IMG/VR virus record: IMGVR_UViG_3300047160_036126
Coordinates: 1-64,000 of that record
Reading direction: 5' to 3' (one strand)
DNA length: 64,000 nt
DNA from: a virus
Lineage: Duplodnaviria; Caudoviricetes
In this document: positions 1 to 64,000 of the stretch, piece after piece
How positions within the stretch are numbered: position 1 is the stretch's first letter
Layout: every line of letters starts with the position of its first letter
Position numbers and translations under genes: made by a program
The notes under the pieces: model-generated
What the model was told of the DNA's origin: nothing
Databases searched by the model: none
What the model saw: the letters and a program-made list of their open reading frames with translations, nothing else

Positions 1-530
1 TCACTCTGCCATCTCCCTCTTGATGCGCTGAACGGTACCAGTACCGACGCCGCAGTCCTGCGCCGTCTTGTGAATTCCCCTTCCGGTGGCGAGCGAAGCG
101 CGGATCGCGGTCTCGATCTTGTGGCTCACTCGAGCCCGGCCAATTGGCTTGCCGCTTTTCGTCCCAGTCCTGCGCGCTCTCGCAATGCCAGCATGGATGC
201 GTTCTTGAAGGATCGCCCGTTCGAATTCCGCGAACACGCCCAACATCTGAAAGAGGGCCCGGCCGGCCGGTGTTGTCGTGTCGACCGCCTGCTTTTCGAG
301 ATAGAGGTCGCAGCCGACCGCGCTCAACTCGGCGAGAAAGCCGACCAAGTGCTGCAGCGAGCGCCCGAGCCGATCCACCGACCACGCCGCAACGATGTCG
401 ATCTTACGCGTCGTTGCTGCCTTCAATAGCCGATCGTAACCAGGTCGCTTATCGCGGCCTTTGGTGCCACTGATGCCATTGTCGACAGGCGAGGCGAGGG
501 GCTGTAAAGCGCGGATTTGCTCACCACGAG
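1..530 (-). pseudogene. Serine recombinase/resolvase, N-terminus damaged
   Basis: DRLGRS, GRALFQMLGVFAEFER and a C-terminal HTH. In-frame DNGISGTKGRDKRPG lies upstream of the ORF start. An ALY..RLST-like start sits in another frame, so the catalytic N-terminus is deleted or frameshifted. Confidence 0.8.
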
Positions 531-607
531 GCGGCCTGTTTTCAGATAGGGTTTTAGTACGGGGTCGCGCCTAATCAGGCGAGAGATAGTAGGATCGGCG
601 AGGCCGC

Positions 608-2200
608 CTAGCTCCCAAAGTTCGTGCGCCTCTTTAACATTTCGATTTGATCGACATAACGCGAGCGATCGACCGGGCGCTGATCACCATGCCACGGGTC
701 ATAATTGTAGGTATGGGTGCCTGCATTTCGACCCTGACCCGAGATCGTAGCATAGCACTCGGCGAATGGGTCGTACTCGTACTGATGCTGCGACCCAGCT
801 TTTTCCCATGGATACCGTGACGGCATCGCCGCCGACGGAGCCGGCATCATCTCGAGCCCACGGCCGATGAGGCTGCAAACGTCAACGCCGCATCGAACTT
901 GCCAGCCGGAAATCGCGTCAGCTGGCCGACGAGGTCGGCCTTCCATGGCGCCTCGACCGGAAGCATCACTTTGCCCATCGATGCCAGCGCCTGGAAGGAT
1001 CGCGCTCTGGCGGTCTTGTCCGTCGACGAGGGCAGCCACTCGATCCGGCAGTAGGCGCGGCGCTCGTTCATCCGATGCGTCAGGTAGGGCTTAACGCTCT
1101 TTTCGATGACTCCACGCTCACCGAACCAACAGACAGGCTGATGCCGAAGGATCAGGTCACACTGCCGATCGACCCAGATATCCGGAGCGGTTTGCCCACG
1201 CCACCAATCGAGAACGTAAAGATTGCCCAGCGGATCAACGCCGAAGATGCCGTGTTCGGTGTAGTCGCCGCCGCCCTCGGTTACCGCATAGTCAGAAGCC
1301 GCGTAGATCGTCATCGCAGGCGGCAGGTGCCGGTAATTCGAAAACCACTCCAGTTTGAAGTAGTCGCCCTCTTCGCTTGCCGGGCGCTGCTGATAGAGGG
1401 CGTTCCAGGCACGAACGTCCCGCTTGGCCTCCGCAACCATCTCTAGCGTGAACCATTCGGGCCACAGCCGCTCGCCAGGCTGGCGTCCGAGCGGGTCGTT
1501 GGGCATTGCTTCCATCGGTAGCTCCAGGACGCGCCACTTGTCCGCTTCGCGTTCAAGCAGTCGGCCGCCGAGGTCGTCTTCATGCCATCTGGTCATAATG
1601 AGAACCTGGCCCGCTCCTGGCTTCAGTCTGGGCTCGAAATCGTTGACGAACCAATCCCAGGTCGTCGCGCACGCCCGCTCGCTGTCGGCGTCCTCTCGAC
1701 CCCGTACTGGGTCATCGATAATCCCCAAATCCGCCCGACGCCCCGAGATCGCGCCCCCAATACCGGCCGCGTAATATTCGCCACCCGCTTCAGTCTCCCA
1801 TTCTCCAACTGACTTGCGATCAACAGCGACACCCACGCCAAAAACATTACGATGCGCCTCGGAACCAACGAGGTTGCGCACCCTTCTCCCGAAGCGTTCT
1901 GCGAGCACCTCGGTATGCGAGGCCGCGATTATCGAACGCTCGGGATGCCGGCCGAGATACCACGCGGCGAAGAGTACGCTGGCGTATGTCGATTTGGCTA
2001 CCGGGCGGCATGTAGATCATCAACTTCCGGCACTCACCGCGCTCCACCGCTTCGAGATGGTCAATGATTAAGCGATGGTGCGCCGCTGGCACAAAACCGA
2101 GATCGAGATACGCGATGTAGTCGACCAGGCTGTCCTTCGCCTCCTTGCGCCGCAGAAGTTCTTCAAGGAGTTGTTGCGGCGTCGCCGTCGTCTCCGACAT
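608..2200 (-). pseudogene. Terminase large subunit, two frameshifts (~1996, ~890)
   Basis: Pieces 1847-2200 (MPPGS|KSTY Walker A), 847-1908 (IIDDP Walker B, ASDYA RuvC-like) and 608-1039 (FD|GVDVCSLIGRG) join into one TerL. Confidence 0.9.
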
Positions 2201-2586
2201 CAGTGCACCGCCAACGGTTCGTCAGGAAGTGGCAGCGCAGGCACAGTCACGTCAGCGTCTTCCGATGGCTCTATTCCCAATGCCGCCAACGCTATCAAGA
2301 TCTCCGCCGTCGACAACTCCCGCACCTCACCACTGATCCTAATGTTGGCGCTGGTCTCTGGCCGCCCCCATGCCCGATCAAGGATCGTCTCGGCAGCGCG
2401 GACGCGAGCAGAGTGCGGCGCAGCTTTGTCGCGCATCACCGACGCCAATGTCTGAATCGCCTCTCGGGTAAGTCCGCGAGCCATCTCCTTGACATCGGCC
2501 GGAATTTTCTGTCGGCCGGAAGGGTTGCCGGACTGGCCCTTCGGGAATGGTCGCAGATTGGCAAGGCGGCGGTCAGTAGGGGACAT
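2200..2586 (-). CDS. Terminase small subunit-like (DUF5681 family)
   Basis: PFPKGQSGNPSGR...ILDRAWGRP; stop overlaps terL start. Confidence 0.8.
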   Translation of the reverse strand: MSPTDRRLANLRPFPKGQSGNPSGRQKIPADVKEMARGLTREAIQTLASVMRDKAAPHSARVRAAETILDRAWGRPETSANIRISGEVRELSTAEILIALAALGIEPSEDADVTVPALPLPDEPLAVH

Positions 2587-2962
2587 AGTTGTCACTGTAC
2601 CATTCACTGCTTCCAGTGGCGTTGACTGCCGATATGCGCCGGGTTGGGGTCGGGCACAAGAGGTTGCGCTGGTTGTATTCACAGCGAATACCAGGACACG
2701 CAGGTTGGCGATTGCGCAGCCGCTGGCGTTGTGGGTTAGTCATCGCCGGACCGTTTGGGCTTTGTGCGACTCGCGCGCACGCGCGCATGAAACCACCAAC
2801 TTTAGCACCTTCACACCATCCCGCCGGGAAGATGCTAAAAAAGTGTGTGGTAAGGGAGCCTTTGGCACCTTGCCAAAAACCGGCGGAAATCCTGCGCTTT
2901 TCGACTTCGACGAGTTAGCATCTTGCAGACCCGTTAGCATCTTGCTGTAGCCCAGTAACATG

Positions 2963-4785
2963 CTAATCGGCCGCCAAGGTGCTAGGCTCCGGGAGAGACC
3001 ACACCCAGACCTTGCGGTCTCTTTTCGGTCGAATTCCGAGTGCCTTTTGCGCTAGTCGAACGGTGCCCCAGGAATGGCCGAAAGCTACCGCGGCCTCCTG
3101 CAGCTCCCTTTGCGGCTTGGCTCCGGCCACAAGTTGTTCACGCAAGAATGCAGCCGCTTCGGCTTGCGCGCTGCGCTTTGTTGCGTCGAGGAGTTCTCGA
3201 GGTGAGCCGGTTAGCTTCGCGCCCCAGTCAACCCGTTGAGCAAAGAAGTCATCATAGCCGAGCAGCGGAGCTTGAAATAACGTGTATTCAAAGCCGCCGC
3301 CATTGGGACCGATATTGGAGGCGATCCGTGCGAGGCGTCGCTGCCAGCCATCCTCATCGGCGCTAGTACCCCAGACGCATCGGGGTAATGCGCCAAATGC
3401 GAGTGAGCCGGTAACGCGTTCGACGGGATCACGATCAGCGGTCCCTTTGGTGAAATGTGTAATTCCCAGGAGGGCAATGCCTTGCTCCTCGGCGAAATCA
3501 ACCAACGGCTGCAGGCCGCGCCGTGTCTCTGAATTCTTGTGACTGTCGGATTTCGAAGGAAGTGCTAGAACTACCGGATCGATGATACATAACAGGGGAT
3601 TGGGCAGGCTGGCGGCGAGGTCAATAAGTGCCGGAACATCGATACTGGGATCGAACGGTCTCGTCCCGGTGGAGGTTATGATCTCACGGACGGGATAGAT
3701 GCGTCCGCGATCCCCGCCCGCACCGACGAAGCGCGGGAGGATTGTGTCTTCGATGTTATCTTCGCCGCTCCAGACGATTACGTCTCCGAGCGGAGCAGGG
3801 GCGGCATCTGGCCATTTGGCGCCGGGCGCAGTCAGCCGAGCCCCCAAATCATAGGCGACTGTTGACTTCCCCGCTCCTTTAGAGCCGGCAATGAGGTGAA
3901 ACTTGCCGCGCGCCAACCATCCCTTCCACAGCCAATCGATCCTTTTCATCTCGAAGTCCTTGCCGCTTTTAATTGGCAGTCCCGGGCTGCAGGCGTTATG
4001 ACCGTTCGGTTTAGGATCGGCGCGGCGCTTGAACGGCTCGGACGACTCAATCAGCGTTTCGAGGTCGCTTTGCGTCGCATTGGTATTGTGATCGAGCCAG
4101 TCACTCACATCGCCCTTCTGTGACAACCCCGGCAGCTCGATAGTGCGGACGCTGGAAGCTATCGAGCAGAGATTGCAGCAACCTCCTGCGCGTGCTTTCG
4201 ACCGGCGTCGTCGTTGTCGGGAAGGATGACGACATCGAAGCCGACAAAATACCCGTTGTAATCGGGGCGCCACTTGCCGGCGCCTCCGGGATTAGTTGTC
4301 GCGAGCAGATCCCATTGCGCCCTCAGGCGATCGGCATCTTTCTCACCTTCGACAACGTAAACGCGCGGCGGATGGCCGTTGCGTTTGTCTCTGGCTGCAA
4401 CCAACTCCGGCAGACGATACGGAACCTTGCGCACCCCGTCCGTATTCCAGATCCGCCCGCCCGCTCCGTCAGGCCGACATTGGCGAAAACCTTTCGGGGA
4501 CAACCGGCAGACCTGAAACAGCAGCTTTCCGCCCTCGTCGCAGTAATCGTAGCTGGTGACGATATCGGCGCGCTGGAGGCTTTCACTCAGCAAATTGCGG
4601 CGCCGAAGCTCGGCGAGCACGTCTTTGCTGTCGCATTCAGGGTGGAAGCAGTGAACCAACAACTTGCCATCATGACCATCAGCGAGCGTGAGACTGACGC
4701 CATCATGCACCGGGCAGCGGCATCGCCAATTGCGGCCCTCACGCGTGGCGTTGCCGAGCGCAATGGCAATTTCTTGCGCGTTCAC
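2963..4785 (-). pseudogene. Primase (CxxH zinc finger + TOPRIM)-AAA helicase fusion, frameshift ~4175
   Basis: CRCPVHD, VVEGEKDAD, ILPDNDDAG, KGDVSDWL, then Walker A GSKGAGKS and Walker B IIDP, ITHFTK; a 1-nt shift joins ORFs 4159-4785 and 2963-4273. Confidence 0.88.
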
Positions 4786-4946
4786 GACGCTGCCGTGATG
4801 CCGAGCCGAACGAACCGCATGGAAACCTCGGGGTCGAGGTGCCTGCGGATTTCGGTTTCGAGTGCTACATCGAGTTGCTCAGTCCGCGTCCGGGTACGGC
4901 GGTCGCGCTTTATCGTACCCGCACCATAAACTTTAGCGACGCTCAT
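4782..4946 (-). CDS. Small ORF (54 aa), possible gene remnant
   Basis: MSVAKVYGAGTIKRDRRTRTRTEQLD...; overlaps ssb stop and primase start (coupled). Confidence 0.45.
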   Translation of the reverse strand: MSVAKVYGAGTIKRDRRTRTRTEQLDVALETEIRRHLDPEVSMRFVRLGITAAS

Positions 4947-5419
4947 TGGATCGGGCCATTCCAGAGATCGTCGAGGCGATCCGCCGGCAGGTCCGGGATA
5001 GGCGCCGATTTGTTGCGGTTAGGCGGTCCGGCTCGACGCCGGCCGCAGAGCGGCGGAGCATGGGTGCGACTTCGTTGCGGTCGTACCGGAGCGTCGGTAA
5101 CGCCTGGGCGGTCGTATGTCGTCTTAACTGACAAAAGCGACTCTGTCACCAGGCTCCAGCCAGTGCGCGTCTCGCCATCGCGCCCCTCGAACGTCGACCT
5201 GGTGAGGGGCCCCATCGCGCTGATGAGATCACCCTTGGCATGCTGCGCCAACGCTTCGGCGGCTGTGCCGAAGGCGACGAGTGAAATCCACTCGGTGGCC
5301 TCCTCGCCTGGCTTGCCAACATCGACGGCCAGCGAGACCGTTGTCATCGGTTTGCCGTTTCGGGTTTCGCGCTGTTTGGGATCGCCGCCGCAGCGGCCGA
5401 TAATCGAGGCGCGGATCAC
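4943..5419 (-). CDS. ssb: Single-stranded DNA-binding protein (OB fold)
   Basis: IIGRCGGDP, TEWISLVAFG, KGDLISAMG; GTG start after GAGGA. Confidence 0.8.
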   Translation of the reverse strand: MIRASIIGRCGGDPKQRETRNGKPMTTVSLAVDVGKPGEEATEWISLVAFGTAAEALAQHAKGDLISAMGPLTRSTFEGRDGETRTGWSLVTESLLSVKTTYDRPGVTDAPVRPQRSRTHAPPLCGRRRAGPPNRNKSAPIPDLPADRLDDLWNGPIQ

Positions 5420-5683
5420 CGCACTGTCCTCAGCTGAGAGGACTGTCCTCTGATGTGAGGACACCATTCGTCCTCACCCGAGAGGACATCTGTTGGGGAA
5501 TAACTCTTGCGCTGTGCTGCGCGCGGGGATATATCCAACACGTTCTGTGTGTCCTTGTTGACGGCTCGGCCCAGCACTACCTCGCCGAGTTGAAGAAGTT
5601 AGAGACGCCGCCGGAAGGGCATCCGGCTGCGTCTTTTTCATTCACCTCATTGGTTCGAACTCCAATGGAGTCGTTGTCATAAC

Positions 5684-5977
5684 TCAGTCGCCCTCAGCGG
5701 CCGCTAGGGGCATATTGCCACAGAGCGGCGTGGATCTTGATCTCCGATGGCGTCGGAAGCTCGGGGGCTCCACGAGCGATGTCCTCGGCCCGGCGCCCAG
5801 CCAATCGTTGCCGGTAACCTGTCCGTCAGTGATTTCGAAAATACGGCGTTGCGTCTCAACGGTCGGGTTGCGCTCGCCTCGGCGCAGACGACTAATATGT
5901 GACGGATTAACGCCGAGTCTCTTTGCGACGTCCCTTTCATACAGCCGATTAACCCTCACCCATTCGTCGAAAGTCAT
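5684..5977 (-). CDS. Cro-like XRE HTH regulator
   Basis: VAKRLGVNPSHISRLRRGERNP...ITDGQVTGND. Confidence 0.8.
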   Translation of the reverse strand: MTFDEWVRVNRLYERDVAKRLGVNPSHISRLRRGERNPTVETQRRIFEITDGQVTGNDWLGAGPRTSLVEPPSFRRHRRSRSTPLCGNMPLAAAEGD

Positions 5978-6083
5978 CGTGCCTCTTGAGCCAGCTTATT
6001 CGCCAATCTGCCTCCTTGACATGCATTCGTCACGGAACAAACTTGCACTTGCCTGCCACTTCGTTGATCGACAAGTTTTCGTT

Positions 6084-6467
6084 ATGTCGGAGAGCGGCTC
6101 ACCGCTAATTAAGGAATGGCGGAGATTTCGTGGTCTTAGCCAGGTCGAGCTTGCTCGGCAGGTCGAGGTAGATCCAACAGTCGTCAGTCGATACGAATCG
6201 GGAAGCCGCAGCCCACGGGCGGCTATCCTCCGACGCCTAGCGGCCGTTCTAACCGGAGGATCCGTGCCCGCCCTATACACGCCACCTGCGCACGGCGATC
6301 CTGTAATCCGAGATATCGAAGAAATCATCACTTCCGCCGAAGCCGGTCCCGCGGCGGGCTTATCGCCGCGCGACCTCTATCGCCTCATCAATTTATGGGC
6401 CGAGGCCACCCCCGCGCAGCGCCGCGCATTCATCCAGATTCTGGAAATTATCATGGCTATACGCTAA
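6084..6467 (+). CDS. XRE-family repressor, divergent from Cro-like gene
   Basis: IKEWRRFRGLSQVELARQVEVDPTVVSRYESGSRSP. Confidence 0.82.
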   Translation: MSESGSPLIKEWRRFRGLSQVELARQVEVDPTVVSRYESGSRSPRAAILRRLAAVLTGGSVPALYTPPAHGDPVIRDIEEIITSAEAGPAAGLSPRDLYRLINLWAEATPAQRRAFIQILEIIMAIR

Positions 6468-6916
6468 AGGGTGTCTTGACGTATCTATGTCCTGATGGCA
6501 TCTCTCAATGCCACCAGCACCCACCGATGCCTGCCGCGAAATGACCGAATCCGAAATTTTAAACACTTACTCAAATCGCCGAGCGCATGCACTTCAGCGA
6601 GCGCAAGCCACGTCGGGTCACCGCCGTCAAGGCAGCCCATACCGACAAATCGACGTACGGTCCACGGGCCGCGCGAACACCAGCGAGGATGGCGGCACGG
6701 CGGCAGTGATAATCAAGCGAGTTACGGAATTCGCGAAAGAGGCCGAGAAGACAACGTCTGATGGGAGCACAGTCGTCACAGAGGATCGACGTCAGAGGCG
6801 AGAGCGTCCCCGCCGGCAAAAGCCGTGATTGCGACCCAGATGAACTGAACGGCGGATCACAACAATGACCGGCGCAATCACACGGACGAAGAACCGGCGA
6901 GAGATAGCCCGCGCTG

Positions 6917-9475
6917 ATGTTTGAGCCTCGTAAGCGCCAATCTCGGCTCCTCGAGCGGATGGCATTCAAGATCTCCCGTCTTGCCGAGTTCTGCGGCGAG
7001 AAAGAGCTTGTTGCGCAGACCGGTCACGCAAAAGAGGACTGGCCGCTCGTCATTCTCAAAGAACTCGTCGACAATGCGCTGGACGCAGCTGAAGAAGCCG
7101 CGATCGCGTCGGAAATCAGTATCGAGGTATCTACCGAACGCGGCGACATCGTGATCACCGACAACGGTCCAGGTATTCCCGCAGAGACGGTTGAGGGCGT
7201 GCTCGATTATACCAGCCGGGTTTCGAGCCGCGAGGCCTATGTCTCGCCGACGCGCGGCGCGCAGGGCAACGCTCTCAAAACGATTGTGGCCATGCCGTTC
7301 GCACTCGATGGCACCCGCGCCACCACCGTGATCGAGGCGCATGGAATCAGCTGCCGCATCATCTTTGAGATGGACCCGGTTCGGCGCGAACCGAGAGTGC
7401 TGCGTGAGATTTCCGACTCGCTTGTACAAAACGGCACGCGGATCACGATGCGCTGGCCGGATTCAGCAAGCTCAGTGCTCGAAGACGCGCGAGGCGCCTT
7501 TGTACAAATGGCCGCCGGCTTCACGACATTGAACCCGCACTTGACTCTTTCGGTTGTGTGGAACGGCGAGCGGGTCGTGACCGTGTCGGCGACCAAGCCG
7601 GACTGGCGAAAGTGGCGGGCCTGCGATCCGACGAGCGCGCACTGGTATGACGCCGAGCGGTTCGGCCGATACATTGCAGCCCATATTGCCCATGATGAGG
7701 ACAGAGGACATCCCGGGCGTACTGTCCGCGAATTCATTGCCGAGCTGCGCGGACTGACGAGAAGTGACAAGCAGAAAGCCGTGTTGGCAGAGGTCGGCGC
7801 GTCGGGTGTATCGCTCTCGGTGTTTTTCAGGGAAAGCAATGTCAATGCATTACTGACTGCCTGTAAGAATGCCACGAAACCGGTGAAGCCCGACGAACTC
7901 GGCCTGATCGGAGCGGGCCCCCTTTTAGAACATTGCACAATAGTCGGCGCCGCTGAAGAAAGCTTCCAATATAGGAAGCAGCTCGGACTGACCCCGGGCG
8001 GCCTGCCTTACGCGGTCGAGGTCGCTTTCGCCTATTGTCCCGATAACAGAACTCGCCGACTCGTCACTGGCGTCAATTTCTCGGTCGGCATCCGCAATCC
8101 ATTCCAGCAGCTCGGGCCTTTCGAAAGCCTCTCCAGTCTGCTCGTCGAAAGGAGATCTGGGCCCGACGAGCCGGTCGTGCTCGTGCTGCATTACACGCGT
8201 GTCGATTATACGGACCGGGGAAAGTCGATGATCAGCTTGCCATGGAGCGTCGGCCAAGCGATCAGAGATCTCATCGAGAACGTCACCAAACACTGGTATG
8301 CGCAGCGCAAGCGGGAAGAAAGGGAGGAGTCGCGGAAATACGAGCGCAGTGACCGCCTGCTCGCAAGCCAGAAAGTCTCGATCAAGGACGCGGCCTGGGA
8401 AGGTATGGAGGACGCCTATCTGAAGGCCAGCGGCGGAGGCGCATTGCCGGCAAAACCCCGCCAGATCATGTACGCGGCACGGCCAAAGATTCTCGCGCTT
8501 ACGGGCAAAGAGACACTCGACGATGCCTATTTCACTCAGATACTGCTCGTCGATTACATCAACGAACACCCAAAGCGCTGCGCGAACTGGGATATCATAT
8601 GGGACGCGCGCGGCACCCTTTAGCGAGCCGCACACCAACCGACAGATCCCACTTGGCACTCTAGAGGTGCGCCAGTATCTGGGTGAGCGGCCTCGCTTCG
8701 GATCGACCGTCAATATCGCCTTTGAAGACCTTTTCCCAACAAGCGGTCCCGAGAACCGCTTCGACAGTATCCTGTTTGTCGAGAAGGAGGGGTTTGAGCC
8801 TCTGTTCGAGGCTGTCGGCATCGCCCGGCGCTTCGATATCGGGATCATGTCGACCAAGGGCATGAGCGTCACGGCCTCGCGCCTCTTGATCGATCGGCTC
8901 TCCCACTCGGTACGGCGGATATTGGTGTTGCATGACTTCGATGTGACGGGCTTCAGCATCTTCGGGACGCTCGGAGCCAGCAATCGCCGCTACCGATTTG
9001 AGAACGTCGCGCCCCTCATCGATATCGGCTTGCGGCTCAGCGATGCACAAGCAATGAACCTGGAGTCGGAGCCAGTTGCAGTTTCCGGCAATTGGCGAAA
9101 GCGCGCTGCGACGCTCCGCCCCACGGCGCCAGGGAGGACGAAATTACGTTCCTACGCAATCGCCGAGTCGAGCTGAACGCGATGACATCCCGCCAGTTCA
9201 TCGACTTCGTCGAGGCCAGGTTCGCCGAGCACGGGGTCACAAAGCTGATCCCGAACGATGCCGTGCTCGAAAAACATGCCCGCCGAGTAATCGAACAACA
9301 GATGACCGAGCGCGTGATCGCAACGGCATCAGAGCAGATCGCTAAACGGGCGCAAGAGACAGGACTGCCGACGGATTTGCGTCCGCGCATCGAAGAGGCG
9401 CTGAACGAACATTCTGAACTGTCATGGGATGCGGCAGTTGCGCGGGTCGTGCGGTCGTACGCTCAGCAAACATGA
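6917..9475 (+). pseudogene. Fused GHKL ATPase + TopoVIA/Spo11-like WHD-TOPRIM (topoisomerase VIII-like), frameshifts ~8617 and ~9120
   Basis: KELVDNALDA, TDNGPGI, RGAQGNALK (Bergerat fold); RQIMYAAR (putative catalytic Tyr); FVEKEG and HDFD (TOPRIM); three ORFs join into ~850 aa. Confidence 0.8.
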
Positions 9476-9497
9476 GCCTCAGGCGCCATTATAGATC

Positions 9498-9596
9498 ATG
9501 TCCCGCCGCCCCACGACCTTCCGCCAACGCGACCTCACTGCCGCCGTCAAGGGCGTGGTCGGGGCAGGGCTCGCGGTTATACGGAAGCTGCCATGA
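9498..9596 (+). pseudogene. Short remnant of small integrative-element protein
   Basis: MSRRPTTFRQRDLTAAVKGVVGAGLAV, 32 aa; coupled to next ORF. Confidence 0.4.
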
Positions 9597-9793
9597 GCCG
9601 CACCGCCGTCAGTTGCTTGCCGCCCTCTTTACCACCCCGCGGCCTCTCACGGGGACAGGCGGCCGAATACATTGGCGTGGGCGTGACAAAATTCGACGAA
9701 TTGGTCAATGATGGCCGCATGCCCGATGCCTTCAAACTCCGGCCGCGGCGCCGGGCATTGCCGCATGTGACCAGCGGGTCATGGCCAGGGTGA
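9593..9793 (+). pseudogene. Excisionase/AlpA-like HTH, C-terminus apparently replaced
   Basis: PPRGLSRGQAAEYIGVGVTKFDELVNDGRMP, then the resemblance stops. Confidence 0.65.
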
Positions 9794-9885
9794 TGTGATG
9801 CGGGCTCGCCGCGTGCGCCCGCAACGCGTCGTAGGCTTGCAGCATGTCGCCGATGTTGAAGGCGGCGCGCGCAGGTTCGGCCCGC

Positions 9886-9949
9886 GGGATACCTTGGGGA
9901 TACCTACAACTGTCCGCAGCGCTATCTATCTTCCGATAAGCCATTGATT
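9886..9949 (-). promoter_or_regulatory. Putative integrase arm repeats and IHF site
   Basis: Direct repeat GGGATACC (9886-9893, 9897-9904); minus-strand AATCAATGGCTTA (9949-9937) fits WATCAANNNNTTR. Confidence 0.6.
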
Positions 9950-9952
9950 TGA

Positions 9953-10000
9953 TGGGTGGGTGCACAAGGACTCGAACCTTGGACCCGCTGATTAAGAGTC
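9953..10000 (-). other. att-like core: 3' half of tRNA-Lys(CTT)
   Basis: Minus strand GACTCTTAATCAGCGGGTCCAAGGTTCGAGTCCTTGTGCACCCACC; no D-arm or 5' acceptor strand upstream. Confidence 0.85.
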
Positions 10001-10692
10001 CGTACACTCATCTTAAGGCGGATTCGGGAAAGCGACCTTGATTTCGCTTACGTCTGACGAAAGGCGGGCACTTCCATACATACTGTTATCCTAATGCGGC
10101 CACACTGGGGGTCGAGGACTCAAAAAACCATTTACAGTGGGATCCACCGGATCCAACCCATCAAGCTGCAGAATGAAGTCTCTTCGTCTTCCGTAAACGA
10201 AGGATCGCAAACCCTATGGAGTTTGACCGGTTCTTCAACCGTCAGCGCGCGGTCTCTCCTTAGCCGACCGGCTGCGTTTTCCATGACGATGCCACTCTGA
10301 CCGGAGCCGCGGGATTGAAGAGTGTCGAACACGGCGCGTGCGAAGGCGGACCTCCGGCCCTCCCCCACATCGCGCCTCGGGTGATTGTCTGCTTCAGCGT
10401 CGGCCGTTATGGCCGGTCTCGGTCCCGAATCATTCGACCACTCGTTAGTGGAGGTGGAACTGAGTAGCGTTGATCGGAGTTGCGCAATCATTTTGAGGCA
10501 ATTCACCACGTCAGCCGTGTTCCGCGCATGAGGCGCTCGTTCCAAGAGCAACTCGTTCGCTTCGGAGACGTCAAATCGCCGCTCGAGCCGTTCGCGGAAA
10601 TGGCCCCTTAAAGGGGCCGATCCCGTCGCGCGAGAAGCCGATGGGCGCGGTGCCGACCCCGGTGCTTCCCTATTGCTTCCTCTGAAAGCAAC

Positions 10693-10720
10693 AGGGCCTA
10701 GCCGTTTCCAACTAAGCCCT
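10693..10720 (-). terminator. Hairpin downstream of tRNA-Ala remnant
   Basis: AGGGCTTAG-10nt-CTAGGCCCT stem on minus strand. Confidence 0.5.
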
Positions 10721-10729
10721 TGAGTTAAT

Positions 10730-10774
10730 TGGTGGAGCCAACCGGGATCGAACCGGTGACCTCTACAATGCCAT
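10730..10774 (-). other. attR-like core: 3' half of tRNA-Ala(GGC)
   Basis: Minus strand ATGGCATTGTAGAGGTCACCGGTTCGATCCCGGTTGGCTCCACCA; 5' half absent. Confidence 0.85.
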
Positions 10775-19876: not shown

Positions 19877-20661
19877 TGAGCCTTCGTCTTTCCAGCTTCT
19901 GATTTGAGTTTGTTTTCTTTATCTCTTTCCTTTTCCTTTGCTGCCAGCGCAACAGTGGCTTGCTTGTAGTTCTTGGCGGGAATATCGATTGCCTTTTCCA
20001 CCTTCATATATTTCAGGAAATTTTGATGAACCTCTTCGCCTAAGGCCCGCGCTCGTTTATCGAGTTCGGCGGCCTGCTCTATGGTGATATTCCCGGTTTC
20101 GTGATTACCGTCCTTGTCGTCGCCCGTGCTGATATTCAGTAAGGCGCAGATTGCGACGCGCTTCGCATAGGTGACGGACGATGAGGTCGCATGCGGAAGG
20201 GTCTTGTTGACCGTGCCGGCGATACCCGTCTTATCGAGCGGCATCGTGATCGTGGTTTCTTCTACATGGCCGCCTCGGTGCCAGAGTTCGGCCTTGACCG
20301 TGACGCTGGTGTCGGTCTGTGCGATAATCTTCGTGGCGGTGCCGAAGCCGTATTTTTCTAAAACCGGGTCGATCTCGACGTTAATGTCTTCCAGCGGGGC
20401 ATATTTGGATTTGGTCTGAGTGTTTTCCTTGCGCCGCAATACCTTCGGCAAATGCGGCTTCATGAGAACGTAATCTGCGGCAAAAGCCTGTTTCGCATTC
20501 CGGTTTAGAATGTGTTCTTGAAGCGACATAAGCTTTTCGAGCTTCGTAACATCGAAATTCGGATCGGTCGCCGCGCGTTCGATCATGTTCATGACTGCCG
20601 CACGTTCGTCCTGTGCGGCGGGCAATTGCTGTTGTTCTTCGATCTTCTGTACGGCGTTCAT
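19873..20661 (-). CDS. ERF-family ssDNA annealing recombinase
   Basis: KSKYAPLEDI, SSVTYAKRVAICALLNI. Confidence 0.88.
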   Translation of the reverse strand: MNAVQKIEEQQQLPAAQDERAAVMNMIERAATDPNFDVTKLEKLMSLQEHILNRNAKQAFAADYVLMKPHLPKVLRRKENTQTKSKYAPLEDINVEIDPVLEKYGFGTATKIIAQTDTSVTVKAELWHRGGHVEETTITMPLDKTGIAGTVNKTLPHATSSSVTYAKRVAICALLNISTGDDKDGNHETGNITIEQAAELDKRARALGEEVHQNFLKYMKVEKAIDIPAKNYKQATVALAAKEKERDKENKLKSEAGKTKAQ

Positions 20662-20688
20662 GGGTTTCTCCCTGTTGTTGGTTTGTTT

Positions 20689-20877
20689 TTAATCGTCGTG
20701 GTGTCGGCGTTCTCCGGCTATCAATTCCTGTTCGGCTTTCTCGGCGTCTGCGATGAGCGTATCGACCTTGCGCTCAAGGTCTTTGGATGTGAGCAAGTCG
20801 TTGCGGTCGCGGGTCTTGAAATACCGCTTCTGCGCGTCGCGCATAGCGCGAACATTGGTCATGAACGTGGTCGTCAT
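20689..20877 (-). CDS. Small hypothetical protein
   Basis: MRDAQKRYFKTRD...SKDLERKVD; fits the operon. Confidence 0.6.
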   Translation of the reverse strand: MTTTFMTNVRAMRDAQKRYFKTRDRNDLLTSKDLERKVDTLIADAEKAEQELIAGERRHHDD

Positions 20878-21155
20878 TTCCGCACCTTCGCCTTGATGAC
20901 GCGCGCAGCATCATCCATCCCCTTGCGGGTAAGCACCTTGCCTTGCATTGGCTGCAACGCGCGCTGTGCTTCCTCTATAGCGGCACTGGAAATCCGTGCT
21001 GCGTACTCGGCCTGCGTCACTCGCTGGATGTTCGCGCGACTCGCTTCCTTGATGGCGTCACTGCGATTACCGTATTCCGTCAAAGCGGCAAGCCCGATAA
21101 ACAAGATCGCCATTGCGACGAAGGAAAAGCCGATATTTTTTATCGCCCAATTCAT
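20874..21155 (-). CDS. Membrane-anchored hypothetical protein
   Basis: N-terminal TM; overlapping stop/start on both sides. Confidence 0.6.
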   Translation of the reverse strand: MNWAIKNIGFSFVAMAILFIGLAALTEYGNRSDAIKEASRANIQRVTQAEYAARISSAAIEEAQRALQPMQGKVLTRKGMDDAARVIKAKVRK

Positions 21156-21433
21156 TCACTCGCCTCCCTCACCATCGTTTCAAGATCGCCGCCCCGGTGA
21201 TACCAGTCGTTCACGGCGTCCATGATGCGCTCGTTGGCGCGGCTGAGCGGTGGAACGGATGGCATCCATCCGTCTGCGAAGCGTTGGTCATATTCGGCTT
21301 GCCCGGCCTCGTAGTCGAGAAATGCCTTGACGGCCTTCTTGTCATCTTTAGTGACTTCGCTGTGATAGTCCCAGTAAAGTCGTAAGACAGTGAGCTTGGC
21401 GCGCGCCAATTCTTTTTCAGAGCGGTGGATCAT
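21152..21433 (-). CDS. Hypothetical protein
   Basis: ATG 21433 overlaps upstream stop. Confidence 0.55.
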   Translation of the reverse strand: MIHRSEKELARAKLTVLRLYWDYHSEVTKDDKKAVKAFLDYEAGQAEYDQRFADGWMPSVPPLSRANERIMDAVNDWYHRGGDLETMVREASE

Positions 21434-21651
21434 TTCAGCACCTTTGCGTCTTTCAGCGCTTTTCGGCATTCGTGGCGGAAGACCTGGACCGATGTGAAGC
21501 GGCCAACGCCGTATATCTTTCGTGTGGCGCTCCGGCGCAACCATGCGCTGTTGTAAAACAAATAAATAAGAGTGCCCGCGATGATGAGAGCAAAGGCCGC
21601 ATAGCCCCAAATTGGGAACGAGCAAAATCCTGCAAGATGTCCGTGGCACAT
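21430..21651 (-). CDS. Small membrane protein, first gene of the leftward early operon
   Basis: One TM; RBS GGAG. Confidence 0.55.
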   Translation of the reverse strand: MCHGHLAGFCSFPIWGYAAFALIIAGTLIYLFYNSAWLRRSATRKIYGVGRFTSVQVFRHECRKALKDAKVLK

Positions 21652-21810
21652 GGGGGCTCCTTGTTATTGCTTTTGCTTGTGCCCAAAGTTAACCAAGAAA
21701 GGTTATTTGTCAATTAATATCCGCAGAAATCTGCGCAAGGAAATTTCGTTCTTGCGGTAGTAATAAAAAGCGTTTGATTTATTTAACCATTCCTGCTTAT
21801 AGATTAAGCT

Positions 21811-22092
21811 ATGAAGGACACTAAGTCTGCTACCCCCCTCGAAGCTGCAATCCGCAAGATAGGGATGAAGCCATCGCGCTTGGCAAGATTGTTTGCAAAA
21901 AAGAAGAAAAGCAAGAGTTCGAATCCGGCGGCTCGCATACACGATTACTGCAAAGGTAACATATTCCCTGAATATGATAACGCCGTGGTGCTGCATGGAA
22001 TCGTAGTGGGCGCCGGCGGCCGTATTGAGTTGGAAGACATCATCGACCCTCCGCAGCGCAGGGAGAAAAAACGCAATGCTACTCCTCGCTGA
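21811..22092 (+). CDS. Cro/XRE-like small basic regulator
   Basis: LEAAIRKIGMKPSRLARL...IHDYCKGNIFP; first gene after a divergent AT-rich gap. Confidence 0.55.
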   Translation: MKDTKSATPLEAAIRKIGMKPSRLARLFAKKKKSKSSNPAARIHDYCKGNIFPEYDNAVVLHGIVVGAGGRIELEDIIDPPQRREKKRNATPR

Positions 22093-22363
22093 TATATTCA
22101 ATCATCTCATTCATGAGTCCTGGTTCACTGCGGCGCTTATAGCCACCATCCTCGTGCTTGGCAGTCTTATTGCCGGATGGTCGATGCATGATGCTACGCT
22201 GGTGTCAAAATGCAAACAACTCGCTGCAGACCTGGAGCTGGCGCAAGGTCATAACCGTCACTGGCAGCGAAAGCTCAAAGAGGAAAAAAGCCGGCGCATG
22301 GCAATCATTGGGACCCGCGGTGCTTTTGTAACCAATGCCAAGCGAAAGCAAAAGAAGGGATGA
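22076..22363 (+). CDS. TM + coiled-coil hypothetical protein
   Basis: Hydrophobic segment then heptads. Confidence 0.55.
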   Translation: MLLLADIFNHLIHESWFTAALIATILVLGSLIAGWSMHDATLVSKCKQLAADLELAQGHNRHWQRKLKEEKSRRMAIIGTRGAFVTNAKRKQKKG

Positions 22364-22600
22364 ATGCCCCGTGGCCTCAGCTATTCCGCTCGGCGCCGTC
22401 TGTACAAGGAACTATTCGCGCGCGACGGCAATCTGTGCTGGATCTGTGGTGAACCGATAAGCCGGAACAATCGAGGCAAAACCATGAGTCGCACTTTGGA
22501 TCGCGTCATCCCCGGAAAACAGGGTGGAACCTATCGGCCGGACAATCTTCGACTCGCGCATAAGCTCTGCAATGAACTGCGGGGAGCATCGCCCGCATGA
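22364..22600 (+). CDS. Small HNH-family protein (first His replaced by Arg)
   Basis: CWICG...TLDRVIP...GG...NLRLAHKLCN. Confidence 0.8.
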   Translation: MPRGLSYSARRRLYKELFARDGNLCWICGEPISRNNRGKTMSRTLDRVIPGKQGGTYRPDNLRLAHKLCNELRGASPA

Positions 22601-22806
22601 CACAGGACGGATTTCTCAAATCTCTCAGCGATAACAAGACCGCCGTAACCATTTATATTGTCAACGGTGTCAAATTGATGGGCGTGATCGCGTGGCACGA
22701 TCAATACACGATCGGCCTCTGCCGCGACGGCCGCACGCAGATGGTCTATAAACATGCAATCGCAACCGTGATGCCGAATGAACCGCCGCAAGTATCAGGA
22801 CGCTGA
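22597..22806 (+). CDS. hfq: Phage-encoded Hfq (Sm-like RNA chaperone)
   Basis: QDGFL, VTIYIVNGVKLMG, QMVYKHAIATVMP. Confidence 0.95.
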   Translation: MTQDGFLKSLSDNKTAVTIYIVNGVKLMGVIAWHDQYTIGLCRDGRTQMVYKHAIATVMPNEPPQVSGR

Positions 22807-23017
22807 AGCCGATTTGCTTCTTTGGCGCATGCTTGGCTGTAATCTCCATGGCGAGCTGATAGAATGTTATGCTAGTATTACGGGATGGGATAACTCGGTA
22901 GCGACCAATGCTGCTCACCGATCTGCTTTTGCTTCTTGCGATATTCATGGCAATTCGAGCGTGCCCGAAGAAAGGCCCCAAGCCGAAGAAAGAACGCCGC
23001 TGGCTTCGACGCAATAA
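22778..23017 (+). CDS. Hypothetical protein
   Basis: Overlaps hfq 3' end; no motif. Confidence 0.35.
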   Translation: MNRRKYQDAEADLLLWRMLGCNLHGELIECYASITGWDNSVATNAAHRSAFASCDIHGNSSVPEERPQAEERTPLASTQ

Positions 23018-23420
23018 GGCGCCACGCAAACGCGGTAGGTTTCACGCAGGACGCCCATCGCGATTTCCTCCCGATTGGGCTTGGGCGCGCCAGCAGCAAT
23101 ATAATCGGATCATGCAAACTACCTCGGCGGAAGCCGCTGTATGCGCCGTCCTTCGGAATCTTGGCATACAATACGAACGGGAACATATCGTAATGCGCCC
23201 AAATGGGCGGCCACTTTTTGTAGATGTGTGGGTGCCGTCGCTTCGGATTGGTATGGAACTGGACGGCTCTCACCATCGAGACTGTCTAGACGTATATGAT
23301 ATTCCGCGTGATCAATGGATAGAAAAAGAAACAGGATTTAAAATTCTGCGCCAATGGAATAAATGGGCTACCGATCCAGGATTGGAATATAGATTGAAAT
23401 CCGTACTTAAATTGCTATAA
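22908..23420 (+). CDS. DUF559/Vsr-like endonuclease (true start probably downstream)
   Basis: TSAEAAV...FVDVWVPSLRIGMELDGSHH...RDQW...GFKILR. Confidence 0.8.
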   Translation: MLLTDLLLLLAIFMAIRACPKKGPKPKKERRWLRRNKAPRKRGRFHAGRPSRFPPDWAWARQQQYNRIMQTTSAEAAVCAVLRNLGIQYEREHIVMRPNGRPLFVDVWVPSLRIGMELDGSHHRDCLDVYDIPRDQWIEKETGFKILRQWNKWATDPGLEYRLKSVLKLL

Positions 23421-23434
23421 ATGCGAAACGCCGG

Positions 23435-24130
23435 ATGCTTGAACATCGCGGCGTTTCTAAACCAATAACAGGGATGGCTGCCATGGTTTCGTGCAGTGTA
23501 ATATCACTACCAGATAATTTACAAAATAAGATTATGCCAGAACCAACGTCGGGTTGCTGGTTATGGATCGGGGCTAGAGATCCGAGAGGGTATGGCCGCA
23601 GGACGGCGCAGGATCATGGTGAGAGATTAGCACATAGAGCGGTGTACAAAATACTACGAGGGCCAATACCGCGCGGTCTATTTTTATGTCATACGTGTGA
23701 CAATCCTCCTTGTGTAAATCCTTCGCATATGTTTGTCGGAACACAACTCGACAATATGAGGGACTGCTTTTCGAAAGGCCGAGGACAAGACTTGCGCGGA
23801 GAAGAAAAGTATTGTGCGGTGTTAACAGAGAAAGATGTGATTGAGATCCGCCTTTCTAAGGAAATAACTCGTGATCTGGCAAAAAGGTATGGGGTAAATA
23901 AAGCGTCGATCACAAGTTGTCGGCTCGGAAATACATGGAAGCATCTTAACGAAAAGTATCCACCATTAAAATTTTTTGATATTCTGACGAATGAACAGAG
24001 ATTTACGGCCTTTCACGATAAACGTCCTATTATGGAAATTGCGCGCGACTATGGAGTAGCCTACCAGAGTATTTGGCAGCTTAAGCGCAGGGGGCTTAAG
24101 CCTCGTGGTCGCCCGCCTAAACATCGATAG
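23435..24130 (+). CDS. HNH homing endonuclease with C-terminal HTH repeats
   Basis: PEPTSGCWLWIG, GYG, LCHTCDNPPCVNPSHMFVGTQLDN, LTEKDVIEIR. Confidence 0.9.
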   Translation: MLEHRGVSKPITGMAAMVSCSVISLPDNLQNKIMPEPTSGCWLWIGARDPRGYGRRTAQDHGERLAHRAVYKILRGPIPRGLFLCHTCDNPPCVNPSHMFVGTQLDNMRDCFSKGRGQDLRGEEKYCAVLTEKDVIEIRLSKEITRDLAKRYGVNKASITSCRLGNTWKHLNEKYPPLKFFDILTNEQRFTAFHDKRPIMEIARDYGVAYQSIWQLKRRGLKPRGRPPKHR

Positions 24131-24243
24131 AGAACATCAGTAATGCTGAACCGCCTGTCGCCGCACCGGAAAGCCCCGACGTTCCCTTCGCCCAATCCTG
24201 AGCCTTCCTTGCGCCGCGCACAGGGGCTATAGGATGCGTCCTT

Positions 24244-24519
24244 ATGGCCTTCGAAGACGATGCACTGCGGCTCTTAAAACTGAATTCGGAGATTACCGAG
24301 CTGACCGTCAGGCTGTGGCTGCGGCTTGGGCGTATGACTGAAGAGGAGTGGGAAGCCGAGCGCCAGCGGCGATTGAGACGAATGAGGGTTGTTGAGCGAA
24401 TGGAAAACGGAATAGTACTAAAAGGCGATGCCCCGATAATGGCCGATATGATCGATGAGGCTTTGCAGGCCAGGGAAAAATACAAACGAATGCTTGAAGG
24501 AGACCGCGATGCGCCGTGA
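24244..24519 (+). CDS. Hypothetical protein
   Basis: Helical charged ORF in operon. Confidence 0.5.
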   Translation: MAFEDDALRLLKLNSEITELTVRLWLRLGRMTEEEWEAERQRRLRRMRVVERMENGIVLKGDAPIMADMIDEALQAREKYKRMLEGDRDAP

Positions 24520-24997
24520 TCCGGCCAGGGCCGTGAAGCTGCTCGACCTCATGTTGGAATTCTTTGGCGAGGACGGTCACAGGTGGGCGCGCGGCTGGCA
24601 TGATCCAAGGACAGGGGCCAGGTGCCTTGTGGGAGCAATGAACCATCTTCGGAGCCGCCACAGGATTTGTCGGGATGGTGCTGGTCGGTATCTTGACGAT
24701 GCGTTGCCCGCCCGGTGGCGCGGCTTAATAAAGTTCAATGATGAACACGAGGGCGGCTGGTTTGAAGTGCTGATGGTTCTGGCAAAAGCGCGGCAACTCG
24801 CTTTATGCGAGCTTAGCGGCACACCGAAGCCAGTAAAGGCGCACCAGCCACGCCGTGAGGCGTCATTGAGGGCCCGAATAGACCTCTTGAGCCAAATCTA
24901 TGAAGACCGCTGCTCGCCAAGGGTGCGCTGGATAACCAAGGATACCTATATCCTTTGCCCCAATGAGCCGGTCGAGGCGCTCCCAATGGCGGCCTAG
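24509..24997 (+). CDS. DUF6197-like hypothetical protein
   Basis: HRWARG...RCLVGAM...LIKFND. Confidence 0.55.
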   Translation: MRRDPARAVKLLDLMLEFFGEDGHRWARGWHDPRTGARCLVGAMNHLRSRHRICRDGAGRYLDDALPARWRGLIKFNDEHEGGWFEVLMVLAKARQLALCELSGTPKPVKAHQPRREASLRARIDLLSQIYEDRCSPRVRWITKDTYILCPNEPVEALPMAA

Positions 24998-25294
24998 CCG
25001 GGCTTTAACTGCTCTGCCAGCGCCCAAATGGCCTCGGCTATCGTCGGAGCCTGCGCACGTGCTAGCGGTTCATCCACGGCCTTCTGACGCAGATCGGTGG
25101 CCTCTGCAACGGTGATGCTGCCTGTGCGGCCCTGCAAGGCCTTCTGATAGCGTTCGTCGATGATCCTGGCGTAGGGCGCGGGATAGGCACGGGCGATGAT
25201 CTCGCGCCCGGTTGCTATAAGTTCGATACGGGCAAGCTGGTGGCGGTCGATCAAGGCGCTTGAGCTGGGTTTCGGGGGTGGCTGGCTTTGGCAT
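24994..25294 (-). pseudogene. Hypothetical protein with a 1-nt frameshift near 25255
   Basis: MPKPATPETQLKR| continues as LIDRHQLARIELIATG in the other frame. Confidence 0.45.
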
Positions 25295-25297
25295 GGA

Positions 25298-25501
25298 TCA
25301 CCACGGGATGGGCCGTCCATCATCACCCCTACGCCACGGAATAACCCTGCCGTCCTTATCGAGCCTACGGGTGCCGTATTGTTCGAGGGGCAAGGATAGG
25401 TTTGAGTGGATTTCGCACAGCTTGTTTTCCGCTCGCATGGCGACTTCCCAGCCGCAGATGATACACTCGCGCTGGATATCTTGGTTTGCTGGGTTTGGCA
25501 T
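25298..25501 (-). CDS. Small Cys-containing protein
   Basis: CIICG...LCEIH. Confidence 0.5.
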   Translation of the reverse strand: MPNPANQDIQRECIICGWEVAMRAENKLCEIHSNLSLPLEQYGTRRLDKDGRVIPWRRGDDGRPIPW

Positions 25502-25617
25502 TCAGGCATCATACTAAAAAGCCGCGGATATGCACAACCCTGCCAGCGCGTTTTCTTTCATCAAGCGCAGTATCTGTTTTGCTCATCTTGGCTTCCCCTC
25601 ATCGTCCACCAAATATG

Positions 25618-25854
25618 TCATTTAATCTGCTTAATTTCCTTCAGGATAGCCGCGAAGCCTTCGGCAGCCAGCCTTAGATCCATGGCCGAGCCGTAGGTGA
25701 TGCAAAGCTTGTCGGGTTCGGCCCACGGCCCCTTGAGGCTTCCTTCGGAATTACTGCGCAACTCGCGCGTGCCGAGGGCCCGCTCCAAAACGTCGAACCT
25801 GGTGCTCAATTCGTTTTTCAGTCGCGCCGCGTGGTCTTTTCGGATGACGGGCAT
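25618..25854 (-). CDS. Hypothetical protein
   Basis: RBS GGAGG; fits the operon. Confidence 0.55.
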   Translation of the reverse strand: MPVIRKDHAARLKNELSTRFDVLERALGTRELRSNSEGSLKGPWAEPDKLCITYGSAMDLRLAAEGFAAILKEIKQIK

Positions 25855-26222
25855 AGAGCCTCCCTAAATTTTCTTGCGGCATAGCGCACATTGTGAGCGT
25901 AACGGCGCGCGCGGATGAGGTTGAAGGCGGTCCTTGGCCGTTTCTGGCGCCGGCGAAGCTCGCGCACCGTCATCGGCCTTTCGGGAATTGCCGCATGCCG
26001 CACGCGCGCGTTTGCCGCGTCGACGTCTTCTGGCATCTGGGCAGGGGCAATGCGCAATCCGGCAAGCTCGTGGCCGCGGACGATGGCCTCGTCGAGGTCT
26101 TCAAGGATGTCGATGCTCTTACCTGCGCGCACCTCATATTCTCCCGGCCGCATACTGAGGTGCACGCCCTTAAGGGCGAGGTCGCGTTGTGCGGCGGTGA
26201 AGCGCTCGGCGGCCGAGGTCAT
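25818..26222 (-). CDS. Hypothetical protein
   Basis: ATG overlaps upstream stop. Confidence 0.5.
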   Translation of the reverse strand: MTSAAERFTAAQRDLALKGVHLSMRPGEYEVRAGKSIDILEDLDEAIVRGHELAGLRIAPAQMPEDVDAANARVRHAAIPERPMTVRELRRRQKRPRTAFNLIRARRYAHNVRYAARKFREALCPSSEKTTRRD

Positions 26223-26593
26223 CCGGCAACCCCCGGCACGGCGAACAAGGCATTTCGACATGCCGTCCCGATAGATCGCAGGACGGCCGGGGACGCTTTG
26301 CTGGCGGACAAGTAGCCTGATGCGTCGGACGTGGTGGAAGTCCCTTCTGCAGTATCGTCGGCGTGCAGGACGCCAGCGATGATCGTAGTGCTGCCGTTGT
26401 CGGATTTGGGATCGGGTATCCGGGTGGCACTGAAAACTATATCGACGTTGCCATTGCGGTCGGGCCTCTCGTCACATTGCAAGCGCGCCGGAAGGCCATG
26501 CGCTCCCAGCTCTCCATGTTCTTCTTGGGCCAGCGCCTGAAAGCTGATTAAAGCCGCGGCAAATACGATTGCGACCTGAGAAAGTTTATCCAC
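26219..26593 (-). CDS. Secreted hypothetical protein
   Basis: Signal peptide ...FAAALISFQALA. Confidence 0.6.
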   Translation of the reverse strand: MDKLSQVAIVFAAALISFQALAQEEHGELGAHGLPARLQCDERPDRNGNVDIVFSATRIPDPKSDNGSTTIIAGVLHADDTAEGTSTTSDASGYLSASKASPAVLRSIGTACRNALFAVPGVAG

Positions 26594-26634
26594 TTATAGC
26601 TCCATTCTGCTATAGGGCGGGTTTAGTCATGCTG

Positions 26635-26925
26635 TCACCCTGCCGGACTTGCACCGGCTCGGCTCGCTACAGCGAACCGTCTTTCGACTTTGCGGTCTAG
26701 TCTCGTGATGACATGAGGGTGATTTCGCGGTGTCTGTTTGACTAATCTTCCACCTCTTCGCTCTCTGGCAGAGTTAATCAAATCTCTACATCTTTGACAC
26801 GATTTGTAATCGCCTGCCCAGCCCGAACATCGTGAGCATCTGTTACCACCCATTTCTTTAGGCGCTTCCGTTTTCTTTTCAGGTGCAGGTAAGCTTTTTA
26901 AGTTTTGTCGATAGATGTGTGGCAT
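26635..26925 (-). CDS. Zinc-finger-like hypothetical protein
   Basis: CSRC...CQRC. Confidence 0.5.
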   Translation of the reverse strand: MPHIYRQNLKSLPAPEKKTEAPKEMGGNRCSRCSGWAGDYKSCQRCRDLINSARERRGGRLVKQTPRNHPHVITRLDRKVERRFAVASRAGASPAG

Positions 26926-26931
26926 TATCAG

Positions 26932-27153
26932 TTATTCTGCAAATTCCAAACAGTCGTAATGAAGCCGATCGTCCTGCTTCCTTCCAGGCCAGCGGACACG
27001 CACTATCTCGGATTTGCTCTGCGGTTGTCGATTGACTACTCCTATTTCCTCGCCCCAGAGCGATAACAATGGTCGTTGTTTGCGTCCTTGTGGCGACAGC
27101 CGAACCTTATCTCTGATCCTGAACGGGTTTTCGGTTTCTTGTTTGTCGGTCAC
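26932..27153 (-). CDS. Small SH3/KOW-like protein
   Basis: FRIRDKVRL...GVV...VRVRWPG; GTG overlaps upstream stop. Confidence 0.5.
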   Translation of the reverse strand: MTDKQETENPFRIRDKVRLSPQGRKQRPLLSLWGEEIGVVNRQPQSKSEIVRVRWPGRKQDDRLHYDCLEFAE

Positions 27154-27524
27154 GCCGCCTCCATCAATTCGCGCGCGCGGACTTTGCTCGACTCCGGCAT
27201 CTCCCAGCATTCGCCCCAATGGGTTTTGATCTCGATGCCGAACGGCTTGAGTTTTTTGCGCATCTTGCAAATCCATACGTCGAGGATCTTCTCACCCGGC
27301 GGCTCGTCGGCCTCGGTGCTGTACATTGCCGCAATGAAGGCTTCGACTCTTGGCGCCCGATTGTTAAGCAAAACGTTGAACATTTCTGCTTCGCTGCGAG
27401 TGAGGTTGAAATAGGGCGGCGGCATATCCGCTCCCTTAAGAGCCTTCTTAAGCAGGCGGATCTCTTCACGCAGCGTCTCGTTCTCGACGTCAAGAACTTC
27501 TGCCCTCGCCTTCCAGTCGATCAT
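27150..27524 (-). CDS. OmpR-type winged-helix DNA-binding protein, CtrA-like, no receiver domain
   Basis: LTRSEAEM...DEPPGEKILDVWICKMRKKL...IKTHWG; N-terminal coiled coil. Confidence 0.85.
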   Translation of the reverse strand: MIDWKARAEVLDVENETLREEIRLLKKALKGADMPPPYFNLTRSEAEMFNVLLNNRAPRVEAFIAAMYSTEADEPPGEKILDVWICKMRKKLKPFGIEIKTHWGECWEMPESSKVRARELMEAA

Positions 27525-28348
27525 GCGGCCATCCTGTTACCGGCACGGACCCAGCCTTGGGCGACGGCTTTCCACAATTGCATGCGGTGATCGACATCGG
27601 AATGGGCGGCGACTTGACGCCGCCATTGGTCGATCGATTTGCTGCGCACGACCGTGACGAGATCGGCGGCGGAATGCGCCCAGCCGAATTTGGCGTCGAA
27701 CAAGACGGCCGCACTGGCAAGGATTTCATGCACGACGACCGGCGCCCGCTTGGCAGATACCAGCACCTTTAAGGCCTTGGTCGCCTTTTCCTCACCCAGG
27801 CGCCCAACCAGGCGCACGATAGCGCCGGCGGCCATGGTATCTCCAACTTCCCATTCTGGCGCCTGAACCTTCGCAATGGTTACGCCGGCCGCCTGGGCAA
27901 CCTTCCGGGTGAGAAGGGCCGCCTCATCGCCGGCGACGATTTTGGCATGGAAGATTTGAAGGGCGTTCATCGTGAGACGGTGGGTATTCTGCTCGATGAA
28001 GGCCCGCGCGCGCTGCTTCAATTCGGCAGCTTTCACCACCATCACCGGGATTTTGTCGATGTCGCCGCGGCTCGCGGCTGCAATAGCGGTGTGCTGTCCG
28101 TCTATCACGCATAGCTTGCCATCCGTACCCTCTGCACAGATCGGCGGCTTGATATGTAGCCAGTCAAAATTTTTGGCAATCTCGCGAATAAGCTTGATCG
28201 ATCGCTTCGTGAGATCCCGCTGATATTCGCCTTCGATGAAAAGCTCTTTTGGGTCGATCCATTTGAAGGAAGGCTGTTCGGGGGAGACTGTTTCGAGCTT
28301 CAGGCTGGGAAGGGGGATCGGCTTAACGAGACGAAGCTTTGCTGACAT
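27521..28348 (-). CDS. ParB/Srx N-terminal domain protein (DUF6551-like)
   Basis: EYQRDL, VIDGQHT, RARAFIEQN. Confidence 0.8.
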   Translation of the reverse strand: MSAKLRLVKPIPLPSLKLETVSPEQPSFKWIDPKELFIEGEYQRDLTKRSIKLIREIAKNFDWLHIKPPICAEGTDGKLCVIDGQHTAIAAASRGDIDKIPVMVVKAAELKQRARAFIEQNTHRLTMNALQIFHAKIVAGDEAALLTRKVAQAAGVTIAKVQAPEWEVGDTMAAGAIVRLVGRLGEEKATKALKVLVSAKRAPVVVHEILASAAVLFDAKFGWAHSAADLVTVVRSKSIDQWRRQVAAHSDVDHRMQLWKAVAQGWVRAGNRMAA

Positions 28349-28368
28349 GCGCCCTCCCGGTTGTTGAT

Positions 28369-28590
28369 TTAGAGGGCTGTTCGGTCATGCCTGCACCGTT
28401 TGGGTTGTTTGTCGTCGGGTTGGAAAATCAACACGGAACCGTCAGACCGTTCCAGTCTAGCCTCCACGATAAGGCGGCCCGCCTGCTCGACGCAGGCATC
28501 GCAAATATAACAGGACGGTCCGGCGATAAAAAGAAACCGCTCGCTGGCGTAGGCGCCGCAGAATGAACAACTGAGATTCTTGTTGCTCAT
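28369..28590 (-). CDS. Stand-alone ClpX C4 zinc-binding domain
   Basis: LSCSFCG...IAGPSCYICDACV. Confidence 0.9.
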   Translation of the reverse strand: MSNKNLSCSFCGAYASERFLFIAGPSCYICDACVEQAGRLIVEARLERSDGSVLIFQPDDKQPKRCRHDRTAL

Positions 28591-29045
28591 GCTGCCGGCC
28601 TCTGGTCAGAAAGTTGCGGGAGCATCTTAGAATTTATAGCGCGGTCGAGGACAGTCTCGCCGGTTGGCAAAAGCATTTGACCAAGGAACGCGCCCTCGAA
28701 ACTTAGGATGCCACTCTCGATTGCCATCACCTGGCCCTTGATCCAATCGCGCAGGATCGAGTAAACGGCCTTTCCGCCAATGTCCAAGGCACGCTGCTCC
28801 CATTCGGCGCGGGAAGCGCGACGGCGATGACTATAAGGATTTTCTTTCAACCAAGCGGCTGCGTAACCCTTTGCAGAAGCGCGGACGCAGATCGGAATAT
28901 TGCGGAAGGTGAATTGGACGATAAGTTCGCCCTTCTCGAAATCCTGCATATGACCAAAATTCTGGACGCCAAAGCGCTGCAAAATCCTTTGCACCTCGTC
29001 CATTGCTTTCGCGCCGGTAGTGGCATCCTGATACGGCAGGCTCAT
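28587..29045 (-). CDS. Conserved phage hypothetical protein
   Basis: ILRDWIKGQVMAIESGILSFEGAFLGQMLLPTGET. Confidence 0.75.
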   Translation of the reverse strand: MSLPYQDATTGAKAMDEVQRILQRFGVQNFGHMQDFEKGELIVQFTFRNIPICVRASAKGYAAAWLKENPYSHRRRASRAEWEQRALDIGGKAVYSILRDWIKGQVMAIESGILSFEGAFLGQMLLPTGETVLDRAINSKMLPQLSDQRPAA

Positions 29046-29179
29046 GCGCGCCTCTCTGCTGTGCGCTGTGGCTTGGTTCGCGAATTGTATGAGATCGGAA
29101 GATCAAGAATCTTTCGCTCTACAATCACGGACATGCTTAAGCCTGTCTCCTTGCGGATATGCTTAAGCCTAGGCAGAAC

Positions 29180-29478
29180 TTTCTCTGATAAAAAGAATGT
29201 GTGATTTTTCTTCATTGAGAGATTGTATGAATAATAATTATTCAGTTGTCAATAAGCGGGTTCCTTGTTTGACGCGCCGCAGGCAAGTCAATAAAGGAGA
29301 CGTTCCTCGTCTCGACGAGATTACGTGACCACGCAAAGCGGCGTGGTCAAACCCTGCAACCGCGGAGCGGCGCGCAGCCATGGGCGAGCGGGGTTGACCG
29401 CAATAGCCGTGCCGCGTGGTATTGAGCAATAATGTTTCGTTCCGTTGCCGATATAAATAAGCGATTATTATTTAAGCG
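29180..29478. promoter_or_regulatory. Divergent control region with operator-like palindromes
   Basis: TGAATAA-TAA-TTATTCA (29228-29244), TTGAC-N13-GTCAA, TTGACA on minus strand; AT-rich. Confidence 0.55.
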
Positions 29479-30048
29479 TTGGACATGCTATATTTGGTCG
29501 CAGACAGGGCCGATTCTCGGTTTTGTCTATTCACCGCAAGGTGGGCGGGTTTGGGTGTTGCAACGCCTCGATCCTGCTCCTCGAAAGGGGATCGGCCCGC
29601 TACCTTCGCATCTTTCGAGGTCTCTCCTTTGGCTTTGTATTCAAAACGATTGCAAAAAAAATGGCCCCATTTGAGGTTCTGGGAAGAGATGTACGCGCTT
29701 GGGTGGCGAACGGAAGTTGGTTATGGACCAGCTATATATCAAGAGGACATACCGTCGGCCGCGGGGGTTTATCTTTTTGGATTAATCGACATATCTTTCG
29801 GTAAACGGCTTAAGCCGGTTCGGGTGGCATACGTAGGAAAGTCGCGTAACTTGGCGCGCCGCCATATTGACCATCCAATGCTCAGGTTTATTAGGCGAGA
29901 TGTCGGCCTGTGGTGGTCCATAGACCTGTGGTTTAAGAGACTGGATGAGGGAGAAATTACTTCGGAAGAGATTCGGCTGATCCAGGCATTCAATCCGCCT
30001 TATAACATACAACACAGACTGCGCGGATTTCATGGACAGGCTATTTAG
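29479..30048 (+). CDS. GIY-YIG domain protein (start uncertain)
   Basis: GVYLF...YVGKSRNLARRH...EIRLIQAFNPPYN. Confidence 0.8.
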   Translation: MDMLYLVADRADSRFCLFTARWAGLGVATPRSCSSKGDRPATFASFEVSPLALYSKRLQKKWPHLRFWEEMYALGWRTEVGYGPAIYQEDIPSAAGVYLFGLIDISFGKRLKPVRVAYVGKSRNLARRHIDHPMLRFIRRDVGLWWSIDLWFKRLDEGEITSEEIRLIQAFNPPYNIQHRLRGFHGQAI

Positions 30049-30700
30049 GATTGATTTCTATCCGCAGGATTGGCTCGTCAAAACTGGGGGTCTCACGCCC
30101 GAACAGTGTGGTGTTTACATTCAGGTCGTTTCGCTGATTTATGCTTCGCGTGGTCCTGTTGAATTTGATCCCGCTCGTATATCGAGACTCGTCCAGGGCT
30201 GTACGGTGCGAAGGGCAAAACGAGTGTTAGATGAGTTAATTGCTTTAAAAAAGTTACATGTGTTTGAGGGATTTTTGAGCAATAATCGGTGCGAAATTGA
30301 GTTGAAAGTAAAGAAAAACCAATTGGAATCTAACCGAAAAGGTGGGGAAAATTCGGCAAAAAAGAGGTGGGGTGCTAATGAAAACAGAGGCATAGTTGTA
30401 AGTCACTTAGAAAGTGACTTAATAACCCCGTCCCCGTCCCCGTCCCCGTCCCCGTCCCCGAAAGAATACTTCTTTGAAGGTAAAATAATAAAGTTGACGG
30501 AAAAGGATTTTAATCAATGGCGATCGTCTTACCCGAACATTCGAGATTTGCGGGCTACGCTGCAGCGGCTTGACGATGGTGCCGCGCGGAAATGGGGAAA
30601 GGGTTGGTGGCATCCGTGTTCTTCGACTTTGGCCAAAATTAACGCGGAAGAGAAAACAACAGCACGGGCGCCGCTGCACCCAGGGGCGATTACGATATGA
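30032..30700 (+). CDS. Replication initiator, YdaU/DUF1376 family
   Basis: IDFYPQDWL..T..LTPEQCGVY; Pro-Ser linker. Confidence 0.85.
   Translation: MDRLFRIDFYPQDWLVKTGGLTPEQCGVYIQVVSLIYASRGPVEFDPARISRLVQGCTVRRAKRVLDELIALKKLHVFEGFLSNNRCEIELKVKKNQLESNRKGGENSAKKRWGANENRGIVVSHLESDLITPSPSPSPSPSPKEYFFEGKIIKLTEKDFNQWRSSYPNIRDLRATLQRLDDGAARKWGKGWWHPCSSTLAKINAEEKTTARAPLHPGAITI
30426..30460 (+). repeat. (CCCCGT)n hexamer tandem repeat encoding a Pro-Ser linker
   Basis: About 6 copies, in frame. Confidence 0.8.
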
Positions 30701-31995
30701 AGGAAACGGATTCTTTGCCGGTTAATCACGATGTAGAGGTCGGCCTAATAGCCTGCGCAATGCTGGGGCCGAAGCTTTGGCACGAAATGGCATTCGTGGC
30801 ACCAGATGATTTCGTCGATCCGTTCAATGGAAAACTTTGGGCGTTGATACGGGCGGCATATGAGCGGGGGGAAAGCCCCCAGGTGCAGGCGATAGGGGAT
30901 GCGGCCGGCGGCACGACGGATGAACGTAAGCAGATTACGGATTGGCTTGTGAGTTGGATGTCTAGGACGATCACGGTTTTGTCGGGTGTCGATTATGCGA
31001 AGATGGTTCATGATTATGCGGAGCGCCGAAAAATTATCGACTTGGCGAACAGGATTCAATTTGAGGCGGCCGATGTGTCGGGCGCGCGGATTGCGGCGGA
31101 TATCGCCGCCAAGGCCGTCAGCGAATTGACGAACATCGTTTGCCGTAAGCGCGAGACGTTGAGTGCATTTGAGGTGGGTATGCAGGTGGTAAATAATCTC
31201 GCAAAACCGATGGACTTTTGTTCTACGAAATTCCCGCGGCTTGACGGTGCGCTTGGCGGCGGATTATTTCAAAACAAATTTTACGGCATCGGCGCCCGGA
31301 TGAAATCCGGCAAAAGTCTCCTCATGTCGACGCTTGCTTACAACATGACGGTTATGGGGACCAGCCGGGTTTTATATCTGTGCCTGGAAATGGGATATGA
31401 GGAAACGTTTCAGCGCCTTCTGGCGCGAAAGATGGGTTTTAATGCATCGGAATTTCTCGATCCGATTAAGCGGCTCGACAAGGGGTTCCGAGAGAACGCT
31501 CGCACAGCGGCCGCGACATTCAAGGATTGCGGGTTATTTTTCAAAGCGAGGCCACGGATCGATATTGACGATTTGAAATCGATCATCGCGCAGGAAGGTC
31601 TGCGGGGTCATGTGGACGGGATAATCATCGATTATTTGCAACTCGTTACTGGAAAAACAAAGTCGCAAACACTGGCTGACCATTACGATCATGTGGCGCA
31701 GACAATGGCCGAAGCCGTGAAGCGGTATCCGATTTGGATTCTGACTGCGGCGCAGCTTAATCAAGAGGGCAATATCCGCGGTGGTGAAGGCTTATTGAAC
31801 GCGTGCGATATGACTTTCGCCCTGCACAAAAAGGAATTTGCACCGGATTGGCAGGGGACGAGGGTTTGTGATGAAGCGTGGCTCGAAATGATGGCGAGCC
31901 GGTACACACAATACCGAAATATCGGTTCCGAGCAAAGTGCCGGTTACAGGATTGAAACACAGATTGGGCCGATGTTCTGCGAGCAACAGCTATGA
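30697..31995 (+). CDS. dnaB: DnaB-like replicative helicase
   Basis: Walker A GARMKSGKS, CLEMG, IIIDYLQL, AAQLN. Confidence 0.93.
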   Translation: MKETDSLPVNHDVEVGLIACAMLGPKLWHEMAFVAPDDFVDPFNGKLWALIRAAYERGESPQVQAIGDAAGGTTDERKQITDWLVSWMSRTITVLSGVDYAKMVHDYAERRKIIDLANRIQFEAADVSGARIAADIAAKAVSELTNIVCRKRETLSAFEVGMQVVNNLAKPMDFCSTKFPRLDGALGGGLFQNKFYGIGARMKSGKSLLMSTLAYNMTVMGTSRVLYLCLEMGYEETFQRLLARKMGFNASEFLDPIKRLDKGFRENARTAAATFKDCGLFFKARPRIDIDDLKSIIAQEGLRGHVDGIIIDYLQLVTGKTKSQTLADHYDHVAQTMAEAVKRYPIWILTAAQLNQEGNIRGGEGLLNACDMTFALHKKEFAPDWQGTRVCDEAWLEMMASRYTQYRNIGSEQSAGYRIETQIGPMFCEQQL

Positions 31996-32181
31996 AAATC
32001 CCGATCCGTGGGTGGCGGCGGAAGCGCGGGACAGGTTCGAGATGTTGCTGGTGGTCTGAGGGAATTTCGGTTGAATATGCGTGATCGGTTCGCATGCGGA
32101 ACGATTGGAGATCACCCTATAAAGCCTTTGACATTAAAGATTTTTCGACTTAATCAATAATTGTTCGAGTCGCATTGAACA

Positions 32182-32212
32182 GCGGCCCGGTTCGCGATAG
32201 CAGCCGGGCCGC
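32182..32212 (+). terminator. GC-rich hairpin after the replication module
   Basis: GCGGCCCGG...CCGGGCCGC; lacks a U-tract. Confidence 0.35.
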
Positions 32213-32230
32213 ATTCCATTGAGGCCGCTC

Positions 32231-32662
32231 GTGCCGAAAAAGAAAAAACCTCAGCCGCAAAAATCAGAAACGGGATTGGAAGTCAGCATTTGCTTGGCAC
32301 TGGCGGTAATTTTTATTGCCGCGTTGCTTGTGCGGGGATGGATGGAAATCAACACGGTTGCTCAGCTTCGCGATGACAACAAGGTTCTGACCGCTGCGAA
32401 CCATCAATTGTGGGACGAAGTGGATAAGCTGAAAGCGGAGAAGGTTGAAACGTTGCCGGCCGCGGGTCCACAGCATATTTTTCTGCATGATGACCCGCCG
32501 AAAGAGCGTTCGGCTGATAGCCTAAATCTGGCTGAAGCCGTGCGCCACGGCGACCACAGGCGCGACAACATCGAAACGGATAAAGCCGCGGTTCACGCGG
32601 AGGAGGCACGCACGCCGGACGACGCCGGAGAGGAAGGCCAATGCCCGGTGTGCTCGAAATAA
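32231..32662 (+). CDS. Membrane-anchored coiled-coil protein
   Basis: Basic N-terminus, one TM, heptads. Confidence 0.6.
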   Translation: MPKKKKPQPQKSETGLEVSICLALAVIFIAALLVRGWMEINTVAQLRDDNKVLTAANHQLWDEVDKLKAEKVETLPAAGPQHIFLHDDPPKERSADSLNLAEAVRHGDHRRDNIETDKAAVHAEEARTPDDAGEEGQCPVCSK

Positions 32663-32841
32663 CCCGTTTCACTCCGCGCCGGAAGGCCGAGCTGGTTCAT
32701 GCAATCGCGACCGGCGCGGTTAGCGATTACGAGGTGATGCAGCGGTATTCGATGTCTCCGCAGGAACTGCTCGATCTCAAGCGTCTCGCACCGCAAGGGC
32801 GAAAGGCGCTGCGCGTGACGAAGCGAACGGTTTCCGCATGA
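32641..32841 (+). CDS. sciP: SciP-like (DUF1153) CtrA-inhibitor homologue
   Basis: RFTPRRKAELVHAIATGAVS...RYSMSPQEL...ALRVT. Confidence 0.8.
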   Translation: MPGVLEITRFTPRRKAELVHAIATGAVSDYEVMQRYSMSPQELLDLKRLAPQGRKALRVTKRTVSA

Positions 32842-33287
32842 TGAATTTAACCCCAGAGCAACTGCAAGAAATGTACGTCGGCCAAAACAAGTCGATGAAC
32901 GAGATCGCGCGGATAAGCGGCATGCCCAAGGGCACAATCGTGAGTCGGTTGCGCAGGTTGCGGCTGAGGGGGTTGATCGGGTTCAAAGCTCGCGGGCCGG
33001 CGAAAGTATTACACAGGCCGCGAAAACCTGTTGCCGATAAGCCGAAACCAGTGCCCGTAGTGGTACAGCCCAAAATTGAGATGCCCATTCCAGTGGCGCC
33101 GGTGAGCCTCCTGAAGGTCAACGACAGGCTTTGCCGGTATCCGCTGGATTATAAGATCGACGGGTTTTCGGCATGCTGTGGCGGGGAGGTGGTGGCGGGG
33201 ACGCCCTATTGCGCGGATCATGCTGGTATTTGCTTTATTGTGAAGCCGCGGGTGCCGCCGCGAGGTCATCGGGCGATCGGGGAGTGA
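32838..33287 (+). CDS. gcrA: GcrA cell-cycle regulator homologue
   Basis: N-terminal HTH (SMNEIARISG..KGTIVSRLRRL); C-terminal VSLL..CRYP..CCG...GTPYCADH. Confidence 0.85.
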   Translation: MMNLTPEQLQEMYVGQNKSMNEIARISGMPKGTIVSRLRRLRLRGLIGFKARGPAKVLHRPRKPVADKPKPVPVVVQPKIEMPIPVAPVSLLKVNDRLCRYPLDYKIDGFSACCGGEVVAGTPYCADHAGICFIVKPRVPPRGHRAIGE

Positions 33288-33463
33288 GTTATACGCCGTC
33301 TTTCGAAATCTGGTATGATCGCAGTCTGTGTATTTCTTACCGATTTCGGATTTTCCGCGATGGCTTCTGTAGCATAAGATTTGTAACGGCCAAGGAAGCG
33401 CGGTTTTTTCTCAGGTATTGGTACGGGGTCACGGGTGCTCCAGAATTCGGCTTTCCGTCTTAA
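33284..33463 (+). CDS. Small hypothetical protein
   Basis: GTG overlaps gcrA stop. Confidence 0.35.
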   Translation: MSYTPSFEIWYDRSLCISYRFRIFRDGFCSIRFVTAKEARFFLRYWYGVTGAPEFGFPS

Positions 33464-33514
33464 AATATTGTTGCGCGCGCTGGACATTTGCAGCAATACT
33501 CGCAGTAATTAGGC

Positions 33515-34159
33515 ATGCGCGCGGCTACACCTTTGGTAAAACAAACGGAATTACCGGCTTTTCTGGTCGAGCGGCGTGCGGTCGCGCGCAAAAAGGAGCG
33601 CAAGATTTCGGCGCCGCGTCCTATCGGCGACGTCGGCACCGCGGAAATGAAACGACAGCAAAAGGTGACGCTGGAAGTGCGTGAACGGTCATCGACCGGG
33701 CATGCGACGATGATGGGCGCGCGTGTGGAATCGCAGTTTCCGATTGATCGGTATAAGGCGCGCAAAGAGCTCGATCCGGCGAATGCCTGGAGGAATTTGA
33801 TGCTGTGGCAGGCGGCTGAGCGGCTGCGCGAGGATTTCCAGGCTTCAGGCCTAGCGCCGAAATTGTGCGGAAGTTTCGAGCCGCGGGTGACGGGCGGACG
33901 TCAGACGTTCGAGGCGGATCATCAGGTCGACGCTCTCAGGCGCTACAAGAAAGCGATGGATGCTGTGGCGGTGACGCTGCGGTCTGTGGTGTTCTATGTG
34001 TGCATCGCTGGTGAGGCTGCGAACGAGTGGGCGCGGCGGAACGGAGAAATACCGCAAGCGGGCCTGCCGATATTGCGCTTGGGCCTCGCGGAGCTTGCGC
34101 ACCACTACGGTTATGCGAAAATTCCAGTGACAGACAAGACGTCGCTCGCTGGAGAATAA
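33515..34159 (+). CDS. DUF6456 domain protein, putative late-gene activator/antiterminator
   Basis: AAERLREDF...VCIAGE...LRLGLAELAHHYG; occupies the Q-like position. Confidence 0.7.
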   Translation: MRAATPLVKQTELPAFLVERRAVARKKERKISAPRPIGDVGTAEMKRQQKVTLEVRERSSTGHATMMGARVESQFPIDRYKARKELDPANAWRNLMLWQAAERLREDFQASGLAPKLCGSFEPRVTGGRQTFEADHQVDALRRYKKAMDAVAVTLRSVVFYVCIAGEAANEWARRNGEIPQAGLPILRLGLAELAHHYGYAKIPVTDKTSLAGE

Positions 34160-34164
34160 TCGGT

Positions 34165-34767
34165 GTGAGTGTCTCACCAAGGCTCAGGAGATTGCCGTCG
34201 CCCTACGAGGTGGCATCGATGCTGTTCTCGGGCGCTGCACTCGCAGTTAGCATTTTTAGCTGCAGCATCAGCAAGGATAGTTACTCTGTGAGCAGGGAGG
34301 CGGAAGATGCTCAGAAAGAGAACGTCCTCATTGTGTGCGTAAATGCTCTGCCTTATCCAAAATTTATAAGCACAACAATTCGTAACACACTGGATTCCCT
34401 TAAGGCGGGGTGGACCGCTCGAATTACGAATAATAGCCGGAGTGCAGTTAATATCGGGTCGTTGTTTGTTGATATCACTAAGACGAAGCCGGATTCTCCC
34501 GGATCTCGTACGAACGTATCGGTGAGTTATTCAGCGGATAAATATGGTGCTCAATATTCGCTCAACGACGCAGCGATTTACATAGAACCAGAAAAAAGTA
34601 TTACGGTTGGCTTCGATGAGGCTATTAGCGTATCGCCTAGTGAGGTAGAAGGTTATGATTCGCCGATGGCCGGAGACCCTCTAGAGCCGTTAGCATTGGC
34701 AGTAATCACGCTTACGGCTGAGACTAGCCGGGGCAAACGTTTCTCGGCGCGTTGTGGAACTTACTGA
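34165..34767 (+). CDS. Membrane-anchored moron protein
   Basis: N-terminal TM, lower GC; start may be 34219. Confidence 0.6.
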   Translation: MSVSPRLRRLPSPYEVASMLFSGAALAVSIFSCSISKDSYSVSREAEDAQKENVLIVCVNALPYPKFISTTIRNTLDSLKAGWTARITNNSRSAVNIGSLFVDITKTKPDSPGSRTNVSVSYSADKYGAQYSLNDAAIYIEPEKSITVGFDEAISVSPSEVEGYDSPMAGDPLEPLALAVITLTAETSRGKRFSARCGTY

Positions 34768-34786
34768 GGCTTTTCGTGGATTCATA

Positions 34787-34816
34787 TTGACGCAGCATCA
34801 TCCTGAATGATATAAA
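34787..34816 (+). promoter_or_regulatory. Putative late promoter (pR'-like)
   Basis: TTGACG-N18-TATAAA with extended -10 TGn. Confidence 0.6.
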
Positions 34817-34847
34817 TATCGCATGCTGAATTAGTGTCAGCGAAATT

Positions 34848-34879
34848 CGCCGCCACCTTTTGGGTTGCGGCGTTTTTTG
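34848..34879 (+). terminator. Intrinsic terminator (tR'-like)
   Basis: CGCCGCCACC-TTTTG-GGTTGCGGCG-TTTTTT. Confidence 0.75.
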
Positions 34880-34998
34880 TGCGTTTTCATTGGGCCGTAG
34901 CCGGATAGTCGGTGAACCCCGGCATTCAGCGGTGTTCTTAACCTGGGATGCTGAGCTGATGGGCAGGCTGGGAAGACAGCCAGAACAGCCGAGGTAGA

Positions 34999-35172
34999 AT
35001 GTCGATCAATATCAAGAAATCGCATCGTGGGAGGCTGCATAAAGCATTGGGTGTTCCGTTGGGCAAGAAATTGACAATGGCCGAAATTCAGAGAGCGGAG
35101 CATAGCAGAAGCGCGAGCGTTCGACGCGAGGCGAATTTTGCCGCTGCAGCAAGGCATTGGAAACACAAGTAA
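34999..35172 (+). CDS. Small basic phage protein (57 aa; absent from ORF track)
   Basis: MSINIKKSHRGRLHKALGVPLGKKL...ANFAAAARHWKHK; RBS GAGG. Confidence 0.7.
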   Translation: MSINIKKSHRGRLHKALGVPLGKKLTMAEIQRAEHSRSASVRREANFAAAARHWKHK

Positions 35173-35190
35173 CTTTGATTCAGTTCGATC

Positions 35191-35496
35191 ATGCCATTTG
35201 AAAAAGGAAAATCAGGTAATCCGGGTGGCCGCAATAAGGAACATGAGCGGCTGAAAAAGCTCGCGCTGAGCTATTGTCCGGCTGCGATCAAGAGATTGGG
35301 CGAGTTGATCGCATCGAAGGATGCGCGCACAGCCGTTGCAGCGTCGAGCGCGATTTTGGATCGCGGTCTTGGCAAACCAGCGCAGGCGTTGGAGCACAGC
35401 GGTATGATCGCGACGACGCACGAAGAATATTTAAAACAGCTTGATGCAGGGAATGACGCCGACGGAGAAGGAGATCCGGCTTCGGTTGCGGGATGA
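35191..35496 (+). CDS. Terminase small subunit (DUF5681-like)
   Basis: PFEKGKSGNPGGR...ILDRGLGKPAQ. Confidence 0.82.
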   Translation: MPFEKGKSGNPGGRNKEHERLKKLALSYCPAAIKRLGELIASKDARTAVAASSAILDRGLGKPAQALEHSGMIATTHEEYLKQLDAGNDADGEGDPASVAG

Positions 35497-36883
35497 TTTC
35501 GAATATTACGCCCCGAGATGCCTGAAAATACGGACGAAGAGCGGTGCAATCGAACCGCTTAGGTTAAACGGCGCCCAGAATTTCTTTCACGATAAACTTG
35601 AAGACCAGAAGCACCGGACCGGGAAGGTTCGCGCCCTGGCGCTGAAAGGGCGACAACAGGGCGTATCGACTTACACCGAAGGGCGGTTTTTCCATCGGGT
35701 TACAAACCGGCGGGGGACACGGGCATTCATCCTCACGCACATGGATGACGCCACCAATAACATCTTCGGGATGGCGAAGCGGTTTTACGACTATTGCCCG
35801 GCGGTAGTAAGGCCGATGCTGGCGGCTTCAAACGCCAAGGAGCTGGTCTTTAATCGCCTGGACAGCGGCTACAAGGTCGGGACTGCGGGCAGCAAGGGAA
35901 CAGGCCGCGGCGAGACGCTGCAACTGTTCCACGGGTCTGAGGTGGCCTACTGGCCCAATGCTGATACGCATGTCGCCGGTGCGCTGCAGGCGGTACCGGA
36001 CGAGCCCGGCACTGAGATCATATTAGAAAGCACGTCGGCGGGGCGCCAAGGCCTGTTTTACGAGATGTGCGTGGCCGCAATGCGGGGAGAGGGTGAGTAC
36101 ATCCTCGTCTTCATGCCGTGGTTCTGGCAGCGAGAATATCGGAAACCGGTCGGAGTGAATTTCGAGCTCACGCGTGACGAAGCGGCGTATCAAGAGGCTT
36201 ACAAGCTCGATCTCGATCAAATCGCCTGGCGCAGGGCGAAGATCACGGAATTGAATGGCGTCCACAATTTCAGGCGGGAATATCCCGCGACGCCGGAAGA
36301 GGCCTTTGAGGCGGAAGTGCCGGGGGCGCTGTGGAAACGGGAGCAAATCGACAAGTTGCGGGTAGCGAAAGCGCCCGACCTTAAGCGTGTCGTCGTAGCG
36401 CTGGATCCTTCAGGGGGGGATAAATCGCGCAATGATGAAGTGGGGTTGGTCGGCGCCGGAGCTGATGGACAGAAGCACGGGTATGTGCTGGCCGATGAAT
36501 CAGGCCGCTACAGCCCGGATGCATGGGGCCGAAAGGCGGTTGCGCTTTATCACCTGCTGAAGGCCGATCGGATCGTCGCCGAAGCGAATTTCGGCGGCCA
36601 GATGGTCGAGCACGTCATTCGTACGATCGACCCGAACGTTCCGGTGAAGCTGGTGCACGCCTCGCGCGGCAAGCAGGCGCGCGCGGAGCCGGTAGCTGCG
36701 CTTTACGAGCAGGACCGCATGCACCATGCGGGCATGTTCATCGGGCTCGAAGACGAAATGGTCACCTGGGTCCCCCTGACGTCGACAGACAGTCCGAACC
36801 GGGTCGATGCGCTAGTCTGGGCTGCAACGGAGCTTTTAATAGACGGGCCGGGCACTGCGAACGTGGCGCCGCTGAGGCTGTAA
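35441..36883 (+). CDS. Terminase large subunit
   Basis: LKGRQQGVST, FHGSEVAYW, VALDPS, VAEANFGG, NRVDAL. Confidence 0.95.
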   Translation: MMQGMTPTEKEIRLRLRDDFEYYAPRCLKIRTKSGAIEPLRLNGAQNFFHDKLEDQKHRTGKVRALALKGRQQGVSTYTEGRFFHRVTNRRGTRAFILTHMDDATNNIFGMAKRFYDYCPAVVRPMLAASNAKELVFNRLDSGYKVGTAGSKGTGRGETLQLFHGSEVAYWPNADTHVAGALQAVPDEPGTEIILESTSAGRQGLFYEMCVAAMRGEGEYILVFMPWFWQREYRKPVGVNFELTRDEAAYQEAYKLDLDQIAWRRAKITELNGVHNFRREYPATPEEAFEAEVPGALWKREQIDKLRVAKAPDLKRVVVALDPSGGDKSRNDEVGLVGAGADGQKHGYVLADESGRYSPDAWGRKAVALYHLLKADRIVAEANFGGQMVEHVIRTIDPNVPVKLVHASRGKQARAEPVAALYEQDRMHHAGMFIGLEDEMVTWVPLTSTDSPNRVDALVWAATELLIDGPGTANVAPLRL

Positions 36884-36920
36884 CGACAATGCAAAATAAC
36901 TGGACAGGGAGAAATGCAAC

Positions 36921-37472
36921 ATGACCGCTACGGAGAGTGAATTTTTTGGCAACGGCACCGCATCCTTTGGATTGGAGGGTAATCTCACAGCCCAAGCCAG
37001 TGCTGGCGTAAACCCGGCCGCGACTGGTGCGGATAAAGTTTTGGCGGTTTACTCGTTGCCGGCAAATTCGCTGGACCAGGCAGGGCGGGCGGTCGCGATA
37101 AGCGCGTCGGGGTCGTACGGTTCAAACACCAACACGAAAGAAGTGAAAATTATTGTCGGTGCAGCGGCGGCCGTTGTTGGATCGACTATCGGTTCGGGCG
37201 GCACAACCATTGCCGACAGTGGCGCCGTTACGACCAATGGGACAGGCTGGCAGCTCAGCGCCAACATCTTGAAATACGGCGCCGCTGGCTCCAACACGCA
37301 GATCGGTTCGCATACTGGCGCACAGAATGGCAGTGCTGGCGGCGCTTTGTTGGCGCCCTCGGCGTTGACGTTGGCCGAGAATCTCCCGATTCTTATTGCG
37401 GTCGTCGGTAATGCGACGACGGCAACAACGGATATCGCGCTCAATGCGTTCACGGTGAAGGCCGCGAATTAA
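36921..37472 (+). CDS. Ala/Gly/Thr-rich putative structural protein
   Basis: Beta-rich composition; RBS AGGGAGA. Confidence 0.6.
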   Translation: MTATESEFFGNGTASFGLEGNLTAQASAGVNPAATGADKVLAVYSLPANSLDQAGRAVAISASGSYGSNTNTKEVKIIVGAAAAVVGSTIGSGGTTIADSGAVTTNGTGWQLSANILKYGAAGSNTQIGSHTGAQNGSAGGALLAPSALTLAENLPILIAVVGNATTATTDIALNAFTVKAAN

Positions 37473-37475
37473 CGA

Positions 37476-38870
37476 ATGGTTTCGGCTGTTCGCCAAACAT
37501 CGGCGGCCGTTGATGAGATGGCCGAGAATTGGCCGCTGATCGATGCCTTGATGGGCGGCACGAAGGCAATGCGGGCCGCAGGTAAGGCGTACTTGCCCCA
37601 ATGGCCGGCAGAAGATGCTGAGAGTTACCGGGCGCGGTTGGCGACGGCGACGCTGTTCCCGGCATATGAGCGGACGGTCGCTGTCATGACCGGCAAGCCT
37701 TTCTCGAAGCAGGTGACGCTTGGCGAGGACGTGCCGCTGCGCCTGAAGGATTGGTCTGAGAATATCGATTTGCAGGGGCGCAGTTTGCATGCGTTCGCCG
37801 CCGATCTCTGCGTGGAGGCGCTGGCGCACGGTTTCGGCGGAATTCTGGTCGATACGCCGCCGAAGGCCAATGAAGTCAGGACGGTCGCAGACGAGCAGAA
37901 AGCAGGGATCCGGCCGTATTTCGTGCACGTCGCTCATGACGCGATTTTGGGGTGGCAGACGCAGCGGGTTGGCGGAAGCATCCAGCTCTCGCAATTGAGA
38001 ATTCTCGAAAGCATCGAGGAGCCGGACGGGCCGTTCAAAACGAAGAAGGTCGAACAGGTACGGGTGCTGGAACCCGGCAGGTGGGCGATCTGGCGCAAGG
38101 CTAAAGGGGACGACGCGGATAGCTGGGCAGAGTTCGAAAGCGGGGTCTCGTCGATCGACGATGTGATTCCTTTCGTGCCGATCTACGGCAAACGGAAGGA
38201 TTTCATGGCCGGCGTGCCGCCAATGCTTGAGCTCGCGCATGCGAACGTTGAGCACTGGCAGAGCAAGTCAGACCAGCAGACGATTTTACATATCGCGCGT
38301 GTGCCGGTGATGTTCGCAAAGGACATAGGCACAGCGCCGCTGGAAGTGGGCGCCGGCGCGCTGATTAAGGCATCGTCGAAAGACGCCGATCTGAAATACG
38401 TCGAGCATTCGGGCAAGGCGATTGAGGCCGGGCGAGTATCGCTACTCGATCTCGAGGACCGCATGCGTCAGACGGGCGCCGAGCTGCTCGTTATTAAGCC
38501 GGGCAATACGACCGAAGTGCAGACGATCGCCGACAACGAACAAAGCATGTGCGATCTGCAGCGCATCATGCAGACATTGGAAAACGGGCTCGACCAGGCG
38601 CTGGGTTTCATGGCGCGGTATGCCGGGGAAAAAACCGGCGGCCATGTGACGGTTTACCGGGATTTCGGCGCGGCGACGCTGGCGGAGGCCTCGGCGCAGC
38701 TCTTATTCGAGATGCGCGGAGATGGGTCTCTTAGTCACGCTACTCTGCTTGCGGAAATGAAGCGCCGTGGTATTCTGAGTCCTGATATAGATGTTGATGC
38801 GGAAATAGTTGAAGCGAATAAAGAATTGGCTTCACGCGAACCACAAAGGAAAGAAAACATTAACATTTAA
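37476..38870 (+). CDS. Portal protein (DUF4055)
   Basis: LMGGTKAMRAAG..YLP, RLATATLFP, HWQSKSDQ. Confidence 0.92.
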   Translation: MVSAVRQTSAAVDEMAENWPLIDALMGGTKAMRAAGKAYLPQWPAEDAESYRARLATATLFPAYERTVAVMTGKPFSKQVTLGEDVPLRLKDWSENIDLQGRSLHAFAADLCVEALAHGFGGILVDTPPKANEVRTVADEQKAGIRPYFVHVAHDAILGWQTQRVGGSIQLSQLRILESIEEPDGPFKTKKVEQVRVLEPGRWAIWRKAKGDDADSWAEFESGVSSIDDVIPFVPIYGKRKDFMAGVPPMLELAHANVEHWQSKSDQQTILHIARVPVMFAKDIGTAPLEVGAGALIKASSKDADLKYVEHSGKAIEAGRVSLLDLEDRMRQTGAELLVIKPGNTTEVQTIADNEQSMCDLQRIMQTLENGLDQALGFMARYAGEKTGGHVTVYRDFGAATLAEASAQLLFEMRGDGSLSHATLLAEMKRRGILSPDIDVDAEIVEANKELASREPQRKENINI

Positions 38871-38939
38871 ACACAACGAAGCCCCAGACGCTTTGTCGAG
38901 CGCTGAGGCTTCTAACCAAAACGAACAGGGAGGTTCGAA

Positions 38940-39539
38940 ATGGCTGTTTTATTCAAATCATGTATTGTGGCTGATTGCAATGGTAACGCTCATCCGGAAG
39001 CGAGAGGAACGCGCGGGTGGTGCAGGAAGCATTACACACGTTGGCAAAAGTTTGGGTCAACCGATTTGCCGGCGAATGCAAATGGTAAGTGTCAGAAATG
39101 GCTTTTAGAACACGCTGGATACGATAAAGCTGAGTGCTTGATTTGGCCATTTGCTCGCGGGCCCGAAGGATACGGCAGGGTTCAATTTCGCAAGAAAATA
39201 ACAGCGGCGCATCGAGCTATCTGTATTTTGGCTCATGGAGAGCCTAGCTTGAGGTCGTTGCATGCAGCGCATTCATGTGGAAATGGATATGACGGATGCG
39301 TTAATCCGTCCCATTTGCGGTGGGCAAGTAAAAAGGAAAATGAAGCCGATAAGCTTATTCACAATAAGCATAATCGGGGACAGCGTCATGGGGCGGCTAA
39401 GCTAACTGAGAAGGATGTGAGGGAAATAAGGGCGTTACGTGGTGTCCTGACTCAGATAGAAATTGCGCATATTTATGGGATTAGCCCTGCATATGTTTGC
39501 GGCTTGCAAGCATTTCGTACGTGGGCGTGGGTAAAATAG
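38940..39539 (+). CDS. HNH homing endonuclease
   Basis: CLIWPF..GYG, AAHSCGNG..CVNPSHLRWA, KLTEKDVREIR. Confidence 0.9.
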   Translation: MAVLFKSCIVADCNGNAHPEARGTRGWCRKHYTRWQKFGSTDLPANANGKCQKWLLEHAGYDKAECLIWPFARGPEGYGRVQFRKKITAAHRAICILAHGEPSLRSLHAAHSCGNGYDGCVNPSHLRWASKKENEADKLIHNKHNRGQRHGAAKLTEKDVREIRALRGVLTQIEIAHIYGISPAYVCGLQAFRTWAWVK

Positions 39540-39557
39540 TTGGTTCTGCAAGTTTAA

Positions 39558-39622
39558 GCCGCAGCGCGGATGCGAAGCGGCGGCCAAGGGATCGGATGAT
39601 CCCAGTGACAGCCGGATGGCTG
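39558..39622 (+). promoter_or_regulatory. Three tandem GGAU-tetraloop hairpins 5' of the scaffold gene
   Basis: cgc-GGAT-gcg, gggatc-GGAT-gatccc, cagcc-GGAT-ggctg, immediately before RBS GAGGA. Confidence 0.7.
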
Positions 39623-39631
39623 AGGAAGTGA

Positions 39632-40414
39632 GTGCCGATGAAGTTGAAGCTTGATGACGCGGGCCATGTTGTCGTTCAGGACAATAAGCCTGTTTATGTT
39701 GACGACAATAACCGTGAAATAGCCTTCGATTATCCTTCGACTTTGGCGACGATTTCGAGGCTGAACGGCGAGTCGAAGACTCACCGCGAAGCCAAGGAAG
39801 CGGCGGAAGGAAAACTGAGAGCGTTCGAAGGGATTGACGATCCTGAGAAGGCACGGAAGGCTCTTGAGACGGTCAAGAACCTGGACGACAAGCGACTGGT
39901 GGATGCCGGCGAGGTCGAGAGGATCAAGGCCGAGGCGAAATCTGCTTTCGATGAGCAGCTTAAAGCCCTGGAGAAAAAGCATAAGCCGGTCGAGGCGGAA
40001 CGCGACAGCTTGCGGAGCGAGCTGAAGCAGGAACGCATCGGCATGGCGTTTGGCCGGTCGAAATATATCGGCGAGAAACTCGCAATTCCTGTCGATCTCG
40101 TGCAAGCGCGGTTCGGCAGCAATTTCGATATCGAGGACGGCAAGATTGTGGCGAAAGACGCTGCGGGAAACCGCGTCTATAGCCTCGCCAAGCCGGGTGA
40201 GATCGCTGAGTTCGACGAAGCACTGGAAATCCTCGTCAGCCATTATCCCAATCGGGACAACATCCTGAAGGGGTCTGGAGGATCGGGCGGCGGTGCTGGC
40301 GGTTCCGGCGGCGGCAACAGCGGCAAGAAGCAGATGACGCGCGCGCAGTTCGACGCGCTCAGTGCGGCTGACCGCATGGCTGCGATGAAGGCAGGAACTG
40401 CGATTAGCGATTAG
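39632..40414 (+). CDS. Capsid scaffolding protein (DUF6651)
   Basis: MKLKLDDAGHVVVQDNKPVYV...LNGESKTHRE; Gly-rich tail. Confidence 0.88.
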   Translation: MPMKLKLDDAGHVVVQDNKPVYVDDNNREIAFDYPSTLATISRLNGESKTHREAKEAAEGKLRAFEGIDDPEKARKALETVKNLDDKRLVDAGEVERIKAEAKSAFDEQLKALEKKHKPVEAERDSLRSELKQERIGMAFGRSKYIGEKLAIPVDLVQARFGSNFDIEDGKIVAKDAAGNRVYSLAKPGEIAEFDEALEILVSHYPNRDNILKGSGGSGGGAGGSGGGNSGKKQMTRAQFDALSAADRMAAMKAGTAISD

Positions 40415-41040
40415 GGTTGTCGCGGCCAGACGCAGTACTCTTTGAGCCAGCCCCATGCGTGCCCAGCTTTTATGTGGGCGATGTGGCTTGGCGAAACGCC
40501 GAATTTTTTCGCAATGTCCATTTGCCGTTGGTTTTGAGAGAAATGGCGGATGGTGAGTATGTCGTTTTCGGTAAGTCTCGATGACCCTTGGTTAGTGCCG
40601 CGATTTGAGGTGCCGTGAAGAATTTTGTCAGCATGGTTGCGAGCGCTGGTGGCCCAATAAAGATGTTTTGGCGAAAAACAACCTTTATTTCCGTTTCCAC
40701 AAGTGTGTGCGGCTTCATGTTGAGGTGAAGGCGGTTCGCCATGTGCAGCTATGCATATCAGGCGAGAGGCGGTTGTCAGGTGGTAAGTCTCAGGATGGTG
40801 AACGCGCCCATATCCGTCTTTGCCGATGTGAAAAGGCCAAATCAGGCATTGATCTCCAGAGTAGTTTTTATTTGCTTCGATACAATCAAGTGCCGGTGAG
40901 GGAATTGGTCTCGTTTTGAGGGGATCGCCGGTTCGTTTGAAACGCTGGTAATGCATGGAGCAATATCCGAGCTTGCCGTTCATTGACCTGTGAGAATTTC
41001 GTGCGCAGCCTTCCGCTGTGCATTGCTTGAATTGTTGCAT
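40411..41040 (-). CDS. HNH homing endonuclease, antisense within the head operon
   Basis: CLIWPF..GYG, AAHTCGNG..CFSPKHLYWA, RLTENDILTIR. Confidence 0.9.
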   Translation of the reverse strand: MQQFKQCTAEGCARNSHRSMNGKLGYCSMHYQRFKRTGDPLKTRPIPSPALDCIEANKNYSGDQCLIWPFHIGKDGYGRVHHPETYHLTTASRLICIAAHGEPPSPQHEAAHTCGNGNKGCFSPKHLYWATSARNHADKILHGTSNRGTNQGSSRLTENDILTIRHFSQNQRQMDIAKKFGVSPSHIAHIKAGHAWGWLKEYCVWPRQP

Positions 41041-41188
41041 ATAAGATTCCCTTGTTGTTTAAGGCGGTTTACATAGGTTATTCCGCAATACAATGAGGTA
41101 GTCAAGTCCGAAACCTGGATGGGGATCGGAGTTTGGTCGCTTGCGGCCTTTTGTTCTGATCGTAACCTTAACCAGATGGAGAAGTACT

Positions 41189-42358
41189 TTGGCTAACACT
41201 TTGAGCAACCTTATACCCACGATCTATGAAGCGCTGGACGTCGTCTCGCGCGAGATGATCGGTTTCATTCCGGCCGTTTCGAGGGATAGTTCCGCAGAGC
41301 GCGCCGCGCTCAACGAGACGATCCTGGTGCCGGTCACGCAGGCGCAGACCGCACAAGACGTGACGCCCGCCGTGACGCCGCCGGATACTGGCGACCAGAC
41401 GGTCGGTAACGTGTCGATGACCATCCAGAAATCGAAGATGGTGCCGATCCGCTGGAACGGCGAACAGCAGAAGGGCTTCAAGAGCACGGGAACTTATGAG
41501 CGTGTGCTGCGCGAGCAGTTTGCGCAGGGTTTCCGCACGCTGGCCAATCTGGTTGAGACGGATTTGTTCAACGCGGCTTATCAGACCGCGTCGCGGGCCT
41601 ATGGCACGGCTGCGACCACGCCGTTTGCGACGGCTGGCGATCTTTCGGATAGCGCAAACGTCCGCAAGCTGCTGGACGACAACGGTTGCCCGCAGACTGA
41701 CTTACATCTGGTGTTGGGCTCGGCTGCGGTCGCTAATTTGCGCGGCAAGCAAACGATCCTTCTGAAAGCCAATGAAGAAGGCAGCAATGCTTTCCGTCGT
41801 ACGGGCCAGATTGCCGATGTGCCGCTTGACGGGTTCATGCTGCACAACAGCAACTCGATCAAGCAGGTAACGAAGGGCGGCGGCTCGTCCTATGTGACCT
41901 CCGGTGACTCGCCTCCGGGAACGACCTCGATTGCGCTTGTGACGGGTTCTGGGACCGTGCTTGCCGGGGACGTCGTCACCTTCGCGGCGGACAGCAACAA
42001 CAAGTTCGTTGTGAACACCGGCGTTACGGCCCCGGGCACTATTGTGCTGGGCGCTCCCGGTACCATCGTGGACGTGCCGACGGCGAACGCTATGACGATC
42101 GGCAACAGCTATACGCCGAACGTTGCGTTCACACGGTCTGCGATCCAGCTCATCACTCGTGCGCCGGCGATGCCGGAAGGCCCGAACGGCGAGTCTATGG
42201 ACCTGGCCGAAGACGTGTTGATGGTCGAGGATCCTGTGTCGGGCATCGTCTTCGAAGTCTCCATGTATAAACAGTTCCGCCAGATGGCATATTATGTTGC
42301 CCTTGCTTGGGGAGCGAATGCCATTAAGCCCAATCATATCGCAACGCTTATGGGATAA
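41189..42358 (+). CDS. Major capsid protein (P22 coat-like)
   Basis: TTG start MANTLSNLIPTIYEALDVVSRE; ends AIKPNHIATLMG. Confidence 0.9.
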   Translation: MANTLSNLIPTIYEALDVVSREMIGFIPAVSRDSSAERAALNETILVPVTQAQTAQDVTPAVTPPDTGDQTVGNVSMTIQKSKMVPIRWNGEQQKGFKSTGTYERVLREQFAQGFRTLANLVETDLFNAAYQTASRAYGTAATTPFATAGDLSDSANVRKLLDDNGCPQTDLHLVLGSAAVANLRGKQTILLKANEEGSNAFRRTGQIADVPLDGFMLHNSNSIKQVTKGGGSSYVTSGDSPPGTTSIALVTGSGTVLAGDVVTFAADSNNKFVVNTGVTAPGTIVLGAPGTIVDVPTANAMTIGNSYTPNVAFTRSAIQLITRAPAMPEGPNGESMDLAEDVLMVEDPVSGIVFEVSMYKQFRQMAYYVALAWGANAIKPNHIATLMG

Positions 42359-42434
42359 TACTTGCAGTGTTGTCGGTTAGTATTTGACGGTGTAAGAAGA
42401 GTGGCCGTGGACGGTATGCCCTGCGGCCACTTTT

Positions 42435-42514
42435 AAGCCCCAAACGCGGAGGAAGCGATGCCGAGGAAAGACCGGAACGTCGAAGAAGAGGAAGCCCCAA
42501 ACGCGGAGGAAGCG
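42435..42514 (+). repeat. 23-bp exact direct repeat AAGCCCCAAACGCGGAGGAAGCG
   Basis: Copies at 42435-42457 and 42492-42514. Confidence 0.85.
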
Positions 42515-42649
42515 GATGAGGGCTCGTCTGAGGCGGCGGCGGATGATCCGCATGCTGGCCTCGTGAAAATGAAGCGGGATGACAAGGTCATCCACGCGCA
42601 TCCAACGGCTGTTGCCGAGCATATCAAGAACGGCTGGAAGCACGCCTGA
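42458..42649 (+). CDS. Small capsid-associated protein
   Basis: LVKMKR...AHPTAVAEHIKNGW. Confidence 0.7.
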   Translation: MPRKDRNVEEEEAPNAEEADEGSSEAAADDPHAGLVKMKRDDKVIHAHPTAVAEHIKNGWKHA

Positions 42650-42668
42650 TTTCTGGAAGGCGTAAACA

Positions 42669-43061
42669 ATGGCCCTGACGGCACAAAATATCGTCGATGT
42701 TCGTCGATATTGCGGCTATAGCGTGAGCGGGGATACGACTTCATTTCCGGCACGGGAATTCGTTTATACGGACCGCAGCTTGCTGGGCATGTCGATTGAG
42801 TACCGGCTCGCGCATCTACAGCCTGAAGAAGAAAACAGGATAACAGGATTTTTCCTGCCTAATCTCGCCGCACGCGAGCAGGAAATTCAGGACGCGTCCT
42901 GTAATCTCGATACCGATCAGGCCGCCGTGTGGCGCCGCAACCGCAGCGAGGTAGGTGATCGGCGGGATTTATTCACGGCGCTGCGTATCGAGCTTTGCGA
43001 CTTTTTGGGTTTCGCGCCGGGGCCGGGTATCACGCGGGCGACGAGGCTCGTGAGGGCGTAA
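42669..43061 (+). CDS. Head-tail adaptor
   Basis: VDVRRYCGY...LCDFLGFAPGP; position after capsid. Confidence 0.75.
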   Translation: MALTAQNIVDVRRYCGYSVSGDTTSFPAREFVYTDRSLLGMSIEYRLAHLQPEEENRITGFFLPNLAAREQEIQDASCNLDTDQAAVWRRNRSEVGDRRDLFTALRIELCDFLGFAPGPGITRATRLVRA

Positions 43062-43279
43062 TGAAACTCAAGGCGCGCGTGAAATCGCTTCTGGAAGTGC
43101 CGGAAGTGGTGCGGGCCTTTTATTGCGTTCAGGGCAGTGAATTCGTGCTGCAGGTCGACGGCATGGTGGCTAAGGACCGGCTCGATGAGATGCGGAATTC
43201 GAATATCGCGCTGAGGCGCCAGATTGAACAGATGGGCGGCAAGCCATGCTCTGCCCTCGGGTATTTTAACGGAGCTTAG
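43061..43279 (+). CDS. 72-aa protein resembling a scaffold N-terminus
   Basis: LKARVKSLLEVPE..FVLQVDG..RLDEMRNSNIAL. Confidence 0.5.
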   Translation: MKLKARVKSLLEVPEVVRAFYCVQGSEFVLQVDGMVAKDRLDEMRNSNIALRRQIEQMGGKPCSALGYFNGA

Positions 43280-43283
43280 GCCG

Positions 43284-44138
43284 ATGCACAGCAGTCAGGC
43301 CCGCATTCAGGAACGGGTCTGGCGGGGATACGGGCAAGCTGCGCTGAGGCTGGGCTCGATCTACAGGTTTTACAGGGTTGGCGGCCACACGCTTGCGCGG
43401 CCGAAATACGACACGGGCAAGAAATACGACCGGCGTCTACGGTATGATTCTGGCATCAGCTACAAATCCAATGTCGGGGATTTCGACACGGCCGGCGTGC
43501 GGTTTGACGAAGGCGGCTCTTGGGATGAGCCAGACGACCCGGACGCAGTAAGCCAGACGCAATACGATAGTCCCGGTGCGATCTGGGACAGCGGAGTAGC
43601 GTTCGACCAGCCCGGCAATCTAATCGCAGAGCTTTACGTCTCCCTCAATGCCGAGGACATGAAATACGGCCGGCCAAACAAATACGGTAAGGCCACATGG
43701 TACGCGCTCGTCGATGCCAAGGATTTGCAGTCCGGAGATTATTTTATTGGGCAGCAAGGGACGTTTTTCATCGCGGCGATGCAGCCGCTGCTGCCGATCT
43801 TGGCCGTGGAGTGCAATCGCATCGTTAATATCTTCGAGCCTCTGGTGCAAACCGGTACCGGCGCCGTCGGCTATGGCGGCACGACCGGCGACAATATGAA
43901 GGAAAAGGCCGATCGCCGTCCGTGCAGTATTTTGCAAGGCACGAAAGGCGAGAGAAGCGAAGGTAATTTGCCGGGAGATACGCGCAGTCCGTGGTGGACG
44001 GTCTTGCTGCCGGATTCAGGGATCATCATCGAAGCCGACGACATTCTGATCGACGATCTGGGTCATCGTTACGTGGTTTCGTCGGCGGAGCACACGGATC
44101 TTGGGTACAGGTTGAGCTGCATGGAAGCGTTGCCATGA
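43284..44138 (+). CDS. Head-closure/neck protein with an aromatic-Asp repeat insertion
   Basis: GYGQAALRLG, WYALVD..DLQSGDY, VSSAEHTDLGYRL. Confidence 0.7.
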   Translation: MHSSQARIQERVWRGYGQAALRLGSIYRFYRVGGHTLARPKYDTGKKYDRRLRYDSGISYKSNVGDFDTAGVRFDEGGSWDEPDDPDAVSQTQYDSPGAIWDSGVAFDQPGNLIAELYVSLNAEDMKYGRPNKYGKATWYALVDAKDLQSGDYFIGQQGTFFIAAMQPLLPILAVECNRIVNIFEPLVQTGTGAVGYGGTTGDNMKEKADRRPCSILQGTKGERSEGNLPGDTRSPWWTVLLPDSGIIIEADDILIDDLGHRYVVSSAEHTDLGYRLSCMEALP

Positions 44139-44332
44139 TGCGTGGGCGAAAGCGCACGCGGGCAGTGATTGCGCTGTTTCGGTTCGTGGCGGCCTATTGT
44201 GAGAGAGATGAGCGGCAGGCGCTGAAACTGCTGATGCGCGCTTTTGCGGAGAGGCAGGATGGCCGACATCGGGGACGTGCTCAACGTGCTGGTGCAGGAA
44301 TGCGCGCGCGCAGTGTATCCGCCGCTCCCTGA
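44135..44332 (+). CDS. Small hypothetical protein
   Basis: Coupled to upstream stop; overlaps next gene. Confidence 0.3.
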   Translation: MMRGRKRTRAVIALFRFVAAYCERDERQALKLLMRAFAERQDGRHRGRAQRAGAGMRARSVSAAP

Positions 44333-45296
44333 TTGGGACGTGGATGGCGAAACCTGGGATAGCGGCGAGAAATACGACCGGGATATCGATCAGGTGCTAC
44401 TCGCGGCGCAGGCGCAGTACGACGCCGGTCTTTATTGGGACGCCCCGAACAAGCAATGGGACGTGCCGGGCAAGGTAAGTGTTTCTGGCACCGATGTGGT
44501 GATTTACGCGGGCTGGCCGGCTTCCGACAACCTGGCAAAGGATCTAGCGAACAAGAAAAGCCACATCACGGTTTTTCCAAGGCAGGATGAGCGCAACACG
44601 ACGCGCTATCCTGAAAATGAATATGTGACGCTCGATCCAGTGCCGACGCTGCAACTGTCGGTTCGGTATCTGGCGGGCGGCGCAACGGTGTTCGACGCGA
44701 ACGGCGCGCTCTGGGATGCGGTTCGCGAATATTGGGATGTAAGCGGTGCCGTGACGGTGGTTACGGTCGGCGGCCGCGTTTCGGTGCCCCAGAACGTGGC
44801 GCTGCGGGTTAATGGGAAATTTTACGTCTATCCGGTTCAGAAAGGCGACACGCTTCAATCGGTCGCCGCGGCCCTTGCGGGGCTCGTCGGTGCCGATATT
44901 CCGGGTACCGCGGCATCGGGGCAGGATATTGCGATAGGGCCGTCAGGCAGGCTCCAGGCCGCCCGTGTGGGCGGTTTCGGGACCGTGGCGCGCGAGGTGC
45001 GCCGGCAGGAGCGGGTGATTCAGATTACGGTCTGGACGCCGACGCCGGGGCTGCGCGACGTGCTCGGCGCGGCGGTGGATGCGGCTCTTGCGGAGAAACG
45101 GTTTATTCGCATGCCGGATGGTTTCGGCGCGCGGCTGATTTACAAGAATTCGCCGGTGACGGACATGTTGGAAAAAGAAGCGCTTTACCGGCGCGATCTG
45201 AATTACACCGTCGAATACGGCACCACGATTTCAAAACAGGTCGCGCAGGTGATCGCGCCTTTTGCGAACGTCAACGATTTCACCATCACAGCCTGA
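44259..45296 (+). CDS. Tail terminator/neck protein
   Basis: IYAGWP, ITVWTPTP, LYRRDLNYTVEYGT; precedes sheath. Confidence 0.72.
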   Translation: MADIGDVLNVLVQECARAVYPPLPDWDVDGETWDSGEKYDRDIDQVLLAAQAQYDAGLYWDAPNKQWDVPGKVSVSGTDVVIYAGWPASDNLAKDLANKKSHITVFPRQDERNTTRYPENEYVTLDPVPTLQLSVRYLAGGATVFDANGALWDAVREYWDVSGAVTVVTVGGRVSVPQNVALRVNGKFYVYPVQKGDTLQSVAAALAGLVGADIPGTAASGQDIAIGPSGRLQAARVGGFGTVAREVRRQERVIQITVWTPTPGLRDVLGAAVDAALAEKRFIRMPDGFGARLIYKNSPVTDMLEKEALYRRDLNYTVEYGTTISKQVAQVIAPFANVNDFTITA

Positions 45297-45305
45297 GAGG
45301 ATTTC

Positions 45306-45437
45306 ATGCACCTTACCGTAATCGAGCCGTTTGGCGATTTTCAGCGGGGCGACAAGATAAAAGAGCCTGAAAAGGTGGATGAGATCCTGAAAGGCGATAA
45401 TTCCCGTCATGTGGTGAAGACGGCAGACGCCGAATAA
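45306..45437 (+). CDS. Small conserved pre-sheath protein (43 aa)
   Basis: MHLTVIEPFGDFQRGDKI...HVVK; RBS GAGG. Confidence 0.6.
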   Translation: MHLTVIEPFGDFQRGDKIKEPEKVDEILKGDNSRHVVKTADAE

Positions 45438-45462
45438 TTCCTCTTAATCCAGCGGAGACAGT

Positions 45463-47013
45463 ATGCCCATTTATAATCTCGGCGCGCTGAATACGGCGGC
45501 GCTCACGGCTCCTGACGTCTATATTCAGAAAGTCACGCCGCAGACACGGTTCATCAACGGCGTGCCGACGGATATTCTGGGCCTGGTCGGTGCGGGTTCG
45601 TGGGGACCGGTCAATAGTCCGGTTCTGGCGGTGGGCGACACCTTCGGGCCGGTGACCTTCCGCAAATACGATCTCGCGACCGCAATTTTGATCTCCTCGC
45701 AGGTCGGCGCCAATAACGTGCGCGCGGTGCGGGTGACGGACGGCACGGATGCGGCTGCGACGGCGACGTTGCTTGACGGCAGCTCTGCGACCGGAGCCAC
45801 CCTGACGGCTTACTACACGGGTGTGGTCGGCAACACGCTTTCTGCAATCGTTGGCTCCGGCACCAAGGCCAGCACCACGAAGGTGACGATCAACCGTCCG
45901 GGCTATGCCTCTGAAGTCTATGATAATATTTCGGGTTCCGGCGCCACGCTTTGGGCCAATATCGTCTCGGCGATTAATAGCGGCCAAACGGGCCTTCGTC
46001 CACCATCGCAGCTTTGCGTGGCGACGGTCGGATCTTCGACGGCGGCACCGGCCAGCGGTTCGCGGTCGTTTTCCGGCGGCGCCGACGGCGCGGGTAGTGT
46101 TTCGGATTCGACGGTTGTCGGTGCGGATGCAACTTTGCCGTCTTCGAGGACGGGCATGTACGCGCTTCGCGGGTCTGGCGTGCAGGTCGCAAATCTGATC
46201 GATCTTACGGACAACACCCAATGGTCGAATATCGCGACTTTCGCCGATAGCGAAGGTGTTTACATTCCTCTGCCGGGAGCTTCCGGCCAGAATTACAGCA
46301 CCGTATCGAGCAATTTAAGTTCGGCTGGCGTCGATACGCCTTCGGTCAAGCCTTTAGTCGGCGATTGGGTCTATTGGCAGGACACGGTCAATGGTGTGTT
46401 GCGGCTTATGTCGCCGGCGACGTTCTGCGCCGCGGAAATCGCCGCGCTAGCTCCTCACCTCTCTACGCTCAACAAGCAGTTGCCGGCGGTCGTCGGCACG
46501 CAGCGCAACTCCCAAAACCAGCCCTATACCACGGCGGAAATCGGCGCGATTGCGCAGGCGCGTCTCGACGTGGTCGCCAATCCGTGCCCCGGTGGCCCCT
46601 ATTACGGCTTCAGGACGGGGCGCAACGGGTCGAGCGATCCCACGCGCAACGGCGACAATTACACGCGCATGACGAATTTCCTTGCCCTCACCTTTGCGGG
46701 TGCATTCGGCTTTGCAATCGGCCAGCCGCAGACGGTGAGCCTGCGCCGGCAGGTCAAAGCGGCGTTCGACTCGTTCCTTTGGAACCTGGCCGATCCGACG
46801 CGCTCCGGCGGCCCAATGATCGGCGATGTGAACGGCGGTCCGCCGTTCTCGGTCGAGATCGACAAGAACAATAATCCGGATGCGCGCGTGGCTCTCGGCT
46901 ACATGCAGGCCGACGTGCAGGTGAAATATCTGAGCATCGTTTGGTTTTTTCTCGTCAACCTCGAAGGCGGCCAGACGGTTTCGGTGCGCCTTGTCGGTCA
47001 GCAAGCCGCCTAA
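45463..47013 (+). CDS. Contractile tail sheath
   Basis: APDVYIQ, VGAGSWGPVN, NYTRMTNF, YMQADVQVKY. Confidence 0.92.
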   Translation: MPIYNLGALNTAALTAPDVYIQKVTPQTRFINGVPTDILGLVGAGSWGPVNSPVLAVGDTFGPVTFRKYDLATAILISSQVGANNVRAVRVTDGTDAAATATLLDGSSATGATLTAYYTGVVGNTLSAIVGSGTKASTTKVTINRPGYASEVYDNISGSGATLWANIVSAINSGQTGLRPPSQLCVATVGSSTAAPASGSRSFSGGADGAGSVSDSTVVGADATLPSSRTGMYALRGSGVQVANLIDLTDNTQWSNIATFADSEGVYIPLPGASGQNYSTVSSNLSSAGVDTPSVKPLVGDWVYWQDTVNGVLRLMSPATFCAAEIAALAPHLSTLNKQLPAVVGTQRNSQNQPYTTAEIGAIAQARLDVVANPCPGGPYYGFRTGRNGSSDPTRNGDNYTRMTNFLALTFAGAFGFAIGQPQTVSLRRQVKAAFDSFLWNLADPTRSGGPMIGDVNGGPPFSVEIDKNNNPDARVALGYMQADVQVKYLSIVWFFLVNLEGGQTVSVRLVGQQAA

Positions 47014-47027
47014 CCCCGGAGCCATAA

Positions 47028-47459
47028 ATGCCAGTGAATAATTTTACCATCGGCCGCGACGTAGCGCTCGTTATTCAGACGCCGAACGGGCAGTTGAACG
47101 TGCCGGGGATCACGGATTTCACGGCAGATCCCATTGTCGCTGAGCTTAAATCGAAGCCGCTGAGCGGTATTCCGCAATACGGCTATATCCCGGATGGCTG
47201 GTCGATTTCGGTCAAGATCGACCGCATGGACGCGACGGTCGACAATTTCTGGGCCCAGTTTGAGGCCGCCTATTACGCGGGCGGCAACCAGGTCGGGGGC
47301 ACGATCTTCGAGACGATCCGCGAGCAGGACGGCAGCGTGAGCCAGTGGCGCTATACCGGTGTCGTGCTCAAGCTTGCCAAGGCTGGCGATTTCTCTGGCG
47401 ACAAGAAGGTCGAGCAGACGCTCACCGGCATGGCTTCCCAGAAGATTCGTGTGAGCTAG
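47028..47459 (+). CDS. Tail tube protein
   Basis: Follows sheath; WRYTGVVLK..AGDFSGD. Confidence 0.85.
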   Translation: MPVNNFTIGRDVALVIQTPNGQLNVPGITDFTADPIVAELKSKPLSGIPQYGYIPDGWSISVKIDRMDATVDNFWAQFEAAYYAGGNQVGGTIFETIREQDGSVSQWRYTGVVLKLAKAGDFSGDKKVEQTLTGMASQKIRVS

Positions 47460-47467
47460 GAGAGGTC

Positions 47468-47827
47468 ATGGGTGAGACGCCAGGCCAGGAGATTGCAAAA
47501 CCTCGAACGATCACGGTTACTGACAGTCGAGGCCGCAAGATCGAAGTGCGCAAGGTTAAGACGCTGGACCGCATGCGGCTTCTGGAGCTGGTTGGGCCTG
47601 AATTGTCGGCCAATGACAGGTATGTCGGCCTTGCAGCATTGGCTTATGGCGTGATTTCGATAGATGGCGATGCCGTGCCGCGACCGGCTTCGAAGCTTGC
47701 ACTTGAAGCGCTTCTCGATCGTCTCGACGACGATGGTTTTAATGCCGTCGCGCAAGGAATTGTCGAGAATTTTTATGAAACTGACAAGACGCCAGATCAA
47801 ATAAAGGACGCAATAAAAAACGGGTAG
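47468..47827 (+). CDS. Tail assembly chaperone (gpG-like)
   Basis: VTDSRGRKI, RLDDDGFNAV; ends in slippery A AAA AAC. Confidence 0.8.
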   Translation: MGETPGQEIAKPRTITVTDSRGRKIEVRKVKTLDRMRLLELVGPELSANDRYVGLAALAYGVISIDGDAVPRPASKLALEALLDRLDDDGFNAVAQGIVENFYETDKTPDQIKDAIKNG

Positions 47828-47997
47828 AGCATCCCGATTTGCGGGCCTGTCTTTGGCTTGTCAAAAATGGGGTGCCTTTCGACGTTGCTTTCAGTCTCGA
47901 TGAAGGTGAAAGGCTGGCCTACGCGATCATTTTCGGAGAGTTCGAAGGAAACGCCTGGGATTGGCGGCGGATGCGGTGGCAGGATCGGCAGCCATGA
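47815..47997 (+). other. -1 programmed frameshift site and gpT-like extension
   Basis: A-AAA-AAC at 47815-47821; the -1 frame is open for 58 aa (RVEHPDLRACLWLVKNGVPFDVAF...). Confidence 0.75.
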
Positions 47998-48464
47998 GGG
48001 AATTCACCGGCTTTCTGGCGTTCGCCGAGCATCTGATCACGTTGGGTGTGAAGGAGAAGATTTTGCAGCATGGGTGCCTCGAAGAGGCGTGCGTGCAGAT
48101 CGAACACCGGGCCAAAGAAAAATTCGGCGAATATCAGGAGCAGGCGGGCCCGTTTGAGGCCTGGGCACCTCTGAGTCCGGCGACGATCGAGGATCGCATA
48201 GCGAAAGGCTATACGCCGGACGATCCACTACTGCGCAGCGGCGCAACGCGGGATTCGATCGAGCATAAAATTATCGGCAATGAAGGTCATGTTGGCTCGG
48301 ACAGCGATATTTTGCTCTGGCTGGAGCTGGGCACCTCGAAGATGCCGCCGCGCAGCACATTAGGCGGGGCAGCATTCGAGCTGGAACCGAAAATCAGGGA
48401 AGAGATCGGGATTGAATACGCCGCCTTCCTGTCGGGAGGAAAAACAAAGGTGCCAATCAAATGA
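47994..48464 (+). CDS. HK97 gp10-like/virion morphogenesis protein
   Basis: WAPLSPAT..PLLRSG..RDSI..LELGTSKMPPRSTL. Confidence 0.78.
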   Translation: MREFTGFLAFAEHLITLGVKEKILQHGCLEEACVQIEHRAKEKFGEYQEQAGPFEAWAPLSPATIEDRIAKGYTPDDPLLRSGATRDSIEHKIIGNEGHVGSDSDILLWLELGTSKMPPRSTLGGAAFELEPKIREEIGIEYAAFLSGGKTKVPIK

Positions 48465-49990
48465 CGGACGCATACAAAATCGGCGTATCCGTCGTCCTTA
48501 CGAACCTGATTGGGACCGAACTTACCCGCATCGCCAAGGAATTCGAGGTTGCCGATAAATCGGCGGCGGGATTTAGCGTTGCGCTCGGCGCCGTGGCGGT
48601 TGCGGTCGCTGGCGTGACGGCCGCGATGGTGGCGGGAATTAACGAGGCAAGGAAATTCCAGGTCGAGGTGGCGAAATTCGCTCTCTTTGGCATGAGCGAC
48701 AAGACAAACCGCGACGCGCAGTCCTTTGCCGAGAACATGAAGGTGATTGGCACGAGCGCCACGGAGGCCATGCGTCTCGTCAACGAGGCCCAAGGTGTGT
48801 TCCGGGAATCTGGCCTTTCGGAAGACCAGGCGCTGCGCGGCGCGAAGATGTCGGCGCCGCTGCTGGCGAAGATCGATTTCATCAGCAAGGCCCTCGACGA
48901 GGCGAGTGCATCGAAGATGCACGGCTCGGCACAGGCCATGCTGCGCTTCATCGACATGCAGGGCGGTTTGAACGATCCGGAACGGTTCAATCAGATCGCG
49001 AATGCCGGCTTTAAGGCAATCCGGTCGTCGGGGGGGAACATCGATTGGGAGCAGTACCGGCAGTTTCGCGCACGGGGCGCATCGGCCGCGGCGAACCTTT
49101 CGGATGCGGCCTTGTTCGGCGAATTCGAGCCGATAATTCAGGAATTGAAGGGAAGCACGGCAGGTTTCGCGCTGCGGACGGCCTATAACCGGATGAACGG
49201 AATTATCCGGCTGCCCAATCAGGCGGCGCACGAGCTGGTGAAGATCGGTGCGTGGGATCAGAGTCAAATCGAGTGGAATTCGCTGGGCGGCATCAAGCGG
49301 TTCAAGGGAAATCCGCTGGTTGAAGCAGATTTGTTCGCAAAAGACCCCGTGGCTTATTACGAGAAATACATCCTTCCGTTTTACGAAAAGAACCATCTCA
49401 CGCAGGAACAGCGGACGCGGGAAAATGCGCTGCTGTTCGGAAGCACCGGCGGCAATCTCTTTTCAATCATCGAGCGCCAGGGCGGCGCAATTCACCGATC
49501 GGCCGATGCATGGAACAAGGCGCTCGGCATTGACGCATCAGTGGATGTGGCGAAGAAGACCGTGGACGGCCAGCTCGTCAATCTGACGGCCGAGTGGGCT
49601 ACGCTGATGAAAAATATCGGTACAGACTTGCTTCCCGCGGTCAATAGCGGGCTGCAAATTCTGTCCGGCATACTGAAGGCGATAAACGATAATTGGCAGA
49701 AAATCGGCAACACGTTGTCGTTTATCGGCAAGGGGTTGCACGGCGGCGACTTTGGGGCCTGGGCCGCAAATGGCGCGCTGGATTTGCTCGGTGTAGGTTC
49801 CGCAGCGCCGCCGCCCAAGCAACAGTCCTTCACGCTGAATAACGTGACCAAGCTTGACGGGCGTGTCTTGGCTGACAGTACGACGAAATATCAGGTCGAG
49901 GGATTGGCGAAGATGCCTTCGACGGGCAACGATTATGACTTGCGCGCCACGCCTTACATGCCGGGCTATGGAGCCCTTGGCAGTTACTGA
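48461..49990 (+). CDS. Tape measure protein (509 aa, short tail)
   Basis: Ala-rich helical protein in canonical position. Confidence 0.8.
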   Translation: MTDAYKIGVSVVLTNLIGTELTRIAKEFEVADKSAAGFSVALGAVAVAVAGVTAAMVAGINEARKFQVEVAKFALFGMSDKTNRDAQSFAENMKVIGTSATEAMRLVNEAQGVFRESGLSEDQALRGAKMSAPLLAKIDFISKALDEASASKMHGSAQAMLRFIDMQGGLNDPERFNQIANAGFKAIRSSGGNIDWEQYRQFRARGASAAANLSDAALFGEFEPIIQELKGSTAGFALRTAYNRMNGIIRLPNQAAHELVKIGAWDQSQIEWNSLGGIKRFKGNPLVEADLFAKDPVAYYEKYILPFYEKNHLTQEQRTRENALLFGSTGGNLFSIIERQGGAIHRSADAWNKALGIDASVDVAKKTVDGQLVNLTAEWATLMKNIGTDLLPAVNSGLQILSGILKAINDNWQKIGNTLSFIGKGLHGGDFGAWAANGALDLLGVGSAAPPPKQQSFTLNNVTKLDGRVLADSTTKYQVEGLAKMPSTGNDYDLRATPYMPGYGALGSY

Positions 49991-50757
49991 TGCCTGTGCT
50001 CTTGACGCTGGGGCCGCTGCTTTTCAGCGACTTCGAGGTGCCGGATAGCATTAATTTCGGCGGCGAGCAAATGCTTGTCGTGCGCAAGCTGGTAGGCGGT
50101 GATCGCGTGATCGACGCGATGGGCCGGGACGATGACGATATTCGCTGGTCCGGGCGCTTTCGGGGCGACCAGGCCGAGACGCGCGCAGCGCTGGCGGATT
50201 CGCTGCGGGTCGACGGTCAACCGATAACCTTGGCGTGGTCGAGCCGGCGGTATCTAGTCGTCGTAAGGGATTTCAAGGCGCAGTTTCAGCAGCCGTTCGA
50301 AATTCCTTATTCGATTGTCTGCACGGTGCTGCAGGATCTGAGCGTCCCGATCGCATCGCTAGCCGGCGATATAAACGCTGCAATAAATTCGGATGTGACG
50401 GGTGCCGGAGTTCTGGGCACCGGCCTCAGCATGGCGGATGTGTCGGCAGGCCTGGCGGGTGTCTCGGCCGCCGTGGGCATAGTGAACAATTTCCCTGGCG
50501 CTCCGGTTTCGCAGCTTATTCAGGTGCAGACTGCATTGTCGGTCGCACAATCGGCGGTGACGGGCAGGCTGAATTCGCTGAACGGCGTGGTGGCGAACGC
50601 AGGGAGCGTGGCGGGGGTAGTGGGCGGCCTGGGTCCGCAATCGATCGCGGCGTCTCTATCGGGTCAGGCGACGGCGTTTCAGCAATTGGGTCAGCTTTAT
50701 CAAATTCAGGCGTTGCTCGGCCGGACGTCCGTGAATGTGGCAAATGCCGGGAGTTAG
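49990..50757 (+). CDS. Tail-tube initiator/baseplate hub protein
   Basis: FEVPDSINFGGEQ..GGDRVIDAMG. Confidence 0.7.
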   Translation: MPVLLTLGPLLFSDFEVPDSINFGGEQMLVVRKLVGGDRVIDAMGRDDDDIRWSGRFRGDQAETRAALADSLRVDGQPITLAWSSRRYLVVVRDFKAQFQQPFEIPYSIVCTVLQDLSVPIASLAGDINAAINSDVTGAGVLGTGLSMADVSAGLAGVSAAVGIVNNFPGAPVSQLIQVQTALSVAQSAVTGRLNSLNGVVANAGSVAGVVGGLGPQSIAASLSGQATAFQQLGQLYQIQALLGRTSVNVANAGS

Positions 50758-50768
50758 GCGGGTGAGCC

Positions 50769-50954
50769 GTGAAAACAATTACTGTAACCGGTGGTGATCT
50801 TTATCATATTGCGCTCGATCAGCTAAACGATGCGACGCAATGGAATCGCATCGCCCAGCTTAACGATCTCCTCGATCCCGTACTCTCGGGCGTCACAACC
50901 CTCAAAATCCCTTCCATCAATGCGCAGGCCGGCGGCGGCGTGCTCGTGCTTTAA
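50769..50954 (+). CDS. LysM/tail X-like baseplate protein
   Basis: DLYHIALDQL.DATQWNRIAQLN. Confidence 0.78.
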   Translation: MKTITVTGGDLYHIALDQLNDATQWNRIAQLNDLLDPVLSGVTTLKIPSINAQAGGGVLVL

Positions 50955-52064
50955 ATGGCCATCTCCGATCTTCAGGGCCAAGGCAGTCGCCTCCGGAGGC
51001 CGTATGGCAGCATTTTCGTCAATCAGAGCGACATTCTGACGGGCTGGACGGAATTCGAGGTCACGAACGCAAGTCATTTTGCTTCCGACACGTTCCGGAT
51101 TGCAGCATCCATTGCGCGGTTGCCGCCAGATCTTGGCATTGCGTATTGGGGGGATTCGGTCGATGACGAGCTCGAAATTTTCGCGGGCTTCAAGGACGAA
51201 TCAGGCGTCTCGACGCAAAAGAATTCGCTGATTTACGGCCAGGTTGATGAAGTCGAAATTGATCTCGTCAGGCAGACGCTTACACTGTCGGGCCGCGATC
51301 TGTCGGCGCGGTTTCTGGACGTCAAGACCGCCGAGCATTTTCAGGACCAGAAGGCGAGCGACATAGCGGTCAAGCTGGCCGCGCGCCATGGCATGAAGGC
51401 GTCGGTGGAACCGACGAAGCAGCGGGTCGGCGGCTATTACGAATATTACCACACAAGGATGACGAAGGATCAATCCGAGTGGGACCTGCTCATGTTTCTG
51501 GCCGAGCAGGAAGGCTACGATCTTTGGGTTTCCGGGCAGACGCTTAATTTTCAGCCGCCGGTACCGGACACGGCCGATCCCTATTTGCTGCTATGGTCTG
51601 ATTTGGGCCAGGGCAACCGCGTCGCGAATTTCGAAAGCCTGAAACTGCATCGCAGCGAGACGCTCGCGAAAGACGTGATCGTGCGAGTGCAGAGCTGGAA
51701 CCAAGCGCAGGAAACGGTCATCACGGCCGAAAATCACCGCAATCAGGCAAACAAAAGCCAGAGGGTGGGAGGAACGGCGCAGGTCTATACCTTCTATCCG
51801 CCGAATTTGACGAAGGATCAGGCGGACAAATGGGCAGCGGCCAAAGCCGAGGACATCACGAAACATGAGCGGGTGATTGCTGGCACATTGCCGGCCGACA
51901 ATCTGCTCAATAACCGGTCGCTCATAAAGCTCGTGGGCACGGGCACGAGCTGGGATCAGCTTTACAATCTCGATAGCGTCACAAGGCGCATGTCGGTGAC
52001 GGAAGGCTATTCGATGGAATTCCGCGCCAAGAACCATTCGACACAGAGCACAATACTGCTATGA
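50955..52064 (+). CDS. Baseplate hub (late control D family)
   Basis: LSGRDLSARF, QSEWDLL, GTLPAD. Confidence 0.82.
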   Translation: MAISDLQGQGSRLRRPYGSIFVNQSDILTGWTEFEVTNASHFASDTFRIAASIARLPPDLGIAYWGDSVDDELEIFAGFKDESGVSTQKNSLIYGQVDEVEIDLVRQTLTLSGRDLSARFLDVKTAEHFQDQKASDIAVKLAARHGMKASVEPTKQRVGGYYEYYHTRMTKDQSEWDLLMFLAEQEGYDLWVSGQTLNFQPPVPDTADPYLLLWSDLGQGNRVANFESLKLHRSETLAKDVIVRVQSWNQAQETVITAENHRNQANKSQRVGGTAQVYTFYPPNLTKDQADKWAAAKAEDITKHERVIAGTLPADNLLNNRSLIKLVGTGTSWDQLYNLDSVTRRMSVTEGYSMEFRAKNHSTQSTILL

Positions 52065-52615
52065 GCTGGATGGGGCGCCTTCGCAATCAGATGCGGCAGG
52101 AAGCGCAGCGCGCGGTGTCTCAGGTGACATTGCCGCGGATGGGCATAGTCACGAATTACGATCCTGACCGCTACGCCGCGCGCGTGAAGTTGCAGCCGGA
52201 AGGGATAATGACCGGCTATTTACCGGTGACGACAATATGGGTCGGTAACGGCTGGGGCTTCTACGCGCCGCCGTCGATCGGCGACGTTGTCGAGGTGCAT
52301 TTCCAGCAAGGCGGCAAGGAAGCTGGATTTATCGTCAATCGCTTCTATAGCGCGAAAACGCAGCCACTGTCGGTTCAATCAGGTGAGTTTTGGGTGGTGC
52401 ATAAGGCTGGCCCATACCTGAAATTCATGAATAACCAGAAGGTTACTCTTCATAGTGGGGCTGAAATCGACGTGGGCAATCTGGGCGGAACGCTGCACAA
52501 GCTTATCACGGATGCGTTCGTTCCGCTGTTCAACAACCACACCCATGCGGGCAGTCCGATACCGGATCAGCAAATCACGGCCGCGCATCAGACACAAATC
52601 CTGAAGGCGAATTAA
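52061..52615 (+). CDS. Baseplate spike (gpV-like)
   Basis: GIVTNYDP..ARVKLQP, PPSIGDVV, FNNHTH. Confidence 0.85.
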   Translation: MSWMGRLRNQMRQEAQRAVSQVTLPRMGIVTNYDPDRYAARVKLQPEGIMTGYLPVTTIWVGNGWGFYAPPSIGDVVEVHFQQGGKEAGFIVNRFYSAKTQPLSVQSGEFWVVHKAGPYLKFMNNQKVTLHSGAEIDVGNLGGTLHKLITDAFVPLFNNHTHAGSPIPDQQITAAHQTQILKAN

Positions 52616-52616
52616 C

Positions 52617-52994
52617 ATGGAAGTCTGGCACGCGTTCGGGGGTGATCTTGTGGCGAGCGCGAACGGCGATTTGCTCACTGCGGATAGCGTGGACGCGAGC
52701 GGCCAGCGCGTGTTGCGTCGCCTCTTGACGAACCAGAAGGATTACATCTGGCAGCCGGATTATGGGGCAGGCCTACCGGCAAAGATCGGCGATCCTTTCG
52801 ACGTCGCAACGATCGATAGCATCGTAACGGGGCAGATGTATCTGGAAGAATCAGTTGTGCGCGATCCGCCGCCGGATATCGGGGTGGCGTCATTTCCTAA
52901 TGGGATGTTCGTAGACATCAAATACACGGAAGCCGATTCCGGCCAGCCGGTGGTGCTCAATTTGCCGGTGACGGCGCAAGGTGCAAATGGCTAG
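52617..52994 (+). CDS. Baseplate wedge gpW/gp25-like
   Basis: QRVLRRLLTN..YIWQPDYGAGL. Confidence 0.82.
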   Translation: MEVWHAFGGDLVASANGDLLTADSVDASGQRVLRRLLTNQKDYIWQPDYGAGLPAKIGDPFDVATIDSIVTGQMYLEESVVRDPPPDIGVASFPNGMFVDIKYTEADSGQPVVLNLPVTAQGANG

Positions 52995-54111
52995 TCTGGC
53001 GACATTGGCTTTCTCAGACCTGGTCCGCAACATGGTCGCGGCGATCCAGGCGAAATCGACGGCTCTCTTGAATTTCACCGTCGGCTCTGTACTGCGCGCG
53101 ATCATAGAGGCAATCGCCGGCATGACGCTGTGGCTGCAGGGCCTCATCGTCTATGTGCTTACGCTCACGCGGTTCAATACAAGCAAGGGCGCCGACGCGG
53201 ATAGCTGGGCGGCTGATTTCGGTTTCGCGCGTCTGGCGGCCGTCGCAGCGACGGGCAATGTCACGTTCACGCGCTTTACGACGACGACGCAATCGATTGT
53301 GCCGTTTGGCACGCAGTTGCAGAGTGCGGACAGCACGCAGAATTTTACCGTGGTCACCGACCCCAGCAACCCGGCCTATAACGCCGGTTTGGGGGGCTAT
53401 GTAATTTCGATCGGCACGGCAACGCTTACGGTCGGCGTGATGGCGAACGCGGCCGGCTCTGCTGGCAATGTGTTGGCGAATACGATCACCTCGATGGGCC
53501 AGGGTATTCCGGGTGTCGATACGGTCACGAATGCATCGGCGTTCACGAACGGCCTGGATGCCGAGGTCGACACCTCGTTCTATGCGCGTTTTGTTCTGTT
53601 TATTGCTTCGCTCGCAAAGGCGACAAAGACGGCCATTCAGGCGGCGATTGCCAATGTACAGCAGGGGCTGCAGGAAACGATCACGGAGAATTACGACTAC
53701 AGCAGCGCCTATGATCCAGGCTCATTCTATGTAGTCGTTTCAGACGGCGATTCCGCGCCGTCATCGGACCTTTTAAACACGGTCGGCACGGCCATCGATA
53801 ACACACGCGCGCTGGGCATTCGGTTCGCGGTTTTTGCGCCGGTCTTCGTGAATGCCAATGTGAACATGACGATTACCTCGGCGGCCGGGCTCGATCATCC
53901 GACGGTTGTGGGCAATGTCGGGCTGGCGGTTACGAATTTCCTTAATACTTTGCCGCTCGGCGCTGGACTGCCGTACACGCAGCTTGCGGCGGTTGCGTAT
54001 GGCGTGGCCGGGGTGGTCAACGTCACGGCTGTGACGCTGAACAGTGGCACCAGCGATATCGCGGCCAATGCGCAGAATCAGGTGATCGCCGGCACGGTTA
54101 CGATTAGTTAG
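52987..54111 (+). CDS. Baseplate J family protein
   Basis: GSVLRAIIEA, ATGNVTFTR, AGSAGNV, TNGLDAE. Confidence 0.9.
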   Translation: MASLATLAFSDLVRNMVAAIQAKSTALLNFTVGSVLRAIIEAIAGMTLWLQGLIVYVLTLTRFNTSKGADADSWAADFGFARLAAVAATGNVTFTRFTTTTQSIVPFGTQLQSADSTQNFTVVTDPSNPAYNAGLGGYVISIGTATLTVGVMANAAGSAGNVLANTITSMGQGIPGVDTVTNASAFTNGLDAEVDTSFYARFVLFIASLAKATKTAIQAAIANVQQGLQETITENYDYSSAYDPGSFYVVVSDGDSAPSSDLLNTVGTAIDNTRALGIRFAVFAPVFVNANVNMTITSAAGLDHPTVVGNVGLAVTNFLNTLPLGAGLPYTQLAAVAYGVAGVVNVTAVTLNSGTSDIAANAQNQVIAGTVTIS

Positions 54112-54119
54112 GACATTGG

Positions 54120-54788
54120 ATGGCGACGGGTGATGCGCAGGACATTCTTGGGCGCATTAAAGCGCTTCTGCCGCGCCGCTGGTTTCCCGACAGCACGCCG
54201 GTGCTGGATGCGCTTCTTTCAGGCCCGGCTTGGGCTTTGGCGCTGGTTTATTCACTGATCCAGTATGCGAAGGACCAAACGCGGATTGGCACAGCGACGG
54301 ACGGTTTTCTCGACTTGATTTCATACGATTATTTCGGCACTGCGCTGCCGCGGCGGCATAGTGAGCTGGACGCGCCGTTCCGCGCGCGCATTCTGGCTAC
54401 TCTACTGAGGCCGAAGGCGACCAGGCCGGGCATGATCGCGTCGCTGGTGAATTTGACCGGCCGCACGCCGATCATTTTCGAGCCGTGGCGGGTTGCTGAT
54501 ACCGGTGCCTGGGGTGGAACTGTTGGCGGGTTTGCATGGAACACGGCAGGCGCATGGGGATCGCTGCGGCTTAACGCGCAGGCTTTCATCACGGCCTATC
54601 GGCCGGGCTCTTCGGGTATTCCTAACGTGGCTGGCTGGAATTCGACTTATGCAGGGTGGGGAGCGCCATATCTGTCGTTGTGTTCGCTAAGCCAAATTCA
54701 GGGCGCGGTAACCGATGCTGATATTTACGCGACCGTTGACTCTGTGAAGGCGGCTGGAACGACGATGTGGACAAGGCTGTCCGATTAG
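54120..54788 (+). CDS. Baseplate gpI-like protein
   Basis: TATDGFLDLISYDYFG, PKATRPG. Confidence 0.8.
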   Translation: MATGDAQDILGRIKALLPRRWFPDSTPVLDALLSGPAWALALVYSLIQYAKDQTRIGTATDGFLDLISYDYFGTALPRRHSELDAPFRARILATLLRPKATRPGMIASLVNLTGRTPIIFEPWRVADTGAWGGTVGGFAWNTAGAWGSLRLNAQAFITAYRPGSSGIPNVAGWNSTYAGWGAPYLSLCSLSQIQGAVTDADIYATVDSVKAAGTTMWTRLSD

Positions 54789-54805
54789 AATTAACAGAAA
54801 CGAAG

Positions 54806-54870
54806 TGGACAATTTGCCGCAATAGGATTAAATAATCGACACCTCCGGGGGAGGGCGAAACCCGGAGCGT
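54806..54870 (+). promoter_or_regulatory. Internal promoter-like site and hairpin before tail fibre
   Basis: TGGACA..TTGCCGCAATA..TAAAT; CTCCGGG/CCCGGAG stem. Confidence 0.35.
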
Positions 54871-54872
54871 GC

Positions 54873-56306
54873 ATGGATCGAAAGATTGCCTATACAGGCG
54901 AAATCGCCCTCGTAGACGATTTTCTCAACACGCAGCGCTTTATTATGACCGCGCTTGGGATGGCCTTGCAGGCTATTCTTGGCACGGGAACGGTGGTCGA
55001 TGGGTTAAACTGCACGCCGAACTCGCCGGCGGATCTGCATGTTATCGTCGCCGCCGGATCGATCTACGCTCTCGAAAACCTCGACAGCACGGCTTATGGC
55101 GATCTTTCATCCGATACAGCGCACCAGATCGTCAAGCAGGGCATCGTTCTCGATAACACGACGCTCAGTTGCCCGGCTCCGCCGACAACCGGCCAGTCGA
55201 TCAATTATCTCATCCAGGCCGCATACCAGGACGTCGATACTGACTCGACGGTCCTTCCTTATTTCAACTCCTCCAATCCCGCGGTTGCTTATAACGGCCC
55301 CAGCAATACTGGTGTTTCACAGAACACGACCCGTAAAGGGCAATGCACAATCAGCGTGAAGGCCGGGACGGCCGCGACGACCGGCACGCAGACGACGCCG
55401 GCGGCGGATGCGGGATTTACAGGATTGTGGGTTGTGACGGTCGCGAACGGCGCGACCACGATCACTTCCGGCAATATCACCAAAGCCAGCGCCGCTCCGT
55501 TCATCAATTACAAGCTTCCGCAGCTCGCGCCGGCGGTGGTGAGCCGCACGGCACTGACAGGAAACACGACCTATTATGTGACGCCTTCGGGCAACGATAG
55601 CACGGGCGATGGAACGTCAGGCAGCCCGTGGCAGACGATTCAGCATGCCGTGAATGTTATCGCGAGCACGATTGATCTGGCCGGTTACACGGTGACGATC
55701 AAACTCAATGCGACGGGGAGCTACTCGGGAGTAAATGTCAAAGGGCCATGGGTAGGCGGTCCTTATAACGCCGTTACGATTGTGGGAGATACTGGGACTT
55801 CCTCCAATACGGTCATAACCGGCGGCGTCAATTGCAATGATGGCGGGATCGCAATCTCGAATCTTCAGGTGCAAAATTCGAGTGGCGACGCAATCGGGCT
55901 TGATGCGGACGCGCAAATCGATATCGGCAGTGCGATTGTCTTCGGCACGACAACGGGCAGCCATGTCGATGTGAAGAATGGCTCGATAGCGACCTTGCAA
56001 CATAATTATAATGTTACCGGCGGCGCCGCGGTCGATCATTTCGCGGTTGGGCCGGCCGGCACGATCAATGCCGGCAGCATCACGGCGACGGGCAGCTCAA
56101 GCCTTACCTTTGGCACATACGCCAATGCGAGCAATTGTGGCGTGCTTTATGCTCCGAGCTATGCATGGTCGGGTTTCTCGGGCGTAACGGCTGTGCAGTA
56201 CGGCGTCCAATTAAATGGGGTGATTAATATCAACGGCGCAACAGCGGCCGGGTATTTCCCTGGCGGAAGCAGTGGATCAACAGCAACCGGCGGTGAGATC
56301 GGCTAA
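54873..56306 (+). CDS. Tail fibre/tailspike with beta-helix-like C-terminus
   Basis: N-terminal baseplate-attachment region; YYVTPSGNDSTGDGTSGSPWQTIQHA. Confidence 0.8.
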   Translation: MDRKIAYTGEIALVDDFLNTQRFIMTALGMALQAILGTGTVVDGLNCTPNSPADLHVIVAAGSIYALENLDSTAYGDLSSDTAHQIVKQGIVLDNTTLSCPAPPTTGQSINYLIQAAYQDVDTDSTVLPYFNSSNPAVAYNGPSNTGVSQNTTRKGQCTISVKAGTAATTGTQTTPAADAGFTGLWVVTVANGATTITSGNITKASAAPFINYKLPQLAPAVVSRTALTGNTTYYVTPSGNDSTGDGTSGSPWQTIQHAVNVIASTIDLAGYTVTIKLNATGSYSGVNVKGPWVGGPYNAVTIVGDTGTSSNTVITGGVNCNDGGIAISNLQVQNSSGDAIGLDADAQIDIGSAIVFGTTTGSHVDVKNGSIATLQHNYNVTGGAAVDHFAVGPAGTINAGSITATGSSSLTFGTYANASNCGVLYAPSYAWSGFSGVTAVQYGVQLNGVININGATAAGYFPGGSSGSTATGGEIG

Positions 56307-56318
56307 GGGAGAAAGAAA

Positions 56319-56798
56319 ATGCCTTTGGATAAACATCACAAGATCAATTACGCAATCGGGCTGGTCGCGCTCGCGGGATCGCTGCATGCGGCAAGCGTTG
56401 CGCATAAGCCGGTCGACGTGACGATTGCTCCCCCCGCCCAGGAACAAAAAGTCGGTCGTCATGAATGGGCGCCGCTGGGCGGCGATATGACCGTGAAGCT
56501 CGGTGATGCGTTGCAGGGGATGAAGCCGGGCAAGGTCACGATCTATTGCGCGAACCTTCATTGCAAGCGGCTGGCGACCGATCTGGATGATGCTTTTCAG
56601 GTTGGGCAATGGGATTCGCAATTCGAGGACCGCGCGGTCGATAGCGAAGAGGACGACGGTCTGTTTGTCGGGCCGCCGGGCGCTGAAGCCGAGCATCTGG
56701 CCGATGTGATCGAGGAAACCACAGGGCTTAAAGCCGAAGTCGTGCCGATCGACGGCATCGACGGGCTCGGGGTGATTATCGGAAAGAAAGGGAAGTGA
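56319..56798 (+). CDS. Hypothetical protein with N-terminal hydrophobic/signal segment
   Basis: YAIGLVALAGSLHAA. Confidence 0.6.
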   Translation: MPLDKHHKINYAIGLVALAGSLHAASVAHKPVDVTIAPPAQEQKVGRHEWAPLGGDMTVKLGDALQGMKPGKVTIYCANLHCKRLATDLDDAFQVGQWDSQFEDRAVDSEEDDGLFVGPPGAEAEHLADVIEETTGLKAEVVPIDGIDGLGVIIGKKGK

Positions 56799-56799
56799 G

Positions 56800-64000: not shown

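Follow-up and report, generated by a model that had tools for sequence, protein, structure and literature searches.

Hfq is a hub of small-RNA regulation in many bacteria. We wanted to establish whether a short gene carried by a prophage encodes a true Hfq, and whether its product has kept the surface on which Hfq anneals RNAs. For this purpose we analysed the window, that is the whole stretch of 64,000 nucleotides corresponding to bases 1-64000 of a 77,574-bp IMG/VR provirus record. An earlier note, made from the letters of this DNA, had described a prophage-encoded Hfq with conserved RNA-binding faces, no arginine rim patch and no C-terminal tail, and had proposed that it may either bind RNA without annealing it or poison the hexamers of the host. 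A phage Hfq devoid of the annealing surface would amount to a separation-of-function allele of natural origin. Such a natural protein would directly test the model of the rim as the chaperone active site, and it could show viral interference with the post-transcriptional control of the host. We found no published study of a phage- or prophage-encoded Hfq in the literature searched, the coverage of which was incomplete.

The hfq gene and its prophage

The hfq gene is an intact frame of 69 codons (Table 1), and the ORF listing holds no in-frame start further upstream. Its product matched the Pfam Hfq family PF17209 at E 1.9e-24 with 85.5 bits, against a cut-off of 27 bits, and the match covered profile positions 2-62 of 64 (61/64). 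A genome-level profile search of the 77,574-bp record returned this same match as the sole Hfq. The best solved relative was Hfq of Caulobacter crescentus (PDB 6GWK, E 1.5e-20), on which phage residues 3-66 align with residues 10-73 without a gap; E. coli Hfq chains align with phage Q3 on Q8. We obtained an AF2 model from 60 homologues (pLDDT 91.7) with a helix at residues 3-12 and strands at 16-21, 26-34, 38-43, 46-51 and 55-60. The predicted structure has the Sm fold, i.e. an N-terminal helix followed by five beta strands, and in Foldseek it was matched to the 6gwk chains with TM 0.83-0.91 (0.89 quoted) and rmsd 0.4-2.2 Å. The phage protein is a true member of the Hfq family, as had been claimed, and in kind it is ordinary. 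What is new is a phage-borne variant with a rebuilt rim and no tail.

The Caulobacter and Acetobacteraceae-type proteins belong to the same family, have the same fold and are 53-57% identical to the phage Hfq. Alpha-type and phage proteins have in common the 'RDG' loop, W38, the Q8/K56/H57 and K31/Q52/T61 residues and nearly identical beta4-beta5 strands; at Sm2 and beta5 the likely host family reads YKHAISTVMP and the phage YKHAIATVMP. Because these interface strands are so close to those of host-type Hfq, the phage protein is likely to form a homo-hexameric ring. It differs from the Caulobacter type in having no N-terminal extension and in being phage-borne, while the Caulobacter-type gene is chromosomal.

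Table 1. Features of the phage hfq locus and of the surrounding prophage, in window coordinates.
Feature	Position	Strand	Evidence or remark
Tyrosine integrase gene, left end of prophage	12763..13815	-	Pfam Phage_integrase E 2e-21
MT-A70 methylase gene	16914-17474	-	
NinB, exonuclease and Erf genes	18.8-20.7 kb	-	
HNH endonuclease gene	22364..22600	+	stop overlaps hfq start (ATGA); Pfam HNH E 4.4e-7; phrog_338 E 4.6e-15
GGGGAG, putative Shine-Dalgarno-like motif	22581..22586	+	10 nt before hfq ATG; read from sequence
hfq gene, minimal Hfq (Sm core only; 2-residue N-terminus, 9-residue C-terminus)	22597..22806	+	ORF listing, PF17209, 6gwk, AF2, Foldseek
Gained lysine K8 (E. coli N13, lateral pocket), one helical turn before the lost pair	22618..22620	+	alignment
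Rim patch S11-D12-N13-K14, helix alpha1	22627..22638	+	E. coli R16-R17-E18-R19; Caulobacter R18-K19-S20-K21
H34 (E. coli F39), base-stacking residue of the lateral pocket	22696..22698	+	F in 89-94% at this column
C-R pair at the Caulobacter R49-R50 site (R47C, R48 kept)	22720..22725	+	alignment; R in ~90% at the first column
Sm2 motif and strand beta5, YKHAIATVMP; proximal-site K56/H57 equivalents, subunit-interface strands	22747..22776	+	Y, K and H 97-100% conserved, kept
C-terminus NEPPQVSGR, nine residues, no acidic tip, ends in Arg	22777..22803	+	host-family tails 25-49 aa
DUF559 gene (Vsr-like endonuclease fold), downstream of hfq	22908..23420	+	Pfam PF04480 E 2.6e-7
HNH_3 homing-endonuclease-like gene	23435..24130	+	Pfam HNH_3; phrog_1872 E 6.9e-27
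Primosomal protein and DnaB genes	30.0-32.0 kb		
Large terminase (TerL) gene	35441		
Portal gene	37476		
P22-type coat protein gene	41141		
Sheath-like protein gene	45463		

The prophage setting proposed earlier was borne out as well. We found integrase, Erf, exonuclease, NinB, DnaB, terminase, portal and coat genes, so that the temperate-phage block is complete for integration, recombination, replication, packaging and virion functions; the record is a provirus with completeness of 100. The operon of hfq is tightly packed, runs rightward and begins at a divergent region near 21.7 kb. The putative regulator ORFs of this region (21811-22092 and 21152-21649) had no match among Pfam or PHROG families. 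The ATGA overlap suggests that hfq is translationally coupled to the HNH endonuclease gene upstream. Together with three endonuclease genes hfq makes up an accessory islet of low GC within the putatively early operon (GC 0.46-0.52, compared with 0.556 for the prophage). No Rfam family was detected in the window, promoter- and terminator-like sites around hfq were not in excess over shuffled sequence, and the translation-initiation region of hfq had no unusual structure (z = -0.33).

We also considered that the ORF might be a host gene at the provirus edge, and rejected this reading. The ORF is set about 9 kb inward of the integrase, with the recombination module on one side and the replication module on the other. 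In addition, both flanks of the record consist of conjugative-element genes (AAA_25, SSB, T4 coupling protein, MobA relaxase, ArdC and ParB) and not of a chromosomal hfq neighbourhood, and no host housekeeping gene was present in them. A tRNA was detected neither in the window nor in the right flank. Att sites were not found either, as no exact direct repeat of at least 13 bp linked the two prophage ends.

Rim, faces and tail of the phage Hfq

We compared the phage protein with its 147 nearest representatives, mostly of alpha type, and numbered the columns after E. coli Hfq. The Sm1/Sm2 and face residues that had been named as kept were all confirmed by the alignment (Q3=Q8, D4=D9, Y20=Y25, K26=K31 and Y51/K52/H53=Y55/K56/H57). 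On the proximal face we observed Q3, Q36, Y37, Y51, K52 and H53, at columns that are 83-100% conserved; the sole changes were N41Q and F42Y, so that seven of seven proximal residues were kept or conservatively changed. Both changes are natural states elsewhere, since among the sequences compared here Hfqs of the gammaproteobacterial type carry Q41 and some of them Y42. The distal face was kept at Y20, G24, V25, K26, Q48 and T57 and changed at two columns of 94-96% conservation (Q33M and S60A).

The lateral pocket of Hfq consists of N13, R16, R17, S38 and F39 (PMC5379935), and the rim of the Caulobacter protein of R18, K19, K21, R49 and R50 (PMC6561178). Position 16 is R in approximately 90% of the 147 representatives, position 17 is K or R in approximately 90%, and position 13 is N in 91% and K in approximately 1%. 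The earlier note had stated that RRER is replaced by SDNK and that the rim patch is lost. The replacement stood, and the R16/R17 pair is gone; the patch is not wholly lost, as the lysine at position 19 (phage K14) is kept and another lysine is gained at N13. The changes also extend beyond those described before, to F39, which became H, and to R47 (Caulobacter R49), which became C. Thus the Caulobacter rim R18-K19-x-K21 with R49-R50 is opposed to S-D-N-K with C-R in the phage, accompanied by N13K and F39H. The residue at the S38 position is W, an alpha-type state common with the host family, and it is the sole unchanged residue of the pocket.

Non-conservative departures at columns of 83-96% conservation comprised N13K, R16S, K17D, Q33M, F39H, L45G, R47C and S60A, and five of these eight fall in the rim or the lateral site. 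Conversely, five of eight rim and lateral residues were changed non-conservatively (N13K, R16S, K17D, F39H and R47C). Of the basic patch, K19 and R48 (phage R43) survive, and the net charge over positions 13, 16, 17, 19, 47 and 48 is +5 in host-type Hfq and +2 in the phage protein. With K19 and R48 kept and a lysine gained at position 13, the rim is therefore remodelled and not blank. The basic patch is a mark of annealing activity and not of membership in the Hfq family.

Two observations weigh against the main reading proposed below. Basic residues remain near the phage rim (K8, K14 and R43), and some annealing may be possible. The distal columns with Q33M and S60A may make distal binding different from that of other Hfqs.

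The substitutions avoided the most conserved columns. Measured against the 147 nearest Hfqs, one of 15 of the most conserved columns was changed, in comparison with 23 of 43 others (Fisher p = 0.0018), and this single change among the near-invariant columns was conservative, at approximately 40% divergence. Therefore the gene is not decaying, and the pattern argues for continued selection on the fold and the proximal site.

Only nine residues follow the conserved Pro in the phage protein, compared with 15 aa of tail in Caulobacter and 25-49 in the likely host family. The claim that a real C-terminal tail is missing was therefore correct, and the acidic autoinhibitory C-terminal tip is absent. 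In Caulobacter Hfq the acidic tip of the C-terminal domain docks on rim residues and gates the access of RNA (PMC6561178). As the tip docks on exactly the residues that the phage Hfq has lost, a joint loss of rim and tail is coherent. Three features of the protein are unusual: it is phage-borne, it is a bare Sm core, and its annealing surface has been specifically rebuilt, while Hfq of the host family is nearly frozen.

Likely host, lineage and other mobile Hfqs

The phage carries genes resembling regulators of alpha type, namely GcrA-like, DUF1153 (SciP-type), CtrA-type winged-helix and ClpX zinc-finger genes, which indicate an alphaproteobacterial host. The best genome matches of the portal were found in an Acetobacteraceae MAG (64%) and a Rubritepida MAG (58%), both of the order Acetobacterales. 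From these portal matches the host family is likely of Acetobacteraceae type. An Hfq match was present in 200 of 201 sampled genomes of this family, nearly always as a single copy, with at most 60% identity to the phage Hfq.

We read the chromosomal hfq in 33 genes from 33 genomes (32 of the 201 sampled and the additional genome G002). Their core was almost invariant, with R-K-x-K on helix alpha1 and R-R after strand beta3, and their tails, 25-49 residues long, had mostly acidic ends. Hfq of the host with the same rim would have spoken against the earlier note; in the family indicated by the portal this is not the case, as all 33 genes read RKxK and RR. A chromosomal alpha-type Hfq with an S-T-N-K rim does exist on a 2.9-Mb contig (P0012), and therefore a small doubt remains about the contrast with the host rim. 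In one genome of the likely host family an accessory Hfq with an altered rim was also seen, on a second contig. The prophage of genome G001, whose portal is 64% identical, carries no second Hfq.

We searched 1.84 billion cluster representatives with HMMER and obtained 2,568 Hfq matches. Only the own cluster of the phage protein scored below 1e-30; all others were at most 60% identical to it and almost all read RKxK. A word-based protein search recovered the own cluster alone. The identical protein occurred on six contigs, the longest of 85 kb, and a one-residue variant on a seventh. The phage Hfq is thus an orphan lineage. When window positions 14000-33900 were compared by blastn with 401 genomes from the likely host family, a related prophage did not appear in any of them. 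The matches obtained were mostly to host hfq, at 67-73% nucleotide identity over most of the gene and up to 83% over short stretches, and the rest were short and lay elsewhere; all matches inside the phage hfq came from host hfq genes of the 401 genomes. These results fit the capture of an hfq of host type followed by fast divergence. In megablast the structural region had no match among cultured phages, and the right flank matched plasmids only over 61 bp of ParB.

Hfq was rare in cultured phage records, where tblastn gave seven matches, and most of these were plainly contaminating host DNA. In 2.9 million viral contigs, two pattern scans revealed about two dozen Hfq loci, several of which were host genes at provirus edges. 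Others lie in clear phage contexts, and several of these have altered rims. L056, located in a T7-like podovirus structural module between a scaffold gene and genes with an Mtd_N domain, has Q-T at positions 16/17 together with K13 and R47L. The group L064/L065/L008, beside a VapE primase, has Q-E; L068, near a terminase, has C-E; and L060/L061, of less certain context, has I-D. Two further loci have kept R-K, namely L054, beside a weak portal-like match, and L055, which adjoins an integrase. Similarly to the phage Hfq, the proteins of L056, L064/L065/L008, L068 and L060/L061 are short, have lost R16/K17 and R47 and often carry K13, a lysine that recurs in L056, L061 and L068. They are only 36-50% identical to the phage Hfq, and several are without Y25 or the YKH motif, both of which are kept here. 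Identity to canonical alpha-type Hfq was 59-62% for the window protein and 67-69% for L056, and 48% between the two. As each is closer to the canonical type than to the other, their rim losses look independent. The small survey made here suggests repeated loss of the rim among phage Hfqs that are unrelated, which may possibly form a class.

Possible roles of the phage Hfq

The earlier note had relied on rim arginines as the drivers of annealing, which agrees with the published work. R16 of E. coli Hfq is nearly invariant, and the R16A mutant or the R16A/R17A/R19D triple mutant binds RNA on both faces, does not anneal it and does not support sRNA regulation (PMC3753642). Annealing activity rises and falls with how many arginines the rim carries (PMC6561178). 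The E. coli mutants may serve as a functional model for the phage Hfq by analogy, because the same positions 16 and 17 are lost. They are, however, engineered, altered on a single surface and provided with a tail, whereas the phage protein is natural, carries F39H, R47C, N13K and Q33M in addition, has lost the tail and has kept K19.

We propose, tentatively and as the likeliest of the explanations considered, that the phage protein is a functional minimal Hfq ring which acts as an RNA-binding competitor with poor annealing. An hfq would have been captured from a gene of the alphaproteobacterial host type and then reshaped. What has been retained is the fold together with the interface strands, the proximal pocket that takes U-rich 3' ends and the larger part of the A-rich distal face; the basic residues 16 and 17 of the rim, Phe39 with its stacking function, one arginine of the beta3-beta4 pair and the entire regulatory tail are gone. 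The resulting hexamer may bind sRNA tails and A-rich mRNA leaders and catalyse sRNA-mRNA pairing poorly, and it would be free of gating by an acidic tail. Expressed from the rightward operon, which is presumably early, it would vie with the Hfq of the host for RNAs. As an outcome, sRNA regulation of the host may be blunted, including sRNAs that target phage mRNAs, or phage transcripts may be sheltered. Host Hfq is normally very abundant, and a competitor needs high expression. The sequence premise of binding without annealing, as put forward earlier, was right; the interpretation as a whole is partly supported. The phage Hfq probably holds RNAs rather than pairing them. Competition between phage and host RNAs for Hfq has been documented (review PMC12197685).

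We consider it unlikely that the protein is instead a dedicated chaperone of phage RNA, still active through a shifted basic patch (K8, K14, R43 and perhaps H34) and serving a few phage sRNA or antisense pairs. Three basic residues do stand around the rim, with N13K one helical turn before the lost pair, and K13 in L056, L061 and L068, compared with its rarity in canonical proteins, has the appearance of an alternative favoured by selection. The proximal residues and most of the distal ones are intact, and Hfq-dependent phage sRNAs are known (PMC12197685). However, lysine cannot replace E. coli R16 on long RNAs (PMC3753642), an aspartate occupies position 17 of the phage protein, no Rfam match was present in the window and terminator-like sites near hfq were at the level of shuffled sequence. 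The second proposal of the earlier note was the poisoning of host hexamers; the phage protein would then enter mixed hexamers with host Hfq, reduce the number of active rims and tails and be dominant-negative on sRNA regulation. The beta4 and beta5 interface is nearly that of the host family (phage TQMVYKHAIATVMP, host family TQLVYKHAISTVMP), and the predicted fold is superimposable on Caulobacter Hfq. A mixed ring would nevertheless keep several intact rims, so the dominance would be partial, and the core changes L45G, L26I and T37A may reduce compatibility. Moreover, Hfq hexamers are stable and abundant, and mixing needs co-translation or high expression, which counts against such poisoning. 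We regard it as very unlikely, and less likely than binding without annealing.

Two further explanations leave riboregulation aside, and to each of them we assign a slight probability. In phage T4 a hexamer of host Hfq forms a transient second genome gate on the neck, with contacts at K31, Q33, T49, S65 and R19 (PMC12929587). The phage Hfq could likewise plug a head-neck channel, or it could help in replication or recombination; the viral Hfq of L056 lies inside a T7-like structural module, and the phage hfq stands among nucleases and adjoins the Erf/exonuclease/NinB module. The T4 plug is also a role of an Hfq hexamer in a phage life cycle, but there it is the protein of the host, structural and engaged on its distal-face side, whereas here the protein is phage-encoded and its gene is far from the structural genes, approximately 13 kb from the terminase and portal and in another operon. 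In addition, the T4 contact residue Q33 is M, and the proximal residues that bind RNA are strictly retained, of which a protein with a purely structural role would have no need. The remaining explanation treats the gene as a passenger, i.e. a captured hfq that drifts with homing-endonuclease genes and has little or no function. It would agree with an orphan lineage known from only about seven contigs, with the low-GC islet of three endonuclease genes and with related prophages, such as that in G001, that have no second Hfq. Drift is opposed by the intact frame coupled to the upstream gene, by the confident AF2 model, by the near-invariant columns (1/15 changed, conservatively, at ~40% divergence, p = 0.0018) and by the recurrence of rim loss in unrelated viral Hfqs, which suggests selection rather than drift.

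A more general idea, which we put forward as a doubtful one, is that rim-less and tail-less Hfqs are recurrent, convergent counter-regulators of phages. These proteins would keep the faces, discard R16/R17, R47 and the gating tail, and act across hosts as an RNA sink that disarms host sRNAs, including those aimed at phage mRNAs. Here the protein would be one of several mimics of host regulators, together with the products of the GcrA-, SciP-, CtrA- and ClpX-ZBD-like genes. If this were true, the class of rim-less phage Hfqs would be a bacterial analogue of the viral suppressors of RNA silencing.

Of the Hfqs that have been characterised, the nearest is Hfq3 of the Bacillus anthracis plasmid pXO1, which, like the phage Hfq, is an extra copy on a mobile element beside a chromosomal one. 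Its overexpression is toxic via the distal face, and sequestration of RNA was proposed by the authors (PMC5348863). Hfq3 is of the Gram-positive type, plasmid-borne and at most 40% identical to the phage protein. The Bacillus cereus group commonly carries hfq on plasmids, and 305 of the 387 PLSDB records with hfq were from Bacillus. Among alphaproteobacterial elements, the Hfqs of Microvirga megaplasmids have kept R16 and carry D at position 17.

Rims of other Hfq proteins

We observed that the rim is also altered in second Hfq copies encoded on alphaproteobacterial secondary replicons. These were found in G175, a genome from the likely host family Acetobacteraceae, where the accessory protein L051 carries the rim I-K-T-G with R47T and the chromosomal Hfq is canonical, and on Microvirga megaplasmids, where the Hfqs of L081 and L082 carry the rims R-D-G-N and R-D-K-R, with R47V. 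Tandem two-domain Hfq proteins were frequent among the best HMMER matches (P0002, P0003, P0008 and others). Their first domain has a canonical rim of the RKxK type and their second domain is rim-depleted (e.g. A-R-D-D-T-N, V-Q-E-T-G-V).

Lysine is found at the N13 position in approximately 1% of the 147 canonical Hfqs nearest to the phage protein. It is present in the phage Hfq (codon 22618-22620) and in three other, unrelated Hfqs from viral contigs (L056, L061 and L068), all three of which lack R16/K17. K13 in viral Hfqs may reflect convergent relocation of the basic patch.

Genes surrounding hfq in the prophage

The prophage encodes small look-alikes of alphaproteobacterial cell-cycle regulators, with five such genes in the window (see table). 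The phage Hfq may be a further mimic of a host regulator beside these CtrA-, ClpX-, SciP- and GcrA-like and MT-A70 genes. The early region of the prophage also contains at least four endonuclease-type genes, namely three beside hfq and the HNH_3 gene at the integrase end.

Genes of conjugative or mobilisable elements were detected at both ends of the provirus record. The prophage seems to lie within an ICE or plasmid or to adjoin one. In the search for att sites, no exact direct repeat of at least 13 bp joining the two prophage ends was found.

Features of the prophage, its flanks and the accessory Hfq of G175
Feature	Location	Strand	Remark
AAA_25, SSB, HTH protein, HATPase protein, T4 coupling protein, MobA relaxase, ArdC, ParB	window 1-12000 and record 64001-77574 (L009)		flank genes
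DUF3800 protein gene	14837-15607	-	just inside integrase end
HNH_3 endonuclease gene	15652-16158	-	just inside integrase end
MT-A70 methylase	16914-17474	-	E 2e-27
HNH gene	at 22364		beside hfq
DUF559 gene	at 22908		beside hfq
HNH_3 gene	at 23435		beside hfq
CtrA-type winged-helix domain (Trans_reg_C)	27150-27524	-	E 2e-4, below cut-off
Stand-alone ClpX zinc finger	28369-28590	-	E 7e-12
DUF1153/SciP-type protein	32641-32841	+	E 5e-10
GcrA homologue	32838-33287	+	E 7.6e-8
L051 Hfq	G175 contig 2, 71803-71979		accessory copy

Hfq genes on other viral contigs

The L056 hfq gene (5938-6231 of IMGVR_UViG_3300037247_002433) lies on a T7-like podovirus contig with a GC content of 37%. It is located within the structural module, with a scaffold (Phage_T7_Capsid) gene on one side, genes with Mtd_N domains on the other and the portal gene upstream, and its product has the rim K13, Q16, T17, K19 and L47. 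Since host Hfq has been described as the neck plug in T4 (PMC12929587), a structural role is a candidate worth testing for L056 Hfq.

At least seven IMG/VR contigs (L064, L065, L006, L007, L008, L066 and L067) encode short viral Hfq-like proteins that form a family of their own. In this family the rim is Q-E-C-R or Q-E-L-Q, Y25 is replaced by I in most members and by F in L008, and the genes adjoin those for a VapE-type primase/helicase and DUF3797.

Follow-up and report, generated by a model that had tools for sequence, protein, structure and literature searches.

Does a prophage that carries small versions of several alphaproteobacterial cell-cycle regulators use them to steer its host or to run its own genes? 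The question is raised by a window of 64,000 nucleotides (positions 1 to 64,000 of IMG/VR record IMGVR_UViG_3300047160_036126), for which an initial annotation placed seven such genes, coding for a CtrA DNA-binding domain, a ClpX zinc-binding domain, a ParB-like protein, SciP, GcrA, Hfq and a methyltransferase, between positions 22597 and 33287 and took them to be one circuit that decides between lysis and dormancy by pushing the host towards a G1-like or an S-like state. From domain identities, phylogeny, gene order and co-occurrence we favour, with a probability of about 0.55 for the explanation as a whole, a different reading: these genes lie in the early region of a temperate phage with an alphaproteobacterial host, and the transcription regulators among them form a mosaic that is private to the phage and runs its own transcription programme.

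Gene content and layout

The features of the window are listed in Table 1. At the level of domains, the gene calls of the initial annotation are mostly correct; the placements of the methylase and of Hfq are wrong. The methylase gene lies 5 kb outside the span in which it had been counted. Hfq had been assigned to the two divergent operons and belongs to neither, its gene being coupled to that of the HNH endonuclease on the + strand, where the two make up a low-GC island (about 50% GC) inside the leftward early region. The strand split described for this phage is borne out, with the ClpX zinc domain, ParB-like and CtrA-like genes running leftward and the SciP-like and GcrA-like genes running rightward with DnaB and terminase. 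The terminase large subunit matches phage terminases in tblastn searches, and the Atlas clusters of the 152-residue protein are 83-93% viral and without any Pfam family. The 147-residue protein matched no Pfam or NCBIfam family and has Atlas scores of ≤0.83. Among NNnNN palindromes, GANTC shows the strongest depletion in the prophage (O/E 0.44), consistent with a host that has GANTC methylation.

Table 1 Features of the window, with strand and the matches by which they were assigned
Feature	Position	Strand	Evidence and remarks
Tyrosine integrase	12763-13818	-	PF00589 E=2e-21; left prophage end
MT-A70 adenine methyltransferase	16914-17474	-	PF05063 96.5 bits
YqaJ exonuclease	19238-19876	-	PF09588; recombination pair with ERF annealase
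ERF annealase	19873-20661	-	PF04404; recombination pair with YqaJ exonuclease
HNH endonuclease	22364-22600	+	PF01844; overlaps Hfq gene
Hfq	22597-22806	+	PF17209 E=1.9e-24; TIGR02383 79.7 bits, above cut-off of 61.7
Receiver-less CtrA-type winged-helix protein, N-terminal leucine zipper, 124 aa	27150-27524	-	NCBIfam, tree, AF2
DUF6551 orphan ParB-CTPase-fold protein	27521-28348	-	PF20188 41.9 bits; phrog_1033
Stand-alone ClpX zinc-binding domain, 73 aa	28369-28590	-	PF06689 E=7.5e-12, 45.4 bits
152-aa protein, uncharacterised viral family	28587-29045	-	phrog_17260 E=7.5e-12
Small ribbon-helix-helix (Arc/CopG-like) protein	29042-29215	-	weak: RHH_1 E=0.008, phrog_3180 E=1.9e-4
Non-coding switch region	29216-29680		between divergent gene sets
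DUF1376 protein, replication	30032-30700	+	PF07120
DnaB-type helicase, replication	30697-31995	+	PF03796 and PF00772
147-aa unknown protein	32219-32662	+	overlaps start of SciP-like gene
Truncated SciP-family (DUF1153) HTH protein, 66 aa	32641-32841	+	PF06627 39.8 bits (cut-off 23.5)
GcrA-like protein, 149 aa	32838-33287	+	PF07750 33.3 bits (cut-off 26.9)
GafA-like (DUF6456) protein	33515-34159	+	PF20057 56.8 bits (cut-off 26.3)
Terminase large subunit	35441-36883	+	PF17289; late genes begin here

A CtrA-derived DNA-binding protein

The best NCBIfam match of the CtrA-like protein is CtrA, at 25.6 bits and below the equivalog cut-off of 350 (NF045991), and its winged helix-turn-helix (wHTH) likewise falls under the Pfam Trans_reg_C cut-off (21.7 vs 26.2 bits). 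In a tree of 61 OmpR-type domains the CtrA-like phage proteins and genuine CtrA form a clade (support 100/96), outside which fall 29 other DNA-binding domains from two host genomes, and the phage proteins are themselves monophyletic (support 99/92). The AF2 model (pLDDT 83) consists of a helix and a wHTH, and the top Foldseek matches are OmpR/PhoB DNA-binding domains with a probability of 1.0. The helix is a single one spanning residues 4-29, with heptad spacing of L11, L18 and L25 and a match to bZIP zippers; the protein has no receiver domain and no phospho-acceptor Asp. The recognition helix is CtrA-type (KI[ILV]DV[FW]ICK[MI]RKKL in the family alignment) and is preceded by a DEP motif. The perfect CtrA box, TTAA-N7-TTAA, occurs nowhere in the window (0.41 expected), so that a phage-internal target of the protein is not visible there; 87 related loci hold 5 such sites where 1.0 is expected, the majority of loci having none.

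Since the zipper replaces the receiver, the CtrA-type protein should need no phosphorylation. Such a property would suit a prophage-borne dimer that retunes host receptors under CtrA control (flagella, pili), as in lysogenic conversion or superinfection exclusion, and CtrA ancestrally controls motility and pili, the receptors for many alphaproteobacterial phages (PMC9437464). The gene, however, is part of an early lytic-type operon with recombination genes and has no moron-like position, and we consider this role improbable.

The ParB-like partner and the methylase

The DUF6551 gene overlaps the CtrA-like gene by 4 nt. It stands directly upstream on the same strand in all 93 pairs (93/93), and 82 of the 102 distinct CtrA-like loci have it in this position. 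Only this ParB-like and CtrA-like pair is a fixed unit, and it is widespread in alphaproteobacterial (pro)phages. DUF6551 has been classed among the partner domains of the ParB-CTPase fold, and phage proteins of this family bind CTP or ATP in vitro (10.1101/2025.10.10.680097).

An MT-A70 gene is near the CtrA-like gene in 31/102 distinct loci. Membership of the enzyme in the CcrM class is ruled out by its match to PF05063 rather than PF01555 (N6_N4_Mtase). The pair and the methylase could together be a module for DNA maintenance or anti-defence, in which a ParB-type clamp is loaded at a site read by its wHTH partner, or protective methylation is targeted, and the other look-alikes would then be unrelated morons. 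Phage ParB-CTPase folds are frequently fused to DNA methylases and are prophage-enriched, for which an anti-defence role has been suggested (10.1101/2025.10.10.680097); in many related loci MT-A70 follows 0.2-2.5 kb downstream of the pair, and conjugation and anti-restriction genes, including ArdC, adjoin the prophage. Yet no ParA family partner was found among the ORFs scanned (14 to 37 kb), the methylase of this window is 10 kb from the pair, and the wHTH belongs to a clade of transcription factors and is also found beside GcrA-like sigma cofactors. We judge the module to be an unlikely explanation.

The SciP-like, GcrA-like, ClpX-derived and Hfq proteins

The sole NCBIfam match of the SciP-like protein is the SciP model (NF051866), at 38.2 bits against an equivalog cut-off of 100. 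In alignments with four host SciPs it covers only their C-terminal ~54 residues, with 35-39% identity over 54 aa, and lacks about 30 N-terminal residues of the full-length protein (~90 aa). Its gene overlaps by 4 nt that of the GcrA-like protein, which is a singleton in the indexed search, is 20-29% identical to host GcrA and scores far below the NCBIfam equivalog cut-off (NF050816, 20.5 bits, cut-off 280). The C-terminus of the latter aligns to the sigma70-binding domain of GcrA (5YIX_B, E=0.008) and the invariant C..CG..YC..H motif is kept, while the N-terminal HTH is present but divergent, …TRNAVIGK.HRL… being replaced by …PKGTIVSRLRRL…. That single phage GcrA genes are already known, as the initial annotation stated, agrees with the literature: gp222 of Caulobacter phage phiCbK is a GcrA homologue proposed to shift the replicative state of the host (Gill et al. 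2012, PMC3556154), and GcrA genes are found in phiLM21-like Sinorhizobium prophages (PMC12429752).

The ClpX zinc domain keeps all four Cys (CxxC…CxxC) and matches host ClpX N-termini with 48% identity over 42 aa. It has no AAA+ module, only positions 3-48 of the 418 in the TIGR00382 model being matched. Hfq is 50-58% identical to host Hfq proteins.

Conservation of the gene set

Co-occurrence was surveyed in the 102 distinct CtrA-like loci, in 50 viral records with a CtrA-like gene (Pfam HMMs) and in 80 GcrA-anchored viral loci. Near the CtrA-like gene, GcrA-like genes were found in 8/102 loci and a SciP-like gene in 1/102, and ClpX zinc domains and Hfq each in none of the 102. The viral records gave GcrA in 8/50, and ClpX-zf, DUF1153 and Hfq in 0/50 each; the closest relatives, G001 and G002, are without all four, that is, four of the seven genes. 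The GcrA-anchored loci contain a CtrA-like gene in 11 cases and MT-A70 in 15; these often stand side by side on the same strand, and their order varies. Survey of co-occurrence had been set by the initial annotation as the test of its circuit: the full seven-gene set is not conserved, and what does recur is looser, namely the sub-modules ParB-like to CtrA-like (to MT-A70), and GcrA-like adjoining CtrA-like and/or MT-A70. We take the seven genes to be loosely assembled phage regulators that were acquired separately, with no conserved circuit. Nor is the layout of opposed operons kept. G001 has its CtrA-like and late-activator genes on one strand, and in another locus (L086) the SciP-like gene is upstream of, and on the same strand as, the ParB-like to CtrA-like pair; a polarity with pro-CtrA functions leftward and anti-CtrA functions rightward is therefore not conserved.

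The switch region and the host-directed reading

Repeats of GCTTAAGCC at 29135, 29161 and 29807 bracket the non-coding switch region, the motif having 6 strand-matches where 0.5 are expected, a number reached by 0/100 shuffles. The initial annotation had reported that no CI was found, and indeed there is no CI/XRE-type gene among the ORFs scanned; there is, however, the weakly matching Arc/CopG-type ribbon-helix-helix gene, which is the first of the leftward genes and stands at the switch. Its product is a candidate switch repressor.

The host-directed 'shadow cell-cycle circuit' was proposed in place of a CI/Cro switch. In it, the leftward CtrA-type dimer and a ClpX decoy would keep CtrA high and the host G1-like, and the rightward SciP-like and GcrA-like proteins would push it to an S-like state favouring replication. 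The look-alikes are all real, five of them within about 6 kb around the one divergent switch, the recognition helix and the lack of a CI/XRE repressor among the scanned ORFs fit the proposal, and a like one exists for the phiCbK GcrA homologue (PMC3556154). Moreover, the ClpX zinc domain, SciP-like and Hfq genes are each rare in phages; that one phage has all three together with CtrA-like and GcrA-like genes is less suggestive of random accretion and keeps the host-directed reading alive. Against this, the set and its opposed-strand logic are missing from relatives, the SciP-like protein is without the N-terminal third of host SciP and of low identity, the HTH of the GcrA-like protein has diverged, Hfq lies outside both operons, and the ribbon-helix-helix gene offers an ordinary candidate for the repressor. 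The look-alikes may manipulate the host, but the circuit as proposed is unlikely.

Quite unlikely, too, is a self-contained, phosphorylation-independent CtrA/SciP/GcrA/ClpX layer that both times phage development and overrides the host cell cycle. Its parts would be a constitutive CtrA-type dimer, a SciP-type inhibitor, a sigma cofactor of the GcrA type served by the phage's own methylase, and a decoy for ClpX adaptors, and they would still be accumulating around the widespread core of ParB-like and CtrA-like genes.

A proposed mosaic of phage-private regulators

In the explanation we prefer, the mosaic of phage-private regulators, the core unit would be the DUF6551 ParB-fold protein translationally coupled to a small constitutive dimer made of a leucine zipper and a CtrA-derived DNA-binding domain. 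The dimer is predicted to work together with the ParB-fold NTPase and to bind, unphosphorylated, at sites that contain TTAA. The GafA-like, GcrA-like, truncated SciP-like, ClpX zinc domain, Hfq and MT-A70 genes would be accessory, gained and lost between relatives. The GafA-like gene, 1.3 kb upstream of the terminase gene and just before the packaging genes, is kept in G001 and G002, and its product is a candidate late-gene activator, which may turn on the late genes. The GcrA-like protein may be a cofactor of sigma70 and might act at promoters that the phage methylase has marked. The free ClpX zinc domain may work as a decoy, protecting phage or host regulators from N-domain/adaptor-dependent degradation by ClpXP. 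In related phages and gene transfer agents such factors are supplied by the host (CtrA to GafA to structural genes; GcrA with methylation); here the phage would have versions of its own. Regulators that are private and signal-independent would make phage development independent of the cell-cycle state of the host.

Published work already covers single regulators copied by phages (GcrA, CcrM-like methylases) and the use that phages make of host CtrA. New here is a phylogenetically solid (pro)phage protein family derived from the CtrA DNA-binding domain, with a zipper for the phospho-switch and its gene locked to that of a ParB-fold NTPase. Also new are the recurrence of CtrA-like, GcrA-like and MT-A70 genes side by side in differing orders, and one phage that adds a SciP-family gene, a free ClpX zinc domain, a GafA-like activator and Hfq. 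If the targets are in the host, these proteins would be natural, minimal and signal-independent tools to dissect the CtrA/GcrA/ClpXP network; if they are phage promoters, the phage would show gene-transfer-agent regulation (CtrA to GafA) as it was before domestication.

Comparison with known systems

With CtrA itself (NF045991) the phage protein shares the wHTH with its recognition helix and DEP motif, and the grouping in the tree. It differs in having a zipper in place of the receiver, in the absence of equivalents of T168/T170, and in the coupling of its gene to a ParB-fold gene, which host ctrA does not show. Receiver-less proteins called 'CzcR-like response regulator' or HTH are found in Roseobacter phage RDJL3, Paracoccus phage vB_PmaS-R3 and Rhodobacter capsulatus phages (RcSalem group); these have a CtrA-derived DNA-binding domain (34-44% identity) and fall in the common phage sub-clade, but are 200-280 aa long with another N-terminal region, and their genes lack a DUF6551 partner, with no GcrA-like gene lying within ±8 kb of them.

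Some ParB-fold NTPases regulate transcription, either alone or together with a small DNA-binding protein; KorB-KorA of plasmid RK2 and DndB are examples. The likeness, for which we also draw on 10.1101/2025.10.10.680097, is that a ParB-fold NTP-binding protein is encoded beside a small DNA-binding dimer and that a ParA partner is lacking, for the phage among the ORFs scanned (14 to 37 kb). It is one of fold only, with no further sequence relationship, and the phage partner is a CtrA-type wHTH of predicted function. The GcrA genes of phiCbK (gp222) and the phiLM21-like prophages are, like the present one, phage-borne members of PF07750; here the protein is very divergent, its gene is translationally coupled to a SciP-family gene and a CtrA-type gene is also present.

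The last comparison is with the gene transfer agent RcGTA. DUF6456 is the family of its activator GafA, whose gene requires CtrA, which in turn is tuned by ClpXP, so that control runs from CtrA through GafA to the structural genes (PMC9638019); several alphaproteobacterial phages also have genes under the control of host CtrA (PMC9437464). Upstream of the phage GafA-like gene there is no visible CtrA box, and DUF6456 accompanies the CtrA-like gene in only 2/102 loci, which makes a link from CtrA-like to GafA-like lineage-specific at best. CtrA and ClpX are host proteins in the RcGTA system, whereas here they are phage-encoded and truncated. The same three players are nevertheless brought together in the phage: a DUF6456 gene before the packaging genes, a CtrA-type DNA-binding protein and a ClpX-derived domain.

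Identity of the regulator-like proteins

The initial annotation had described minimal versions of several cell-cycle regulators in this prophage, an observation that is largely right. The domain calls are upheld by Pfam and NCBIfam matches and by identity to the host proteins (see the table). The ClpX zinc domain is 48% identical to the N-termini of host ClpX, and phage members of DUF6551, the family of the ParB-like protein, bind CTP or ATP in vitro (10.1101/2025.10.10.680097). The SciP-like protein is 35-39% identical to host SciP over 54 residues and is truncated by the N-terminal third; SciP is the only NCBIfam model that it matches, with 38 bits where the cut-off is 100. A complex prediction pairing it with the CtrA-type DNA-binding domain scored 0.08, which gives no call either way. 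The GcrA-like protein retains the C-terminal sigma70-binding motif, alignable to 5YIX_B, and has a divergent N-terminal HTH. Indexed homology searches with two window proteins, P0003 and P0004, returned self-matches only, and a single-protein scan of viral contigs with P0004 gave no match.

Positions of features in the window and right flank
Feature	Position	Strand	Remarks
Tyrosine integrase	12763-13818	-	Left prophage boundary
Methyltransferase	16914-17474		MT-A70
Hfq	22597-22806	+	Over Pfam and TIGR02383 cut-offs; 50-58% identity to host Hfq
CtrA-like	27150-27524	-	124 aa, receiver-less
ParB-like	27521-28348	-	DUF6551, orphan ParB-CTPase-fold family
ClpX zinc domain	28369-28590	-	73 aa; four of four cysteines; no AAA+ module
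SciP-like	32641-32841	+	Over Pfam DUF1153 cut-off
GcrA-like	32838-33287	+	Over PF07750 cut-off
GafA-like	33515-34159	+	DUF6456; gene after GcrA-like
GCTTAAGCC sites	24093-24102, 29135-29143, 29161-29169, 29807-29816		GGCTTAAGCC at two of them
Right flank	L230:4500-17574 (record ~64.5-77.6 kb)		T4SS coupling protein, MobA/MobL relaxase, ArdC anti-restriction, ParB_N protein, two AP2-HNH genes

The CtrA-like protein is the best-supported part of the case. It falls below the Pfam threshold and its top NCBIfam match is CtrA. Its family comprises ~48 protein clusters in which a CtrA-type recognition helix is conserved behind a heptad-repeat N-terminus. When compared with all 33 OmpR-type DNA-binding domains from one Bosea and one Azorhizobium genome, the signature DEP…KI[IV]DVFICK…RKKL was common only to genuine CtrA and the prophage family. 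A maximum-likelihood tree places genuine CtrA and all of the phage proteins in one clade (support 100/96). Within it the phage proteins form a monophyletic group (99/92), to which the longer forms from cultured Rhodobacter and Roseobacter phages also belong. The AlphaFold model (pLDDT 83) has a winged helix preceded by a long helix (residues 4-29); the top matches in a structural search were OmpR/PhoB DNA-binding domains, and the N-terminus matched a bZIP leucine zipper. From the tree, the model and the zipper match, the protein is a DNA binder derived from CtrA and is expected to form dimers independently of phosphorylation.

Layout of the prophage

The IMG/VR provirus record is 77.6 kb long, and the window covers its first 64 kb. 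A non-coding switch (~29216-29680) separates two gene sets: the early genes extend leftward from it towards the integrase, and the rightward set comprises the replication genes (DUF1376, DnaB), followed by the large terminase (at 35441) and the structural genes. As in the initial annotation, no CI/XRE-type gene was found among the ORFs scanned, but a repressor is not thereby absent: an Arc/CopG-like RHH gene, identified by weak matches, heads the leftward set. The methyltransferase lies outside the ~11-kb span to which it had been assigned and is not of the CcrM class. Hfq, which had been placed in the divergent operons, belongs to neither; it is found on the plus strand in a low-GC island, coupled to an HNH endonuclease.

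The early region contains three dispersed genes for HNH-type endonucleases, at 15652-16158 (-), 22364-22600 (+) and 23435-24130 (+), one of which overlaps the start codon of Hfq. Their dispersal and this overlap suggest that homing endonucleases drove the insertion of Hfq and similar cargo. A DUF3800 protein is encoded close to the integrase end (14837-15607, -). By eye, the first rightward ORF (~29700-30048, +) carries a GIY-YIG-like motif (…YVGKSRNL..R…); the longer ORF, 29479-30048, had no match when scanned against Pfam. Atlas look-ups of two uncharacterised operon partners returned no function, and there were no Rfam families in the 12-37 kb region. Neither GapR nor MucR was found in this record. 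The conjugation genes of the right flank place the prophage within a conjugative element or plasmid, or next to one.

Co-occurrence of the regulator genes

We compared 160 loci around CtrA-like relatives from viral and genome collections, counting neighbours within ±10 kb of 102 distinct receiver-less CtrA-like proteins. DUF6551 is present in 82 of these 102 loci and, in all 93 of 93 pairs, is on the same strand and immediately upstream. MT-A70 is found in 31/102, mostly 0.2-2.5 kb downstream, GcrA-like genes in 8/102 and DUF6456 in 2/102, with ClpX-zf and Hfq at 0/102 each. A search of 50 viral records over their whole length with Pfam HMMs found GcrA in 8 and ClpX-zf, DUF1153 and Hfq in 0 each. 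The single circuit proposed initially is unsupported by its own co-occurrence test. The two closest relatives by CtrA-like identity, G001 (73%) and G002 (64%), have in common with this phage the ParB-like/CtrA-like pair, DUF6456 and the terminase; ClpX-zf, DUF1153, Hfq and GcrA were found in neither.

One other phage-borne SciP-family gene was found, in a MAG prophage (L086), upstream of a ParB-like to CtrA-like pair and on the same strand. G001 likewise has its CtrA-like and GafA-like genes in the same orientation. The opposed-operon design, with pro- and anti-CtrA functions divergently transcribed, is therefore not conserved. No further DUF1153 gene was found in a prophage, and the L086 gene (L086:7383-7679, +) has an additional match to a transposase-type HTH (HTH_Tnp_1), so that some short phage DUF1153 matches may have a function other than that of SciP.

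Among 50,697 GenBank phage records, tblastn matches to the ClpX zinc domain were confined to three unannotated fragments; Hfq had matches in a few records and the SciP-like protein had none. A SciP-family scan of viral contigs, pattern-based and possibly under-counting SciP-like genes, gave five matches; each is a canonical SciP of full length, situated at a provirus edge, and hence probably belongs to host flank.

Viral contigs commonly carry GcrA-like genes: two search patterns yielded 479 confirmed cases. Of the best 80 loci, 11 contain a CtrA-like domain (one full-length with receiver, two weak) and 15 contain MT-A70; ClpX-zf and Hfq are in none. In seven loci, GcrA-like and a receiver-less CtrA-like gene are direct neighbours in the same orientation, with either one coming first, and MT-A70 is often the following gene. 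Compact same-strand runs of GcrA-like, CtrA-like, MT-A70 or CtrA-like, GcrA-like, MT-A70 are seen in L246, L247, L257 and L231, and in L233 and L250-L252 MT-A70 directly follows GcrA-like. Such clusters may be a phage-private methylation-reading module. A full-length CtrA with receiver in the viral contig L284 (IMGVR_UViG_3300023211_000126; 13247-14014, +) is 3 kb from a GcrA-like gene (9911-10606) and is either host DNA inside the provirus call or part of a phage with a complete CtrA. No close viral relatives of the window's DnaB were found, and the DUF1376 alignment is too divergent for use as a search query.

Judged by adjacency, a looser toolkit of CtrA-type wHTH, GcrA-like, MT-A70 and ParB-like genes thus recurs in changing combinations. 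A weaker version of the initial proposal, that sub-modules of cell-cycle-type regulators recur in alphaproteobacterial phages, is supported.

DNA motifs and candidate targets

The TTAA-N7-TTAA box is absent from the window (0 sites against 0.41 expected); in 87 related loci, N7 is the only TTAA-TTAA spacing enriched (5 sites versus 1.0 expected). A second motif with a TTAA core, GCTTAAGCC, occurs at four sites (6 strand-matches versus 0.5 expected), three of which bracket the divergent switch. Since it was not found in the closest relatives, GCTTAAGCC is probably a candidate operator of this phage's own; lacking recurrence there, it cannot be assigned as the site of the CtrA-type protein.

Of the 16 NNnNN palindromes, GANTC shows the strongest depletion in the prophage (window 12701-60000; O/E 0.44), with 79 observed against ~178 expected from base composition, and CTNAG and GGNCC are depleted almost as strongly. 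The GANTC depletion is what one would expect if the host methylates GANTC.

Relationship to known systems

Our literature search found no description of the CtrA-derived phage family, its ParB-fold partner, a phage SciP-family gene or a free ClpX zinc domain. Individual phage GcrA genes are known, as the initial annotation had said: a homologue is found in phiCbK-type phages, for which the same idea of host manipulation was proposed (PMC3556154), and others in phiLM21-like prophages (PMC12429752). Some phages carry CcrM analogues, phage genomes contain host CtrA sites, and several alphaproteobacterial phages have genes under host CtrA control (PMC9437464).

A link missed initially is that DUF6456 is the family of GafA, the direct activator of the phage-derived Rhodobacter gene transfer agent, where gafA transcription requires CtrA, itself tuned by ClpXP (PMC9638019). 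This cascade and the host CtrA control of phage genes make an ordinary, phage-centred reading available. No CtrA box was seen upstream of the GafA-like gene, and the link between CtrA-like and GafA-like is lineage-specific at best, given how few CtrA-like loci have DUF6456 nearby. On the phage-centred reading, the CtrA-type binder, the GafA-like activator and the ClpX-derived domain would be private versions of regulators that are normally borrowed from the host.
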